From Candidatus Latescibacterota bacterium (GTDB lineage: Bacteria; Latescibacterota; UBA2968; UBA8231), in contig CBDCXV010000011.1 of NCBI GenBank assembly GCA_965223905.1, positions 448,001-512,000 of the forward strand: a stretch of 64,000 nt of DNA, given 5' to 3'. The position numbers were made by a program, and so were the translations under genes. Of the stretch, positions 1 through 64,000 are shown one piece after another. The notes beneath the pieces were generated by a model, which had not been told where the DNA came from, ran no database searches, and saw only the letters and a program-made list of their open reading frames with translations. Positions within the stretch are counted from its first letter, which is position 1; every line of letters begins with the position of its first letter.

Positions 1-357
1 GGCGGCGAGCTGTCCGTGGATCTCGTCGGCGCGAACCTGCTGGAACACCTCTTCGAGATTGCTGCGCAGGGACTCGAACTCCTCTGCTGTCAGATCCAGT
101 TTCTGCGTCTGTCCCTCGTCGACGAAGAAGCGGTAGCCCTCGTCCGTAGGGAGCCTTCCCGCTGAGGTGTGCGGTTGCCGAACGAACCCCTTGCGCTCCA
201 GGCTCGACAGCGTCTTGCGCATGGTCGCCGGACTGAACTCGAAGCCCTCGCGCCGCAGGATGGTTCTCGACCCGACCGGGGTACGCAAATCGACATAGGC
301 CCTGACGAGGGCCTCGAGGACGAGGCGCTCCCGTTTGGTCAGAGATTCGGAAAGCAA
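1..357 (-). CDS. hrcA: Heat-inducible transcription repressor HrcA (5' part; runs off the window)
   Basis: Manual translation from TTG at 357 (GGAGG upstream): MLSESLTKRERLVLEALVRAYVDLRTPVGSRTI...SPATMRKTLSSLERKGFVRQPHTSAGRLPTDEGYRFFV, containing the HrcA PHTSAGRxPT motif. Not in the ORF track. Confidence 0.92.
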   Translation of the reverse strand, partial: MLSESLTKRERLVLEALVRAYVDLRTPVGSRTILRREGFEFSPATMRKTLSSLERKGFVRQPHTSAGRLPTDEGYRFFVDEGQTQKLDLTAEEFESLRSNLEEVFQQVRADEIHGQLAA

Positions 358-479
358 GTCCGGCGACCTCCGAAATGTGTTTGGAAATGTGTCGAGCGGC
401 GGTATTTCCGGGGCGGCGCCCGATGGGCTGCGTACCACCTAAATGCGAGAATAAACACCCCCTTCCGCGCCATCGCGAG

Positions 480-507
480 AAAGTACTGTCGCTACAGGGC
501 ATGTCAA
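480..507 (-). promoter_or_regulatory. Candidate sigma70 promoter for hrcA
   Basis: TTGACA-16 bp-TACTTT on the minus strand. Confidence 0.45.
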
Positions 508-746
508 GAGTTCGCCACGACCCGAAAGGGAGCGCCGCCCCTGGGCTTCCCGGGCCCTGATTCCGTCCTCGAGCCGGCCTCGGCATCGCTGTGACCGCGT
601 TTGCGGCTGCCATGCCATCGGAACCGGAAACCCTGGTTGGAACCGGTCCGCAACTGACATAGTTTCCCATCCATGCAGCCCGTCCTCCCGGTCCGTGGGC
701 GAAACGACAATAGCGCCTCGGGCCGCGGCTTCCCCAGCAATCGTCT

Positions 747-1379
747 ATGAGATACACTGCCATTCCGTTCCCCATCCTGCTTTCCCTCCTCCTGTGCTCC
801 CCTGTGCGAACCGAAGCGGAAACCGCTTCGAAGGGGCGGATGGCCGAAACCGACGCCGGCATGATCGAGCTGGCCGGGTTCTCCATCGACAGGTTCGAGT
901 TCCCCAATATCGAAGGAGTGCTTCCGACCGTCGGGGTCAGCTGGCACGAAGCCCTGGAACTTTGCAGATCGCGGGGCAAGCGGCTCTGTTCGGAGCGGGA
1001 GTGGGGGATCGCCTGCCGGGGGCCGGAAAACTTCCGGTTCGGATACGGCGACGAATACGAACCCCGGCGCTGCAACGTCCCCTTTTTCCATGACGGGCGC
1101 TGGATTCGCAGCGGACCTGCGGCCAGCGGCCTCCACCCCGAATGCATCTCCCCTCACGGCGTACAGGACATGATCGGCAATGTCTGGGAGTGGACGGACG
1201 GCTGGTACGACGCGGACAGGCGGTGGCGGGTGGTGCGCGGAGGCTCCTGGTTCAACAGCGTCAACTTCGCCCGCGTCGATGGCCGTTACGGCCTGCGCCT
1301 AACCCCCGATTACCGGCTCGACCTGATCGGCTTCCGCTGTTGCCGGTCAGCCCCGGAGACACCCCCAGGGAATCAGTGA
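747..1379 (+). CDS. Secreted FGE-sulfatase (SUMF1/EgtB-like) domain protein
   Basis: Signal peptide; RLCSEREW, DMIGNVWEW, RGGSW and IGFRCC motifs. Confidence 0.85.
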   Translation: MRYTAIPFPILLSLLLCSPVRTEAETASKGRMAETDAGMIELAGFSIDRFEFPNIEGVLPTVGVSWHEALELCRSRGKRLCSEREWGIACRGPENFRFGYGDEYEPRRCNVPFFHDGRWIRSGPAASGLHPECISPHGVQDMIGNVWEWTDGWYDADRRWRVVRGGSWFNSVNFARVDGRYGLRLTPDYRLDLIGFRCCRSAPETPPGNQ

Positions 1380-1500
1380 CCCGGAAAGGCCGGCCGAGCC
1401 CTGTTCGGCGCGGGCTCCGTTTTTCCGCCGCGTTGTTACCGGCGCTGATGGCATAGGCCGTGGCTCCGGCACCCCGGTCCCCGAGCGAGGACGCCTACTG

Positions 1501-2616
1501 CTATGCAAGGGTGTCGTAGATCGACTCCAACGCTCGCGTCTGGCGGCTGGCGTTGTACTGGTTCTCGACGTGGGCGCGGCCCGCTCGTCCCATCGCCGGC
1601 CACCGCGAGGGATTCTCGAGCAGGGCCACCAGCCTGTCCGCCAGGCCTTCGACATCCCCTTCCCCGGCGAGCAGACCGCTGGTTTCATCGACGACGTACT
1701 CGGGAATATCGGCGTGACGGGTCGCCACCACCGGCATCCCCGCGGCCTGCGCCTCGAGCAGAATCACCGGGGCACCTCCCTCCCCGTCCCCATCCGCCGC
1801 GGTCCTGCTCGGCTGGAGCAGGATGTGACAGCGGCCCAGCTCTTCGAGGAGTCGCGAATAAGGGAGGAACCCCAGGCGCTCGGTGCACCGCCCGATTCCC
1901 GTCGCCGCCAGCGCTTCCTCGACCGCAGGCCGCTCCGGACCGTCCCCGACCAGCACGAGCCGGACGTCGGCCCCGGAGCGCTCGCGGGCGCGCGCGAGCG
2001 CTCTGATCCCGTCGGGGATCCCCTTCTTTTCCCGAAACGAGGCGCAGATCAGAACGCGGGTCTGCTCCCCGGCAGCCTGTGGATCGAACGGTATGCGGGC
2101 GAGATCGACTCCGAGATGGTGGACGGCGACCTTTTCTTCCGGGCACCCGATGCGGCCCAACTGCGCGGCCATGGAGCTCCCCTCCGCGAGAAACAGCTCT
2201 CCCTCGTGGAACAGGCGCTGAAATAGCGCCCGCCATTTCGGATTGCGGGCCGCCTGTGTGGCGTCGGCGCCGTAAAACGACGTCACCATCGGCAGGGCGG
2301 AACGGCGCCTGGCCCCCAGGCAGCGAACCCCCTGGAAGCCGTGGTGCGCGTGAATGAGATCGGCTTGGTGCGCCCGCAGCACTCCCTGGTAAAATGGGTA
2401 CTGTCCGGTAATGCGGCGTATCAGGCGGTTGGCAGCCGACTTTACAAACCCGAACGACTCGGCGGTGAAGACCGCCGCGACAGGGTACTGCTCGAGGTTC
2501 CTGGCCTCCTGGGTGAGGGCGACCGCCCGGTACGACTGCAGCGAGGCCAGCTGGCTGTAGATCCAGGAGCCGGTCTCGGGAAGAAAGGGAGTGGCGCAGT
2601 GGGCTACGGTCTTCAT
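1501..2616 (-). CDS. Glycosyltransferase family 4 (WcaL-like)
   Basis: ET-x-IY N-terminus, EKKG, GDGEGGAPVILLEAQA motif. Confidence 0.85.
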   Translation of the reverse strand: MKTVAHCATPFLPETGSWIYSQLASLQSYRAVALTQEARNLEQYPVAAVFTAESFGFVKSAANRLIRRITGQYPFYQGVLRAHQADLIHAHHGFQGVRCLGARRRSALPMVTSFYGADATQAARNPKWRALFQRLFHEGELFLAEGSSMAAQLGRIGCPEEKVAVHHLGVDLARIPFDPQAAGEQTRVLICASFREKKGIPDGIRALARARERSGADVRLVLVGDGPERPAVEEALAATGIGRCTERLGFLPYSRLLEELGRCHILLQPSRTAADGDGEGGAPVILLEAQAAGMPVVATRHADIPEYVVDETSGLLAGEGDVEGLADRLVALLENPSRWPAMGRAGRAHVENQYNASRQTRALESIYDTLA

Positions 2617-2793
2617 CGCAGGTTCTTCATCCGGGAGCTGCCGCTATACTGCCAACTGATTCCCCGCCCGGCAAGGAGCGCGGGCAGGGTGCCACCCTTC
2701 CCCTAGGGAGCCCGTTGATCGCCGCGGCCGGGCGATCCTACATTCCGACCCTGCCTTCGGAGATTTCCCCGAAACCTGGTTATAAATGCATCC

Positions 2794-3480
2794 ATGTCTA
2801 AGCAGCTCAAGCAACTCGCAGGAAGAAAAGCGGTCGAGCAGGTCCACGACGGAATGGTCGTCGGCCTCGGCTCCGGATCGACCGCGGAATACGCCATCCG
2901 TGCCCTCGGCGAACGCTGCGCTGCCGAGGGATTCAACATTTGCTGCGTGCCGACGTCGGAGGCATCCGGACGCCTCGGCCGGGAGGTTGGCCTGAAGATA
3001 ACGAGCCTCGAGGAAAAGCCGGCTATCGACTTGACGATCGACGGCGCTGACGAGGTCGACCCCGACCTCAACCTCGTCAAGGGCCTCGGCGGCGCCCTTC
3101 TTCGCGAAAAGATCGTCGCCGCGGCGAGCACCAGGGAAATCATCATCGTCGACCCGTCGAAACTGGTCGACCGCCTCGGAACAAGAAGCCCGCTGCCGGT
3201 GGAAGTCCTCCCCTTCGCCTGGGCGCTCGCCCGCACCAGGTTGATGGAATTCGCCAGCTCCGCCTTGATGCGCCGCAACACCGGTGGAGGCGAATACCTG
3301 ACCGACAACGGCAACTACATTCTGGACTGCAGCTTCGAGGAAGGGATCGGGAATGCCGCGGCTGTCGAGGAGGACATCAACCGGATCCCTGGAGTGGTGG
3401 AGAACGGCCTCTTCGTCGGCCTCGCTGACCTAGTCATCGTCGCGCAGGAGGATGGGACCTGTCGCGAATTGAAGTCCTGA
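2794..3480 (+). CDS. rpiA: Ribose-5-phosphate isomerase A
   Basis: GLGSGST, IDGADEVD, KGLGGALLREKIV, TDNGNYILD. Confidence 0.96.
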   Translation: MSKQLKQLAGRKAVEQVHDGMVVGLGSGSTAEYAIRALGERCAAEGFNICCVPTSEASGRLGREVGLKITSLEEKPAIDLTIDGADEVDPDLNLVKGLGGALLREKIVAAASTREIIIVDPSKLVDRLGTRSPLPVEVLPFAWALARTRLMEFASSALMRRNTGGGEYLTDNGNYILDCSFEEGIGNAAAVEEDINRIPGVVENGLFVGLADLVIVAQEDGTCRELKS

Positions 3481-3684
3481 GCTCGAGGTCCCAAGGACCT
3501 TCCCGCGCAGACCAGGTAACCCCTGAAACGCATTGTGCTCAGGGGCTTCCTGTCATCGAGATCTATTCCTGAGCCGGGCCGGGATTGTTCCGTCCTGGCC
3601 CGGGTAGCTTTTTAAAATAACCACCGCGTCCGCAGCGGAACCCCGATCCAAACCGCCCGGCTTGGAAATCGGAGATCCCCTCCC

Positions 3685-4191
3685 TCACCGACTGACTTCG
3701 ACACCTGCCGGACCGGTGCCTCTGGCCTCCTCCAGTGGTTGCCTCAGGGTGCCGGAACCGGCTCCCTGTCGCTGCACCCCTACTCCGTGGCGATAAACGA
3801 GCTCACCGCCGTACAGACTGGCCGTGTACAGGACACCGCAGCCGGCAAGAGCGGCGATTACCAGGCACCGCAGGGCCCGGCCCTGGGTCCGTCCCCGCAG
3901 CTGCAGCGGCAGGCGTCCGAGGAGGATTGCCAGAAACAGGATGAAAGCGGCAGATCCCCAGTCGTCGTGGCGCTGCACCAGCTCGCTTACCGCCTCATCG
4001 TCTCGGTACGGCAGGGCCGCCTGGTTCCCGGTGATCACCGCTGCGGCCGCGGCTGCGGTTCCGAGCAGAAGCAGTGCGTATCCCGTCGTGTGCCAGGCCG
4101 GTCGCCGCCAGAAAACCGCGGCCAGGTCGACAAGGACGCCGACCGGAAGCAGGGCGATCGCGTAGTGGACGATCCAGGGGTGCCAGCTCAT
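3685..4191 (-). CDS. DUF2231-like membrane protein
   Basis: HPxIVHxxIAL start, about 4 TM segments, GGELVYRHGVGV end. Confidence 0.75.
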   Translation of the reverse strand: MSWHPWIVHYAIALLPVGVLVDLAAVFWRRPAWHTTGYALLLLGTAAAAAAVITGNQAALPYRDDEAVSELVQRHDDWGSAAFILFLAILLGRLPLQLRGRTQGRALRCLVIAALAGCGVLYTASLYGGELVYRHGVGVQRQGAGSGTLRQPLEEARGTGPAGVEVSR

Positions 4192-4242
4192 GGCCAGGTA
4201 CGTTACCCGGCGCCCGCTGGAGAGGCAAGCAGGGCAGGTCGG

Positions 4243-4272
4243 TTGACACCCGCGCGGGCAGGTCAGTATGCT
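4243..4272 (+). promoter_or_regulatory. Candidate sigma70 promoter for the amidohydrolase gene
   Basis: TTGACA-18 bp-TATGCT. Confidence 0.45.
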
Positions 4273-4307
4273 CCGGGATTATGCCATCTCGTAACCTGGA
4301 GCCTACC

Positions 4308-5615
4308 ATGGCTACTGACCTGCAGCAGCACATCGATCGGACCGCTATCTGCGATACCCACGAACACCTGAAAAAGGAGGCGGACTGGGTCGACCAGGGT
4401 CCTGCGGACGTTCTCGTCGACCTCTTCACCAACTACGTTCCCGCGGACCTGCACACTGCCGGAGCCTCTCGCGAGGCGCTGCAGCGATTGACCGATGCGG
4501 GGGACCCGGACCTCGGGGCGCGCTTCGACGGCATCCGCGACGCCTGGGAGGCGATTCGTTTCACCGGGTACGGGGAGGCGGTGCGGATACTGGGGGAGGA
4601 GCTCTACGGCCTCAGGGACTGGTCGGCCGCGGAGTTCGAGCGGGCGCAGGCGCGATTGATGGAGTGGCGCCGGCCCGGGGGGCGCTACCGCCTGTTGACC
4701 GAGGTCGCCAACCTCGACCACACCCAGACCGACGACGGCTGCTGGCCCTGCCTGCCGGACGCCTCCGGACCGGAGTTCTTCTTCTACGACATCAGCTGGG
4801 CGGCGTTCTGCCGCGGCGACGTCGACCCCGAGGCGGTCGAGCGGGAAACTGGCGTTGCCGTTACCGATACGGCCACCCTGAGCCAGGCCATGGGGGCCAT
4901 CTTCGACAAGTACGCCGCCTGCGCCATCGCGGTGAAGGCGCAGCACGCGTACAGCCGCACCCTCGCCTGGCGGGAACGCAGCGAGGCCGAGGCAGCCCCG
5001 GTTCTCGAGCGCGCCCTGGGCGGCGAGTCGCTGGCGCCGGAAACGCGCAACGTCCTCGGCGACTGGTGCTGGGCGCGGGGCTGCGAGCTCGCCGCGGAGC
5101 ACAACCTCCCCTTCAAGCTCCACACCGGGTACTACGCCGGCAACGACCGCATGCCGGTCGATTTCATCAAGGGGGGCAACCTCTGCGCCCTGCTGGCGAG
5201 GTACCCGGAATGCCGCTTCGTCCTGATGCACATCGCCTACCCGTATTGCGACGAGCTCGTCGCCCTGACAAAGCATTACCGCAACGTGTATGCCGATCTC
5301 TGCTGGGCCTGGTCGATCGACCCGTACAGCTCCGGGGATTTCGTGCGCCGCTTCCTTCACGCCGCCCCGGTCAACAAGCTGTTCGCCTTCGGCGGCGACA
5401 CCGGCAATCCCACCAGCGCCACCGCCTACGCCATCCAGACGCGCCGCTGGCTGACGCGCACCCTGGAGGCCGAGGTCGCCGAGGGGCTGATGTCGGAAGC
5501 CGAGGCGATGGAGGTCGCCACCCGCCTGCTGCGCCGCAACCAGCTTGATTGCTTCGATCTGGAAAGGACCCGGGCGGCCTGCCGGGGAGCAGTCGAAGCC
5601 GCGGCAGCGGGGTGA
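4308..5615 (+). CDS. Amidohydrolase family protein
   Basis: DTHEH, KLHTG, VLMH and FGGD metal-binding motifs; ATG 4308 follows GGAG. Confidence 0.85.
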   Translation: MATDLQQHIDRTAICDTHEHLKKEADWVDQGPADVLVDLFTNYVPADLHTAGASREALQRLTDAGDPDLGARFDGIRDAWEAIRFTGYGEAVRILGEELYGLRDWSAAEFERAQARLMEWRRPGGRYRLLTEVANLDHTQTDDGCWPCLPDASGPEFFFYDISWAAFCRGDVDPEAVERETGVAVTDTATLSQAMGAIFDKYAACAIAVKAQHAYSRTLAWRERSEAEAAPVLERALGGESLAPETRNVLGDWCWARGCELAAEHNLPFKLHTGYYAGNDRMPVDFIKGGNLCALLARYPECRFVLMHIAYPYCDELVALTKHYRNVYADLCWAWSIDPYSSGDFVRRFLHAAPVNKLFAFGGDTGNPTSATAYAIQTRRWLTRTLEAEVAEGLMSEAEAMEVATRLLRRNQLDCFDLERTRAACRGAVEAAAAG

Positions 5616-5854
5616 AGCAGGCCGGGCGGCCCGCCGCGGGCGGCCTGATATTCCGCATCTGCTCGAGGACGGACGGGACGCCGCGGTTTCGCTGAACTGT
5701 CCCCCAGGACCCTATCTTCTCCTTGAAATTCCTGCACTCGGGTCGCGCAGGTGTGGGCACTTCTCCCCTGTGAATCGGCTAGCCCCGAGCTAGTGCCTGC
5801 CCGATCCCGCCGAAAGCGGCCGAATTCATCCGAGAAAGGCATGGCAGAAGCGAC

Positions 5855-7525
5855 ATGACCGACATGAGACAGCACAGCAGAACCATCGTCGAGGGCCCCC
5901 ACCGGGCCGGCGCGCGGGCGATGTACAAGGCCGTGGGGTACGGCGACGAGGCGTTGTCGAAGCCACTGATCGGAATCGCCAATACCTGGACGGAGATCGG
6001 CCCCTGCAACTACCACCTGCGCCGCCTGGCGGAGTTCGTAAAAAAGGGGGTTCGCGAGGCGGGGGGAACGCCGCTGGAGTTCAACACCGTGACCGTCTCC
6101 GACGGCATCACCATGGGTACGGAGGGGATGAAGACCTCCCTCGTCAGCCGCGAGGTGATCGCCGACTCCATGGAGCTGGTCGCCCGCGGCCACATGCTCG
6201 ACGGGCTCGTCGCCATGACCGGGTGCGACAAGACGACTCCCGGCGCGGCGATGGCCCTGGGACGCCTGCAGATACCGTCGCTCGTGTTCTACGGCGGCAG
6301 CATCATGCCGGGGAAATTCGAGGGCCGCGACGTCACCATCCAGGACGTGTTCGAAGCCATGGGTGCCCACGCCAAGGGGCGCCTCGACGCCGCCGGCCTC
6401 AAGGGAATCGAGGACGCCGCCTGCCCAGGTGCGGGCGCCTGCGGAGGCCAGTTCACCGCCAACACCATGGCCACCGCGGTCGAGATGCTCGGCATCGCCG
6501 CCATGGGCAGCGGCTCGGTGCCGGCCACCGACCCGAACAAGCAGGAGGTCGCCGTGGAAATCGGACGCCTCGCCGTCGACCTCGTGCGCCGCGGGGTACG
6601 CCCCGGAGATATCGTCACCCGGGCTGCAGTCGAAAACGCCATCGCCGCCATCGCCACCACGGGGGGCTCGACCAACGGGGTGCTCCACATGCTTGCGATC
6701 GCGCGTGAATTCGGCATCGACCTCGAGCTCGACGATTTCCAGGAAATCAGCAGCGCCACCCCGCTCATGGTCAGCCTGAAACCGGGGGGCCTGTTCGTCG
6801 CCCCGGATCTCCACCGGGCCGGGGGCATCGCCCTGGTCGCCAGGCGGCTGCAGCAGGCCGGGGTGCTGCGCGAGCAGTGCCTGACGGTCACCGGACGCAC
6901 CATCGGCGAGGAGGCTGAAGCCGCCCGCGAAACCCCGGGGCAGGAGGTGGTCCGGCCGGTCGACAAGCCGATCAAGGCGAGCGGCGGCCTGGTGATCCTG
7001 CACGGCAACCTCGCTCCCGAAGGCTGCGTCGTTAAGCTGGCCGGGTACGAGCGCACCCGGCACGTGGGACCGGCCCGGGTGTTCGAGCGCGAGGAAGAGG
7101 TCCTGCCGGCGATCGAGAACGGCACCGTCTCCCAAGGGGACGTGGTCGTCATCCGCTACGAAGGGCCGGTCGGGGGGCCCGGCATGCGCGAAATGCTGCA
7201 CGTGACCGGCGCCATCATGGGAGCCGGCCTCGGAGACTCGGTGGCGCTGATAACCGACGGCCGCTTCTCCGGTGCGACCCGCGGCCTGATGCTCGGACAC
7301 GTCTCCCCGGAAGCGGCTCGCGGGGGTCCGCTTGCCGCGGTTCGGGACGGCGACGAGATCACCATCGACACCGAGGCCCAGCGTCTCGACGCCGCCCTCG
7401 ACGACGACGAGATCGCCGCGAGACTGCGGGACTGGAAGGCGCCGGAGCCGCGCTACCGGACCGGCGTCATGGCCAAGTACGCAAAGCTGGTCTCGTCCGC
7501 TTCCGAAGGGGCGGTCACAGGCTAG
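5855..7525 (+). CDS. ilvD: Dihydroxy-acid dehydratase
   Basis: [46 protein letters not shown]. Confidence 0.95.
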
Positions 7526-7564
7526 CTGGCGGGGGACGGCCGCACGCCAGTGGGTGCGTCTGCG

Positions 7565-8710
7565 ATGAGGGGCAGCATTCTGTGCAGGGGCTGCGAGGCG
7601 GATTTCGGCTTCGCCATCCCCTTCCACCGCTGCCCCGAGTGCGGGGGAGCCCTCTCCTTCTCCCTGGACCGCGCCTTTCCCCTCGCCGAGATCGCCGCGC
7701 GGCCTCCCGGCATGTGGCGCTACCGCGAGGCCCTTCCGGCTTTCGAGGAGGTGATCTCCCTCGGCGAGCAGGCGACTCCCCTGGTCCCGGTGGCGCCTCG
7801 GGAGCTCGGACGGGAGGGGGTGCTTTTTAAGTGCGAGTACACCCTTCCGACCGGGTCCTACAAGGACCGCGGCGCCGCCACCCTCGTCAGCTACCTGAAA
7901 TCAGTCGGTGTCGAGGAAGCGGTCGAGGATTCGTCCGGGAATGCCGGGGCCTCGATGGCGGCCTACTGCGCCCGTTCCGGAATCTCCCTGAAGGTATTCT
8001 GCCCGCAATCCGCCTCCGCGGGAAAGCTGACGCAGATCCGGCTGTACGGGGCCGAGCTGGTGCGGGTTCCCGGGCCGCGCCCGCGGGCGACCGAGGCATT
8101 GCTCGAGCACGTCGAGGCCACCGGCAGCGCCTACGCCTCCCACCTCTGGCACCCGCTCTTCCTCGAAGGGATTCGCAGCATGGCGTACGAGATCGCCGAA
8201 CAGCTCGGCTGGGCGGCGCCCGATTTCGTCCTCTGCCCCGTCGGAGCCGGGAGCATCCTGCTGGGGCTGTTCGAGGGGTTTTCCGACCTGCTCGCCGCCG
8301 GCGTCATAGCGCGTCTGCCGCGGCTGGTTGCGGTGCAGGCGGCCAACGTCGCCGCCGTCTGCGACGCCGTGCGCACCGGCGCCGTGCGAGTAGAGCCGGC
8401 CTGCGATCCGCAGCCGACCCTGGCGGAAGGAATCGCCCTGCCGGCCCCGGTCCGGGACCGCGAGGTGCTGCACGCGATCCGCGCCTCCGGGGGAACGGCC
8501 GTCTCTGTCGTCGAAGAGGAGATCGCCGCGGGAGCGGCAACGCTCGGCAAGGCCGGCTTCTGCGTCGAACCGACTTCCGCTGTGGTCTGGAATGGGCTGC
8601 GGAAGCTGATCGAAAGCCCTTCCCCCCCTCCCCCCGGCGCCACCATCGTCGCCGTGCTGTCAGGGCACGGCCTCAAGGCCTCCCCGGCTCTGGCTGAAAT
8701 CCTCCCCTGA
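7565..8710 (+). CDS. thrC: Threonine synthase-like PLP enzyme with N-terminal Zn ribbon
   Basis: CxxC...CxxC, PTGSYKDRG, DSSGNAG, CVEPTSA. Confidence 0.75.
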   Translation: MRGSILCRGCEADFGFAIPFHRCPECGGALSFSLDRAFPLAEIAARPPGMWRYREALPAFEEVISLGEQATPLVPVAPRELGREGVLFKCEYTLPTGSYKDRGAATLVSYLKSVGVEEAVEDSSGNAGASMAAYCARSGISLKVFCPQSASAGKLTQIRLYGAELVRVPGPRPRATEALLEHVEATGSAYASHLWHPLFLEGIRSMAYEIAEQLGWAAPDFVLCPVGAGSILLGLFEGFSDLLAAGVIARLPRLVAVQAANVAAVCDAVRTGAVRVEPACDPQPTLAEGIALPAPVRDREVLHAIRASGGTAVSVVEEEIAAGAATLGKAGFCVEPTSAVVWNGLRKLIESPSPPPPGATIVAVLSGHGLKASPALAEILP

Positions 8711-8784
8711 GCCGGCGGACGGTTCCTCTGCTCCGGCTACAATCCCTGCCCTCGCGCAATTCCGCGTGAATCCGGTCGCGTTTC

Positions 8785-10293
8785 TTACCCGGATTTGCGC
8801 GCGCTGGCTTTGAGTTCCTTGAGCCGCTGCGCGGCTTCCGAGCTCCTGTAGAAATCGTCGAGAGGGAAGCAGCCGCTGACCATGCCGTTGCGCGGGGCGG
8901 TGGTGCAGTCGCTGAAGGTGCGGCAGATCAGCTTGCGGGCCAGCTGGCCCCCGCCGTGGAGCAGATCGTGCGGCAGGTCGGGGTACGACAGCACCATGCG
9001 GCCCAGACCGACGAAATCGACGGCCCCCGAACGCACCGCGGCCTGGGCGACGTGGGGCAGGAACTCCTGCAGGTAGCTGTAACCCGATCCCACGAACACA
9101 CGGTCCGGGAACGACCTCTTCAGCCGGGCGGCGGCGGCGATCTGCCTGGCCACCCCGGCGAGCGGGTCCTCGGGCGGCTGGTACCCGTCGGAGGGCGGGA
9201 ACAGCGCCGGACGCTGAATGTGGGGGTTGTAGTAGGGGCTGCCGCAGGTGAGGTTGACGAGGTTCACCCCCCACTCGCCGAGGGCGGCAATGAAGCGGCG
9301 GGGCTCGTCGAGATCGATTTCCAGCGGGTCGCGGGGGTCGAGGCCGAACCCGTACTGGTAGGGCAGAAGGGTGTCGAAGGGTTCGGGGACCCCGGTACCG
9401 GGCTTGCCTCCGACTTCGCCGGGACCGGCTCGAAACGGCACGAAGTCATAGACACTAAGGCGCACTCCTACTTGAAGTTGAGGTGCCTCACTATTGATGC
9501 CCTCGACGATTTCCCGGCAAAAGCGGGTGCGGTTGTCGAATGAGCCGCCGAACCTGCCGGGGCGCGTGCGCGCGCTCAGCAGCTCGTGACCGAGATAGCC
9601 GTGGCAGTGCTTGACGTCGACGAAGTGGAACCCTGCGTCGCGGGCGATGCAGGCCGCTTCGACGTAGAGCTCGATCAGCCGTTGCAGGTAGTCGTCGGTG
9701 ACGGGTGCATGGCCGGGGTCGAGTCCGAACCTGCGGTCGAGGATGGGGTGCCGGTAGGCGATGCAGGGCTCCATCCGGTCCTTGCGGAAGGGCCGGCAGA
9801 AGCGTCCCGAATGGGTCAGCTGAAGGCCGACCACGAGGTCGTCGGCAGAGCCGAAGCGCTCCCGGTGCGCCGCGGTGAGGATCTCCCACAGCTCCCGAAC
9901 TCCGTCGCGGGTCGTGGCGCAAGCCATCAGCTGGTTGGGATTGGCCCTCCCCTCGGGGCACACGGCAAACGCCTCGCCTCCCCAGATCAGCTTGGCGCCG
10001 CTGCGCCCGAAGTTGCGCCAGCGGCGGCGCACGAAATCGGTGGGCATGCCGTCCCCGGTGCCGTCCCAGCCCTCCATCGGCTGGATGGCGAAGCGGTTTC
10101 CCGCACGCCTTTCGCCAATTTCGCAGGGCTGTGCCAGCGGCGATTCGGGTGCCGGCAGCGGTGCCTCGTCACAGGGAAGCGAGGCCCCGATGGCCTCGAG
10201 GTGGGCGCGGAAATCGGCGACCTGCCGGAAGGCGGACACCCGCGGATGCCGGTCCCGGCGCCGCGGGGCCTCTCCCGAATCGGTCTCAGCCAT
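8785..10293 (-). CDS. NADH:flavin oxidoreductase (old yellow enzyme family)
   Basis: IQPMEGWD, QLTHSGR, DVKHCHGYL, GGSFDNRTRF, CRTFSDC. Confidence 0.85.
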   Translation of the reverse strand: MAETDSGEAPRRRDRHPRVSAFRQVADFRAHLEAIGASLPCDEAPLPAPESPLAQPCEIGERRAGNRFAIQPMEGWDGTGDGMPTDFVRRRWRNFGRSGAKLIWGGEAFAVCPEGRANPNQLMACATTRDGVRELWEILTAAHRERFGSADDLVVGLQLTHSGRFCRPFRKDRMEPCIAYRHPILDRRFGLDPGHAPVTDDYLQRLIELYVEAACIARDAGFHFVDVKHCHGYLGHELLSARTRPGRFGGSFDNRTRFCREIVEGINSEAPQLQVGVRLSVYDFVPFRAGPGEVGGKPGTGVPEPFDTLLPYQYGFGLDPRDPLEIDLDEPRRFIAALGEWGVNLVNLTCGSPYYNPHIQRPALFPPSDGYQPPEDPLAGVARQIAAAARLKRSFPDRVFVGSGYSYLQEFLPHVAQAAVRSGAVDFVGLGRMVLSYPDLPHDLLHGGGQLARKLICRTFSDCTTAPRNGMVSGCFPLDDFYRSSEAAQRLKELKASARKSG

Positions 10294-11068
10294 CGGGGCT
10301 TCGGCGGTCGCGCGCTTCCGGGCCGGACCTCAGCAGGTGTACGGTCCCCGCGATTCCTGCAATCATCAGCGTCAGGCTGATAAGCTGCGCCCCGGTCAGG
10401 CCCCAGGCCACGACCGGATTCAGGCGAATGAACTCCACTGCGAAACGGGCGCCGCCGCTGAGCATCATGTAGAGGAAAAACGTGGTGCCGGGCACCCGCA
10501 GGCGCATCCGCGTCGACCAGAGGACGGCGAAGATCGCCAATCCCATCAGGGTCTCGTAGACCGGGGCCGGATGGACTTTCTCGTAGGTGGGGACGACGCC
10601 GTCCGGGTAGGCCATCCCCCAGGGCAGATCGGTAGGCACGCCGTAGTCGCCGTCGCCGGCCAGCTGGCAGCCGATTCTGCCGATGGCGTAGCCGATCGCC
10701 AGGCCGATGCCGACGGCGTCGGCCACCTCCGGCAAAGGCGCACCGCGGCGGCGCACCACCCAGATGACCGCGGCCGTCGCCAGGAAGAAGCCGCCGTGCC
10801 AGGTTAGGCCGCTGCCGGAGAACACGGCGCCGAAGGACTCGCTCCAGGTGGCGCCCGGTGGAAGCTCGAAGAGGATGAAGTAGAGCTTGGCTCCGGCGAG
10901 GCCGGCGAGGATGCCGGCGGTGAGGATGGAGGAGGCGAGCTCGGGGTCTATTCCCTTGCGGCGCAATTCCTTCTGGATGAAGAAGTGGCCGGTTAGGAAA
11001 CCGAGAACGACCATGGGACCGAAGGTGGGCAGCTTGAAGCCGCCGATTTCCAGCCAGTAGGGGTACAT
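10286..11068 (-). CDS. lgt: Prolipoprotein diacylglyceryl transferase
   Basis: Multi-TM; GLTWHGG, GRIGCQLAGDGDYG, HPAPVYE, RFAVEFIR. Confidence 0.88.
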   Translation of the reverse strand: MYPYWLEIGGFKLPTFGPMVVLGFLTGHFFIQKELRRKGIDPELASSILTAGILAGLAGAKLYFILFELPPGATWSESFGAVFSGSGLTWHGGFFLATAAVIWVVRRRGAPLPEVADAVGIGLAIGYAIGRIGCQLAGDGDYGVPTDLPWGMAYPDGVVPTYEKVHPAPVYETLMGLAIFAVLWSTRMRLRVPGTTFFLYMMLSGGARFAVEFIRLNPVVAWGLTGAQLISLTLMIAGIAGTVHLLRSGPEARDRRSPDG

Positions 11069-14000
11069 CAGCCCGTCGCCCCGGCGGCGCTGTTGCCGCC
11101 TTCCTCCGCTTTCCCGGCGAGGCGCGCGATCTCCCGCCGCACCTGCGCGGTGACCTCCCTGTAGACCTCGTAGTTCCCCAGGCGCTGGCGGCGGGCGGCG
11201 TACGGGGCCATCTCCACGGGGGGTCCGAAGTTCAGCCGCACCGGGTTGCGGCGGGGAAAACGGCCGTGTTTCGGCAGCGCTTCCCGGGTACCGAGGACGT
11301 GCACCGGCACGATCGGCAGGTCGAGCTCCACCGCCAGCAGACCCACCCCGGTCCTGAACGGCTGCAGCCGGCCGCTCGGGGACCGCGTTCCCTCCGGAAA
11401 GACCAGCAGCGGCCTGCGCACCCCGATCAGGCGGCGCAGGGCCAGCAGGCTTTCGAGGAACTCCTCCTGCCGGTCGAAGGGGACGGCGTCGAGCATGGTG
11501 TGCAGGAACCAGCTCAGCAGCGGCGACCTGGAGAAGTAGTCCCTTGCCGCGGCGAGGCTGAGGCGGTCGACGTGAGGCCTGACCGCCAGCAGTATGGAGG
11601 GGGCGTCGAGATGGCTCGAGTGATTGGCTGCGATCACGTAGGGACGGTCGGCTGGAAGGTGCTCCAGTCCCCTGGCCTTCAGCGAAAAATAGAGGCGGAA
11701 CAATCCCCCACCGGCGCTCCAGAATGCTTCCCGCAGGGCGCCGGAACCGCCTTCGGCCGGGCGCCGGTGTTCCCTGTTCCCGTCTTCTCCCCGCAGCGCC
11801 CGGGTCCAGTACCCGCCCTCGTTCACGGAGGAAACGACCTCCTTTCCCGCGTCCGCAAACAGAGGCTCCAGTTTATCCATCAGGCTTCTCAGCGTGGGGC
11901 TGCGGTGGATCTCCCGGGGAAGCGAACGGCCGAGCGTCTCCTCGACGACCGCGGCGAACTCGACCGACATCAACGAATCGAGCAGGCTGTTGAGGGGGGC
12001 GTCGCCGTGGGCGAGCACCTCTGCCGCCGTCAGTCCCGTTATCCTGCTCAGCAGGTCGTAGACCGACCTCTCCCACGGCGCCAGGCTTTCGTCGACCTCG
12101 ACCTCGGCGCCATGCAGCTGATGCTGCAGCTCCTCCAGCACCCGGGTCCGGTCGACTTCACCGGCGTGGTTGCGCGGCAGCGGCCGGCTGCGCACGTGCA
12201 GGCGTTGAATCCGCTGGTAGGTCGGCAGGTGGCGGGAAATCCCGTACGCCGCCTCCTTCACCCTCGCGGCCGCGGCTTCCCCGGCCCCCTCCTCCAGGAC
12301 CGCCACTCCGTGAGCTTCCTCGCTCAGGGTGCGCGGCGACCTCACCCCGACTACGCTCAGCTCCGCCACCTCGGGCAGGCCGCGGTACAGCCCCTCCACT
12401 TCACCGGGGTAGACGTTTTTGCCCGCGCCGGTGACGATCAGGTCCTTGCAGCGGCCGGTGATGAACAGGTACCCGTCGTCGTCGAGGTAGCCGATGTCGC
12501 CGCTGTGCAACCAGCCGTCCATGAGGACCTCGGCGGTCAGTTCGGGACTGTCGAGATACCCGGGCATGACGTTGGGCCCGCGCACGAGGATCTCGCCACA
12601 GCCGCGGGGATCCGGCTCGTCGATGCGCAACTCGACCCCGGGCAGCGGGATTCCGACCGATCCCTTCCTGGTCTTCCCCGGCGGGTTGACGGTGACGATG
12701 GGGGACGTCTCTGTAAGGCCGTACCCCTCGTACACGGTAACCCCCATGCGCCGGTAGCTCTCGAAGATTCCCGAAGCCAGGGGCGCGCCCCCGCTGACGA
12801 CGAGCTTGAGCCTGGAAATCAGGGCGGCGCTGTCGCGATTCAGGGCGTTGCGCTCCTCCTCGCCGTGCCTGCCGAGACGTTCGATGCGATCGGCGAGGAT
12901 TTTCAGCAGCCGGGGCACCGCGAGCAGCGCCGTCGTGCCGGTCTCCCGCATCGTTTCGAGGATGACCCGGCTGTTGAGGGTCTCGAGGTAGGTGATCGTC
13001 GCCCCGCTGAGCAGCGACATCAGCAGCGAGCCGGTGAACTCCAGGCCGTGGTGGAGGGGGAGCAGGGAGAGGACGCGGTCCCCCCTGTCGAGGCGCTGCA
13101 CCTCGGCCAGGGCGAGCAGATCGGAGAGGAAATTGCGGTGCGTCAGCACCACTCCCCTCGGTTCGATCGCGGTGCCGGCCGTGAAGATGATCGACGCCTC
13201 CATCTCCGGGGTGACCTCGGGCGGTTTCCGGTCCCCCTGCGGGGCAGGCTGCGCCTCCTCTGATGCCCCATCCGGCGGCGGGGACGGCCTGCCTTCGTTT
13301 TCGAGGTCGAAGACAGGCAGCGGCCAGCCGGCCAACCCCGACCCCGCTTCGGGGTTCAAAGTCTCGAAGCAGGGGCGCGAGGCGATCAGGCCCCGGGCCC
13401 TGGTGAACGCCGCCAGCTTCCACACCTCCTCCCCGCGGGTCTGCGGGTCGACGGGAACCACCGACAGACCGCCGACCGACGCCGCCATGTAGGCGATCAC
13501 CCACTCGGGACTGTTTGCCGCGTACAGCAGCACGCGGTCGCCCGACTCGAGCCCGCAGCGCTGCCACAAGTCCGCCTGGGCCTCTGCCCGGGCCAACAAC
13601 CCCCCGAAGGCGACCTTCCTCCAGGAATTCCCGCGCTTCATCTGCAGGGCCGTGACCTCCCCGTAGCGGGCGCACGACCAGCGCAGCAGGTCGGGAATCG
13701 TCTGCAGCTCTTCCTCCTGCTGCCAGCGCTCCTCTTCCGAGCCGACCTCGGCCGGCGCCTCGCGGAAGATCTCCTCTTCCCCGGCGTCCCTCAGGACGTG
13801 CCGCCTGAGTCCGGGCAGATGGACGTCGCAGATGTAGCGCTCCCAATCGATGCGCTCGACGTCCATGTTGAAATCCTGCCGCTCCCCTTCCGGCAGACGC
13901 GCGTAGAGCGAGCGGGCGCGGTCGGTGGCAAAGCTGCAGGTCAGGTGGGTGTACGGATGGTAGATGTCGGCGTAGTACAGCACCCTCTGGAGACGGATCT

Positions 14001-15384
14001 TCATCGTCGACAGGAGCCGGCGTTTCTGCGGGGAAGCCCAGCGCCATCCCGAAGGCAGGCGCTTGAGCCACCAGGAATGAAGCGCCAGCGGCAGCGAGTA
14101 CTTGAGCCGGAATTTCAGCCGGAAGCGGCGCACGCCGGGGTAGGTCCAGCTCGCCAGGTGCGGAGCGCGGCCGTCGCGGCCGAGAAGCGGGTTGGCGCTG
14201 AAGTAGGTCACCAGGCTGTCGTAGAGCTGGGAAATCCGCACCGGGTTCCGGCTCGCCGTGGCCGCGTGGTAGACCTGCACCTCCCCGGGGGAGGCCTGGG
14301 TCGCCGCGGCCAGGGTGGTGTTGACGACGACGTCGACCGGGACGATGTCGAGGGCGAGATCGGGCCGCGCCGGAAAATCGGGCAACAATCCCTTGCCGTA
14401 CGCCGCCACCAGGGGATCCATCACCTTCAGCCCGGTGATCCACCCCGGCTCGGGATCCTCGAGGGAGCTTTCGATGATGCTCGGCCGCACGATGACGAGC
14501 GCCTGGCCGTCGCGGTTCCCGACCAGCAGCTGCTCCCCCATCGCCTTGGTGAAGGTGTAGACGTCGTTCCAGCCGTGCTCCCTGGCGCGCCGCATGCCCT
14601 CGTCGACGAGGCGGCGCTCGATCCAGTGCCTGCTTCGGTCCTCGGTGAGCTTCTCGAGCCGGCTCTTCGACAGCGGCCGGGTGCGGTGCTGCCGCAGGAT
14701 GGCGCGCTCGAACCCGCGGCGGAGCGCCTCTCCCCGGCCCTCCTCGTACACCCCCCGGCAGAACTCCTCGCAGTCGGCGATCTCGCGCTCGGGATCGAAC
14801 GGCGCCGACCCGGCACCCGGATTCGCCATCTGGCTGATGTCCCGGTCCAGGGGCAGGGGCTCCTCCGGTATGACCCCGGTAAGGCGGCCGTTGACGTAGG
14901 CGGTGGAGACGTGGACGAAGTCGACCGGCTTGCGGCAGCCTGCGGCGAATTGCAGGAGGGCGAGCGGGCCGTGGGTGTTGAGGCGGATCGAGTCGTCGAG
15001 GGGCTCGTCGAAGACCACGGTCGCGGCGCTGTTGAAGATGGTGTCGATCTCCTGGCGCAGGCGGTCGAGCATCGCCGGTTCGACCCCGAAGTCCGGCTTG
15101 TCCGTGTCCCACGGGACGGCAACGACCTTGGCTGCCTGGGGCGCGAATCCTTCGGGATCTCCGTCGCGGTGGCGGCGGAAGACCGCGTCCTCCGCCAGCA
15201 TCCGCTGCACCCGCTCTTCCGCGGAAAGGGTCTCGCCGTTGCGGCCGCGGCCCGGGCGGGCGAAGGCGTAAATCCGCTCCACCTGCGGCAGGTCGCGAAG
15301 GATTTTCGCGATCAAAGCCTGGCCCAGGAAACCGGTGCCGCCGGTGATCAACAGACTGCGGCCGGCGAAATACTCGCGGATCAT
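11068..15384 (-). CDS. Multidomain lipid enzyme: fatty acyl reductase + AMP-binding domain + ACP + PlsC-type acyltransferase (ElbD-like)
   Basis: TGGTGFLG and YTFTK (FAR); EGYGLTE, SGDIG, GRCKDLI (AMP-binding); LDSL (phosphopantetheine Ser); NHSSHLD and FPEGTRS (acyltransferase). Start is ATG 15384 or GTG 15414. Confidence 0.9.
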   Translation of the reverse strand: MIREYFAGRSLLITGGTGFLGQALIAKILRDLPQVERIYAFARPGRGRNGETLSAEERVQRMLAEDAVFRRHRDGDPEGFAPQAAKVVAVPWDTDKPDFGVEPAMLDRLRQEIDTIFNSAATVVFDEPLDDSIRLNTHGPLALLQFAAGCRKPVDFVHVSTAYVNGRLTGVIPEEPLPLDRDISQMANPGAGSAPFDPEREIADCEEFCRGVYEEGRGEALRRGFERAILRQHRTRPLSKSRLEKLTEDRSRHWIERRLVDEGMRRAREHGWNDVYTFTKAMGEQLLVGNRDGQALVIVRPSIIESSLEDPEPGWITGLKVMDPLVAAYGKGLLPDFPARPDLALDIVPVDVVVNTTLAAATQASPGEVQVYHAATASRNPVRISQLYDSLVTYFSANPLLGRDGRAPHLASWTYPGVRRFRLKFRLKYSLPLALHSWWLKRLPSGWRWASPQKRRLLSTMKIRLQRVLYYADIYHPYTHLTCSFATDRARSLYARLPEGERQDFNMDVERIDWERYICDVHLPGLRRHVLRDAGEEEIFREAPAEVGSEEERWQQEEELQTIPDLLRWSCARYGEVTALQMKRGNSWRKVAFGGLLARAEAQADLWQRCGLESGDRVLLYAANSPEWVIAYMAASVGGLSVVPVDPQTRGEEVWKLAAFTRARGLIASRPCFETLNPEAGSGLAGWPLPVFDLENEGRPSPPPDGASEEAQPAPQGDRKPPEVTPEMEASIIFTAGTAIEPRGVVLTHRNFLSDLLALAEVQRLDRGDRVLSLLPLHHGLEFTGSLLMSLLSGATITYLETLNSRVILETMRETGTTALLAVPRLLKILADRIERLGRHGEEERNALNRDSAALISRLKLVVSGGAPLASGIFESYRRMGVTVYEGYGLTETSPIVTVNPPGKTRKGSVGIPLPGVELRIDEPDPRGCGEILVRGPNVMPGYLDSPELTAEVLMDGWLHSGDIGYLDDDGYLFITGRCKDLIVTGAGKNVYPGEVEGLYRGLPEVAELSVVGVRSPRTLSEEAHGVAVLEEGAGEAAAARVKEAAYGISRHLPTYQRIQRLHVRSRPLPRNHAGEVDRTRVLEELQHQLHGAEVEVDESLAPWERSVYDLLSRITGLTAAEVLAHGDAPLNSLLDSLMSVEFAAVVEETLGRSLPREIHRSPTLRSLMDKLEPLFADAGKEVVSSVNEGGYWTRALRGEDGNREHRRPAEGGSGALREAFWSAGGGLFRLYFSLKARGLEHLPADRPYVIAANHSSHLDAPSILLAVRPHVDRLSLAAARDYFSRSPLLSWFLHTMLDAVPFDRQEEFLESLLALRRLIGVRRPLLVFPEGTRSPSGRLQPFRTGVGLLAVELDLPIVPVHVLGTREALPKHGRFPRRNPVRLNFGPPVEMAPYAARRQRLGNYEVYREVTAQVRREIARLAGKAEEGGNSAAGATG

Positions 15385-15503
15385 CTCGAGACCTGTCCCG
15401 TCATCTCGCGGCACTGCCGGCGCTCGCCCACCCCACTCGGGGGCCTTGCGAGACAGGTGCCTCGGCGGCGCAATCCTGGCAATCCATTTCCGGGACGGAA
15501 CAC

Positions 15504-15764
15504 TTATTGTTCATCCGGGTCGGAGGGGTCGTCTTGTTCATCCGGGTCGGAGGGGTCGTCGGCGCGGAGGCCTTGAGTCGAGAGGTCCGATCCGTTGCCT
15601 TCCTGTTCTGTCCGTTGGCGGTCGGAGCCCTGCGGGGGCTCGAGCCCCTGCCCGGTTATGTACGGGTGCCGGAAATGCTTTCTCAGCGCCTCCAGGAGCG
15701 GCTTGTCCAGCCGGTCCGGGGCGCCGTCGCCGCTGCCGGTTCCGTCTTCGGGACGCCTCGCCAT
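15504..15764 (-). CDS. Small acidic hypothetical protein (about 86 aa)
   Basis: GAAGGA RBS before the ATG; ends in (DDPSDPDEQ)x2; same orientation as the ElbD-like gene. Confidence 0.4.
   Translation of the reverse strand: MARRPEDGTGSGDGAPDRLDKPLLEALRKHFRHPYITGQGLEPPQGSDRQRTEQEGNGSDLSTQGLRADDPSDPDEQDDPSDPDEQ
15507..15560. repeat. Perfect 27-bp tandem duplication
   Basis: TTGTTCATCCGGGTCGGAGGGGTCGTC at 15507-15533 and 15534-15560. Confidence 0.95.
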
Positions 15765-15863
15765 TGCCATTCCTTCAGGTAAACTCACTGAAGATACGGC
15801 GCCCCGTGGTGTCAGCAATTTGAACGGCGGCAGCACCGCCGCGGCAGGGGAGCCCGCACAGGA

Positions 15864-16787
15864 ATGGAAAAGAATCAGACCGCCACGGGACGCTGGGCCA
15901 TCATCGCCAATCCGGCCGCGGCCCGGGGCCGCGCCCCGCTCCTTGCGGCCGCGGCTTCGCGCTACCTTGGCGAACGCGGGATCGCCGCGGACCTGTTGGT
16001 TTCGGAGGGCCGCGGCCACGCCTGCGAGCTCGCCCGCAAAGCGATCGCCGAAGGAGCCGGCCGCATCGTGACGTGCGGAGGGGACGGCACCGTCAACGAG
16101 ATCCTGCCCGCGGTCGCCGGCTCGCGGGCCGCTCTCGGACTGCTGCCTTGCGGAACCGCCAACGACTTCGCGCGCGCCCTCGGGATACCGCGGCAACCGC
16201 GTCGGGCGCTGCGCAACCTGGTCGAGGGACGCGAGGTCCGCGTCGACCTCGGGGCCTGCGGCGACCGCTACTTCTGCACCGTCGCCGCCTGCGGGTTCGA
16301 CGCCGAGGTCAGCGAGGCGATGCGCGAGGGCCGCCGCCTGCCGGGAACGGCAGGGTACCTCTGGGCGGCGCTCCGCCACTTGTTCCGCTTCGAGCCGGCG
16401 AAGGTGGCGGCGACGGGGGATTTCGGCCGCCTGGAGACCGAGGTGCTGCTGGTCGCCGCGGCGGTAACGCGAAGCTACGGCGGCGGCATGCGGATCGCTC
16501 CGCACGCCGATCCCGCGGACGGGAGGTTCGACGTCGTCATCATCGGCCCGGTCGCCAGAAGAACGGTGGTGGCGATGCTCCCCCGCCTGTTCCGGGGCAG
16601 CCACGTCGGGCATCCCGCGGTGCGCATCGAGCGTTCCTCGTTCCTCGAGATCGAGACACCGGGCGGCGCCCGGCCGCTGTACGCCGACGGCGAGCCCCTG
16701 GGAGAGACGCCGGTTTCCCTGCGCATCGCCCCGGGGTCGCTTCGCGTCATTGTTCCGCGGCCCCCGGCCCTCGGGATGCCGCCGTGA
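15864..16787 (+). CDS. Diacylglycerol/lipid kinase family (DagK/YegS-like)
   Basis: NPAA, GGDGTVNE, PCGTANDFARALG, YGGG, ADGE. Confidence 0.9.
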   Translation: MEKNQTATGRWAIIANPAAARGRAPLLAAAASRYLGERGIAADLLVSEGRGHACELARKAIAEGAGRIVTCGGDGTVNEILPAVAGSRAALGLLPCGTANDFARALGIPRQPRRALRNLVEGREVRVDLGACGDRYFCTVAACGFDAEVSEAMREGRRLPGTAGYLWAALRHLFRFEPAKVAATGDFGRLETEVLLVAAAVTRSYGGGMRIAPHADPADGRFDVVIIGPVARRTVVAMLPRLFRGSHVGHPAVRIERSSFLEIETPGGARPLYADGEPLGETPVSLRIAPGSLRVIVPRPPALGMPP

Positions 16788-16897
16788 CCGCAGCGCGCCG
16801 CCGGACATTGGCGATCCAAAAAGGGAGGCGGCGAGTCTCTCCTTGCCCGCATCCGCTATTTTCGCCAAATTACAAGACCCCCCACAGCAGCGCTCTG

Positions 16898-16910
16898 CCC
16901 CCCCCCCCCC
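16898..16910. repeat. C13 homopolymer upstream of the MCE operon
   Basis: 13 consecutive C, ending 38 nt before the ATG at 16948. Confidence 0.85.
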
Positions 16911-16947
16911 ACTCGTCCCATTCCCCCCTTTTGAGCCGTGACGCCCC

Positions 16948-17919
16948 ATGGCATCCCGGGCCCAGAAAATCCGTCTGGCCGTCTTCCTGCTTTCCGCCGC
17001 CGGCGTGCTTCTGCTGTTCCTGTTCTACGTGGCCGGTCGCAGCGTCCTCACACCGCGGCAGACCTACTTCATCGATTTCCCCGATTCGATCGGGGGACTT
17101 CGGCGCGGGGACAAGGTCAAGTACCTCGGGATCGAAGCCGGACGCGTCGAGAACACCTCGATCTCCCCTGACGATCACTCGGTGATCGTCGTCGAGATCT
17201 CCATCGAGGGGGACAAGGTCCCCAACGTCATCCGCGAAGACACCCGGGCGCGGCTGAAAAGCGTCGGCCTCACCGGGTTGAAGCACATCGAGCTCGTCTC
17301 CGGATCGCCGGACTCGCCGGTGCTCCCTCCCGATTCCCGCATAGCCTCGAGTCCGACCTTCCTGTCGGAAATGGGCGACCGCGCCGAGGAGCTGACCGAC
17401 AAGTTTGGAGTTCTGCTCGATAACGTGACCGAGATGACCGACCGGGAAAACAGCGCCCGGCTCAACCGCATGCTCGCCACGGGCAGCGAGTTCACCGCCA
17501 GCGCCAACGAGTTGATGAACGACAACCGCCGGCAGATCGACGAAAGCTTCCGCAACCTCGCGGCCATGACCAGGTCGCTCGCCGGGGCCGCGGCCTCCCT
17601 GCACACAACCATGGACTCGGTGAACGCCCTGGTCACCGACGGCGAACTGCGCGGCACCCTCACCGACCTGCGCCGAACCAGCCGTTCCCTGCAGCTTCAG
17701 ATGGAGGGGCCGGTTCCGCAGCTGCTGGCCAACCTCTCGCGCATGGCCGGCAACATCGACACCACCTTCATGCGACTGGACCGCACCGTGATGCAGGGCC
17801 GCAGGAACTTCCTCGACGCGATCCAGGACCTCCAGGAAACCATGCTCAACGTCCGCCAGGCGACGGAGCTGATCCGGGAGAACCCCTCGATCCTGATTCG
17901 CGGCCGCGCCGATCGCTAG
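16948..17919 (+). CDS. mlaD: MCE/MlaD family protein with long helical C-terminus
   Basis: N-terminal TM; GLRRGDKVKYLGIEAGRV; GLTGLKHIEL; ENPSILIRG end. Confidence 0.88.
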   Translation: MASRAQKIRLAVFLLSAAGVLLLFLFYVAGRSVLTPRQTYFIDFPDSIGGLRRGDKVKYLGIEAGRVENTSISPDDHSVIVVEISIEGDKVPNVIREDTRARLKSVGLTGLKHIELVSGSPDSPVLPPDSRIASSPTFLSEMGDRAEELTDKFGVLLDNVTEMTDRENSARLNRMLATGSEFTASANELMNDNRRQIDESFRNLAAMTRSLAGAAASLHTTMDSVNALVTDGELRGTLTDLRRTSRSLQLQMEGPVPQLLANLSRMAGNIDTTFMRLDRTVMQGRRNFLDAIQDLQETMLNVRQATELIRENPSILIRGRADR

Positions 17920-17929
17920 CTCCGTGCCG

Positions 17930-18721
17930 ATGCCTGTGTCCATCCCCAGTTGCTCCCGGTACCTGCGGTCGGCGGCGATCGCCCTTGCCGCCGCCTTCAT
18001 CTCCTGCACGAGCCTGATCGGCGGCAAGGCCGAGATCCGCGAAAAGCGCAAGTTCATCATAGAGTCGGCGCCGTTGTCGCTGAACCTGCCGAACTCGGAG
18101 CGCCCCTACGCCCTGCACGTCGAGGTCGGCAAGTTCGACATCTCCAGGCTGTACGACCGCAACCAGATCATCCTCAGGCAGTCCGCCGAGGAGGTCCGCG
18201 AGAAGGCCCACCACTCCTGGGCGGTGCGGCCCAGCGAGATGATCACCGACGCCGTCGAGGGCTACCTGAAAGAGGCCCGCCTGTTCACCGATATCCGCCA
18301 GGACTTCGTCGACGTCATCCCCGACTACCGGATCACCGGCACCGTCAAGTCGCTGGAACGCCTCGACAGCGGCGACCAGTGGTACGCCAACTTCAGGCTG
18401 TCGGTGCAGCTGGTCGACGGCAGGAACGAGGTCGTCAAGAGATGGGACTTCGACGACGAAGCGGAGCGCGTGTACCACCGGGATTTCGTGCACACGGTGA
18501 CGGCATTCAACGAACTGCTAAGGCGCTACATGTACCGGGTGATCCGCGACATGGACCACATGTTCCTCATCCGCAAGCTGCAGCGGGAGAACCGTCCGTA
18601 CCAGCACATCCTCGACGTGCCGAACGGCCGCGCCTCCGCCCCCGCCGACACCGCGGTCAGCGACAGCACCCGGGACGCCCCGCATCCCGACTACGATATC
18701 ATCCCCGGAAAGGGCCTGTAG
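17930..18721 (+). CDS. ABC-transport auxiliary lipoprotein (PqiC-like)
   Basis: Lipobox-like FISC; YDRNQII...WAVRPSEM pattern; directly follows mlaD. Confidence 0.75.
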   Translation: MPVSIPSCSRYLRSAAIALAAAFISCTSLIGGKAEIREKRKFIIESAPLSLNLPNSERPYALHVEVGKFDISRLYDRNQIILRQSAEEVREKAHHSWAVRPSEMITDAVEGYLKEARLFTDIRQDFVDVIPDYRITGTVKSLERLDSGDQWYANFRLSVQLVDGRNEVVKRWDFDDEAERVYHRDFVHTVTAFNELLRRYMYRVIRDMDHMFLIRKLQRENRPYQHILDVPNGRASAPADTAVSDSTRDAPHPDYDIIPGKGL

Positions 18722-18722
18722 C

Positions 18723-20264
18723 ATGCGCTGTTGCCGCTCCGCTCCCACGGCCCTCTGCCTCGCGTTCCCCGCGGTCCTGTTCGTTGCATTCGCCGCGGCC
18801 GACGAGAGCACCTGGTCGGCGCCTCCGGGGCGCGTGCAGCTGGCCGAGGACCCGCAGCTGATCCCCAAGGGGAAGGGGATGCTGTTCGTGCCGATGATGA
18901 GCGTTCCCCACGGCAACGAGCCCAGCTACCAGATCTACAGGAAGGGCGGCGACCTCGTCGGTTCCGCCAGTCCCGGAAGCGGCGTACTGCTGCCCCCCGG
19001 AAGCTACCGGGTGCGCATCGGTTCCGGGGCGATCTCGCAGATGATCAAGAAGACGGTGGAAGTGGTGGAGGGGAGCAGCACCCTGCTCAAACCGGACTGG
19101 TCGGCCCTGGTGATCGACGTCATCGACCAGACCCGCACCCCGGTCAGCGAATCGTACGAGCTCTACCAGGAGGAGACCCAGGAGAACTTCGGCCAGGGGC
19201 TCGGCATCGAGGAAGAACGCGGGGAAAAGGTCCGCACCTGGCTCCTGAAGCCGGGCGTCTACCACGTCGTCAGGGTCGGCGAGTCGTTCTCGACCATCCG
19301 CAAGTTCAGCGTCCGGCTGGAACCTGGAAAGCTGGTGCAGCGCGACCTCGTCTACGACGCTTCCTCGGGGAACTTCATCGGTTTCTACGCACGCCCCATG
19401 CTTCCATACGGGACCGCCCGAATCGCCAGGAACGTCACCTCGCAGACCGAGCTCAGCGGATCGACACTGTTCCACACCTCCCAGAACACCGCCGGCGAGG
19501 ACATGTCGAGCACCTCGCTGTCGCTGCAGGTCTTCAACCGGACCCGCTACAGCACCGAGCAGCACTTCGCCAACCTGCGGCTGATCTTCGAGGAGGGGGC
19601 CACCCAGGAGGGAGACAAGGGCTTCCACAAGTCGATCGACAAGCTCGAGCTGCGGGGCACCTACATCTACCGCGTGTCGACCGCGTTCGGCCCCTACCTG
19701 CGCGGGGTGCTCAACACCAAGCTGTTCTCCGACGACATCACGTTCGACCGTCCGTTCGCAGGGGATTTCATCAAATACGGCGCCCTGGAGGACACCCTCA
19801 ACATCATCCCCAACCCGGCGGAGGTGATCCTGTCCCCCGCGTTCTTCCCCCTGCGCCTGCGCCAAGGGGTCGGGATCAACTCCCAGCTGGTGCGCTCGTT
19901 CGCCCTCAACGCCGACGTCCGCCTCGGTTTCGGAGCCCGGCAGACCTACGTCTCCCACTCGTTCGAGCTCGCCTCGAACCAGCGCTCCGCCACCGAGCTG
20001 GAGAACGCCTTCAGCAGAGGCTTCGAGGCGGTGTTCATCACCGACGCGCGCCTGGCCAAATCGATCAACTTCGACTCGGAATTCGACATCCTGATCCCTG
20101 GGGGGAACCGGGACGACTGGGTGTTCAGCTGGCAGAATCGCCTGCGCATCTTCCTCACGAGCTTCATCAACCTCGACCTGGTGGGGGATCTCGAGCGCGA
20201 AGAGACGCTGAAGCGGCTGCAGGGACGGGAGCAGATCCTGTTGCGGTTCTCCCGTTTCTTCTGA
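18723..20264 (+). CDS. Exported hypothetical protein, probable outer-membrane beta-barrel C-terminus
   Basis: Signal peptide; alternating amphipathic strands; C-terminal ...ILLRFSRFF. Confidence 0.6.
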   Translation: MRCCRSAPTALCLAFPAVLFVAFAAADESTWSAPPGRVQLAEDPQLIPKGKGMLFVPMMSVPHGNEPSYQIYRKGGDLVGSASPGSGVLLPPGSYRVRIGSGAISQMIKKTVEVVEGSSTLLKPDWSALVIDVIDQTRTPVSESYELYQEETQENFGQGLGIEEERGEKVRTWLLKPGVYHVVRVGESFSTIRKFSVRLEPGKLVQRDLVYDASSGNFIGFYARPMLPYGTARIARNVTSQTELSGSTLFHTSQNTAGEDMSSTSLSLQVFNRTRYSTEQHFANLRLIFEEGATQEGDKGFHKSIDKLELRGTYIYRVSTAFGPYLRGVLNTKLFSDDITFDRPFAGDFIKYGALEDTLNIIPNPAEVILSPAFFPLRLRQGVGINSQLVRSFALNADVRLGFGARQTYVSHSFELASNQRSATELENAFSRGFEAVFITDARLAKSINFDSEFDILIPGGNRDDWVFSWQNRLRIFLTSFINLDLVGDLEREETLKRLQGREQILLRFSRFF

Positions 20265-20277
20265 CCGCCCCCGACCG

Positions 20278-21369
20278 ATGAGCGAGGTCGCTGACATCGA
20301 CGCGGGCATTCGCCTCACCGGCCCCCTCACCCTGGAGACGCTGCCCGGACTGGGAAGCCGCTGCCGGCGTCTGATCGACAGCCATCCGCACACCCGTTTG
20401 TCGGCCGACGTCACCGCGGTAAGCGCCATCGACACCGCCGGGGTCGTTTTCCTGCGCGGCCTGCCTAAAGCGGCCGGGGCTTCGGGCAAGGAGCTGGTGG
20501 TCGGCCCCCTTCCGGAGAACCTTCAGCCGTTCTACGACTTCGTACGGCCCCCGCAGGCCGCGGCCAGCGAAGCGCCTGCGCGTCCTGCGCTCGGCCAGCG
20601 CCTCGGCGACGCCGCGGAGGATCTCGTCGACCGCGCCGCGGATTTCCTCTACCTCGCCTCCGACCTCACCTGGGTCGCAGCGGCGGCGATCTTCCGGAGA
20701 TTCGGCATCCGCCGCGGCTCCTTCGTCGATCAGGCGGTCGCCATCGGCTCCCGGGGCCTGCCGATCGTCGCGCTCATACTGTTCCTCGTCGGCGGGGTAT
20801 CGACCCTGCAGGCCGCGGCCCAGCTGCGCCAGTTCGGCGCCAACATCTTCGTCGCCGACCTGCTCGCCATCGGCGTCAGCCGCGAGCTCGGGCCGCTGAT
20901 GACGGCGATCATCGTCGCCGGCCGCAGCGGCTCGGCGATCGCCGCGGAAATTGCGACGATGAAGTTCACCGAGGAGATCGACGCCCTGCGCACCATGGCT
21001 CTCGATCCCCTGCGCATGGTAGCCGTCCCCAAGATGTGGGCGATGCTGCTGACGGTTCCCCTGCTTACGGTGATGGCGGTTTTCTGCGGCCTCCTCGGAG
21101 GGACCCTCACCGGGGTTCTCTCCCTCGACATCGCCCCCACCACCTTCGTCGCCCGGATCACCGACGCCCTCCAGCTCAAGGACATCCTCACCGGCCTGGT
21201 CAAGAGCGTCTCCTTCGCCTGGATCATCACCGTGATCGGCGTCCACCGCGGCCTCAACTCCACGGGCGGAACGACCGGGGTCGGGGTCTCCACCACCTCG
21301 TCGGTGGTCAGCTCGATCTTCGGCATCATCGTCCTCGACCTCTCCTGGGGTCTCTTCTTCTACCTGTGA
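20278..21369 (+). CDS. mlaE: MlaE-family permease with N-terminal STAS domain
   Basis: IDTAG (STAS); RELGPLMTAIIVAGRSGSAIAAEIATMK..EEIDAL. Confidence 0.92.
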   Translation: MSEVADIDAGIRLTGPLTLETLPGLGSRCRRLIDSHPHTRLSADVTAVSAIDTAGVVFLRGLPKAAGASGKELVVGPLPENLQPFYDFVRPPQAAASEAPARPALGQRLGDAAEDLVDRAADFLYLASDLTWVAAAAIFRRFGIRRGSFVDQAVAIGSRGLPIVALILFLVGGVSTLQAAAQLRQFGANIFVADLLAIGVSRELGPLMTAIIVAGRSGSAIAAEIATMKFTEEIDALRTMALDPLRMVAVPKMWAMLLTVPLLTVMAVFCGLLGGTLTGVLSLDIAPTTFVARITDALQLKDILTGLVKSVSFAWIITVIGVHRGLNSTGGTTGVGVSTTSSVVSSIFGIIVLDLSWGLFFYL

Positions 21370-21377
21370 CAACGTCG

Positions 21378-22127
21378 ATGGCAGCGGATGCGCAGGCGGT
21401 CCCGGCGATCGACATAGAGCGCCTGCGCGTGGCCTACGGGGACCACCTCGTGCTGCGCGACGTCAGCCTGCGCGTCGGGCAGGGAGGGATCGTCGTCGTC
21501 GTCGGGGGCAGCGGCTGCGGCAAGAGCACCCTGCTCAAGGCGGCCATCGGCCTCGTGGAGCCGAGCTCGGGGGCGGTGCGCCTGCTGGGTTCGGAGCTGC
21601 GCTCGCTGGAAGAATCCCGGCAGAGAGAGCTGAAGAAGCGGATCGGGGTGATGTTCCAGTACGGAGCCCTGCTGAACTCGCTGACGATCGGCGAGAACGT
21701 CGCCCTGCCGCTGGAGATGCACACCGACCTCGAAGCCGACCTGGTGCGCGAAGTGGTTTCCACGCGACTGCAGCTGGTCGGCATCGGGCAGGCGATCGAC
21801 CGCCTTCCCACCGAGCTTTCCGGCGGCATGCGCAAGCGCGCCGCCCTTGCCCGCGCCATGGCCCTGGAGCCGGATATCCTTTTCTGCGACGAGCCGGGTG
21901 CCGGGCTCGATCCGGTGACCGCGGCCGAGGTCGACCGCCTGCTGCTCACCGTCAACCGCAGCCTCGGCGTAACCCTCGTCGTCGTCACCCACGAGCTGCT
22001 CAGCATCGAGAGACTCGGGGGGGACCTGCTGATGCTCGCCGGGGGAGAGGTCCTGTTCTCGGGCCGCTCCGAGGAAGCGCGCCTCTCCGGCAAACCGGAG
22101 CTGGCGGGCTTTTTCAACCCGCAGTGA
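21378..22127 (+). CDS. mlaF: MlaF-family ABC ATPase
   Basis: GGSGCGKS, LSGGMRKR, CDEPGAGLDP, VTH. Confidence 0.92.
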   Translation: MAADAQAVPAIDIERLRVAYGDHLVLRDVSLRVGQGGIVVVVGGSGCGKSTLLKAAIGLVEPSSGAVRLLGSELRSLEESRQRELKKRIGVMFQYGALLNSLTIGENVALPLEMHTDLEADLVREVVSTRLQLVGIGQAIDRLPTELSGGMRKRAALARAMALEPDILFCDEPGAGLDPVTAAEVDRLLLTVNRSLGVTLVVVTHELLSIERLGGDLLMLAGGEVLFSGRSEEARLSGKPELAGFFNPQ

Positions 22128-22174
22128 TGCCGCCGCGCCCCGGCTGAATCCACCCTTCGAGTGCTGGTCCCGAC

Positions 22175-22870
22175 TTGAAATCGATTCCCCCCTTTCTCGC
22201 CCGCTTGCCTGACCGCTTCCGGAAAAACGGGTTGGTGCGCGGTTTCCGGGCCTCCTACCTGGCGCGGATCTGTCGCCCCGGCACCGTCTTCGACGTCGGC
22301 GTCGGGCGCGGCACGGAGGAGCTGTACCGCGCATTTCCGAAAGCGAGAATGCTGCTGATCGAACCGCTGACCGAGTACCGCGAGGCGCTCGAGCGCATCT
22401 CGGGGAACTACGATTGCCGGATCATCGACAAGGCAGTCGGTAGCCGCTGCGGGCCGGCCGAGATCGCCGTCGACAGAGGCGACCCGCACAAGTCTTCGTT
22501 GGGCCGCCTCACCCTCCCGGTTGCTTCCGGCCGTCCCCTGAGCGCGCGCGCCGTCGAGATGACGACCCTGGATCAGATCCTGCGGGAAAACCCGGATCTC
22601 GAGCCCCCCTTCCTCCTCAAGATCGACACCGAGGGGCACGAGCTCGAAGTGGTCGAAGGGGCGGAAGAGCTGCTGCAACGGACCGAGGTCGTCATCGCCG
22701 AGGTATCTGTAGCCGAGCGCTTCGAGGGCGGGTACCGGTTCGAGGAGTTCGTCGCCGCCATGGGCGCCCGCGGCTTCCGGGTCTTCGACTTCCTCAGGGT
22801 CCGCTACGTCAAGGGGGCGCCGGGGACGCGGTTCGCCGACGTCGTTTTCAGGAAGGCGGAGGCGGGGTGA
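22175..22870 (+). CDS. FkbM-family methyltransferase
   Basis: VFDVGVGRG, IEP, LLKIDTEGHELEV. Confidence 0.85.
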   Translation: MKSIPPFLARLPDRFRKNGLVRGFRASYLARICRPGTVFDVGVGRGTEELYRAFPKARMLLIEPLTEYREALERISGNYDCRIIDKAVGSRCGPAEIAVDRGDPHKSSLGRLTLPVASGRPLSARAVEMTTLDQILRENPDLEPPFLLKIDTEGHELEVVEGAEELLQRTEVVIAEVSVAERFEGGYRFEEFVAAMGARGFRVFDFLRVRYVKGAPGTRFADVVFRKAEAG

Positions 22871-23391
22871 GGATCGTCCTGATGGCGGCGGTGTCCGCGG
22901 ACCGCGTCATCGGCCGGGACGGCGCCATTCCCTGGCATTACCCGGCCGATATGCGCTACGTCAGAAAGACGACTATCGGCCACCCCTGCGTGATGGGGCG
23001 GAAGACCTGGGAATCCCTCCCACACCGCCCGCTTCCGGGGCGGCCCAACCTCGTTCTCACCCGCCGAGCGGACTACGAGGTCGCTCCCGGAGTGATCGTC
23101 TGCGCCAGCTTCGAAGAGGCGCGACGACGCTGCGGGGCGATGGCCGCGGAGCGCATGTTCGTCCTCGGAGGGGAAGCGGTCTTCCGCGAGGCGATGGCCG
23201 TAGGGGACGAGATGCTGATCACCCAGGTCCCCGACCGCGTCGAGGGAGACGTGCATTTCCCGGAATGGGACGAGGAGCAATGGATGCTGGCCGGAAGCCG
23301 AGAGCAGGAAGGCCTGCGCTTCGCGAGGTACGTTCGCCGGCGCGACCCCCATGGAACCCGAACCGAGAGAGAAACGGAGAGCGATGTTTGA
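22867..23391 (+). CDS. folA: Dihydrofolate reductase
   Basis: IGRDGAIPW, MGRKTWESL, RPLPGRPNLVLT, GDVHFP. Confidence 0.93.
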   Translation: MRIVLMAAVSADRVIGRDGAIPWHYPADMRYVRKTTIGHPCVMGRKTWESLPHRPLPGRPNLVLTRRADYEVAPGVIVCASFEEARRRCGAMAAERMFVLGGEAVFREAMAVGDEMLITQVPDRVEGDVHFPEWDEEQWMLAGSREQEGLRFARYVRRRDPHGTRTERETESDV

Positions 23392-24583
23392 ACACCTGGA
23401 GCAGGCGCCGGCCGACCCGATCCTGGGTTTGACCGCCGCTTTCAAGGAGGACCCCGACCCCGGCAAGATCAACCTCGGGGTCGGCGTGTACTGCGACGAC
23501 CGGGGGGAGACCCCGGTTTTCGCCGCGGTGAAGGAGGCGGAAAACCGCCTGCTGGCCGCCCAGTCGACGAAAAACTACCTGCCGATCGACGGCACCGCGG
23601 ACTTCGGCCGCGAAGTGCGCGAGCTGCTTTTCGGGCCGCAGCTGGCCGCGGAGTACGGCGCCGCCGCGGTGACCGTGCAGGCCCCCGGCGGCACCGGGGC
23701 CCTGCGCCTGGCCGGCGATTTCCTCGAGCGCCTGGTCCCCGGGGCCACCGTCTGGCTCAGCGAGCCGACGTGGGCAAACCACTCCAAGGTGTTCGCCGCA
23801 GCGGGTCTGCAGACCGCCACCTACCCCTACTTCGACGCCGGGGCCAACAGCCTCGACTTCGATGCCTTCTGCACGGCATTGGAATCGGTGCCGGCAGGTG
23901 ACGCCGTCCTGCTTCACGGCTGCTGTCACAACCCGACCGGGGTCGACCCGACCCCGGAGCAGTGGCGGCGGATCGGGGGAATCCTCGCTGCCGGCGGGGC
24001 CGTGCCGCTGGTCGATTTCCCCTACCAGGGGCTGGGAACCGGAATCGAGGAGGACGCCGCGGGGTTGCGCGAGCTGTGCGCCTGCTGCGGCGAGCTCCTG
24101 ATCGCCAACTCCTTCTCGAAGAACTTCGGCCTCTACCAGGAGCGCGTCGGCTCGCTGACCGCGGTGACCGGCTCCCCGGAGCAGGGCGCTTCCGTCCTCA
24201 GCCATCTCAAGACCTGCGCCCGCAGCAACTTCTCCAATCCCCCGGCGCACGGGTCCGCCATCGTCACCGAGGTCCTTCAGGACCCGCGGCTGCGGTCGGA
24301 CTGGGACCGGGAGCTCGGGGAGATGCGGGACCGCATCAACGGGGTGCGCCGGCTGTTCGTGGAGACCCTGAAGGATCAGGGAATCGAGCGGGACTTCGGC
24401 TTCATCGAGCGGCAGCGGGGGATGTTCTCCTTTTCCGGACTGAACCCCGGGCAGGTGGCCCTGCTGCGGGAGAGACACTCGATCTACATCGTCGATTCGG
24501 GGCGCATCAACGTCGCCGGGATCACCTCGGCGAACATCGACAGGCTGTGCCGGGCAATCGCCGAGGTGATCGCCGAAAACTAG
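23384..24583 (+). CDS. aspC: Aspartate/aromatic aminotransferase
   Basis: PADPILGL, KINLGVGVY, CCHNPTGVD, SFSKNFGLY.ERVG, GRINVAG. Confidence 0.93.
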   Translation: MFEHLEQAPADPILGLTAAFKEDPDPGKINLGVGVYCDDRGETPVFAAVKEAENRLLAAQSTKNYLPIDGTADFGREVRELLFGPQLAAEYGAAAVTVQAPGGTGALRLAGDFLERLVPGATVWLSEPTWANHSKVFAAAGLQTATYPYFDAGANSLDFDAFCTALESVPAGDAVLLHGCCHNPTGVDPTPEQWRRIGGILAAGGAVPLVDFPYQGLGTGIEEDAAGLRELCACCGELLIANSFSKNFGLYQERVGSLTAVTGSPEQGASVLSHLKTCARSNFSNPPAHGSAIVTEVLQDPRLRSDWDRELGEMRDRINGVRRLFVETLKDQGIERDFGFIERQRGMFSFSGLNPGQVALLRERHSIYIVDSGRINVAGITSANIDRLCRAIAEVIAEN

Positions 24584-24673
24584 CCGTTCAGGGAGAGACA
24601 GGCGTTCGGGCCGCAGGCAGGCGGAGCCCGGTTGCCGGGGGCTGCGCGGGATCCCGGCAGCCCGGGAAAGCTG

Positions 24674-25873
24674 TCAAACAGGCTCGGTCGACAGCTCCCG
24701 CAGGCGCCCGACGATCCCCGGGAGCAGCTCGAGACAGCGCGCCACCTCCGCCCCGGTGTTCCCCCACCCCAGGCTGAAGCGAACCGACGAGGAGGCGAGG
24801 CGCGGCTCCAGCCCCATGGCGAGCAGGACGTGCGAGGGCTCGGGGGCCCCGGAGGTGCAGGCCGAGCCGCTGGCAACCGCGATTCCCTCGAGGTCAAGAC
24901 CGAGAATGACCGCCTCCGCCTCGACCCCGCGAAAGGCGGCGTTGCAGGTGTTCGGCAGGCGGCCGGGATCCCCGCCGGCAGCGGAAGCCCCGGCGCTCCT
25001 GCCGTTGATCTCGACAGACTCCAGGCTCGCCAAGATGCCCGCTTCGAGCTGGTCCCGCAGCCTGCCGACCCGCTTGGCCGGGGTCTCTCCGGGCCCTTGC
25101 AGTTCCTCCTGGGCGAGGGCCGCGGCCGCCCCGAAACCGACGATTCCGGCGACGTTCTCCGTTCCGGCGCGTAGCCCCCCCTCGTGGCCGCCGCCGTGGG
25201 CGAGCGGGTGCAGCGGGATCCCCGGGCGCACGCAGAGGGCGCCCACCCCCTTGGGGCCGTTTATCTTGTGCGCCGAGATCGAAATCAGGTCGGCCCCGAG
25301 GTCGGCCGCCCGCCACGGCAGCTTGCCGAACGACTGCACCGCGTCGACGTGGAAGAGGCTGCCCCGCTCCCTGGCCGCGGCGGCGATTCCGGCGACCGGC
25401 TGCAGGCGCCCGGTCTCGTTGTTGGCGTGCATGACCGAGACCAGCAGGGTCTCGTCGTCGATCAGCTCCTCGACCCCCTCGGGAAGCACGGTGCCCTCCG
25501 CATCGACCGGGGCGTACGCGACCTCCATTCCCAGCTCCTGCAGGTGCTCGCAGGCATGCCAAACCGCGTGGTGCTCGATGGAGGAAGTGACGATGCGGCG
25601 GCGCCTGCTCCCTGCGGCGCGGGCTGCCGATACCACCCCCTTGATCGCCCAGTTGTCCGACTCGGTACCGCCGCTGGTAAAGCATACCTCGCCGGGGGCG
25701 CAGCCGAGGGCGACCGCCACCTGCTCGCGCGCCTTGTCGACATCCGACCTGGCCCGGCGCCCGGCCGCGTGCAGGCTCGAGGGGTTCCCGGCCAGCCCGC
25801 CGAGGTGGGGCATCATCGCTTCGAGCACCTCCGGCCGCACCGGGGTGGTGGCGTTGTGGTCGAAGTAGATCAT
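24674..25873 (-). CDS. iscS: Cysteine desulfurase (IscS/NifS type)
   Basis: YFDHNATTP, GNPSS, FTSGGTE, SAHK, SGSACTS. Confidence 0.93.
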   Translation of the reverse strand: MIYFDHNATTPVRPEVLEAMMPHLGGLAGNPSSLHAAGRRARSDVDKAREQVAVALGCAPGEVCFTSGGTESDNWAIKGVVSAARAAGSRRRRIVTSSIEHHAVWHACEHLQELGMEVAYAPVDAEGTVLPEGVEELIDDETLLVSVMHANNETGRLQPVAGIAAAARERGSLFHVDAVQSFGKLPWRAADLGADLISISAHKINGPKGVGALCVRPGIPLHPLAHGGGHEGGLRAGTENVAGIVGFGAAAALAQEELQGPGETPAKRVGRLRDQLEAGILASLESVEINGRSAGASAAGGDPGRLPNTCNAAFRGVEAEAVILGLDLEGIAVASGSACTSGAPEPSHVLLAMGLEPRLASSSVRFSLGWGNTGAEVARCLELLPGIVGRLRELSTEPV

Positions 25874-25874
25874 G

Positions 25875-27098
25875 TCAGTTGGGCTGGACCTCGAAGGAGA
25901 GGGCGCGCACCAGAATCGGGGCCGCCGAGTGGACCTCGGGCACGCTCTCGAAGGTATCGCCGTTGGAGTAGGTGAAGGTCTCGGAGTCTCCGCTTTCGAT
26001 CTCCCCGGTGCGAAGCACCTCGACCACGGGCGAACCATCGAGCTGGTTCTGCAGGAACCCGGCGAGCGTGGAATCCAGCAGTTCGAGACCCTGGAAGCGA
26101 TTGAGGTGGCCGTTGCTCACGAGATCGGCGATCTGCTCAAAGAGATCTTCGCGGAGCTCATCCTCCAGGCGCTCGGCGACGACGAAATAGAGCGTGTACA
26201 CCTCGTTTTCCTGGTCGAGATGGATCCAGCCGTTTTCGCCGCCGGGACCGTACTGCAGGCGGGTAGCGTACACACGGTCGCCGGAGAAGATTCCCTCCCG
26301 CCCTCCGTTCGAGAGCTGCAGGAAAGCCCAGACGGCGCAGGTCTTGCTGACCCGAAACCGCACCTGCAGCTGGTCTCCGCCGCGCAATTCTCCGCCCTCG
26401 CTCACATCGACCAGTTGCGGGAACTCCCCTTCGAGTCGCCGCACCAGCAGGTGGAAATCGATGTCCGCGGCAAAGTCCGAAATTGCGGCCTCCCCTCCGC
26501 TGCCCCGCAGCTCGGCCAGGGCGCGCCCGCGGCGGTCCAGCTCCCCTTCCGACACCCTGCCCCGGGCACTGCTCAGAACCGTGCCGTCCGCCCGGTCGAC
26601 GAGCACCAGACGCAGGTACGCCCACGGCGACTCGTAGCGCACCTGTCCGCCGAGCAGCCGGGGGGCCTCTAGCTCCTCCCATTTCCGGGGCAGGAAGGAC
26701 CCCATCGACCAGCGCAACGCAGGCTCGCCCCGCAGCTCTTCGAGAAGGCCGATGTCGAGGGCGACGGGCAAACCGTGGGACAGGGCGGCAGACATCAGGG
26801 CCTCGTCGAGCACCTCGGTGCGCACCGAGCGCCTGCCGTCGCCGTCGCGAAAGCCGAGCAGGGCGACCCGCGAGTCCTCCGGGGCCCCGGACGCCGTCGC
26901 AGACACCATGTTACGAAGAACCTCGGCCACCCTCTCTTCGGGGGGATGGGCAGCGAAGAAGCTGCACCCACCCCAGCCCAGGACGAGCCCGGCAAGCGCC
27001 GCGGCGGCCGCAGTGCGGCGCAAAACTCGCCGGAACTTCGGGCCGCGGTCAGGGCCTTGGGACCTGTCGAGGGAACCGGGAATCACGATCGACCCCAC
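25875..27098 (-). CDS. Hypothetical lipoprotein (C-terminal DUF4384-like region)
   Basis: Lipobox-like WGGC after a hydrophobic stretch; GELRGGDQLQVRF segment. Confidence 0.55.
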   Translation of the reverse strand: MGSIVIPGSLDRSQGPDRGPKFRRVLRRTAAAAALAGLVLGWGGCSFFAAHPPEERVAEVLRNMVSATASGAPEDSRVALLGFRDGDGRRSVRTEVLDEALMSAALSHGLPVALDIGLLEELRGEPALRWSMGSFLPRKWEELEAPRLLGGQVRYESPWAYLRLVLVDRADGTVLSSARGRVSEGELDRRGRALAELRGSGGEAAISDFAADIDFHLLVRRLEGEFPQLVDVSEGGELRGGDQLQVRFRVSKTCAVWAFLQLSNGGREGIFSGDRVYATRLQYGPGGENGWIHLDQENEVYTLYFVVAERLEDELREDLFEQIADLVSNGHLNRFQGLELLDSTLAGFLQNQLDGSPVVEVLRTGEIESGDSETFTYSNGDTFESVPEVHSAAPILVRALSFEVQPN

Positions 27099-27379
27099 TT
27101 GCCGGCAGATCCCGGAGCACCCAGGTCAATGCCTTCGTGGTCTAGGGCCTTCATTTCGGAAAATCGAACACTCATTTGTCGTTGCCGTGAATATAACATT
27201 CTCGAGGCTCCGGAAGTCGGCTGGCGTATGACCGAAACCATCGCCCTGCACCTTACCCGCCCTGCACCTTACCGAATCGAAGCCCCGTCCCGGGAGCGAG
27301 GCCGGCTCGACGAAGATTCCCTTCGAGGGACACACGGAGATACGTCGAGATCGGCCGCGGGCCGATGGAAAGAGGGAAA

Positions 27380-29132
27380 TTACCGCTCGAGCTGCTGAAC
27401 GACGGGCAGGAAGTAGTCGCCGGCCACCCTCTCCCAGCTCATTTTCGAGGCGATCTCGTACCCCCTGCGCAGGTTGTCGGCGAGATGGTCCCCGGCGAGC
27501 CGCAGCAGTTCGGCGAGCTGCCTGGCGGCCTCGCGGCTGCGAGCCTCCTCCGCCCGGCGCCGGGCGTCCGCTCCGATCTCCAGGGCTCCGGCGAGGTCAG
27601 GTTCCCGGTCGAGCCGGGTGTAGTCGGCGCGGATGTAGCCGCTGCCGGCCCCCCCCTCTCCGGCGCTGGCCTGCAGGAATCCCAGGCAGCCGCAGACATC
27701 GCTGACGACGCTGAGGCTCCCGAAACCGATCGGCTCGATCTGGGCTATCCCGAACGGCTCGTAGATCGACTGCCCGAACTCGGCGTCGGTTCCCTGCCGC
27801 AGGTCGCTGAAATCGATGCCGGGCATCCCGCCCCCCCAGGAGTCGGGGTCGATGCCGAACTGGTTGACGAACACCACTTTGACGGCCCGCGAACGGGCGT
27901 TGAAGCGGCGCACCTGCTCGTCGAAATCCTCCTCTCCGCCGGCGAGGTCGGGGAAACCCTCGCGGTGAACGAGCGGCCAGCCGTACTCCGCGGCCATGCG
28001 CCTGACCGCCGCGGCCTCCCGGCGTCCGGCCGCGGTCGCCAGCACGACCAGCACGGCGCTGCGGCCACGCCCGACCAAGATCTCGTCGAGGGCCCGGCAG
28101 ACCAGCAGGTCCCGCCACAGCCCCTTGCTCTGCACCATCCTCGACACGTGGGTGAGGACGTAGTCGGCCCGGAAACCGAGAAGCCGCTCGGCGAACTCGG
28201 CGAGCCTGCCGCGCGGCCGACATCCTGTCTCCGGGGGAGATCTTCTCGGCCTCGACGTCGTTGTACACCAGCACCGGCGGGTCGGAGCGGAACTCGCTGC
28301 CGAGGAAGGCGAGCTCCCGCATCACGAGGTCCCCCACCGCCAGGACCTTGTCGCAGTGCCAGGCGAGGCGCACCAGGGCGTGCTTGAAGTAGTCGTCCTG
28401 GCTGCCGAAGACCTCCTCGAGCCCGGCCCCGTTTTCCGCGGCGGCGCGCAGGGCGTTGTAGAACATCACGTCCTGCCCGGGGGACCCCTCGACAATACGG
28501 CGCACCGTGGCGACCTCGTGGGCGTGGAACAGGGTCGCGAAGCGGGGGTCTCCGGATAGAATCGACCGGAAAGCGGTGGGAAGCCCCATGAATTCGTGCG
28601 CCACTACGACGCAGCGCGACGGGGCCGGAACCAGGCGGGCGACGGCGTCGAACGCCGGACCGGCAAGGCGCACGTACTGCTCGTATTCCGGATCGGCCTC
28701 GTAGCGGTCCGAGGTCAGCCCGAAGCGCCTGTAGAGCTCGTGCTTGAATCCGCCCAACCTCTTTGGTGGGGTGGTTACGTCGACCAGAACCACCTCGGTC
28801 GCAACTCCTTGGGCGAGCGGCCGCCGCCCGTACACCAGGCGCACCCCGTGCTCCCTCTCGACTTCCTCCAGGGCAGTGGCGGCCGCCGTGTCCCCGACGC
28901 CGGCGAGGCGGTCGTAGAGCAGAACTCCCCGCGGCCCGAGCGGCTGCCCTGCCGACGGATCGAACAGCGGTCCAACCAGGATGGAGCGCTCCACCGACTC
29001 GCGGTACGGCCGGCTCGCCAGCAGGCCCCGCAGGACAGCGCCTGTGCCGCCGATCTTCTCGACCGCTTCGTGGGTTACGTGGGCGATGGCCGTCAACGTT
29101 GCAGCGTCATTCGAGCGGGTCCCTGACTGCAT
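27380..29132 (-). pseudogene. GT-B glycosyltransferase, glycogen-synthase (GT3)-like, split by one frameshift near 28214
   Basis: HEAVEKIGG and HEFMG in one frame; SRMVQSKG and SIYEPFG in the next; removing one base near 28214 joins them. Confidence 0.7.
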
Positions 29133-29295
29133 GACGTTCCCCGGATCTCAAGCCGAGATTCCTCGCGTGGACGCGAGCGGGAGTCTTCGGGGCCATGTTC
29201 GCAAGGTGGGTAGAGAAAGGCCGAGCCGTATCGCCTTTCTTCATGGATGGCAAACGGCTTTCGGTGCGCGGCGGTCCAGAGACACGCCGGGCCGG

Positions 29296-30368
29296 TCAGG
29301 AGGACAGCCAGTGAATCAGACGCACCAGGGGCGGCATGAGGTTGCCGGCGAAACAGGCGGTCAGCACCACTGCCATCGCGATCACCGGCACGAACGGGAT
29401 CGTCTCTTCCACCTCCACGAGCTCTTCCGCGGACTGGTGCCCGCCGTCGACCAGGGAGCGCAGCCTGGAGACCTGTCTCCCGGTGAGCGGCTTTCCCCCG
29501 TCGCAGACGAGTCCCTCGCTTCCCTTTGGAGCGGCGACCTCCAACCTGTGTACCGGTATCGCGCCGGGGTGCAGGTAGCGTACCGGCAGGGTCTGCACGT
29601 AGGAATGGTTGTGCCAGCGCCGCACGAACAGGTAGGCCACTTCGAGGACCCAGGCGACGCCGAGGAGCTTGAGGTATGCGGCCCAGCCGCCGAACGCGAA
29701 GGAGAAGTAGGCCAGGGCCGCCAGCCCCGGGATCGCGATCAGCAGCCAGCGCCGGTTTTCAGCCAGTGGTCGACGAGGCGGTCCCCGATCAGCAGAATTC
29801 CGAAGGTTTCGAGGGGAGGCAACGGGTGGTCCAGCGCCAGGTGCCCGAGCCCCAGGGTCAGGCCCAGGATCCCGGCGAGCCGCACCGCGGCCTTGCCCGC
29901 CTCCCGCATCCCCGGCGGTTCGAGTTCCCCCGGCCAACCCCACAGGCGCCGGCACAGAGGGAGGAGAAGAAGCACAAACAGGTAACAGGCCAGCACGTTG
30001 AGAAGCAGGGCCCAGGGCGTGGCCTGCGGCGACAGCGCCTCCGTCCTCGCCGACAGGGAAGGCGGCAACGCCACCACCGCCGCGAAGAAGAACTTGGCGT
30101 CTCCCGAAGCCCAGAAATGAAACCAAAGCAGGGCACCGGCGATCACCACCGCGGTGCCGGCGTTGGCCAGGACCCGGCCCGCGGTCACCACCTCGAGCTG
30201 CACCATCAGGATCTGGCCCGCGACGCCGGCGAGCACCAGCCCGAGGACATACGGGTTCGGTACCCGCCGCGTCGAGAAGTCGACGTGACTCAGGTACAGC
30301 CCCGCGAACAGGAGAGCGGAGAGCATGGCCGCTTCAGTGAGAAAGACGGGATCGTCGTAGAGATTCAT
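29296..30368 (-). pseudogene. A24 prepilin/preflagellin peptidase-like membrane protein, frameshift near 29757
   Basis: DFSTRRVPN and SGDAK aspartates; C-terminal EETIPFVPVI lies in another frame. Confidence 0.7.
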
Positions 30369-30872
30369 CTGCTCCCCTTTTCCAGCACCCTCAATCTCGC
30401 CAGCACCCGCTCGATACAGCCGGCGCCGCTTTCTCCCGCCTTGATGATCCCGCCCCCGTCGACGAGCAGGGCGCTGGGAACCCGGTCGACGCCGTAGGCG
30501 CGGCCCACGGACAAGAGGCTGTCGTACCCGGTAAAGGCCGCTATCTCGTGGTCGGCGAGCTTGCGCTTCAGCTCCGCTCTCGACCCGGCGCCGACTATGA
30601 AGACGGGCAGCTTTTCCGCCGCCTGTCTTACCGATGGATAGGTCGCATCGCATGCCCTGCACCCGGTGTCGGTGAAGAAGATCAGCGAGGAGACCGGCCT
30701 CTCGCCGGGACCCGGCGCACCCGGATGCGGCAAGGTGAGGGTCTCGCCGTTCAGTCCCGGCAGAGAGAGTCCGGGCGCCGGCATTTCGAGAAGAGCGGCG
30801 AACGGTTGCGGCTTCAGGGGCCGGCGGATGGGCTTTGGCGTATGGGTTCAGGTCGGGGAAGATGACAGAAAA
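30365..30872 (-). pseudogene. TlpA/redoxin-family thiol-disulfide protein, 5'-truncated by IS1380
   Basis: APGLSLPGLNG, FFTDTGCRAC, YGVDRVPSALLVD; upstream frame broken near 30835 and cut at the IS end. Confidence 0.7.
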
Positions 30873-32420
30873 CCCTAACGTTGCATAAATCAGCTTGAAG
30901 GAGGTGGTTGTGGTCAGGCCGCATCCTTCAGTGTATCGAGAAAATGCAACAGATCCTTTTCGATTTTTGGATTCGAGTTCATGGTCAGGGTCAACTCTCC
31001 CTTGGGCTGAGTGAGACGCCCGGCGCGATGCAGGAAGCGCTGACGCAAGGTGCCCAGGGTCTGGAAGGTCCACGCCGCCGGACGTTTGCCACGCGAATAG
31101 TTGGATCGCGCCTGCGCCAGCATCTGCATTTCGCGCCCCAGGTTGTGGGCCATCATCGCACCCAAAGTAACCATCTGGTTTCCGAGCAGCCGTCGGGTGG
31201 GGATCAGATCCAGCCCGGCATGTTGCTTGGCCTCGGCGAAGATCCCTTCCTGAGCGCCGCGGCCATAGTGGAAGAGGAGCACGCTACGTGCCGAGGCTCG
31301 GCTTGTTGGTAACCACAACGCGGTACTCGTGATCGAATGCTCGGGGTTCGAACAGATCCAGTTGCAGCGCTTCCTTGGTCGTGCGCCGTACCCTACGGCG
31401 CACGAAGAGAAACCGGTACGAGGCCGGCCAGCTTTTGGGTTTCCAGTCACTCTCGAAATAGGAGCATTGCTCATCGAGATAGCACCAGCGCTGGCGCGCC
31501 TCGATTTTGTCCTTGAGTAGCGCAAAGCGTTCGAAAGGGACACTGATCGTGCATTCGACGCCATACAGGTCCATGAGGGTAAGCGTGTGTTGGCTGAAGA
31601 AGGCGCTGTCCAGTCGGGACTCGAGCACGGGGTGCGCCAGTTCGTCGCCCACGCGATCGAAAACGTTCATCATGAATTCATGAGCGTCCTTGCTGTCATG
31701 GACGTTGCCGGGCCGGTGAAGGACATCGAAGAATTGACCGGTTTGGGCCACCGTGCAAAACAGGTTGTAGTAGCTGCGCGCCCCTTTTTTCTTGGGATTG
31801 TAGCCGACCGCGGTACCTTCAGCATGACCACAAGTGGAGGACACCGAGCCGTCGAAGTCGAGGGTCAGGCGAGGACAGCGTTCGCGCTGGAGCGCTTGCA
31901 CCACCAAGGTCGAAGACAGGTGGCGCACTTTTTCGACACTGGAATGGCCCATTTTCGCCAGCGTGCGACTGACGGTGGCCACATCCGGCAGGCGACGTAC
32001 GCCCAACAAGCGCAAGACCACGGGATCGTCCCGGTAATAATCGACGTCTCGCAGCCGCCGGAAGCCCAGCAGCAGATGCAAGATGAGCCACATTACAATG
32101 AGATGGGGACCAAAGATCGCTGAGCTATTGGCGGGGAAGCATGGCTTCAGTCGAGCCTTGAGATCCAGGCGCTGGAAGAGGAGTTGAAAAACAATCGTTC
32201 CTGCAAAGGAGGTAAGCTGTTGATCCTCGAAGCGAAGACGCGGGAGCTTGTGAAAACGGGCTAAAATGGCTTGTTTGCTACACTTCACTTGCGGTGTCCT
32301 CCTGGAAGGGGTCGATAAATGTCTTGGTCGACATCATCAATACCCCATTTTCAGAGGCGCCGCAAGTGAAGTGTGGCAGTTCAGAGATGAAAAATGTCCT
32401 GTTTTTATGCAACCAGAGGG
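30873..32420 (-). mobile_element. IS1380-family insertion sequence
   Basis: Terminal IRs CCCTAACGTTGCATAAA / reverse complement CCCTCTGGTTGCATAAA; no target duplication seen. Confidence 0.88.
30914..32288 (-). pseudogene. IS1380 transposase, frameshift near 31300
   Basis: TLDFDGSV, GYNPKKKGARSY, RPGNVH, RLDSAF, then YGRGAQEGIFAEAK in the next frame. Confidence 0.85.
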
Positions 32421-32616
32421 TAACGCCTTGCGTCAACAACCCATCGGCTTGGAACCCATTGACGACGGAGTCTGGGAGGTGTGGTTCGGTCCCCTTAGAC
32501 GGGGTCGCATGGACGAACGACAGCTCACCATCACCGACGCTTTGGGTAAAGCCGCTCGCCGGAAACTGTACACCATGTTGCCGGACTATTCTGTACAGGA
32601 TGTACCCGACCGCTCA
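32421..32616 (+). mobile_element. IS481-like element, 3' remnant
   Basis: Transposase tail PIGLEPIDDGVWEVWFGPL...DER followed by doubled TGTACA..ATGT..CCG end motifs. Confidence 0.65.
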
Positions 32617-33196
32617 ATCCTATTGCTGGTTCATTGGGCCGGCTAAGGCTCTGCTAACATCGGCAGATCACACCTGAAGCGGTGGCCTGGTTCCACGTGA
32701 CAGGAGGAACAGAGATCGAAACAAGCTGTGTTTCAGTTTTTGCCTGCACGTTCGTGTGGAAGCCCCGAGAGGAGATTTTGTGGTGGACATGGAACCTGCC
32801 ACCCCAGCCATTCCTCCAAGACTCCGCACAAGTGGCAGGTGTAAGGGATCCAATCCCTGGCTTTGGCTACTCTTTATTTATCGCTCAGTTGCTCCACGGT
32901 TCATCTGCCGGGGATCCTGAGGGACGGGTGTAACGGAGAAAAACGTGGCCTCTTCAAGGCTTTGTAACAGGAACTGCTCCAGATGGGACCTGAGTTCGGC
33001 CTGATGAAACCAATCCGGTATCTCTACCTCGTTCCACTTTCCAGCTTTTCAGCTTGTACGAAGAGGACTGAAAATTTGTGCCCTTGCACTCTAGCTCCAT
33101 GTGTATGCCGACCCTCTTGGACGGGGTCCAACCCCTTCCCTTACACCTTTGACATCCGGACTTGCAGAAAGCACCGAATGGACGAGGAGGTCCTCC

Positions 33197-33225
33197 TTGC
33201 CAAAATGGAATAGCGCCGCTATATT
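33197..33225 (+). promoter_or_regulatory. Candidate sigma70 promoter for rpsT
   Basis: TTGCCA-17 bp-TATATT. Confidence 0.6.
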
Positions 33226-33372
33226 CCGCCTCCTGTGCCTGTTCGAGATCAGCGATCCATTTGACTTCTTGTTGACTTCTTGACTTCGGTCCCGGACAGT
33301 TGGGATAGACTGATCGGATATTGATGCCGAACGGGAGAAGGGCGCTTCTCGAAAAAGAGAGGAAGGAACAGC

Positions 33373-33636
33373 GTGCCCAAGCTGAAATCTTCAAAAAAAC
33401 GACTCGCCAAGAGCTTTGCGCTGAGAACGAGAAATCGAAGCTACGTATCAGCAGTACGAACGGCCGTGAAGACTGTCTACACGGCAGGCGATGCCGAGAC
33501 GGCGCAACTGGCCCTCATATCAGCAGTGTCCATAATTGACAAGACTGCGAGAAAGGGGAAACTCCACTCGAAAAGGGCAGCGCGCACCAAGTCGAGGCTT
33601 ACGAGACGAGTAGCTAGTGTCCCGTCGCAGAGATAG
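33373..33636 (+). CDS. rpsT: 30S ribosomal protein S20 (C-terminus altered by MITE)
   Basis: MPKLKSSKKR...RNRS...IDKTARKGKLH.KRAARTKSRL; GTG start after GAGGAAGG. Confidence 0.93.
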   Translation: MPKLKSSKKRLAKSFALRTRNRSYVSAVRTAVKTVYTAGDAETAQLALISAVSIIDKTARKGKLHSKRAARTKSRLTRRVASVPSQR

Positions 33637-33779
33637 ATTGACAAAATTGGGACGCTCAGGCGCCGGCTCACAAGGCGCCTGAGCGAGTCGTACCGAGTGT
33701 GTACGGCGAGTGAAAGCAAACGCCGTGAGCCGGGATATCGGCGTCCCAATGTCGACATATTTCTGCGACGAGACACTAG
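33614..33779. mobile_element. Palindromic MITE with IS630-type ends, at a CTAG site
   Basis: CTAGTGTCCCGTCGCAGAGATA ... TATTTCTGCGACGAGACACTAG; both ends match the left end of the IS630 at 34652. Confidence 0.9.
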
Positions 33780-33820
33780 TATGGCCTGAGCAGGTGGCAA
33801 CCAGACGCGATCCTGGATCG

Positions 33821-33856
33821 ACCCCGCGCTTCCTCAGTGAGGCTGCGGGGTTTTTT
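33821..33856 (+). terminator. Rho-independent terminator of rpsT
   Basis: ACCCCGC...GCGGGGT stem followed by a T run. Confidence 0.8.
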
Positions 33857-33910
33857 GCGATCAGTAAGTAGAAAGCACGCAGTTGATCGCTGTTGTATGT
33901 AAAGGACAAG

Positions 33911-34175
33911 GTCGAGTAGCTCAGCCATTCGGCTTTGCCCTCACAGATCCGTACCTACGGCTTTACCGCATACGGCTCCTTTCGAAGGTAACGCGTTGCA
34001 CCAAAGTCACAACGGGCCGCAGTGGGTGATCCGGGGTGGCGGCAGAGAGAAGAACAGTAGCAGGTCCTGAAAGCGGTTCCATGTCAGCCCCCCGTCGACT
34101 TCGCTTGCGAAGACTGCGAAACAACAGTCGCTTGACCTCGTAGTAGAACGAGTTCAAAGCCTTCGCAACATTCTA
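33911..34175 (-). mobile_element. Group II intron 3' remnant (maturase C-terminus, domains V and VI)
   Basis: Minus strand GAGCCGTATGCGGTAAAGCCGTAGGTACGGATC (DV, AGC triad), then TGTGAGGGCAAAGCCGAATGGCTGAGCTACTCGAC (DVI, ends in AC); upstream FYYEVKRLLFRSLRKRS..TWNRF..LPPPRITH. Confidence 0.88.
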
Positions 34176-34278
34176 AACTTCGTGGCTGACTTGCTGCATC
34201 CCATACGACTGAGGTGGACCCCGGAATTCGGACAGTTACGTTAGGTGGATCCAACCCCTCTACGGAAGGACTGGAGAC

Positions 34279-34560
34279 ATGGGAAAACGACGTAGCTTTT
34301 CCACCCAATTCAAGGCCAAAGTCGCCTTGGAGGCCCTGGTCGGCGACCTGACCCTGGCCGAGCTGGCTGCCAAGCACAACCTGCATCCGAACGTGATTGC
34401 CCAATGGAAACGGCAGGCCCGGGAGAGCCTGCCCGAGGTCTTCGCCCGCAAGACCTCTTCCGGCGCCGCCGACCATGAGGCGGAGGTGAAGGCGCTGCAC
34501 GCCAAGATCGGGCAGCTGACCGTCGAGAACGATTTTTTGTCACGCGCCTTCGGTCGTTGA
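34279..34560 (+). CDS. IS3-family transposase OrfA
   Basis: RRSFSTQFKAKVALEAL...LHAKIGQLTVENDFL. Confidence 0.9.
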   Translation: MGKRRSFSTQFKAKVALEALVGDLTLAELAAKHNLHPNVIAQWKRQARESLPEVFARKTSSGAADHEAEVKALHAKIGQLTVENDFLSRAFGR

Positions 34561-34651
34561 GCTGCGACCGAAGGGAAGCGATAATCGATCCGGATCATCC
34601 CCGGCTCCCTATCGTGCGCCAGTGCACCTTGGTCGCCCTCTCGCGATCCAC

Positions 34652-35825
34652 CTAGTGTCCCGTCGCAGAAATAACTAGCGTAATATCCGCTTCGTGGGTA
34701 TTTTTCTCCAAGGACCTTTTCCGAAGGAGAGCCCCGATGCGATCAGGACGCCCGTTGGTTCCGTTTGAATTGAGTGAATCGACCCGAAAGCAATTGCAAT
34801 CCCTAGTCCACTCCCGCAGTACTCCCCAAGGTCTGGTTCGTCGGGCAGAGATCGTTCTGCTGGCCGCCGACGGGTGGCCCAACCTGGCCATTGCCAGCTG
34901 TTTGTCCACTTCGCCGGCGACCGTTGGAAAATGGCGCAAGCGCTTTGTGGAGCAAGGTCTCATGGGCCTGTATGACGAGCTGCGTCCGGGGGCGCCGCGC
35001 TCCATCGATGACGAGCAGGTGGCAGCGGTAGTATACAAGACGCTCCACGAGAAGCCCGAACACCAGACCCAGTGGACGGTGCGCTCCATGGCGGCCGCGT
35101 CGGGGATATCCAAGGACACGGTGCATCGCATCTGGCGCACTTTCGGCTTGCAGCCCCATCGGCAGAAGACCTTCAAACTGTCCACCGATCCCTTCTTCGT
35201 GGAGAAAGTGCGCGACATCGTCGGTCTGTATCTGCATCCTCCCGAGCATGCCCTGGTGTTATGCGTAGACGAGAAGAGCCAGATCCAGGCCCTGGAGCGC
35301 ACTCAGCCGTTGCTGCCTTTGGGCCTGGGCTATGTGGAAGGGGTAACCCACGACTACAAACGCCATGGCACGACCACCCTGTTTGCGGCGCTCAACATCG
35401 AGAGCGGAGAGGTCATAGCGCAGTGTAAGCCGCGCCATCGGCATCAGGAATTTCTCCAGTTTCTTGGCCACATCAAGGCTCAGGTACCGGCGCATCTGGA
35501 CATTCATCTGGTGGTCGATAACTACGCTACCCACAAACACGCCAAAGTAAAGCAGTGGCTGGCTCGACACCCCCGCTTCCACCTCCATTTCACCCCGACC
35601 TATGCGTGCTGGCTCAACCAGGTGGAGATCTGGTTCGGCATCCTCACGCGGCGGACGATTCGACGCGGCTCCTTCAGGAAGGTGAAGGAATTGATCCGTC
35701 GCATTGAGCACTTCACGGACCATTGGAACCAAAAGGCCCACCCCTTCGTATGGACGGCCACGGCCGATTCCATCCTCGCAAAGATCAAAAGATTTTGTGA
35801 GCGAATTAATGAGACAGGACACTAG
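34652..35825 (+). mobile_element. IS630-family element 1 (apparently intact)
   Basis: CTAG at both ends; imperfect IRs TGTCCCGTC / GACAGGACA. Confidence 0.9.
34737..35825 (+). CDS. IS630-family transposase
   Basis: CVDEKSQIQAL, HDYKRHGTTTLFAAL, VDNYATHK, WLNQVEIWF; stop codon is the terminal TAG. Confidence 0.93.
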   Translation: MRSGRPLVPFELSESTRKQLQSLVHSRSTPQGLVRRAEIVLLAADGWPNLAIASCLSTSPATVGKWRKRFVEQGLMGLYDELRPGAPRSIDDEQVAAVVYKTLHEKPEHQTQWTVRSMAAASGISKDTVHRIWRTFGLQPHRQKTFKLSTDPFFVEKVRDIVGLYLHPPEHALVLCVDEKSQIQALERTQPLLPLGLGYVEGVTHDYKRHGTTTLFAALNIESGEVIAQCKPRHRHQEFLQFLGHIKAQVPAHLDIHLVVDNYATHKHAKVKQWLARHPRFHLHFTPTYACWLNQVEIWFGILTRRTIRRGSFRKVKELIRRIEHFTDHWNQKAHPFVWTATADSILAKIKRFCERINETGH

Positions 35826-36939
35826 TGCACCGCGGCAGAAAAGTGTCCGCCTATTCAGGCGACGAGGGCGCGGCCGGTGTAGGTCCACTTGAAGGGCTTG
35901 GCCAGGGTGCGGTTGAAGTATTCGATGAAGGCCAGAACGCGCTCTTTGAGCTGGTCCACCGAGGCGAAGCTGGCGCGCTTGAGCAGACGCCGAACCAAGA
36001 TGCTGAACCCCAGTTCGATCTGGTTGAGCCACGAGGCGTGTTTTGGGGTGTATACGAAGCGAATGCGATGGCGGGGATCGGCCAAGAAGGCGGCCCGGCT
36101 CGCGGTGGATCGCAGGATGCCCCGACGGTCCTTCTTCCCCAGATCTTCACGTCACACAGGTCGGCGACCAGGCGGACCAGGGATTCGGATGGGTGCGTGT
36201 TGAGATGGTCGACGATGAAGATCCACTCCCCATCCCAGTCCCTCGCCAGCGTCTGCCGCACGTGGTGGGCGAAGTCTTCTTCGGTGCGTGTGGAAGACAG
36301 GGTGGGCGCCACGATCTGCCCGGTGGCGACCTCGAAGTTGGCGATCAGACAGTGGGTGCCGTGGCGGATATAGTGCTGCTCCTGACGCTCGACGTATCCG
36401 GGCACGGGCCGTCGGGTAGGATGAGCCCGCTGCCTTTGCCTGCCTGCCGGTCTTCTCGTCGCAGCACATAGCGATGATCTGTACGATCTGCTCCGCACGG
36501 AAGTCCCCCCGGCGCCCCGAACGAGGCGCGTCCACCAGGAGAGCCCCGATGTAGCGGCTAAGAGCCGCCGGCGAGTGCTCCTCGGCGCGCGCCAACGGCT
36601 CTCGGGCTCGAGCCCAGCGTTGGCGCCACAGGCTCACCGTGTCTCGGTTCAGGCCCAACTGTCTCGCCAACTCTTTATTGGTTTTTCCGGTGCCGGCAGC
36701 CAGGATGATCCGAGCCCGTTCGGCCACGCGTTGCTCCCCTGTGGGCCGACGAATCCGACGCTTCAACTCCTCCTCCTGGCCAGCACTAAGTTCGATGATC
36801 GCGGCTTTGCGACCCATGACGACGTGCTCCTGGCAACTGGCGGGGAAACCGTCGTGGGAAGCGGATGAGATGCTACAGGGGTACATCCGACACCCCCAAA
36901 AGATACCTATGCGGACACAATTTCGCCCGGATGCACTAG
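35822..36939 (-). mobile_element. IS630-family element 2 (degenerate, frameshifted transposase)
   Basis: CTAGTGCA... ends with GTGTCCGC subterminal IR; fragments DAPRSGR, YIRHGT, VDHLNTHPSE, TPKHASWLNQIE in three frames. Confidence 0.85.
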
Positions 36940-37688
36940 TACTACGCGGGTCGAGGGGAAAATTCCTTCAACCGGCAGTTGATGCGCGGCATCGACGAGC
37001 AGTTTCTGGCCACGCCATGGTATGGGTCCCGGCAGATGACCCGTCACCTGCGGCGCCAGGGTTATGAAGTCGGCCGCAAGCGGGTGCGTCGACTGATGCG
37101 GCAGATGGGGCTGACGGCCATCTACCGCAAACCACGGACATCGGCGCCGGATGGATCTCATCGGGTCTATCCGTATCGGCTCGGCCATCTGGCGATCGAT
37201 CGGCCGAAACCAGGTGTGGTGTGCGGACGTGACCTATATCCCGATGCAACGAGGTTTCCATTATCTGGTGGCGATCATGGACTGGGCGACGCGCACGGTG
37301 CTTTCGTGGCGGCTGTCGAATACCCAGGACAGTGCGTTCTGCCGGGAGGCCCTGCAGGAGGCGCTGGCCCGCTACGGAAAACCGGACATCTTCAACACCG
37401 ACCAAGGCAGTCAGTTTACAAGCCGGGATTTCACCGAGGTCCTCGAGCAAGCCGGGGTAGAGATCTCGATGGACGGCAAGGGCCGATGGAGGGACAACGT
37501 CTTTATCGAGCGTCTCTGGCGCTCTCTCAAGTATGAGTGTGTCTATCTGCACGACTTTCAGGATGGACGGCAGGCGCGTCAGATGATCGCAGCTTGGCTT
37601 CGCTAGTACAACGAAGAGCGGCCTCACTCCAGCCTGGCCGAAGAGAGGACGCCGATGGAAGAATACACCCGGCGCAGGGCGGCATGAA
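36940..37688 (+). pseudogene. IS3 OrfB integrase remainder
   Basis: PWYGSRQM, NQVWCADVTYI, FNTDQGSQFTS, DNVFIERLWRSLKYE; frameshift near 37208 and premature TAG at 37604-37606. Confidence 0.85.
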
Positions 37689-37890
37689 CGCGACAGGAAA
37701 CGGGCGGGTGGACAAATGTGCCAAGGGCGGGTGGACTATCCTGCGCCCAGCGAAAACGGCTATCCCGCAGAGTCGGAAAGGAGATCTCAGGGAAACCCGG
37801 AACAAGAAGGACAGGGCAGCAAATTAACCACAAGGAATCCACCTTAATCCTGCTGTCCGGCTGTCCAAAGAATGGGGTCCACCTCTCGGA

Positions 37891-38808
37891 TCAATCGTAG
37901 ACACCAGCGCTCAAGTATCTCAAACCGCTGTCGCAAAGGATGGTCACCACCTGCTTGCCCTCCCCCATTTCTCGGGCAACCTCGACAGCTTTGAACACGT
38001 TGCCTCCGGCTGATACACCTACGAGCAAACCTTCTTCGCGTGCCAAGCGGCGCGACATGGCATATGCGTCGTCGTCACTCACTGTCCGGACCTCATCCAG
38101 GATGTCAATGTCGAGGACTTCGGGGACAAACCCTGCACCGATTCCCTCGATATAACTGAGGCCGGGGTCTCCACCGGACAGTACTGGAGATCCCTCCGGC
38201 TCAACCGCAACCACCCGCATTTCGGGTAAATCTCGCTTTAGGACTCCACCGACGCCCGTAACCGAGCCACCGGTACCTACACCAGCCACAAGCGCGTCCA
38301 CCTGCCCGTTCATCTGTTGCAGGATCTCACTACCCGTTGTGCGTCTGTGTATTTCGGGATTTGCCTGGTTCGCGAACTGCTGCGGGAGGAAGTAGTCAGG
38401 GTTCTCAGCCTTCAACTCGATGGCCCGTTTAATGGCACCTCGCATACCCTCAGACGCAGGTGTGAGGAGAACCTCTGCTCCATACGCCTGCATCTGCAGC
38501 CGTCGCTCGCGGCTTGCAGTGTCGAACATGGTGACGATCAGCTTGTAGCCCTTGACCGCGGCAACCATTGCCAACCCGATACCTGTGTTGCCACTCGTCG
38601 GTTCGACGATGGTACCCCCCGGTTTCAGGTCTCCCGCTTCCTCCGCGGCCTCAACCATCGCCAGCGCTATACGGTCCTTCACGCTTCCTCCAGGGTTGGC
38701 TGACTCGAGTTTCCCCCACACTTCGGCCGCCTCTTTTTCAACCACCCGATTGAGGCGCACGATTGGGGTAGCCCCGATCAACCCGAGGACATTTTCAACC
38801 GTTTCCAT
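37891..38808 (-). CDS. cysK: Cysteine synthase A
   Basis: KLESANPGGSVKDR, EPTSGNTG, QQFANQAN, GVGTGG, IEGIG, DSGLRYLS. Confidence 0.92.
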   Translation of the reverse strand: METVENVLGLIGATPIVRLNRVVEKEAAEVWGKLESANPGGSVKDRIALAMVEAAEEAGDLKPGGTIVEPTSGNTGIGLAMVAAVKGYKLIVTMFDTASRERRLQMQAYGAEVLLTPASEGMRGAIKRAIELKAENPDYFLPQQFANQANPEIHRRTTGSEILQQMNGQVDALVAGVGTGGSVTGVGGVLKRDLPEMRVVAVEPEGSPVLSGGDPGLSYIEGIGAGFVPEVLDIDILDEVRTVSDDDAYAMSRRLAREEGLLVGVSAGGNVFKAVEVAREMGEGKQVVTILCDSGLRYLSAGVYD

Positions 38809-38984
38809 GAAACCGCCTGGATCTGTTCCGGAGTTGCTGGAATCTCCGCAGTAGTCCGCTCAGGAAAATTCCAGTTAAGGGAAGATCTTCTTTGGAGGAT
38901 TCGGTGGCTGCGCGAAGCCCCATATGAGGCATTCCTGCGGGAAATACAACGGCGGAGCCAGTTCGACCCCAAGCCTGTCGAGGC

Positions 38985-39269
38985 TTACCTGTCGCATCCT
39001 CCCGCTATGGAAGGCACGATAGAAACATTGTCGCCGTCCTTGAGTTCCGTCCCTTTGCCGTCCAGGAAGCGAATATCCTCGTCATTTACAAAGATGTTCA
39101 CGTAGGGGCGAATCTCTCCCGACTCGTCTAGCAGTTTCTCCTTGATGCCAGCGTGGGCGTTTTCAAGGCCCTCGATAAGCTCTTCGACGGATGCCGCATC
39201 GATCTCTACTTCGGCCTGATTGTCCGTCAGTTTTCGGAGTGGAGTTGGAACGTTTACGGAAATTGCCAT
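38985..39269 (-). CDS. MoaD/ThiS/CysO-family sulfur carrier protein
   Basis: VPTPLR, YVNIFVNDEDIRFLDG, IVPSIAGG followed by CDR. Confidence 0.9.
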   Translation of the reverse strand: MAISVNVPTPLRKLTDNQAEVEIDAASVEELIEGLENAHAGIKEKLLDESGEIRPYVNIFVNDEDIRFLDGKGTELKDGDNVSIVPSIAGGCDR

Positions 39270-39398
39270 ATCTACCTCCTTTTGCTGTGTGGGATCTTAC
39301 TCGCCGTTTGATTTTCCAGTGAATTGTTGGCATCGATTCCGCTCGAGATTGAGAAGCCAAGGTACGGCCTCTCCAGAATTGTCAAGGCCTCCCGAGAT

Positions 39399-39875
39399 TC
39401 ACGCCCTGCCGACTTCCACGCCTGCTTCTGTGAAATCCCGCTTTTCCTCGTCCCATGCGAACGCCTTGTGGCCGCGGACGCCGTCGCCGAATACGGAGAC
39501 GACAAGATACACGGCATTGGGAAAGGCCGGCTCGTCCCAGGCCATGGCGCGTTCCTTGTCCTCATCGGAGAAGTAGGCATTGCAGTCGATGTGAGAATGA
39601 TAGAATCCGGAAACCCGACCCCCTTCGCCCTCGACCGCGGCAATGATCCGAAATTGTTCCTGAGAATCAATGAAATAGGCGATGCGGGCGTCCCGAGGGT
39701 ACCGCTGTGGATCTTCCTGGTGCAGGCGATCTTGGATGTTCGCACACGGGTGCACCTGCGATATCGCACTACCGCTTCCTGCCGTAAGGATCCCGCAGCA
39801 CTCGACCGGGTGCTGCTCCACTGCATGTTGGACTACCCGCCTCATTCCTTGCTGGCTCAGTCTAAGAACCGGCAT
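39399..39875 (-). CDS. mec: JAMM/M67 metallopeptidase (Mec-like)
   Basis: PVECCG, YHSHIDCNAYFSDED (HxH...S..D). Confidence 0.88.
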   Translation of the reverse strand: MPVLRLSQQGMRRVVQHAVEQHPVECCGILTAGSGSAISQVHPCANIQDRLHQEDPQRYPRDARIAYFIDSQEQFRIIAAVEGEGGRVSGFYHSHIDCNAYFSDEDKERAMAWDEPAFPNAVYLVVSVFGDGVRGHKAFAWDEEKRDFTEAGVEVGRA

Positions 39876-39890
39876 TCTGAACCAACCTCC

Positions 39891-40820
39891 CTAAGCCTCC
39901 ACATTTCCGGCTCCTTTCAGTGTCTCGCGCCACATTGGCGTACTCATGTACTTGTCCCCGCCATCGCAGAACACCGTCACGACCACCCCTTCCTCAAGCC
40001 CACGTGCCACTTCGACCGCGGCCCAGTAGGCAGCTCCCGACGACTGCCCAACGAGCAAACCCTGCTCCCTCGCCAATCTCAAGGTGGTGTCGTATGCAAT
40101 ATCGGTATCGACCGTGATCTTGTGATCGAGAAACGATTCGTCATAAATCCGCGGCACGATGGAACTCGCCATGTGTTTGAGGCCCTCGATCCCGTGAAAA
40201 GATTCCGGCTCGACGCCCACGACCTTGATCGCACTGTTATTTCCCCGCAAGCCACGTCCAGTCCCCATCGCGGTTCCGCTCGTACCAAGTGTCGCGACAA
40301 AATGGGTGACTCGCCCTCCCGTGTCGCCCCAAATTTCCGGTGCCGTGGTGTCTCTGTGCGCTTTCCAGTTCGACGGGTTGTTGTACTGATCCGGCTTGAA
40401 GAAGTCACCGGGGCCGTTCTCGTAGATCTTTCGCGCCTGAAGAATTGCGCCGTCCGAACCCTCACCCGGATCGGTCAGAACGACCTCGGCACCGTACGCC
40501 GAGAGGATGGCCTTTCGCTCCCGAGATACGCTCGCAGGCATCGCCAGCAGTACGCGGTACCCGAGGGCGGCGCCGATCATGGCGTAGGCTATTCCCGTGT
40601 TTCCCGATGTCGAGTCGAGGATGACCTTGCCCGGGACGAGTGCCCCGCAAAGCTCGCCATCCCGGATCATGCGCAGAGCAGGCCGGTCCTTGACCGACCC
40701 ACCAGGATTGAAGAATTCGAGCTTGGCGTAAAGCTCGACGTTTCGCGGGATTTCCTCGTCGTACAGGCGGAGAAGTGGGGTCTTGCCGATTTGATCGACT
40801 ACCGACGCCGTCCCAGTCAA
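39891..40820 (-). CDS. cysM: Cysteine synthase B-like (CysM)
   Basis: KLEFFNPGGSVKDR, DSTSGNTG, DQYNNP, GTSGT, GIEGLK, DGGDKYMS. Confidence 0.85.
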   Translation of the reverse strand: MTGTASVVDQIGKTPLLRLYDEEIPRNVELYAKLEFFNPGGSVKDRPALRMIRDGELCGALVPGKVILDSTSGNTGIAYAMIGAALGYRVLLAMPASVSRERKAILSAYGAEVVLTDPGEGSDGAILQARKIYENGPGDFFKPDQYNNPSNWKAHRDTTAPEIWGDTGGRVTHFVATLGTSGTAMGTGRGLRGNNSAIKVVGVEPESFHGIEGLKHMASSIVPRIYDESFLDHKITVDTDIAYDTTLRLAREQGLLVGQSSGAAYWAAVEVARGLEEGVVVTVFCDGGDKYMSTPMWRETLKGAGNVEA

Positions 40821-40880
40821 GCGCTGCTCTGAACCTTTACCTGCCGATCGTCATTCACTGCTGCCCCGAGGGCATGGTTC

Positions 40881-40908
40881 AATATAGCCTTGGACAATAG
40901 ACTGTCAA
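40881..40908 (-). promoter_or_regulatory. Candidate promoter of the cys operon
   Basis: TTGACA-16 bp-TATATT on the minus strand. Confidence 0.55.
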
Positions 40909-40979
40909 CGCGCGCTGTGAAGGCACCTATCTTCCGTGAACACACTGAGTTGCAGCATATTCGCGGCACCTGATGTCGG

Positions 40980-41008
40980 TTGACATTGGCAGGGGTTCCC
41001 CATATAGT
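40980..41008 (+). promoter_or_regulatory. Candidate sigma70 promoter for aspS
   Basis: TTGACA-17 bp-TATAGT. Confidence 0.7.
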
Positions 41009-41079
41009 TGAAAGCTTACGCCGGCATCAATGCAGTGCGTCCGGATCGGAATTCATCTTCTCTAATCAGCAGTGTGGAT

Positions 41080-42870
41080 ATGCGTGACATCGTCGAAGGT
41101 CTGGGCGCGTGGCAGCGATCGCACAACTGCGGCACGCTGACGGCCGGTTTCCTCGGGAAGCAGGTGACACTCATGGGATGGGTGGCGACTCGTCGCGACC
41201 ACGGGGGGGTTATTTTCGTCGATCTCCGAGACCGCAATGGGGTGACCCAGGTCGTTTTCAACCCCCAGAACAATGCCGAGTCTCACCACAAGGCCGAATC
41301 CCTGCGCAACGAGTTCGTCATCGCGGTCCAGGGTGAGGTTGAAAACCGCCCCGAAGGCATGATCAATCCCCGGCTAAAAACCGGGGAGATAGAGGTGAAT
41401 TGCCATTCACTGAGGATCCTCAACACGTCCATCCCGATTCCGTTCCCCCTCGATGACAGTGTCGACGTCGGCGAGGAGGCGAGACTGCGCCATCGTTATC
41501 TAGATCTGCGGCGCTTCCCTATGCAGCGCAATCTGCTGATCAGGCATCGCTGTTACCAGAAAACCCGCGACATCCTGGATTCGGAGGGGTTCATCGAGGT
41601 CGAGACCCCCTTTCTGGTTCGCAGCACTCCTGAGGGAGCCCGGGACTTCCTTGTCCCCAGCCGTGTAAACCCGGGCAATTTCTTCGCTCTCCCCCAGTCA
41701 CCGCAGATGTACAAGCAACTGCTGATGATTTCGGGATTCGATCGCTATTTTCAGATCGTCAAATGCTTCCGGGACGAGGATTTACGCGCTGATCGGCAGC
41801 CGGAATTCACCCAGATCGACATTGAAATGTCGTTCGTCTCCGAAGACGACATTATGGGCGTATCGGAGCGCATTACCCGCGGTCTGTTTGCCGAAATCCA
41901 AGGGATTGAATTGCCGGATCCATTTCCTCGCATGGCTTATTCCGAGGCGATGGACCGCTACGGCAGCGACAAACCTGACATTCGTTTCGACCTCGAACTC
42001 AAGGATGCCGGGGCTGCGGCGGCTGCATCTCAGTTTCAGGTCTTCCTATCCGTGCTTGAAAAAGGTGGTCAGGTAAAGGGCATCAATGTAAAGGGGGGCA
42101 GCGAATTGCCCAGAAGCCAGATCGACCAATTAGTCGCCTTCGCGCAGGATGCCGGGGCAAGAGGGCTGAGCTGGATCAAACACACGGTCAACGGTCTCGA
42201 ATCTTCGATTGTGAAGTTCTTCCCCGATCATTCAAGAGAACTTCTGATTTCCGAGTTGGGATCAGAACCCGGAGACCTGCTGCTGCTGGTGGCCGACGAC
42301 CCGGTGGAAGTGGCCAAGGTTCTCAACGCCTTACGACTGGAGTTGGCGAGACGACTCGACCTGATCGCGGAAAACGTCTGGCGCCCGTTATGGATTACCG
42401 AATTTCCCTTGCTGGAGTACGATGAGGAAGGAAAGCGCTGTACAGCCGTCCATCACCCGTTTACGTCCCCACTGGAGGAGGACATCGCCATTCTTTTCAG
42501 CGAGCCGCTGAAGGCTCGTGCTCGTGCATACGACTTGGTGCTCAACGGCACAGAAATCGCCGGGGGCAGCATGCGTATTTTCCAGCGGGGTCTGCAGGCG
42601 AAAATTTTCGAATTGCTGGCCTTGGGCCGAGAGGAGGCCGGGGCCAAATTCGGCTTCCTGCTCGATGCCCTCGAATACGGAGCCCCTCCACATGGTGGTA
42701 TCGCATTCGGATTTGATCGCGTCGTTGCCATGCTCGCTGGAGAGGACTCGATTCGGGAAGTCATCGCCTTTCCCAAGACCAACCGGGCCATCGGCCTGAT
42801 GGAACGCGCACCAGGTAGGGTCAACGAGGTCCAGTTGCGCGAACTCGGCATCGCCACCCTGCCTGGATAA
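41080..42870 (+). CDS. aspS: Aspartate--tRNA ligase (probably non-discriminating)
   Basis: RRDHGGVIFVDLRD, TPEGARDF, LPQSPQ, FRDEDLRADRQPEFTQID, GAPPHGG. Confidence 0.96.
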   Translation: MRDIVEGLGAWQRSHNCGTLTAGFLGKQVTLMGWVATRRDHGGVIFVDLRDRNGVTQVVFNPQNNAESHHKAESLRNEFVIAVQGEVENRPEGMINPRLKTGEIEVNCHSLRILNTSIPIPFPLDDSVDVGEEARLRHRYLDLRRFPMQRNLLIRHRCYQKTRDILDSEGFIEVETPFLVRSTPEGARDFLVPSRVNPGNFFALPQSPQMYKQLLMISGFDRYFQIVKCFRDEDLRADRQPEFTQIDIEMSFVSEDDIMGVSERITRGLFAEIQGIELPDPFPRMAYSEAMDRYGSDKPDIRFDLELKDAGAAAAASQFQVFLSVLEKGGQVKGINVKGGSELPRSQIDQLVAFAQDAGARGLSWIKHTVNGLESSIVKFFPDHSRELLISELGSEPGDLLLLVADDPVEVAKVLNALRLELARRLDLIAENVWRPLWITEFPLLEYDEEGKRCTAVHHPFTSPLEEDIAILFSEPLKARARAYDLVLNGTEIAGGSMRIFQRGLQAKIFELLALGREEAGAKFGFLLDALEYGAPPHGGIAFGFDRVVAMLAGEDSIREVIAFPKTNRAIGLMERAPGRVNEVQLRELGIATLPG

Positions 42871-42960
42871 CCTCGAAAAAACAGGGGTTCACCAGCGTCT
42901 CACCCATGCCTTCGAATCGCCGTAACTCTTTGTAAGAACAGTAATTCTTCAATTCTTGAC

Positions 42961-42989
42961 TTGACATCCCCATTTGACGTTTTTACCTT
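42961..42989 (+). promoter_or_regulatory. Candidate sigma70 promoter for the lipoprotein gene
   Basis: TTGACA-17 bp-TACCTT. Confidence 0.5.
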
Positions 42990-43050
42990 GAGGCGCGCAG
43001 TAAGCACCAGCAATGTCAGCGCCCTCCCGAGCAGATCTGGAGAATAATCG

Positions 43051-43332
43051 ATGACTTTCAGCAAACTCCGAAAATCAAGTGCCCTTTTCGTTCTTGCCGC
43101 CCTGACACTTTCCCTGACCGCAGGATGTGCACGCGGCCCTTCCCAGAAGGAGTTGGGTGTGCTGGAAGAGAATCGCCAGGCAACGGAGGCAGCCGAGCAG
43201 CAGGTCACCCAGAAAAAGGCAAAAAAAGCCGAGTTGGAGCGTCAGTTGGCCGAGCAAAAAGCTGAAAAGAAGGCGTTGGAGGAAAAGAGGGACGGTACTT
43301 CCGAGGCGCTGGCTGGGATGTCTGGCGAATAA
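43051..43332 (+). CDS. Small coiled-coil lipoprotein
   Basis: Lipobox LTAGC; K/E/A-rich heptads. Confidence 0.8.
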   Translation: MTFSKLRKSSALFVLAALTLSLTAGCARGPSQKELGVLEENRQATEAAEQQVTQKKAKKAELERQLAEQKAEKKALEEKRDGTSEALAGMSGE

Positions 43333-43415
43333 CGCCGCAACCTTACTCAACTGAAATGACGCATGCACAGTACCTGTGGTAAGCGATGCAATGATTTGAA
43401 TTGAAAGGTTACGAG

Positions 43416-44228
43416 ATGACGAAGAGAATGCTGGCCGTTGTCCTGATCCTGTCTGCGGGGACTGCTTTCGCACAAGACAAAATGACCCGCGAGGAGTACG
43501 AGGCCCAAATGGCCGACTATCAGCAGCGACATGAAGCTGCGAACTCACAGATTGCACAGCTGGATGCCGAAATTGCCGCGCTGGATCAACAGATCGCCGC
43601 GCTCGATGACGAGATCGCTGGGATAATTGCCGATATTCACAATCTAGTAGGTGCGACAGCTGCCGAGATCAGTGATTTTGGCAACACTCTCGATCTCCTC
43701 CTTCGCCAACTGGAAGGTTTGACCGCCTTGGCCCCGGAAGAGCTTGTGCGACATCAAGGGGAAGTCAAGGATGTCCTCGCCCAGGTCGAGCAATTGAAGA
43801 CCAGCAAAATCAGCGCCATACCTGAAATGGCCGCAAAGATCCTCCGCCTCGAAACCCTCATCTCCGATCTCCAGATCCGCGATGTCGTTTCGATTGTTTA
43901 CGAGGTTGAAAGGGGGGATAACCTTTGGGCCATCTCGGCGGACGACACGATTTACGGAGACCCATACATGTGGCCCCGGATTTACCGCGCAAATACGGAA
44001 CAGATAAGCGATCCAGACATGATCTATCCAAAACAGAAGCTTTCGGTTCCGTTTGGCGTTTCCGAGGGTCACTACCTCGTCACACGTGGTGATTTTCTCT
44101 CGAAGATCGCTGCTGCGGTGTACAACGACGCAACCATGTGGCACAAGATCTACAAGGCCAACATGAAACAGATCGTCGAGCCGAATATCATTTTTCCAGC
44201 CCAGGTCCTTGAGGTTCCTGCGAACTGA
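43416..44228 (+). CDS. Exported coiled-coil protein with two LysM domains
   Basis: Signal peptide AFA; YEVERGDNLWAIS...WPRIYRAN; YLVTRGDFLSKIA...WHKIYKAN. Confidence 0.88.
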   Translation: MTKRMLAVVLILSAGTAFAQDKMTREEYEAQMADYQQRHEAANSQIAQLDAEIAALDQQIAALDDEIAGIIADIHNLVGATAAEISDFGNTLDLLLRQLEGLTALAPEELVRHQGEVKDVLAQVEQLKTSKISAIPEMAAKILRLETLISDLQIRDVVSIVYEVERGDNLWAISADDTIYGDPYMWPRIYRANTEQISDPDMIYPKQKLSVPFGVSEGHYLVTRGDFLSKIAAAVYNDATMWHKIYKANMKQIVEPNIIFPAQVLEVPAN

Positions 44229-44432
44229 TTTTCGCTACATCCTCTCGCATTCAGGGCGATTGACCGCGGATTCAGAGCGATTGGCCGCGTCCTGACGTTC
44301 TCAAGGGGTTCGAGCAAACTTGGAGACAGGTGCTCGGACCCCTTTGTGGTTTTGTTTCCGGTCCCTTCGAAAATAACAACCCTGCAACAATTCTCCCGTA
44401 TTGGCGGCTAACAACCCCCCTTCGCCACCTGC

Positions 44433-45410
44433 TTGAAAACGCTAAAAAAGACAATCTCCCTTGCCGAGATAAACCCCTTCGTTCTTTTCGGCAGAAATGA
44501 CGAGCATCTCGATTCGATCGAGCGCAACTGCCGCGTCAAGATTGTTGCGCGAGGAGACCATCTCCACCTCAACGGTCCACGAGAATCGGTCGAGCACGTA
44601 TCGGGGCTACTTGGGTATGTCGTCGAATCAATCCGAAGGAACCCGCGCTTGAGCGAGGAGGATGTAAAAACCATTCTTGACCAGGATCAGATCGATCCGG
44701 GCCATTACCCCCCCCTTCCGGAAATCGAGGACGACGGCGAAATCAAGACATACAGGAGAACCGTAGCCGCGCGTACCGTTGGACAGGCGCGCTACCTGAA
44801 GGCGGTCGAGTGCCACGATGTTGTTTTTGCGATCGGCCCTGCGGGCACCGGCAAGACTTTCCTGGCAGTTGCCGCAGCTGTCGCCGCGCTTCGCGAAAAA
44901 CGGGTTTCACGAATCGTGCTGGCCCGGCCTGCCGTCGAAGCAGGGGAAAGCCTGGGGTTTCTTCCTGGAGCCCTCGAAGAGAAAGTCGACCCTTACCTAA
45001 GGCCTCTCTACGATGCTCTTCAGGATCTGCTGGAGCCGGAACGTCTCTCGCGCTTCCAAAGCGTGAAGCTCGTGGAGGTGGCTCCACTGGCCTTCATGCG
45101 GGGACGTACGCTCAACGACGCTTTCATCATCCTCGACGAAGCTCAGAACACGACTGCTTCTCAGATGAAGATGTTTCTGACGAGAATGGGTGCACACTCC
45201 AAAGCGGTGATAACTGGTGATGTCATCCAAACGGACCTTCCCGGTTCCCAGCCATCCGGCCTCGTCGAAGCGCGCCGAATCCTGTCCTGCGTAACGGGCC
45301 TGGCATTCGTTCACCTGACCGAACGCGATGTTGTTCGTAATCCACTGGTCCAACGGATCATCAAGGCCTACGAAACCCACGACAACAACTCCGATTCGGA
45401 CTGCCGGTAA
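44433..45410 (+). CDS. phoH: PhoH-family ATPase
   Basis: GPAGTGKT, RPAVEAGE.LGFLPG, FMRGRTL, LDEAQN. Confidence 0.93.
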   Translation: MKTLKKTISLAEINPFVLFGRNDEHLDSIERNCRVKIVARGDHLHLNGPRESVEHVSGLLGYVVESIRRNPRLSEEDVKTILDQDQIDPGHYPPLPEIEDDGEIKTYRRTVAARTVGQARYLKAVECHDVVFAIGPAGTGKTFLAVAAAVAALREKRVSRIVLARPAVEAGESLGFLPGALEEKVDPYLRPLYDALQDLLEPERLSRFQSVKLVEVAPLAFMRGRTLNDAFIILDEAQNTTASQMKMFLTRMGAHSKAVITGDVIQTDLPGSQPSGLVEARRILSCVTGLAFVHLTERDVVRNPLVQRIIKAYETHDNNSDSDCR

Positions 45411-45446
45411 GGGAAAACGAGGACCCCCGAAAACCGGGAAATCACC

Positions 45447-47741
45447 TTGCATATTTTTTCGACCTTCCGACGCTGGCGGGCGGGCACTACGGGCTCGATA
45501 GCCCAATCGAGGTCAGGAGCAGGAAAACAATACCGCTCGCGTGGGATGCGGCTGTTTCGCGCCCTGCTCGCTATCGCCGTGATGGGTCTGCTGACCTACC
45601 TCTCCCCGTTCCAGCGACCGCACGGAATCAGCGAGCTACGAGAGGGAAGCGTAGCCCCGGAGCGAATAAACGCCCCATTCCTGTTTCTTGTCCGCAAGAG
45701 TGACGAAGAGCTGGAAATCGAGCGCAGCGGAGCCGAAAAGACAGTGCCGACCGTGTTGCAGCTCCATGAAGAGGTAAAGAAGCTGCAACTGTCCCGCTTC
45801 GACTCGGTGTTGGCCGTGCTGGTGCCCAACAGCCGCATGCAGATGCCGGACTCGCTCAAGTATCGTCGCCTGCAAAGGGAGCTGCCGGGAATTGTCCCCT
45901 TGCTGTCGGAGACCTCTCTCAAGCAGCTGATAACCCTGATCTCATCGACTACGGCCGACTCTCTCGATCTCCTGCAGCACACGTGGGTTCAGTTGCTGAC
46001 CGACCTTTATTCCACTGGAGTCATCGCCAGCAAACAGGGAGATATCGTCGCTGTCACTGCTCAGGTTCGCATCGACGAGACGCCATTCTCAATAGAACTG
46101 CTGCACAACGAGAGCGACCTGAAGCGCGGGCAGCTCATGTCGCTGATCGAGGCGTACCAGGCGTTCGAGGAACGCGGCGTTGCTGAAGCCGTTCAGGAAC
46201 TCCTGACTTTGTTCGTTTACCCCAACCTGAGTGTCGACCAGAGCGAAACGAGCCGCCTGCGCGCGGAAGCGCGCCGCAGTGTTGCCAGTATCAAGCGCCG
46301 CTATCTCCGCGACGAGATGATTATCGACAAGAACCAGAAGGTTGAGGCGGTCCATGTCGAAGCACTGGAGGCGCTGGCCCAGCAGTTTACGAGCGAGGAG
46401 CTGAAACACCCGACAACCCGCTACTTGCAGAGCATCTCGGCTGCCGTGATCGCTGCCTTTCTGCTTTTGACTTTCGGTTATTACCTAGCGACCCGTGAGC
46501 CTCAGATTTACGCAAGCGCCGCACAGCTGACGCTGTTGGCACTGATCGCCATGGCGACTGCGGCTGTCGCCGCCTACATCCACGCCAACGAAATCCAGAC
46601 CTATTTCGTGCCCACTCCCTTGGCCGCAATGCTGATGACTATCCTGTTGAGCCCCCAGGTCGGGCTTGTGGTCTCGTTTCTGCTCGCGCTATTCATCGGC
46701 AGCTTGTTTGGAGATTTCTACGTCACCCTGGTCTTTTCCTTGACGTCCGCCGTCTCCGTCCACGCGGTCAGACACGTCCGCCACAGGAATCAGTTCTATC
46801 GCGCCATGATATTGCTTCCGGCGTCGTACTGTCTTCTGATAGCGGCCACCGATCTGCTGCGTTTCGTTCCGTACGAAGAGATCTACGGTCACGTGCTGCC
46901 CGGAGTTATCACAGGCTTGTCAGCGCCAATCGTAATCCAGGGCCTGCTCCCCATCTTCGAGAGTCTGTTTCACATCACGACCGATATAACCCTCCTCGAG
47001 CTGTCGGACCTCAACCGACCCTTGCTGCGCGAGCTGGCCATTCGTGCGCCTGGCACGTACACCCACAGCTTGGTCATGGCCAACCTTTCCGAAGCTGCGG
47101 GGCAGTCGATCGGCGCCAATCCGCTTCTGGCGCGGGTAGGGTGTTACTACCACGACATAGGAAAAATGCTGAAGCCGGAGTACTTCACCGAGAATCAAAG
47201 TCTACAGGGCGCCCGCAACCCTCACGATCATTTGACCCCCAGCATGAGCATGCTGATCATCGACTCCCACGTGAAAGACGGAATCGAGCTGGCGCAGGAG
47301 CACGGGCTACCCAAGGCCCTGATCGATCTCATTCCTCAACATCACGGGACCACGGTACAGGAGTACTTCTACACACGTGCCGTCGAGCTCGGAGTGGAGA
47401 ACGTCCGACGCGATGATTTTCGCTACGACGGGCCGAAACCTCAGACCAGGGAAGCAGGCATTCTGATGCTGGCCGACTCGGTCGAATCGGCGGCACGCAC
47501 CCTGAGCGAACGCACCCCGGACCGCGTGCGGCAACTCGTTCGGAATATCATTCAACAAAAATTCACCAGTGGAGAACTGGATGAATGTCCGCTCACCCTG
47601 AGGGATCTTCACCGCATCGAGGAGAGTTTCATTCCGGTTCTGATGGGAACCCTGCACGGCCGCCTTGAGTATCCGTGGCAGAAAAAGGGCGACCTCAAGG
47701 AAAAGAAGGATGCTGAAAGTCCTGTGCTGCGACGAACCTGA
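45447..47741 (+). CDS. 7TM-HD phosphohydrolase (PgpH-like)
   Basis: Extracellular domain plus 7 TM; APGTYTHS, YYHDIGK, HHGT, MLADSVE; alternative start ATG 45546. Confidence 0.9.
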   Translation: MHIFSTFRRWRAGTTGSIAQSRSGAGKQYRSRGMRLFRALLAIAVMGLLTYLSPFQRPHGISELREGSVAPERINAPFLFLVRKSDEELEIERSGAEKTVPTVLQLHEEVKKLQLSRFDSVLAVLVPNSRMQMPDSLKYRRLQRELPGIVPLLSETSLKQLITLISSTTADSLDLLQHTWVQLLTDLYSTGVIASKQGDIVAVTAQVRIDETPFSIELLHNESDLKRGQLMSLIEAYQAFEERGVAEAVQELLTLFVYPNLSVDQSETSRLRAEARRSVASIKRRYLRDEMIIDKNQKVEAVHVEALEALAQQFTSEELKHPTTRYLQSISAAVIAAFLLLTFGYYLATREPQIYASAAQLTLLALIAMATAAVAAYIHANEIQTYFVPTPLAAMLMTILLSPQVGLVVSFLLALFIGSLFGDFYVTLVFSLTSAVSVHAVRHVRHRNQFYRAMILLPASYCLLIAATDLLRFVPYEEIYGHVLPGVITGLSAPIVIQGLLPIFESLFHITTDITLLELSDLNRPLLRELAIRAPGTYTHSLVMANLSEAAGQSIGANPLLARVGCYYHDIGKMLKPEYFTENQSLQGARNPHDHLTPSMSMLIIDSHVKDGIELAQEHGLPKALIDLIPQHHGTTVQEYFYTRAVELGVENVRRDDFRYDGPKPQTREAGILMLADSVESAARTLSERTPDRVRQLVRNIIQQKFTSGELDECPLTLRDLHRIEESFIPVLMGTLHGRLEYPWQKKGDLKEKKDAESPVLRRT

Positions 47742-48189
47742 ATTCGCCGCTTCGGCTCGACCCTACCTCAAGCAGTTGGCCGGGCGGGTGATGGACCGTC
47801 ACAGGATCAGTGGCGATATCGACCTGATACTATCCGATGACAGCCAACTTCGCCGGCTCAATTCGACGTTTCGGGGAATCGACCACACTACCGACGTGTT
47901 GTCCTTCGACTACTCCGCAAGCGATGAATCTCCTGAGATGCCTGCGACGATTGAAGGAGTCCGCGGAGAAATCTACATTTCGAGAGCGCGCGCCGCCTCC
48001 CAAGCTGCCGACATGGGCGTCGGGGAGCTCGAGGAGATCGGACGGCTGATGGTTCACGCCCTCCTCCATATCGCCGGTTTCGACCACGATACTCCCGAAA
48101 AGCTGGCTTTCATGGAGTGGGAAACAAATATGTTTACAAGCCCAAACCCCCAGACTGTCCTGGCCGGCAGTGTTGCGCGAAAGGAGTAG
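47710..48189 (+). CDS. ybeY: rRNA maturation endoribonuclease YbeY
   Basis: TDVLSF, GEIYIS, HALLHIAGFDH. Confidence 0.92.
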   Translation: MLKVLCCDEPEFAASARPYLKQLAGRVMDRHRISGDIDLILSDDSQLRRLNSTFRGIDHTTDVLSFDYSASDESPEMPATIEGVRGEIYISRARAASQAADMGVGELEEIGRLMVHALLHIAGFDHDTPEKLAFMEWETNMFTSPNPQTVLAGSVARKE

Positions 48190-48198
48190 CCCGCTTTT

Positions 48199-49512
48199 TT
48201 GGAACCCCCGCAAATAGCTGAGTTAGTACTGTTTGTCCTCGCCTCTATAGGGCTCTTTGTCTTGGCTTCTTACGAGGCGACCTTCACTTCCCTCTCAAAA
48301 TCATCCCTCGAGCGCATGCATGAGAGTGGCGTACCCCGGGCCGCTACCATGCTTCGCATCCACGAGCCCAGGCACCTGCTCCACCTCATGGCAAGGATCG
48401 GCCAGACCCTCGGGGTCGTAATTCTTTCCGTGTCGATCATGCATTTCCTGTTGTCGTTCTCATTTCCGAAACTCGTTGCCGCCATGGCGGCGGGAATCGC
48501 ATCGGTAGCGGTCGCCTTGATCGCCAGCCTTGCTCGCAGGGTGCGCTTCGAAGAGGATGGCGAGGAGGCGAAGATTCCAAGCCTGGCGTTACTTTTCGCA
48601 CCCATTCACCTGCTTCTCTGCGTTCCAGCCCGTCTCGTAGAACGGGTCGCACGCAGCGATGCTTCTGAAGAGGATTTCAAGGAAGCGCGCGAGGCGGAGC
48701 TGAGAAACATCGTCGACTCAGAACAGGAGACGGGTGTGTTGGAGGAAACCGAACGCGACATGATTCAGGGGGTGTTCGGCTTCCATGATCGGGTTGTCCG
48801 GGAGGTGATGATTCCCCGGGTCGATATCACCTCTCTCGAGGTCTCCTCTTCACTGGGTGACCTCCTTCGCGTGATCGAAGAGAAGGGCCACTCGAGGGTA
48901 CCCGTATTCGAAGAATCGCTGGACAAGATCCGGGGAATCGTCTATGCGAAGGACCTTCTGCGGATGCTCGTTCACCGCCGCGATATCGGCATGGAGATGT
49001 CGGTGGCTGAGCTGATGGCAGAGGATGGAAAGGGGTCGAACCCCTTGCCGTTTGCCCATGAGCCGTATTACATCCCCGAAACAAAGAAGATCGACGAGTT
49101 GCTCCGCGACCTGCGCGCCGCACGAACGCGCCTGGCAATTGTCGTTGACGAATACGGCGGAACCGCCGGATTGGTCACCACCGAAGACCTCGTCGAAGAG
49201 ATCGTGGGTGAGCTGCAGGACGAATACGATGCCGAGGAAGCCCTTTTTGAGTGGCGTCCCGGCGATATTCTCGTCGTCAATCCGAGAATCAACATCGACG
49301 AGTTGAACGAAATCCTCGAAAGCGACCTTCCCAGCGACGGTTTCGACACTCTGGGAGGGTTCATCTACGATCATCTCGGGGAGGTGCCGGACGAGGGGCA
49401 GACCGTCCGGATTCCGGGCCTCGACATCGAGATCCTCAAAGTGGAAGGACAGCGAATCGCCCAGGTGCAAATGAAACGGGTGCCCATGGCAGGCGAAGTC
49501 CTGGAGCAGTAG
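48199..49512 (+). CDS. Hemolysin-like/CorC CNNM-CBS domain protein
   Basis: TM N-terminus; VMIPRVD, HSRVPV, VVDEYGGTAGLVTTEDLVEEIVGE, DTLGGF. Confidence 0.9.
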   Translation: MEPPQIAELVLFVLASIGLFVLASYEATFTSLSKSSLERMHESGVPRAATMLRIHEPRHLLHLMARIGQTLGVVILSVSIMHFLLSFSFPKLVAAMAAGIASVAVALIASLARRVRFEEDGEEAKIPSLALLFAPIHLLLCVPARLVERVARSDASEEDFKEAREAELRNIVDSEQETGVLEETERDMIQGVFGFHDRVVREVMIPRVDITSLEVSSSLGDLLRVIEEKGHSRVPVFEESLDKIRGIVYAKDLLRMLVHRRDIGMEMSVAELMAEDGKGSNPLPFAHEPYYIPETKKIDELLRDLRAARTRLAIVVDEYGGTAGLVTTEDLVEEIVGELQDEYDAEEALFEWRPGDILVVNPRINIDELNEILESDLPSDGFDTLGGFIYDHLGEVPDEGQTVRIPGLDIEILKVEGQRIAQVQMKRVPMAGEVLEQ

Positions 49513-49599
49513 GGGACCGCAACGCGCCGGTAAGCGATGGGCTGTCGGCCAACGACCTGTTGCATCCCGATTACCCCTCGAGTATATTTAATTTCGTGA

Positions 49600-49676
<77 letters not shown>

Positions 49677-49779
49677 TTTCCGGGAGTCGTCGGCTTTGCC
49701 GTCGACTCCTTATCTATTTTTAGACTTCCCCACAACTGCTTGCGCGAGAGAAGGTTCCCTTTCGCAAGTTTCATAGCCA

Positions 49780-50106
49780 ATGAGCCCTTTCCGCCGCATC
49801 AGCGACCATACAGCAAGTGTTAGGAAGCCCCAACGCGTCTGCTTGGACGAACGTTTTCTGGCCGAATTCCTGCCTGAGACCCCTCTCGACCGCGTCGAGA
49901 GCCAGGAGTTGCGCCAGCAGGTCATGCAGGCGCTCGGAGAACTCACTCGAGACGAGCTTCAAGTCGTCGAGTTGCGCTTTCAACACAAGAAGTCCCCCGG
50001 ACAGGTCGCTTCCAAGCTGCGGATGGACAGGAAAGCCGTCGCCGCCCTGGAACGCTCCGCCCTGGATAAGATCCGTACTCCCATCATCAATTACATGGAG
50101 TCGTGA
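49780..50106 (+). CDS. Stand-alone sigma-70 region 4 domain protein
   Basis: ELRQQVMQALGELTRDELQVVELRF...QVASKL...LERSALDKIR. Confidence 0.7.
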   Translation: MSPFRRISDHTASVRKPQRVCLDERFLAEFLPETPLDRVESQELRQQVMQALGELTRDELQVVELRFQHKKSPGQVASKLRMDRKAVAALERSALDKIRTPIINYMES

Positions 50107-52319
50107 GGAGGAAGGGCGTCGGCGAGCTGCGCCGCCGGGGACTCCTGACTCTTCTCCTTGCCGGGGGATTTTCGGGGACGCTCTACTCCCTGAGCATCCC
50201 ATCCATCGGCATCGATCTCCTCGCATGGATCTGCCTCGTGCCCGCGATGCTGCTGTACGGCTTGAGGCGGAACATTCCACTCGGCGCGGGCCAAATATTC
50301 CTGATCGGCCTGGGATCCGGCATCGCAGCTGGGGTTGGTCGTATCTACTGGATTGCAGAGACGCTGGTAAACTACGGCGGACTGAACCAGATGCAGGCGC
50401 TGGCATCGACCGCTGCTCTCATTCTCTACCTGGCCCTCTATCCGGCCTTCTTCTTTCTCATATGCCGGTCGTTGCCGTCGAGAAGTCCCACCTTCGGCTG
50501 GCTGGCCGCGTCGGTCTGGGTTCTACTCGACTGGGCCCAGTCCTGGATCCTCACCGGATTCCCCTGGCAGCAGATCGGGTATTCCCAGCATCAGAACCTC
50601 CCCGTGTTGCAGTTCGCATCCGTCGCCGGAATCTACGGTCTCAGCTTCGCCGTAATCCTGGTCAATGCCGCTGTTGCTCAGGTGATCCTGATGCCCCGAC
50701 GACTTCTGTTTTGTGCAGGTCCGGTCCTGATATCGATGGTTGGCCTCTTGGCGTACGGCCATCATCGGCTCGCGACGGTCCCGAACGAACCTACCGCCGC
50801 AGAACAGTCCCGAGTTGCCGTCATCCAGGGCAGCATCCCTCAGGACGCAAAGTGGAAGGCCGACCGGCAGCGGCGAACCACCGACCACTACATCGAGCTG
50901 ACGCACGAATTCATGGAGGAGAACGCCGGCGAAGAATACGACCTGATCGTTTTCCCGGAGACCGCCTTCCCCTACTACCTGACCGACCCGGTTTACGAAG
51001 AGTACAGGGAGCGAGTCGCCGGATTAGCGCGCCAACTGGACACCCCGATACTGGTAGGCAGCCTCGAAGGGCGCAGGGGCGTTGCCGGACATCCGATCTA
51101 CAATCGCGCCTTCCTGATGGATCGGAGGGGCGAACTCGTCGATTCCGCCGACAAGGTTCACCTGGTGCCATTCGGCGAATACCTGCCGCTCCCGCAGCTT
51201 TTCTCATACCTCGATCAACTCACCGCCGAAAGCGGTCGTTTCACCCACGGGAACTCGCATCGCGCCATCGGGCTGCCGGACGGTGATCTTCGCCTCGGCG
51301 TCTTCATCTGCTACGAGTCGATCTTCCCAGAGATCACTCGAACCCTGGCCCTGGACAATGCAAACCTGCTGATAAACACCACCAACGACGCTTGGTTCGG
51401 CCACACCTCCGCACCGTACCAGCACATGGCCATGGCCGCGGTGCGCGCAGTGGAGTGCGGGTTACCCATGGTGCGAGCTGCAAACACCGGAATCTCCGGG
51501 GCAATCGCCCCAAGCGGCAGGGTGCTGGCGGCTACAAACCTGTTCGAAACGACGGCCATTGCGGTCGACCTGCCGCCACCCGCACCAGCGACCTTCTACG
51601 TGCGCCACGGGGATATCCTGTTGCTCCTGTGTGTGCTCGGACTAGCCATTGCGGCTGCAGTCGCCCGGATACGACACGGAGTTGACAGGGACCGCGCCCG
51701 CAAGGAGCTGGCTCGGTACGCCGCTGACCCCCGACCTCTATCCCGGCCACTCGTCCTCCTACACGGGTACGACAGCAGCGCCCGGCGCTGGAAACCGTTT
51801 CTCGACACGGTGCATCGCTGCTTCTCCAACGCCGACACGCAGGTGTTTTTCCCGGACTTGAACCGGGACAAGCCGTTGGCGGAACTCATCGCGCACGTAC
51901 CGATACAGCCGGGTGCCGAAGCCGATTACGTCGGCCACAGCCTCGGGGGCCTTGTTGCGATTCAGCACGCCCGTGAAAACAGCCGCAGCCGCGTATTCGC
52001 GCTGGCGACTCCGTTTCGAGGAACGTGGGTGGCTGCCGTTTCAAAATGGCTACGGCGCAGATTTCCACGGCTTCTCGCCGACCTCGCTCCAGGCAGCGGC
52101 TTTTTGGACAACGCCGAATTCGCCGCGATGGCCGATCGCGTGACCTGCTTCCGAATCGACGGCGATCCGGTGGTTTCACCCGCGTCCGCCATGATCACAT
52201 GCAGCCGACACCAAGCCTATTCCGGTGGTTGGGAGGTATGGTTGCCCGAGCGCCATCGCGCCGTGCTTTCGGACCCCCGAGTACTGAGAGATATCGTCGC
52301 CGCCCTGCGTGAGAGCTGA
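50103..52319 (+). CDS. lnt: Apolipoprotein N-acyltransferase fused to a C-terminal alpha/beta-hydrolase (lipase-like)
   Basis: TGFPW, QGSI, FPETA (E), KVHLVPFGEY (K), ICYES (C), TNDAWFG, RAANTGIS; then LHGY, GHSLGG, TPFRG, DPVV. Confidence 0.9.
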   Translation: MRRKGVGELRRRGLLTLLLAGGFSGTLYSLSIPSIGIDLLAWICLVPAMLLYGLRRNIPLGAGQIFLIGLGSGIAAGVGRIYWIAETLVNYGGLNQMQALASTAALILYLALYPAFFFLICRSLPSRSPTFGWLAASVWVLLDWAQSWILTGFPWQQIGYSQHQNLPVLQFASVAGIYGLSFAVILVNAAVAQVILMPRRLLFCAGPVLISMVGLLAYGHHRLATVPNEPTAAEQSRVAVIQGSIPQDAKWKADRQRRTTDHYIELTHEFMEENAGEEYDLIVFPETAFPYYLTDPVYEEYRERVAGLARQLDTPILVGSLEGRRGVAGHPIYNRAFLMDRRGELVDSADKVHLVPFGEYLPLPQLFSYLDQLTAESGRFTHGNSHRAIGLPDGDLRLGVFICYESIFPEITRTLALDNANLLINTTNDAWFGHTSAPYQHMAMAAVRAVECGLPMVRAANTGISGAIAPSGRVLAATNLFETTAIAVDLPPPAPATFYVRHGDILLLLCVLGLAIAAAVARIRHGVDRDRARKELARYAADPRPLSRPLVLLHGYDSSARRWKPFLDTVHRCFSNADTQVFFPDLNRDKPLAELIAHVPIQPGAEADYVGHSLGGLVAIQHARENSRSRVFALATPFRGTWVAAVSKWLRRRFPRLLADLAPGSGFLDNAEFAAMADRVTCFRIDGDPVVSPASAMITCSRHQAYSGGWEVWLPERHRAVLSDPRVLRDIVAALRES

Positions 52320-52701
52320 TCTGCATTTCCCAAGCAAAAGGCCCAGAGCCCACTGCGAAAATTTGAAGGGATCAGCCGGAGAATCGCCGATTCACAGGTC
52401 GCAGCAGCAGCCCCGGTCCATTGATGATAAGCCGTTCACCCGAGTCTGACGTGAGAACCCCCGGTTCCACAAAGGGTGATCGTAAGGAACCGGATTTGAG
52501 GGATTCCGATCTGGCGGAGCTCCTCCTCTGTCGCCGGATCCCACATCAAAGGCCAAGGCTGCTGGCGGTTTCGTTCCCGGCGCGCACCTTTTCCATTTCG
52601 CGAGCAACCACCTCCTCTGGAATGACCGCACCCCGGCCGAGCAGGTAGCCCTCCACGGACGGCGGGCGGCTTCTTGGCCAACCCGTTCCGCGGTTCTTTC
52701 T

Positions 52702-53829
52702 TTATGCGGAGGAGAACGGCTCGATTACGGGAACGTCCACCCAACGGCGCTCGCTCGCCGCCTTCACCACCATGTCGGCAACCAGCTGCGCCCGCATCCC
52801 GTGGTAGAAGGAGGGCACGCACTCGCGGCCTTCCCTGATGGCGGAAACGAACTCCCAGGCCTGGTCGTAGCGGAAAACGGTCGTCGGGACTCCCTCGTTG
52901 GGATCGCGCAGCGAAGCGGGACGCTTGAGGAATCTTTCTGGAACTGGAACGGTTCTGTACGGGCTGCGGCGTTCCCCGAGCTGAATCTCGTAAGGCGTGT
53001 GCAGGCGATAGGCCCCGGAAGCCCTGGTGCCGTTCAACTCGGCGAGGTCGTGATCTCCCTGCGGCCCGTGTCCCTTGGTCAATTTCCCCATCTCGAACAC
53101 GGCCGTGGCGCCGCTTTCGAACTCGGCGATCCAAGCGACCCAGTCCTCGACGTCCTGGGGAGGACAAGGCTGTCCGGCCTCGGTTCGGTCCCGGCGCGCC
53201 AGCTGCTTCATGTGCGCGCAGACCGAACGAATCGGCCCCAGCAGATGCTCGGCAAAATCGATGCGGTGGATGCCCATGTCGCCGAGCTCACCGGATCCAG
53301 CCCGGTCCTTGTATTGCCGCCAGCCGATGGCATGCTCTCCCCAGTCCTGAAGCCGTTGAAAACGGGCATGCCTTATTTTGCCCAGCTCTCCCGCATCGAC
53401 GAGGTGCTTGAGATAGGTCATTCCCGGGACGAACCGGTAGGTAAATGCGGTCATGTGCCGGCGGCCGGAGCCAGCGGCCATCTCGTAGATCCTGCGGGTC
53501 TCTTCGTAGTTCATTCCTAGAGGCTTCTCGCACAGGACGTGACACCCCGCTCCCAGGGCTTCCTCGATGAGATCCCGGTGCAGATTGTTGGGTGTAGCGA
53601 TGGCGACCGCGTCGAGCTCCGCCTTTTGCAGCGCCTCGGCAAGGGTGGGGTACCCCTCGGCAACCTCCCATTGGCGCAACCTGCTGGCGAGAAGGCCTGG
53701 GTCGGCTTCGACCAGCGCCGCCAACTCCACCCCGGGAATGCGTGAAAAGCCGGGATAGTGAACCTGCTCGCACACCCCCCCTGTCCCCACCAGCCCGACG
53801 CGCAGCGGCCCGTTGCCCGCCGCGGTCAT
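52702..53829 (-). CDS. Gfo/Idh/MocA oxidoreductase
   Basis: GLVGTG, IATPNNLH, HVLCEKP, GDMGIH. Confidence 0.9.
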   Translation of the reverse strand: MTAAGNGPLRVGLVGTGGVCEQVHYPGFSRIPGVELAALVEADPGLLASRLRQWEVAEGYPTLAEALQKAELDAVAIATPNNLHRDLIEEALGAGCHVLCEKPLGMNYEETRRIYEMAAGSGRRHMTAFTYRFVPGMTYLKHLVDAGELGKIRHARFQRLQDWGEHAIGWRQYKDRAGSGELGDMGIHRIDFAEHLLGPIRSVCAHMKQLARRDRTEAGQPCPPQDVEDWVAWIAEFESGATAVFEMGKLTKGHGPQGDHDLAELNGTRASGAYRLHTPYEIQLGERRSPYRTVPVPERFLKRPASLRDPNEGVPTTVFRYDQAWEFVSAIREGRECVPSFYHGMRAQLVADMVVKAASERRWVDVPVIEPFSSA

Positions 53830-54782
53830 GCAGATCCCTCCCCCGCTACCACCGCCGCAGAGGCCCCCTCTCTGAGCTCGCCTTCCCGGCGGAGCAGCCG
53901 GTCCATCATTGCGTGCAGACGGGGCAGGTCCGCCTCGGCGACCGGCTCGGCAAACGGAACCACCGGCCCACCTGCCAGGCCGGCGTACTCCATGGCGGCG
54001 TGCAGGGCGGAAGAGCTGTAGCGGGCGGAGTCCTCGCCGCGCAGGTCTTCGAAGGGAACCATTTCAGCGCGCAGGCTCGCCGCGACCGCGGCCTCCCCGG
54101 CACGAAACGAGCGCAACAGCTCCAGGCTCATTCTGGGGACGAAGTTGGCCATGCCGGAGCTGAACCCGACCGCCCCCGCTTCCAGGTAGGCGATGCAGGG
54201 ATCTTCCGCCATGCCGCAGATCATCGCCGCGTGCGGTGCCGCCTTGGCGGCAATCCTGGAAAACGCGGATAAATCGTCGACCGCGTACTTGAGCCCAACT
54301 ACCTCGTCGAGACGGCAGAGCTCGACGACGTGGTCCACGGGCATGATGTCGAGCCTTCGCTGGTACAGGAGGACGGGCAAGCGGATGCCTCGGGCAAGCT
54401 TCTCCAGACCCGCTTTCGCACCGTTGTCCGAAGCGGGACCGACGATCGGCATGATCATGACGCCGGCGGCACCCGCGGAACGGGCGATGGCGGCCATTTC
54501 CAGCGAGCGCCCGTACCCGGGACCGATTCCCGGCACGACAACAGCCCGGTCAGCTGCCTGATCGACAACGGCGCCGACTACGGTTTCGTACTCCTCCAGG
54601 CTGGCGTCGTACACCAGTCCGGTTCCGCACATCGGCATCAGAAAGCCGGCGCCGCTCGCGATCAGGAACTCGGCGTTGCACCGGGTACCTGCGACGTCGA
54701 GGCGGGCATCCCCCTGCCGGGGAGTTATGGCGACGACCAGAACAGTGGCGCAATCCGCGGCGGTGATTTCGGTTCTTGGCAT
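53826..54782 (-). CDS. DHDPS/NAL-family lyase (5-dehydro-4-deoxyglucarate dehydratase-like)
   Basis: ITP, CGTG, LYQR, VGLKYA, GFSSGMANFVP. Confidence 0.8.
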   Translation of the reverse strand: MPRTEITAADCATVLVVAITPRQGDARLDVAGTRCNAEFLIASGAGFLMPMCGTGLVYDASLEEYETVVGAVVDQAADRAVVVPGIGPGYGRSLEMAAIARSAGAAGVMIMPIVGPASDNGAKAGLEKLARGIRLPVLLYQRRLDIMPVDHVVELCRLDEVVGLKYAVDDLSAFSRIAAKAAPHAAMICGMAEDPCIAYLEAGAVGFSSGMANFVPRMSLELLRSFRAGEAAVAASLRAEMVPFEDLRGEDSARYSSSALHAAMEYAGLAGGPVVPFAEPVAEADLPRLHAMMDRLLRREGELREGASAAVVAGEGSA

Positions 54783-54792
54783 GCGGTCTCTT

Positions 54793-55179
54793 TCACTCCC
54801 ACCTGGTAGAAGAGGTGGTCTCCTTGAAGAGGTTGTACTTCTCGAGGTAATCTTCGCGAGGCGGCGAGAAAATGTCGACGATCCTCACCGGCCCCTCCAC
54901 CACCTCTCCGGAATGAACGACATCGGGAGGAACGATAAAGGCGTCACCCGGGCCGGTAAGCCGTTCCTCGGAGCCGATGCGGAAGCGGAAACTGCCCTGG
55001 AGAACGAAGCCGGCCTGTTCGTGGGGATGACTGTGTTCAGGTATTTCGCAACCCGGCTGGAGATCGAGAAACGACAGCATGATCCCTTCTCCAGCAACTA
55101 TGCCGCTGAATGCCTTGGGGAAAAGCTCCAGCTTGGGAAGCTCCTCTTCTTTTATGAAAGCCATGTCGTCCTTGTCCAT
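54793..55179 (-). CDS. Cupin domain protein
   Basis: HSHPHEQ, PPDVVH, DIFSPPREDY. Confidence 0.88.
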   Translation of the reverse strand: MDKDDMAFIKEEELPKLELFPKAFSGIVAGEGIMLSFLDLQPGCEIPEHSHPHEQAGFVLQGSFRFRIGSEERLTGPGDAFIVPPDVVHSGEVVEGPVRIVDIFSPPREDYLEKYNLFKETTSSTRWE

Positions 55180-55198
55180 GGTTTGGGAAACAGCGGGG

Positions 55199-56545
55199 TC
55201 ACCGGGAGCTGACGAAGGTCCGCAGCCAGGCGTCGCTACGGTAGCGTTTCCACAACGTCACCAACCTCCCGAGCATCAGCACAATGTACGCCAGCCAGGC
55301 TCCCTGCAGCCCCCCTTCGAGCTGGAAAACCAGCAGCCCCACCGCGGGGAGAAAGAAAAGCAGCGCCGCAATGAGCATGGCTCGAGACAGGTAGGCGACG
55401 TCGTTGGCACCGATGAAAATGCCGTCGAACACGAAAACCGCGGCATTCATTGGCTGCGCCAGGGCGAGCATCGGGGTGAGCGGGACGATAGCGGCGACGA
55501 CCTCGCCGTGTTCGGTAAAAACAGCCGCCAGCTCATTCATGCCGATACCGAAGGCCATCGCAAAACAGGACCCTATTCCGATTCCCCACACCATGATGCG
55601 CCTGCAGACCCGGCGGGCGCTCGTGAAATCACCCGCTCCGAGGCTGTTGCCGACCAGGGTCTCGGCGGCGTGGGCAAAGCCGTCCACGGCGTAGCTGACC
55701 AGGCCCCAGATCTGCCAGAGGATGGCGTGGGCCGCCAGTGAAACCTCCCCCAGGCGCGACACGACTGCTAGCAGGAGGAACTGGGAAAACAGGAGGCAGA
55801 GCGTGCGGGCCAGGAGGTAGCTGTTTGTCGATATCTGGTGCCGCATGGCACCGCGGTCGAACAGCTGCCCGACCGCCTGCCGCAGGTAATCCCGGTATTT
55901 CGCAGCCAGTGCCAGAAGGCCGATAGCCAGCCCGACCGCGCTCGACAGCAGGGCCGCCCAGGCGGCGCCGACGACCCCCATTTCCGGCGCCCCCCAGTGG
56001 CCGAAGATCAGGGCGTAATCTGCGGCCACGTTCACCAGGTTGGTGGCGAAGGTGATGTACATCGGAACGAGAACGTTGGCGGTGCCGAGGAAGAACCCGA
56101 TGAGAACGAGAACCGAGAGATTCATCGGCACGCTCCAGATGCGCACGTCGATGTACTGCTGTCCCCAGTAACGGACCTCTTCGCTGCCGCCGGCGAGCTC
56201 GAAACCGATCCAGGTGATCGGTTGCCGCAGCAGCAGGATGGCCGCGGCGATGGCCAGCGCCAGCAGCAGGCCGCGGTACAGACTCTGGGCGCAGGCCCGC
56301 CGGTCGCCGGCGCCGTGGTACTGGGCGACGATCGAAGTCGTCCCCATGCGCAGGAAACCGGCGCCCCAGAAAATGAAATCGAGGATCACGCTCGCCGTGG
56401 CTACCGCACCCAGAAAAGCCACCTGTTCGAGATGTCCTATCATCGCCGTATCGGCGATGCCTATCAGCGGCACCGAGACCGCGGCCAAAAGGTTGGGGAC
56501 CGCCAGTCTGAGGATGCGCCTGTTCAGGGTGAGGGACCCTGCCAT
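55199..56545 (-). CDS. dinF: MATE efflux protein (DinF-like)
   Basis: VPLIGIADTAMIGHL, FLRMGTT, DGFAHAAE, FDGIFIG. Confidence 0.88.
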   Translation of the reverse strand: MAGSLTLNRRILRLAVPNLLAAVSVPLIGIADTAMIGHLEQVAFLGAVATASVILDFIFWGAGFLRMGTTSIVAQYHGAGDRRACAQSLYRGLLLALAIAAAILLLRQPITWIGFELAGGSEEVRYWGQQYIDVRIWSVPMNLSVLVLIGFFLGTANVLVPMYITFATNLVNVAADYALIFGHWGAPEMGVVGAAWAALLSSAVGLAIGLLALAAKYRDYLRQAVGQLFDRGAMRHQISTNSYLLARTLCLLFSQFLLLAVVSRLGEVSLAAHAILWQIWGLVSYAVDGFAHAAETLVGNSLGAGDFTSARRVCRRIMVWGIGIGSCFAMAFGIGMNELAAVFTEHGEVVAAIVPLTPMLALAQPMNAAVFVFDGIFIGANDVAYLSRAMLIAALLFFLPAVGLLVFQLEGGLQGAWLAYIVLMLGRLVTLWKRYRSDAWLRTFVSSR

Positions 56546-56623
56546 CAACGGTCCTCCGCCCCGACGGACTCCCGCACAGATGTGGTGATCATGGGGGGAA
56601 TGCTGACTGACGGAACGGGTGAT

Positions 56624-56947
56624 TCAACAGGTGGGACAGGGATCCGGGCTCCAGCGGAAGCGCCCGAGGTCGACCATCCCGCCCCGGAATTCGATCCCCT
56701 CCAACTCGAGGAGCTGGCGCTGCAGGTCGTGCAGCCTGGTCCGCTTTCTCGCCGACACCCCGCCCCTGGCGTTGATCACGCGGTGCCACGGCAGCTCGAG
56801 CGACTCCGGTATCGCAGCGAGTGCGTACCCGACCTGCCGTGCGTTCCCGCGCAGGCCGGCGAGAGCGGCTACCTGGCCGTAGGTGGCGACCCGTCCATAA
56901 GGGATATCGGCGACAACGGCGTAGATGGCGCGGCGGCTCGGGTGCAT
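56624..56947 (-). CDS. Alkyltransferase-like (ATL/MGMT-family) protein
   Basis: IPYGRVATYGQVA, ARQVG, PWHRV (W replaces the catalytic C). Confidence 0.9.
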   Translation of the reverse strand: MHPSRRAIYAVVADIPYGRVATYGQVAALAGLRGNARQVGYALAAIPESLELPWHRVINARGGVSARKRTRLHDLQRQLLELEGIEFRGGMVDLGRFRWSPDPCPTC

Positions 56948-56950
56948 CCC

Positions 56951-57190
56951 CTACTGGCAGTTCGGCGATTCCGGCTGGTCGGCTCCCTCGAGGAACTCGA
57001 GCGCCTTTGCATAGCTGCGCTTCTCGAGGAAATGCCGGAGCATGGGCGGGGCCTCGGTCCCCAGCTCTCTGCCCAGGTCGTCGATTCTGGCCAGCTTTCT
57101 CGCAATATCCTCCCCTCCTTGCTTCCCGCCACCGGCGATCGACGCCATCATATCGTTCAGGACCGCGTGAAGCTCCTGCAATGAAGCCAT
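56951..57190 (-). CDS. Hypothetical protein (about 79 aa)
   Basis: GGAG RBS; LRHFLEKRSYAKALEFL; in operon. Confidence 0.65.
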   Translation of the reverse strand: MASLQELHAVLNDMMASIAGGGKQGGEDIARKLARIDDLGRELGTEAPPMLRHFLEKRSYAKALEFLEGADQPESPNCQ

Positions 57191-57279
57191 TCTTCTGTTC
57201 TCCAGTGCTGTTTTCGGGCCCCTGTCCGGGCATTTTTCCCCATGTGCGAGTCCTGTCGAGTGGAACACCCGGACAGGCC

Positions 57280-58002
57280 CTAGGCCGCCATGATGAGGTA
57301 GCTGACCCAGTCCCGGTTTGGGTTGGCGATGCTGTACTCGCAGCCGGGAGGGAGGTGAACCATGTCCCCTTCGGTGAAGGCAACCTCTTTCCCTTCGACG
57401 GTGATCACCCCGGAGTTTTCGAGCCCGTAATAAACCTGCTCGAGATCCTCATGTCTGCGCGTCGCCGACCTGCTTTGCGGCTGCACTGCTTCGCGGTCGA
57501 TGAACGCCATGCCGCGAAGACAGCCGGAGTCCCCCTCCCCGAGGGGGCCGAGCTGGTGCCAGCGGATGGCTCCGCCGCCGTCCCCCTGCGGGCTCGCCCG
57601 GCGCCAGTTGCGGATGGCGATGCCGCCGCCGTCCTCCTCGACAGGCATGCTGATCACGTGATGCTCGAGCCAGTCTTCGTTCATGTCGTTGAACATCTGG
57701 TGGTACAGACCCGAGGGCAAATAGACGGCATCGCCGCTCTCGACGGGGAACCGCCTGCCGTCGAACAGGACCTCACCCGACCCGCTAAGGATGTAGTACA
57801 CCTGCTCCAGGCGGTCGTGCTTGTGATGGTCCGAGGTCTTGCGGCCTTGCAGGGCGTGGCGGGCGAAACCGCCCAGCCGGGTCAGGCGATTGCGGTCGTC
57901 GTCGGAATCTCCCCCGTCGCCTGGCCGCAGTCCCCCCCAATGAACGGCGCTCATGTGGGAGATGTCGGGCTGGACTTCTCTCCAGTTCTTCACGTAGGCC
58001 AA
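57280..58002 (-). CDS. Bicupin domain protein
   Basis: Two internal repeats NWR...H..LEQVYY....G...GD.V.LP. Confidence 0.82.
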   Translation of the reverse strand: MAYVKNWREVQPDISHMSAVHWGGLRPGDGGDSDDDRNRLTRLGGFARHALQGRKTSDHHKHDRLEQVYYILSGSGEVLFDGRRFPVESGDAVYLPSGLYHQMFNDMNEDWLEHHVISMPVEEDGGGIAIRNWRRASPQGDGGGAIRWHQLGPLGEGDSGCLRGMAFIDREAVQPQSRSATRRHEDLEQVYYGLENSGVITVEGKEVAFTEGDMVHLPPGCEYSIANPNRDWVSYLIMAA

Positions 58003-58019
58003 ATCAGTCTTCCTATCGG

Positions 58020-58811
58020 TTACAGGGAGGCGATGCGCCGCATGCGCTCTCCCAGGTCGACGAGGGCGGACCGGTCACCCCCGACTTCGTGAATGAGCGA
58101 GGAGGCGTACCCTACGGCGCGGAGTTCCGCCATGACGGTGGGCCAGTCGGTGTCCCCTTCCCCGAGGTTGACGAACCTGTGCCCGGCGCGGTCGAAGTCC
58201 TTCAGGTGCACGCGCACGATGCGCGATCCCAGGGCGCGGATCCAGTGCTCCGGGTACCCGTACGCCATCATGTTTGCTGTATCGAGATAGATGCCGACCC
58301 ACTCGCTGCCCACGGCCTCGACCAGCCTGACCGCCTCGTCCGGACTGAGCAGGAACCTGTTCCACACGTTCTCCAGCCCGATTGCCACCCGGTGTGCCTC
58401 CGCCTCGGTGGCGAGCCGCGTCAGCGCTTCCGTAAGACCGTTCCAGGCTTCCCGGTAGGTGCCCTCGACCGGCAGCTGTCCCGGGTGGAGAAGCGTCGCC
58501 CCGGCACCGAGGGTAGCGGCAATCTCGAGCGCGCGCGATATGCAGCGGCAGCACTGCTCTCTCTCCACTGCCTCCCGGCTCAGCAGGTTCCCCCGCTCGG
58601 AGAGGTTGGCGATCACGCTCGCTATCTCGACACCTGCCCCATCACAACGAGTCGCCACCCTGGCGAGGTCAGGCTCGCTCATATGCACGTCGAGATCCTT
58701 GTCGGGACTGAAGACAAGCTCCAGCGCGTCGTACCCGGCCTCCTGACAAAGCTCGAGTGTATCGTCCAGACTCATCCGACCCAGAACGATCTGTGTTACG
58801 CCGATTTTCAT
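58020..58811 (-). CDS. Sugar-phosphate isomerase/epimerase (TIM barrel)
   Basis: GLENVWNRFL, YLDTAN, VHLKDF, GDTDW. Confidence 0.88.
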   Translation of the reverse strand: MKIGVTQIVLGRMSLDDTLELCQEAGYDALELVFSPDKDLDVHMSEPDLARVATRCDGAGVEIASVIANLSERGNLLSREAVEREQCCRCISRALEIAATLGAGATLLHPGQLPVEGTYREAWNGLTEALTRLATEAEAHRVAIGLENVWNRFLLSPDEAVRLVEAVGSEWVGIYLDTANMMAYGYPEHWIRALGSRIVRVHLKDFDRAGHRFVNLGEGDTDWPTVMAELRAVGYASSLIHEVGGDRSALVDLGERMRRIASL

Positions 58812-59197
58812 CCCCGGATCACCCCGTTCGTTTTACTCGCCCAAACAGAGCAAGCAAATGGCAAACACGTCATGCGGCAAGCCCTCCGACCCTTCGGTGC
58901 CGTGAGGCCGCCGGTTCATCCCGGCCCCGCGACATCGGCCATTTCCCCATCCCGCATGCGATTGCTCCTCCGGGTAGAAGAAGGGTCAGTTGCCGAAATA
59001 GTGGTGAAGAGAAAGGGCTGAAACAGACCCGAGCTGGCCACAAAAAACTTGCGAGGATGACTGTTGTCCCAGGGTTCCGCGAGCCCTGGCAAACTGCTTG
59101 TCGCCCCCTGGAGGTCGCCCTATTTTCACGCCGTCACGCGACATACGGCAATGAGAACCCAGATCGAATTTTCAAACAAGCGCAAGGAGATCGGCAC

Positions 59198-60127
59198 ATG
59201 CCTCGAGTGAATAAATCGAAGTTCCAGATCGGCGTCGTCGGAGTCGGCCGCATGGGCGCCAACATCGCCAGGCACCTCAAGGACTCCGGTTTTCCGGTCA
59301 CCGTCCTCTACGACGTCAAGCCTTCCCTGGCAACCCGGCTCGCCAAGGAGCTGGAAGCGAAGGCAGTGAAAAAGCTGGCGAACGTCACCGCGGCCGCCAA
59401 CACGATCATCACCGTGGTTACCGATGACAAGGCGATGCGCACGATCTTCTCGCAAAGCGGCGACAGCCTGCTCGTCGGGGCGGAGAACAGGACGTTCATC
59501 AATTGCGCCACCATTACACCCGACGTCCATCGCGAGATCGAGAAACGGGCTGCCAAAGTCGGTGCATCCGCGCTCGAGGGGTGTATGGCGAGCAGCATCA
59601 CGCAGGCCCGGGAGGGGACCCTCTACCTGATGTGCGGCGGAGAGCGCGAGGTTTTCGACAGGGTTCTGCCGGTGCTGAAATCCATGAGCAAAGCCTTGCG
59701 CTACATCGGCCCCACAGGCCAGGCAGCCGAAGTCAAGGCGCTCGTCAACATGGTGATGAACATCAACACCGCGGGTCTGGCCGAAGGTCTCGGACTCGGA
59801 AAAGCGCTCGGTCTCGACCTGGAGATGCTCATGGAGGTCTTCTCCCAGACCGGGGCCAACTCGAGGGTGCTCGAGACCGACGGAGAAGACATGGTGGCTC
59901 GCGATCACGAGTGCTACTTCTCTGCCGCCCACGCGGCCAAGGACTCCGGCATAGCCCTGTCCGTGGGGCGCAAGGCAGGCCTGGATCTGCCGTTGGCGCG
60001 CACGACAAAAAACCAGTTCGACCGCATGATAAAGATCGGCAAGGGGGAACTCGACAAGTCCGGTGTGGCGGAACTCACCTTCCCGGGCCGCTCGGGAACC
60101 CGGAAACAGAAAAAGAAAAAAAGCTGA
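59198..60127 (+). CDS. NAD(P)-dependent beta-hydroxyacid dehydrogenase
   Basis: GVVGVGRMG, VKALVN; ATG follows AAGGAG. Confidence 0.88.
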   Translation: MPRVNKSKFQIGVVGVGRMGANIARHLKDSGFPVTVLYDVKPSLATRLAKELEAKAVKKLANVTAAANTIITVVTDDKAMRTIFSQSGDSLLVGAENRTFINCATITPDVHREIEKRAAKVGASALEGCMASSITQAREGTLYLMCGGEREVFDRVLPVLKSMSKALRYIGPTGQAAEVKALVNMVMNINTAGLAEGLGLGKALGLDLEMLMEVFSQTGANSRVLETDGEDMVARDHECYFSAAHAAKDSGIALSVGRKAGLDLPLARTTKNQFDRMIKIGKGELDKSGVAELTFPGRSGTRKQKKKKS

Positions 60128-60382
60128 GCCTGCCCGAATTCGATTTGCAGGCGAGATCGAGGACAAGAACCGGACTCTGCAGGTGAATACCTGGCTCCTG
60201 GTCGGAATCCTGCTTCCTGCGACGGCGCCACGGACCGCCTTGTACCGGCACGGGCGGCGCGAACACATCCCAACGGTGTTGGAATATAGATAGGAAGCCT
60301 GATTGATCGCCGAGTGATGGGTGACGGACGGAGTAAATCCCGTCCGTCCGACTTCGGGCAGTGTGGTGGGGTTCAGACTGGT

Positions 60383-61117
60383 TTACCGGGCCGATTCTTC
60401 GGGCCTCGGCACGGCTTGCGTCGTCGTAGCGGGCGACGCGTGGTGGTTCCAACCGCGGAGGACCAGGTTTTCGCTGAATCGATACAGGTCTTCCTTTCGG
60501 TCTTTTCCCGAGAACATCCTTACGAACACCACCTTCCGCGGCCTGTCGGTCTGGTTGGAGACGGAGCCGTGCACGGTGAAGTAGTGGAAGAATACCACGT
60601 CCCCTGGTTGCGCCTGGATCGGCTTGGCCTCCTCGAACGGAAACTGTTGGTGAAAGGCCGCGTCGTTGGCAGACGAAGCTTGGATGCGTCCATGCTTGTG
60701 GGAACCGGGGTAGACTCGCAGGCAGCCCATCGCCTCGGTGGCCTCGCTGACGTGGACCATGGCTCCGATCATGGTGTCGTTGACCGTCGGCAGGTAGCTC
60801 CAATCCTGGTGCATGCGAAAAGGGCCAACGGCTTCGGTGCGCTCCTTCTGAAACAAGGTGGTGTGGTTGAGAACGATGTCCGGCCCGATCAGCTGCTCTA
60901 CCGGATCGAGAAGCCTGCTGTCGAGGATGAGTGACATCCACAGCCCCGAGTACTGGTGCACATTCCGAGAAATGATAATGCCATCCTCGTTGACCGGGTC
61001 GCACTGCAGCACGATGCGATCGAACTCCTCTTCGAGCTTGGCCATCTCGTGCGCCGGAAAGAGGTTTCTCGCCACGCAGTAGCCGTTTTCTGCAAAGAAG
61101 TTTGCCAGAGCCCTCAT
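60383..61117 (-). CDS. PhyH-family Fe(II)/2OG dioxygenase
   Basis: HQD, GCLRVYPGSHK, PGDVVFFH, HGS..N...R. Confidence 0.9.
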   Translation of the reverse strand: MRALANFFAENGYCVARNLFPAHEMAKLEEEFDRIVLQCDPVNEDGIIISRNVHQYSGLWMSLILDSRLLDPVEQLIGPDIVLNHTTLFQKERTEAVGPFRMHQDWSYLPTVNDTMIGAMVHVSEATEAMGCLRVYPGSHKHGRIQASSANDAAFHQQFPFEEAKPIQAQPGDVVFFHYFTVHGSVSNQTDRPRKVVFVRMFSGKDRKEDLYRFSENLVLRGWNHHASPATTTQAVPRPEESAR

Positions 61118-62160
61118 GGATCCTCGGGTCTCTCGCCGGGGTGAACCGCAGTGGCGCTGGCTATGCGCCAGCGCCCTTCGTAATCACAGGCTTCATAGAA
61201 CATTCGGAAGCGACCGCCTGCAAGGTCCGTCACGCAGGGTTCGGAGGCCTTGGCCTTGTCCCATCGGCCTCCGTTGTCGATGCAGATGACCGGATCCTTG
61301 CGCCAGTGCAGTCCATCCGGTGAAAAGGCGCTGAAGATTCTGCCGTGGAACCTGGAACCGGCCGGAACTTCCGGGGCAGACACCCATCCGGCATAGTACA
61401 TCCGGTATCCGCCCCGACCCAGACGCAGGACTTCCGGCGCATAGACCTCGTACGACTCGAGGTCGCCTTCCCGAGTCACGCGGACCCCCGGTTCCAGATC
61501 GAACTCCAGGCCGTCCTCGGATACCGCACTCACGATATTGTGATCGTTGAAGGAACTGGCGTAGAGACGATACCGGGTTCCCCCTGTACCAGGATCTCGG
61601 TCCAGATAGAGGCACCTTGGCGATCCGTATGAGAAGCTCTTGCCTCCGAGTCGAACACCTTCCTCGCGCTCCCAGGCGATACCGTCCTCCGACAGAGCGC
61701 TGACGATGGCGCTCCTGGGTTCACCCCCTGCCTGCTCGGTCCTCCCCTCGAAATACATCCGATACCGGCCATCCGGAAGAGGGACCACATCTGGACTCCA
61801 GACCCAATGCTCCGCCCCCTCGCCGCCGGCATCCACCCTGACCCCCGGTTCTTTTTTCCAGGTCGAGCCGTCGACGGAGAAGGCACTCAGGATATACCCC
61901 TTGGACTCCAGGTTCGGTCGCTCCGGTCCGAAGCCATGGTAGTACATCCGGTAGCCTCCACCCATCTTGACGACGTTGGGAGTGAGGGCTCGATCCGCAT
62001 CAAGTGGACCGTCTGAATCGATCGCCACCTCGGGATCCTTGAGCCATTTGAGCCCAGGGTCCTTCTCTTGGTAATGGACCGATCTTGCCATGGGATCGGA
62101 GGTTTCTGGTTTAATCGGTGCCGCGCACTTGGACGCATCCGAGCATCTCTTTTCGGCCAC
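61114..62160 (-). CDS. Beta-propeller glycoside-hydrolase-like protein
   Basis: Repeated P.V...GGYRMYY...SAFS.DG..W..E.GV blades. Confidence 0.7.
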   Translation of the reverse strand: MAEKRCSDASKCAAPIKPETSDPMARSVHYQEKDPGLKWLKDPEVAIDSDGPLDADRALTPNVVKMGGGYRMYYHGFGPERPNLESKGYILSAFSVDGSTWKKEPGVRVDAGGEGAEHWVWSPDVVPLPDGRYRMYFEGRTEQAGGEPRSAIVSALSEDGIAWEREEGVRLGGKSFSYGSPRCLYLDRDPGTGGTRYRLYASSFNDHNIVSAVSEDGLEFDLEPGVRVTREGDLESYEVYAPEVLRLGRGGYRMYYAGWVSAPEVPAGSRFHGRIFSAFSPDGLHWRKDPVICIDNGGRWDKAKASEPCVTDLAGGRFRMFYEACDYEGRWRIASATAVHPGERPEDP

Positions 62161-62397
62161 TTTTTTGCCTTTTGTGTCTGGTGCAATTGCGGATGATGCA
62201 CCGGATTGAATACTTTCCCAGTCCGTTTTTCTACCTGAAACCCATTGGATAGCCGTTTGACATCTACACCAGTTAAAAGACTGCGAACCGAAGTAATTTA
62301 CAACAGCTTACGATCCATTTGCAGGTTTTTTTATGGTTGTGCTTCAGCGATGAGATATATTTCAGCATAACGAAACTTCAGAGAAAAAGGTGCTCTT

Positions 62398-64000
62398 ATG
62401 AAAGCTTGGAACAGGTGTATTTCGATGCTGATCGCAGCGGCCTTCCTTGGAACCGCACCGCTACAGGCGCAAACGACCGGTGCGATCGCCGTCACCGTCG
62501 TCGACAACCCCAGCGGACAGGCCCTTGAAGCGGCCCTGATCTACATCCCGGACCACGACCTGGGAGGATCGTCGGACGAGCAGGGACGCTTCACCCTTCT
62601 CGACGTCCCGGTGGGAGATCATGAAGTGACGGCCGAACTGATCGGCTACTCCCGGGCCACCGCGACCGTAGCCGTGAAAGCCGGCAGGGTAGCCATCGTC
62701 GAGCTGCGCATGGAACCCGCGGCGATTCTCTTCGAAGAGATCGCGGTGACCGGCACCGCCTTCAAGGAGTCCCCCATCAACCTGCCCTACGCGGTGACGA
62801 CGGTGAGCCGGGAAAAGCTCAAGGAGCAGGGCTCGCCCCAGCCCGTCGATTTCTTCAAGAACCTGAGCGCCAGCCATGGCGTCATCGGCGAGCGCAGCAG
62901 TTGGTACAACGCCAACCAGGCCGCTACCCTTTCCGAGAGCATCGCCAACGTCAACCTGCGCGGTCTGGGGGCCTCGCGGACCCTGGTGCTGTTCAACGGC
63001 CGCCGCCAGACCTATGTGCCGGCTCGCCTTATCGGTGGACGCTTCGTCGACGTGAATGCCATCCCTTCCATCGCCTTGGACCGGGTCGAGGTGCTCAAGG
63101 AGGGGGCTGCGGCCATCTATGGGTCGGATGCGGTGGCCGGGGTCGCCAACTTCCTGACCCGCTCCGACTTCACGGGGTTCGAAGTCTCGGCCAACCACGA
63201 GTATCTCGCCGGTGCGGGGGATACCGACGCCGGCGCCATTTGGGGCGGCAAACTCGGCGGTGCCCATGCGGTTGTCGCCGGGGAATGGCGGAAGCGCCGG
63301 GAGCTTCCGTCCACCGAAAGGGACTACCTGCTGCAGCCGTGGCACGGCGGTGGGCAGCGCCTCGGATGGTCGAGCCTGGGCAACCCGGGCACCTTCGCCG
63401 TTGGCGCTCCTGCCCCATGGACGGCCGCCATCCACGCCCCTCTCTGCGAGCAGTTCGGGGGATATCGGGAATCCTGGACCTGCCGCTTCCGCTATCAGCA
63501 GTACGAGAATCTGGTCGAGGAGATGAGCCATATCCGTGCCTTTACCGAAGTCAACGGTGCGCTCGATAATGGCACGGAGTATCACTTCGAGGGTCTGTGG
63601 GCCCAGGCGGATATCCCCAATTGGTACACCACCCCTTCGTACCCGCCCTTCCCACTGACGGACACCAGCATCATGGAGGTCGCCCCCGAGCACCCGGGCA
63701 GGGGGGCCTTCTGCGAGGACTATGGTAGTACTCAGGACAGTGTTAGGGTCGGTGACAGGAACGTCAACTACTACGACGACTGCCAGGGCGGCGAGAACTG
63801 GTATTTCAACGGCCGCCCGTTCGGCAACTCGGGTCCCGGGCGCAATCTTGGCCGCGACTCCAGCACGTGGCGCGTGGCGGCATCCGCTAATGGCGACTTC
63901 ATGTCATTCGGTGGTCGAGAGACCCACTTTGATGTAGGCCTGTCCTATTCCCGCACCGAGGGCAACTACAACCTGCCGGGGGTGTACATCGAGCGGATCT
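62398..64000 (+). CDS. TonB-dependent receptor (5' part; runs off the window)
   Basis: Manual translation: signal peptide, carboxypeptidase-regulatory-like domain, EEIAVTGT TonB box, NLRGLGASRTLVLFNGRR, RVEVLKEGAAAIYGSDAVAGVANF. Confidence 0.92.
   Translation, partial: MKAWNRCISMLIAAAFLGTAPLQAQTTGAIAVTVVDNPSGQALEAALIYIPDHDLGGSSDEQGRFTLLDVPVGDHEVTAELIGYSRATATVAVKAGRVAIVELRMEPAAILFEEIAVTGTAFKESPINLPYAVTTVSREKLKEQGSPQPVDFFKNLSASHGVIGERSSWYNANQAATLSESIANVNLRGLGASRTLVLFNGRRQTYVPARLIGGRFVDVNAIPSIALDRVEVLKEGAAAIYGSDAVAGVANFLTRSDFTGFEVSANHEYLAGAGDTDAGAIWGGKLGGAHAVVAGEWRKRRELPSTERDYLLQPWHGGGQRLGWSSLGNPGTFAVGAPAPWTAAIHAPLCEQFGGYRESWTCRFRYQQYENLVEEMSHIRAFTEVNGALDNGTEYHFEGLWAQADIPNWYTTPSYPPFPLTDTSIMEVAPEHPGRGAFCEDYGSTQDSVRVGDRNVNYYDDCQGGENWYFNGRPFGNSGPGRNLGRDSSTWRVAASANGDFMSFGGRETHFDVGLSYSRTEGNYNLPGVYIERI

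Follow-up and report, generated by a model that had tools for sequence, protein, structure and literature searches.

The main point of comparison for the locus analysed here is ElbD of Myxococcus xanthus, encoded in the elbA-E operon (Lorenzen et al. 2014, as described in the available portion of PMC9131029). According to the accessible text of a 2026 preprint (bioRxiv 10.64898/2026.06.23.733905), standalone elbD co-occurs with agps in metagenome-assembled genomes (MAGs) of sponge Latescibacterota, and this combination is thus already known. The main text of the preprint makes no mention of lgt, diacylglyceryl, flavin, MCE or MlaD, and the elbD-lgt-flavoprotein operon found in the Latescibacterota family designated f1 below is not described in it. 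For lipoproteins anchored by ether lipids, the only documented case, as far as the part of PMC12462473 at hand goes, is archaeal, where AliA and AliB lipidate lipoproteins with thioether-linked archaeol. Correct assignment of producers matters because bacterial ether lipids are relevant to the "lipid divide", to palaeoclimate proxies based on brGDGTs and to bioactive lipids from sponges.

The window is a stretch of 64,000 nucleotides from a sponge-associated Latescibacterota bacterium known only as a MAG. The genes of the locus are as follows.

8785-10293, minus strand: OYE-like FMN oxidoreductase (the flavoprotein), 502 aa; Pfam Oxidored_FMN, 77.8 bits, 1.2e-21
10286-11068, minus strand: lgt, 260 aa; Pfam LGT (PF01790), 157.4 bits
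11068-15414, minus strand: elbD homologue, 1,448 aa; NAD_binding_4 and Sterile, AMP-binding, Acyltransferase
15864-16787, plus strand: YegS/BmrU-type lipid kinase; DAGK_cat 3.2e-30 and YegS_C 4e-41
16948-17919, plus strand: mlaD; Pfam MlaD
17924-18721, plus strand: PqiC-like lipoprotein gene; Pfam ABC_trans_aux
18723-20264, plus strand: gene for a 513-aa exported protein; sole Pfam match DUF3078, sub-threshold
20278-21369, plus strand: STAS-mlaE fusion; Pfam STAS and MlaE
about 21369-22127, plus strand: mlaF, ABC ATPase; best NCBIfam match MlaF

The gene positions and domains given in the first-pass annotation agree with the open reading frame coordinates and Pfam matches. The overlaps that it had noted are real: base 11068 is common to the elbD stop and the lgt start (TGATG, a 1-base overlap), and the ATG of the flavoprotein gene overlaps the end of lgt by 8 bases (ATGGCTGA). 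The divergent set of lipid kinase and mlaD-pqiC-like-exported protein-mlaE-mlaF also stands, all on the plus strand by Pfam and NCBIfam matches, and an intergenic region of 449 bp lies between elbD and the kinase gene. Scans for promoter-like sites (0 at the locus) and for terminator-like sites (12 vs 6.3 +/- 2.7 in shuffles, mostly within genes) were uninformative. Pieces of 187-556 bases among the Logan contigs of two RNA libraries of one study, both runs of which are labelled sponge metagenome, cover the flavoprotein, lgt, elbD, the intergenic region with the kinase start, mlaD, the 513-aa gene and mlaE/F. The elbD/lgt and lgt/flavoprotein junctions are bridged by no contig of the two libraries. 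These contigs prove no transcription and are evidence neither for nor against co-transcription.

Judged by its domains and motifs, the 1,448-aa protein is an ElbD-type enzyme with the four-domain architecture that had been proposed for it, in the order described in the available part of PMC9131029. A predicted fatty acyl reductase (FAR) domain at residues ~12-545 is followed by an AMP-binding ligase (~578-1085), a putative carrier (~1125-1200) and a PlsC-type acyltransferase (~1246-1372), with Pfam E-values of 2.6e-59 for NAD_binding_4, 1.8e-11 for Sterile, 3.6e-67 for AMP-binding and 1.8e-23 for Acyltransferase. The Rossmann motif GGTGFLG and the YTFTK (Y-x3-K) motif of the FAR domain are kept in 5/5 aligned orthologues, the ligase carries EGYGLTE and GRxKD, and the acyltransferase carries NHSSHLD (HX4D) and FPEGTRS. 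The carrier domain gave no Pfam PP-binding match at E <= 0.001. The aligned region of the orthologue in the genome G031 matches PP-binding at 1.5e-9, and Asp1146-Ser1147, of which Ser1147 is the candidate phosphopantetheine serine, is invariant in all five aligned ElbD sequences. Full-length homologues with 35-57% identity occur in Latescibacterota, Acidobacteriota, Gemmatimonadota, Planctomycetota, Verrucomicrobiota and Poribacteria; with proteins of Poribacteria and Acidobacteriota, of the sort that the literature terms elbD homologues, identity is 36-41% over the full length. No second strong FAR match was obtained in the genome, the only other strong NAD_binding_4 match being an A-PCP-R protein. 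In the FAR tree the domain is placed within a clade of Latescibacterota (SH-aLRT 97) whose other branch consists of the FAR-only genes sited in AGPS clusters.

It could be argued that the FAR domain alone matters, the ligase-carrier-acyltransferase part being in decay and the protein acting as a plain fatty acyl reductase that feeds AGPS. In several f1 genera, and in families f2-f4 and f8, a FAR-only gene of about 545-590 aa stands in the same place. The HX4D and FPEGTRS motifs are degenerate or lost in two orthologues of the largest sister genus (L003 and L004). In the C-terminal G-K-V-D-R stretch of the ligase, the Lys found in the G031 orthologue is replaced by Glu in the window and by Arg in three f1 orthologues (L003, L004 and L007). 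We take this Lys to have a catalytic role, as in ANL enzymes generally, and the Lys to Glu change may impair the ligase of the window. In the FAR tree, other phyla contribute full-length sequences with three exceptions: a FAR-only row from Planctomycetota (L159) and two rows that are truncated. The FAR-only rows require at least 3-4 state changes. However, both acyltransferase motifs are intact in the window, the Asp-Ser of the carrier is kept, and the C-terminal 2.7 kb of elbD is an intact open frame with ~50% identity kept in many f1 genomes. Reduction to the FAR function is therefore a minority reading for this protein, unlikely yet deserving some weight.

The divergent kinase scores 149.8 against TIGR00147 (cut-off 118.65), carries a GGDGT motif and is the only strong DAGK_cat match in the window genome. 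Our survey of neighbourhoods took in 80 ElbD/FAR loci, 65 of them outside the f1 family block, and spanned six phyla or more; Myxococcus sequences were not among the 80. A YegS-type lipid kinase lies near ElbD/FAR in 44 of the 80 loci; when only the 65 beyond the f1 block are counted, the figure is 33. This bears out the suggestion that the kinase belongs with elbD. The kinase is present in both cluster types of the sister families, the elb-type with the order ElbD-HAD-ZnADH-LarA-like-kinase and the AGPS-type with FAR-650-aa protein-AGPS-SDR-kinase. A YegS/BmrU-type kinase is thus a recurrent ElbD neighbour across phyla, and DAG kinases beside elbD in some clades are mentioned in the accessible text of the preprint (10.64898/2026.06.23.733905). 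A HAD protein adjoins ElbD in 39/80 loci. The conserved partners of ElbD are the YegS-type kinase and, in many phyla, a HAD-IB hydrolase, a Zn-ADH and a LarA-like isomerase, and they can now be set apart from lineage-specific gene order. We found no literature that joins elbD and lactate racemase.

The first-pass annotation had recognised none of the elb accessory genes. This holds at the locus, where Pfam matches revealed no elbB-like HAD or elbE-like neighbour in the window; with the HAD of G031 as query, no match was obtained in the window genome at E <= 1e-8. Genes of the AGPS route are present in the genome, at other sites away from elbD. The AGPS is 64% identical to the clustered AGPS of the sister families (tblastn) and matches mammalian AGPS 4bby with an E-value of 2.3e-147. 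An SDR is 55% identical to the clustered SDR, and a 654-aa acyltransferase-like protein is 46-48% identical to the clustered 650-aa family (both tblastn). In the sister families these three genes are clustered with FAR and the kinase. The 650-aa family gave nothing above threshold in Pfam, with a sub-threshold Acyltransferase match in one of three members, and a PDB sequence search with the 654-aa protein gave nothing meaningful (E 0.89). Its invariant THQSLLDH motif (HX4D) and its position in the clusters lead us to infer a GNPAT role for this protein. On gene content, then, Latescibacterota combine a predicted ElbD-derived FAR with a complete putative AGPS-type route, and defined sets of genes are thereby at hand for reconstitution in a heterologous host.

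Wax-ester synthesis is another use of FAR domains of this Pfam family, and the fatty alcohols made by the enzyme might go into neutral lipids such as wax esters rather than into ether glycerolipids. The available text of PMC9131029 adds that the FAR and acyltransferase activities of M. xanthus ElbD were never shown in vitro. The bona fide AGPS in the window genome argues against a wax-ester role, as does the clustering of orthologous FAR genes with AGPS, SDR and kinase in the sister families, and we give this role very little credence.

A wider reading joins elbD, lgt, the flavoprotein, the kinase and the MCE genes into one module that would make, phosphorylate, transfer and export ether lipids and yield ether-anchored lipoproteins. 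On this reading all the gene products act on membrane lipids, and the stop and start codons overlap as described above. Every one of the 13 f1-type loci with sufficient flank keeps the FAR/elbD-lgt-flavoprotein trio, including four genera in which the gene is cut to FAR (4/4 f1 FAR-only loci) and two loci (L094 and L095) in which a search upstream revealed neither kinase nor MCE genes. The gene pieces in the two RNA libraries also accord with a module, albeit as no proof of transcription or co-transcription. Against this stands the survey. Among the 80 loci, Lgt was near ElbD/FAR 13 times, the flavoprotein 12 times and MCE genes 11 times, every time within the f1 block, and none of them was found near any of the 65 ElbD loci outside it. 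Nor was any of them near FAR/ElbD in the phylum's other families (0/10 loci), and the adjacency was seen at 0/12 flavoprotein loci outside f1. Synteny in the f1 block is just as strong for the unrelated flanking genes ilvD, dhfr and aminotransferase. The single-copy lgt and MCE genes must serve general functions, and outside f1 the flavoprotein sits beside MreBC, a 2-hydroxyacid dehydrogenase and other unrelated genes. The synteny expected in relatives thus stops at f1 for lgt, flavoprotein and MCE; the arrangement is limited to one Latescibacterota family. Within f1, some selective or transcriptional link among FAR, lgt and flavoprotein may exist. A dedicated ether-lipoprotein and export module, an attractive idea, is highly improbable and is now removed as unsupported.

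The three neighbours were considered one by one. The lgt gene is the sole LGT-family match in the window genome (93.6% complete), which answers the question whether it is the only one; the closed genome of the same genus (G103) likewise has one Lgt. The protein exceeds the Pfam PF01790 cut-off by far (157.4 bits vs 24.9) and falls below that of NCBIfam TIGR00544 (100.4 vs 118.9). An alignment to E. coli Lgt (5azb) shows that the two arginines are conserved, as is the His of the HGG stretch. The catalytic-arginine positions were taken from the numbering of E. coli Lgt. R131 and R208 are invariant in 11/11 Lgt-family sequences of the phylum. Two Lgt arginines are stated as important in the available part of PMC12462473. 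The E. coli-type signature G-N-x-x-N-x-E-x-x-G is absent in the window Lgt, a divergent subtype (GCQLAGDGDYG) whose motif is GRIGCQLAGDGDYG. We had considered the Cys for Asn a sign of new function and dropped this idea, as Lgts of the ordinary kind have the same Cys: in four Acidobacteriota genomes that carry ElbD, it is present in the Lgt with the best score (GRLGCFAAGCDYG). The E. coli-type signature therefore fails to define the family outside Proteobacteria. A correlation between Lgt subtype and ElbD was also dropped. Genomes with a full ElbD (the window genome and G031) have this subtype as their sole Lgt, and so has genus g31, where FAR-only genes are unlinked to lgt. The subtype is also the sole Lgt of closed genomes in which it is linked neither to FAR nor to the flavoprotein (e.g. 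G085), and in G031 it sits between a metal repressor and a Cu-ATPase. The rest of the lipoprotein pathway comprises one LspA match (contig 9) and Lnt at window positions 50103-52319. Outside f1, lgt is not adjacent to FAR/ElbD, and we judge it to be a housekeeping neighbour outside the ether-lipid module.

A narrower proposal would have the sole divergent Lgt co-transcribed and translationally coupled with ElbD/FAR because lipidation draws on ether (alkyl-acyl) phosphatidylglycerol. If true, bacterial lipoproteins would carry an S-(alkyl-acyl-glyceryl)cysteine anchor, and the retention of the trio despite loss of other ElbD parts or of the kinase/MCE side would reflect a link between Lgt and ether lipids. 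No bacterial ether-anchored lipoprotein was found in the portions at hand of the literature on diacylglyceryl transferase, ether lipid and lipoprotein. With lgt as the genome's only copy and adjoining FAR/ElbD only in f1, ether-anchored lipoproteins are not borne out, and we hold the proposal to be a long shot.

Flavoprotein homologues are found in 136 of the 168 genomes of the phylum (E <= 1e-20), with 58-70% identity across families f1-f4; the protein is single-copy and conserved across the class. Comparison with a protein atlas returned only generic OYE / 2,4-dienoyl-CoA-reductase-like clusters, and we judge the flavoprotein a mere neighbour outside the module. The MCE system, comprising MlaD, the MlaE permease with its fused STAS partner and the MlaF ATPase, is judged a housekeeping neighbour as well. 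It is the genome's only one (single MlaD match) and hence not the dedicated ether-lipid exporter that had been proposed. The 513-aa exported protein ends in Phe and is a candidate outer-membrane barrel.

Taken together, the locus is probably a two-gene ether-lipid core, the ElbD-type enzyme and the divergent YegS-type kinase, set among housekeeping envelope genes. The FAR domain would reduce an activated fatty acyl group to an alcohol or aldehyde, AGPS would swap the acyl group of acyl-DHAP for that alcohol, and the SDR would reduce alkyl-DHAP to 1-alkyl-glycerol-3-phosphate. The sn-2 position would then be acylated by the ElbD acyltransferase domain or PlsC, and the kinase would phosphorylate alkyl(acyl)glycerol for entry into phospholipid synthesis; we infer both the substrate of the kinase and the division of labour with AGPS. 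Lgt would carry out the usual prolipoprotein lipidation, the MCE system bulk lipid movement between membranes, and the flavoprotein an unrelated reductive role. Their co-location with elbD would stem from gene order fixed in one family and not from a dedicated pathway, possibly giving co-expression with envelope biogenesis.

Compared with known systems, the window Lgt belongs to the same LGT family as E. coli Lgt (PDB 5azb) and keeps both Arg and the His, but has Cys for the Asn of the G-N-F stretch and Phe for a Tyr of the N-terminal region. The MCE genes share MlaD, MlaE, MlaF and a PqiC-like lipoprotein with the Mla/Pqi systems and differ by the STAS-MlaE fusion and the extra 513-aa exported protein. 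Archaeal AliA/AliB are a precedent for the idea of ether-anchored lipoproteins; according to the accessible text on them, they differ in not being Lgt-family by sequence, in using isoprenoid diethers and in belonging to another domain of life. The peroxisomal-type alkyl-DHAP pathway (FAR1, GNPAT, AGPS, acyl/alkyl-DHAP reductase) has a parallel in the sister-family cluster of FAR, HX4D protein, AGPS, SDR and kinase. The window genome has orthologues of all the clustered genes, dispersed, and its FAR forms one protein with ligase, putative carrier and acyltransferase domains. With M. xanthus ElbD, likened by architecture as far as the available description reaches, the window protein shares the order FAR-ACS-ACP-AGPAT-like acyltransferase in one polypeptide, its ACP being a putative one, and both genomes hold AGPS. 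The window ligase differs by Glu for the C-terminal Lys, and the neighbours elbB (HAD), elbC and elbE of the M. xanthus operon are missing beside the window gene, which lies between the lipid kinase gene and lgt, with the OYE-like flavoprotein gene next to lgt. The window fits what the accessible text of the preprint (10.64898/2026.06.23.733905) describes as elb-like clusters or standalone elbD of sponge symbionts, and the locus is a known kind of ether-lipid gene pair.

Every gene that the first-pass annotation had named is present at the locus, as confirmed by the ORF listing and by the Pfam and NCBIfam scans. The genome itself measures 7.9 Mb in 11 contigs, with ~68% G+C and 93.6% completeness, and its close relatives carry the label Candidatus Latescibacterota MAGs. 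The genes are arranged as follows.

Genes of the elbD locus in the window
8785-10293, minus strand: OYE-like flavoprotein, 502 aa
10286-11068, minus strand: Lgt, 260 aa
11068-15414, minus strand: four-domain protein (ElbD homologue), 1,448 aa
15864-16787, plus strand: YegS-type lipid kinase
16948-17919, plus strand: MlaD
17924-18721, plus strand: PqiC-like ABC_trans_aux protein
18723-20264, plus strand: exported protein without a family, 513 aa
20278-21369, plus strand: STAS-MlaE
about 21369-22127, plus strand: MlaF-like ATPase

Base 11068 is common to the elbD stop and the lgt start (TGATG), and the end of lgt overlaps the start of the flavoprotein gene by 8 bases. On the other side, 449 bp of intergenic DNA separate elbD from the kinase gene. 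Elsewhere in the window, positions 31284-37606 have a G+C of 0.54-0.62, against 0.68 around the elbD locus, and carry several genes, whole or fragmentary, for transposases or integrases (DDE_Tnp_1_4, two DDE_3, rve); this stretch looks like an insertion-sequence cluster.

The 1,448-aa protein contains, in order, a fatty acyl reductase (FAR; NAD_binding_4 and Sterile), an AMP-binding ligase, a putative carrier domain and a PlsC-type acyltransferase. The identical order is described for M. xanthus ElbD in the available part of PMC9131029, in line with the ElbD-like assignment made at first pass. Judged by its architecture, the protein is a homologue of ElbD. The Rossmann motif, Y-x3-K, EGYGLTE, HX4D (NHSSHLD) and FPEGTRS are all found in it. 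Its carrier domain, which received no Pfam call, aligns to the PP-binding domain of an orthologue (orthologue match 1.5e-9) and keeps the Asp-Ser that is invariant in the alignment. The Lys of the G-K-V-D-R stretch at the C-terminus of the ligase, which we take to be catalytic in ANL enzymes, is present in the orthologue from another Latescibacterota genome, G031; the position is Glu in the window ElbD and Arg in three other orthologues (L003, L004, L007) from f1, the window's own family. In L003 and L004, both of genus g12, HX4D and FPEGTRS are degenerate despite an intact frame (residues aligned to window 1255-1350), which suggests that the acyltransferase domain is under relaxed constraint in part of f1.

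The only strong NAD_binding_4 matches in the genome are the FAR domain of ElbD and one A-PCP-R protein. The latter has 1,069 aa with AMP-binding, PP-binding and NAD_binding_4 domains and is carboxylic-acid-reductase-like; in the same stretch of contig 2 (L087:4374-10707), two genes away and beyond a BNR-repeat gene, a fatty acid hydroxylase domain is found in a protein of 476 aa. The FAR domains were placed in a quick IQ-TREE tree (88 rows, LG+G4, SH-aLRT support alone, midpoint root), from which four of 91 loci with short or interrupted matches were left out. The window FAR groups with those of f1 (support 100), and the sister branch of this f1 clade consists of the FAR-only genes from AGPS clusters (joint support 97). 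Since rows from other phyla are nearly all full-length, except for a FAR-only Planctomycetota locus (L159) and two truncated matches, the tree, with its midpoint root only, fits a history in which this phylum repeatedly lost or split off the C-terminal domains.

Which neighbours accompany ElbD more widely? Alignment-based scanning yielded 80 ElbD/FAR loci, none of them from Myxococcus; their labels include Latescibacterota, Acidobacteriota, Gemmatimonadota, Planctomycetota, Verrucomicrobiota, Poribacteria and Armatimonadota. Neighbours were counted by tblastn, with the window proteins and the accessory proteins of sister clusters as queries; many of the contigs are short, so that absences are minimum statements.

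Genes beside ElbD/FAR among the 80 loci
YegS-type kinase: 44/80
HAD-IB hydrolase: 39/80
Zn-ADH: 26/80
LarA-like protein: 18/80
Lgt: 13/80
OYE-like flavoprotein: 12/80
MlaD, PqiC-like protein, 513-aa protein and MlaE: 11/80

Matches to Lgt, the flavoprotein and MCE were confined to 15 loci of the f1 type, six of which repeat a set of six related contigs that are collinear throughout from ilvD to the aminotransferase gene. The kinase adjoins ElbD/FAR in 11 of these 15 loci and in 33 of the 65 others, where lgt, flavoprotein and MCE genes score 0/65. The contrast is clear despite the short contigs: by these counts ElbD has a cross-phylum partner in the kinase, and none in lgt, flavoprotein or MCE. 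In a further arrangement, which spans Gemmatimonadota, Acidobacteriota, Planctomycetota and Poribacteria among other groups, the genes after ElbD encode a HAD-IB hydrolase, a Zn-dependent alcohol dehydrogenase and a LarA-like homologue of nickel-pincer isomerases (NF052592, 770 bits), with a YegS kinase before or after (L068:7807-16715 in G031; L104, L107, L109, L117, L139, L145, L155, L158, L160, L162 and others). No literature linking elbD with lactate racemase was found.

Gene order within the phylum was followed in 168 genomes and in fetched loci. Synteny inside f1, judged from the collinear contigs, is general and not specific. Several f1 genera have only a 545-590-aa FAR gene in the place of ElbD, still with lgt and then the flavoprotein gene downstream, and three of four such loci have no kinase in the block. 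Two f1-type loci (L094, L095) keep elbD-lgt-flavoprotein with no kinase or MCE gene seen upstream, which marks this trio, on gene order, as the most stable part of the arrangement inside f1. In five other families (f2, f3, f4, f8, f13), Lgt, flavoprotein and MCE were absent within ~9 kb of FAR/ElbD (0/10 loci). Likewise, neither lgt nor FAR was near the flavoprotein gene outside f1 (0/12 loci), where its neighbours include MreB/MreC, 2-hydroxyacid dehydrogenase, transposase and transketolase-like genes.

We take the neighbours of elbD to be housekeeping copies. The genome has one LGT-family match, one MlaD match and one LspA. Lnt is present at window 50103-52319 (738 aa, LNT_N and CN_hydrolase, with ~240 residues past the hydrolase domain lacking a Pfam match), preceded by PhoH, a 7TM-HD protein and a CorC-like gene. 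A single copy of the flavoprotein gene occurs in 136 of the 168 genomes (E <= 1e-20), with 58-70% identity across f1-f4, and a canonical OYE lies at another site of the window's genome. The window Lgt is of a divergent subtype with the motif GRIGCQLAGDGDYG, scoring 155-175 Pfam bits versus 215-247 for the canonical subtype of other families (G-N..N.E..G signature). Aligned with E. coli Lgt, it keeps both arginines and the His, and has Cys for the signature Asn and Phe for the N-terminal Tyr. This subtype is the sole Lgt in most f1 genomes, closed ones included, in genus g31 of f4, where lgt, FAR and flavoprotein genes are megabases apart (e.g. genome G085), and in G031, where a metal repressor and a Cu-ATPase flank it. 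An additional canonical lgt lies elsewhere in about a dozen f1 genomes, but these MAGs are 5-13% contaminated and the extra copies are given no weight. Since the subtype is so often the sole Lgt, also unlinked to FAR, and four Acidobacteriota genomes with ElbD have Cys at this position in their best-scoring Lgt, we regard the subtype as the working Lgt in these lineages and not as a specialised paralogue. The phylum has at least three Lgt signature types (G-N..NSE..G, GCFLNGCCYG, GCQLAGDGDYG), and some genomes have two (e.g. G037, G042 and the dozen or so f1 genomes). On the MCE side, MlaE is fused to an N-terminal STAS (MlaB-like) domain. The 513-aa protein, conserved at 51-64% identity in f1, has a signal-peptide-like N-terminus, a C-terminal Phe and a weak DUF3078 match alone, and is a candidate outer-membrane partner of the MCE system.

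Sister families contain two cluster types. One combines ElbD (or split ACS and FAR) with HAD-IB, Zn-ADH, the LarA-like protein and the kinase. A HAD orthologue was not found in the window's genome at E <= 1e-8, and Zn-ADH and LarA-like queries gave weak matches there (25-31% identity). The other combines FAR, a 650-aa protein, an AGPS-like flavoenzyme, an SDR and a YegS kinase, compactly so at L062:3420-10651 and L067:8929-16163, and its orthologues are scattered through the window's genome. The AGPS there is 64% identical to the clustered one and matches mammalian AGPS (4bby) over nearly its full length (E 2.3e-147), the SDR is 55% identical, and a 654-aa protein (L085:6973-8937) is 46-48% identical to the clustered 650-aa proteins. 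The 650-aa proteins belong to no Pfam family, with a sub-threshold acyltransferase match in one relative; they share an invariant THQSLLDH (HX4D), also have a stretch reading YPAGTT, and are candidates for a bacterial DHAP acyltransferase. The ether bond is thus probably made by dispersed AGPS-route genes, away from the locus.

Under such a model, the FAR product of ElbD would pass to AGPS, the SDR would perform its step after AGPS, the ElbD acyltransferase or a PlsC would acylate sn-2, and the kinase would phosphorylate alkyl(acyl)glycerol. Architecture, gene content and conservation patterns are the parts of this model that we observed. Should the phosphatidylglycerol pool hold ether species, Lgt might transfer them passively. 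Gene order gives no evidence for the dedicated ether-lipoprotein and export route put forward at first pass, and we consider a functional coupling of FAR and Lgt yielding ether-anchored lipoproteins very improbable. According to the available part of PMC12462473, archaea have the sole documented ether-lipid-anchored lipoproteins, made by AliA/AliB. The words lgt, diacylglyceryl, flavin, MCE and MlaD are absent from the main text of the preprint 10.64898/2026.06.23.733905. The lineage-specific operon arrangement is mildly curious and is not evidence of a new pathway. The ElbD locus belongs to a known kind of system, since that preprint, in its available part, already reports standalone elbD co-occurring with agps in sponge Latescibacterota MAGs and DAG kinases adjoining elbD in some clades.
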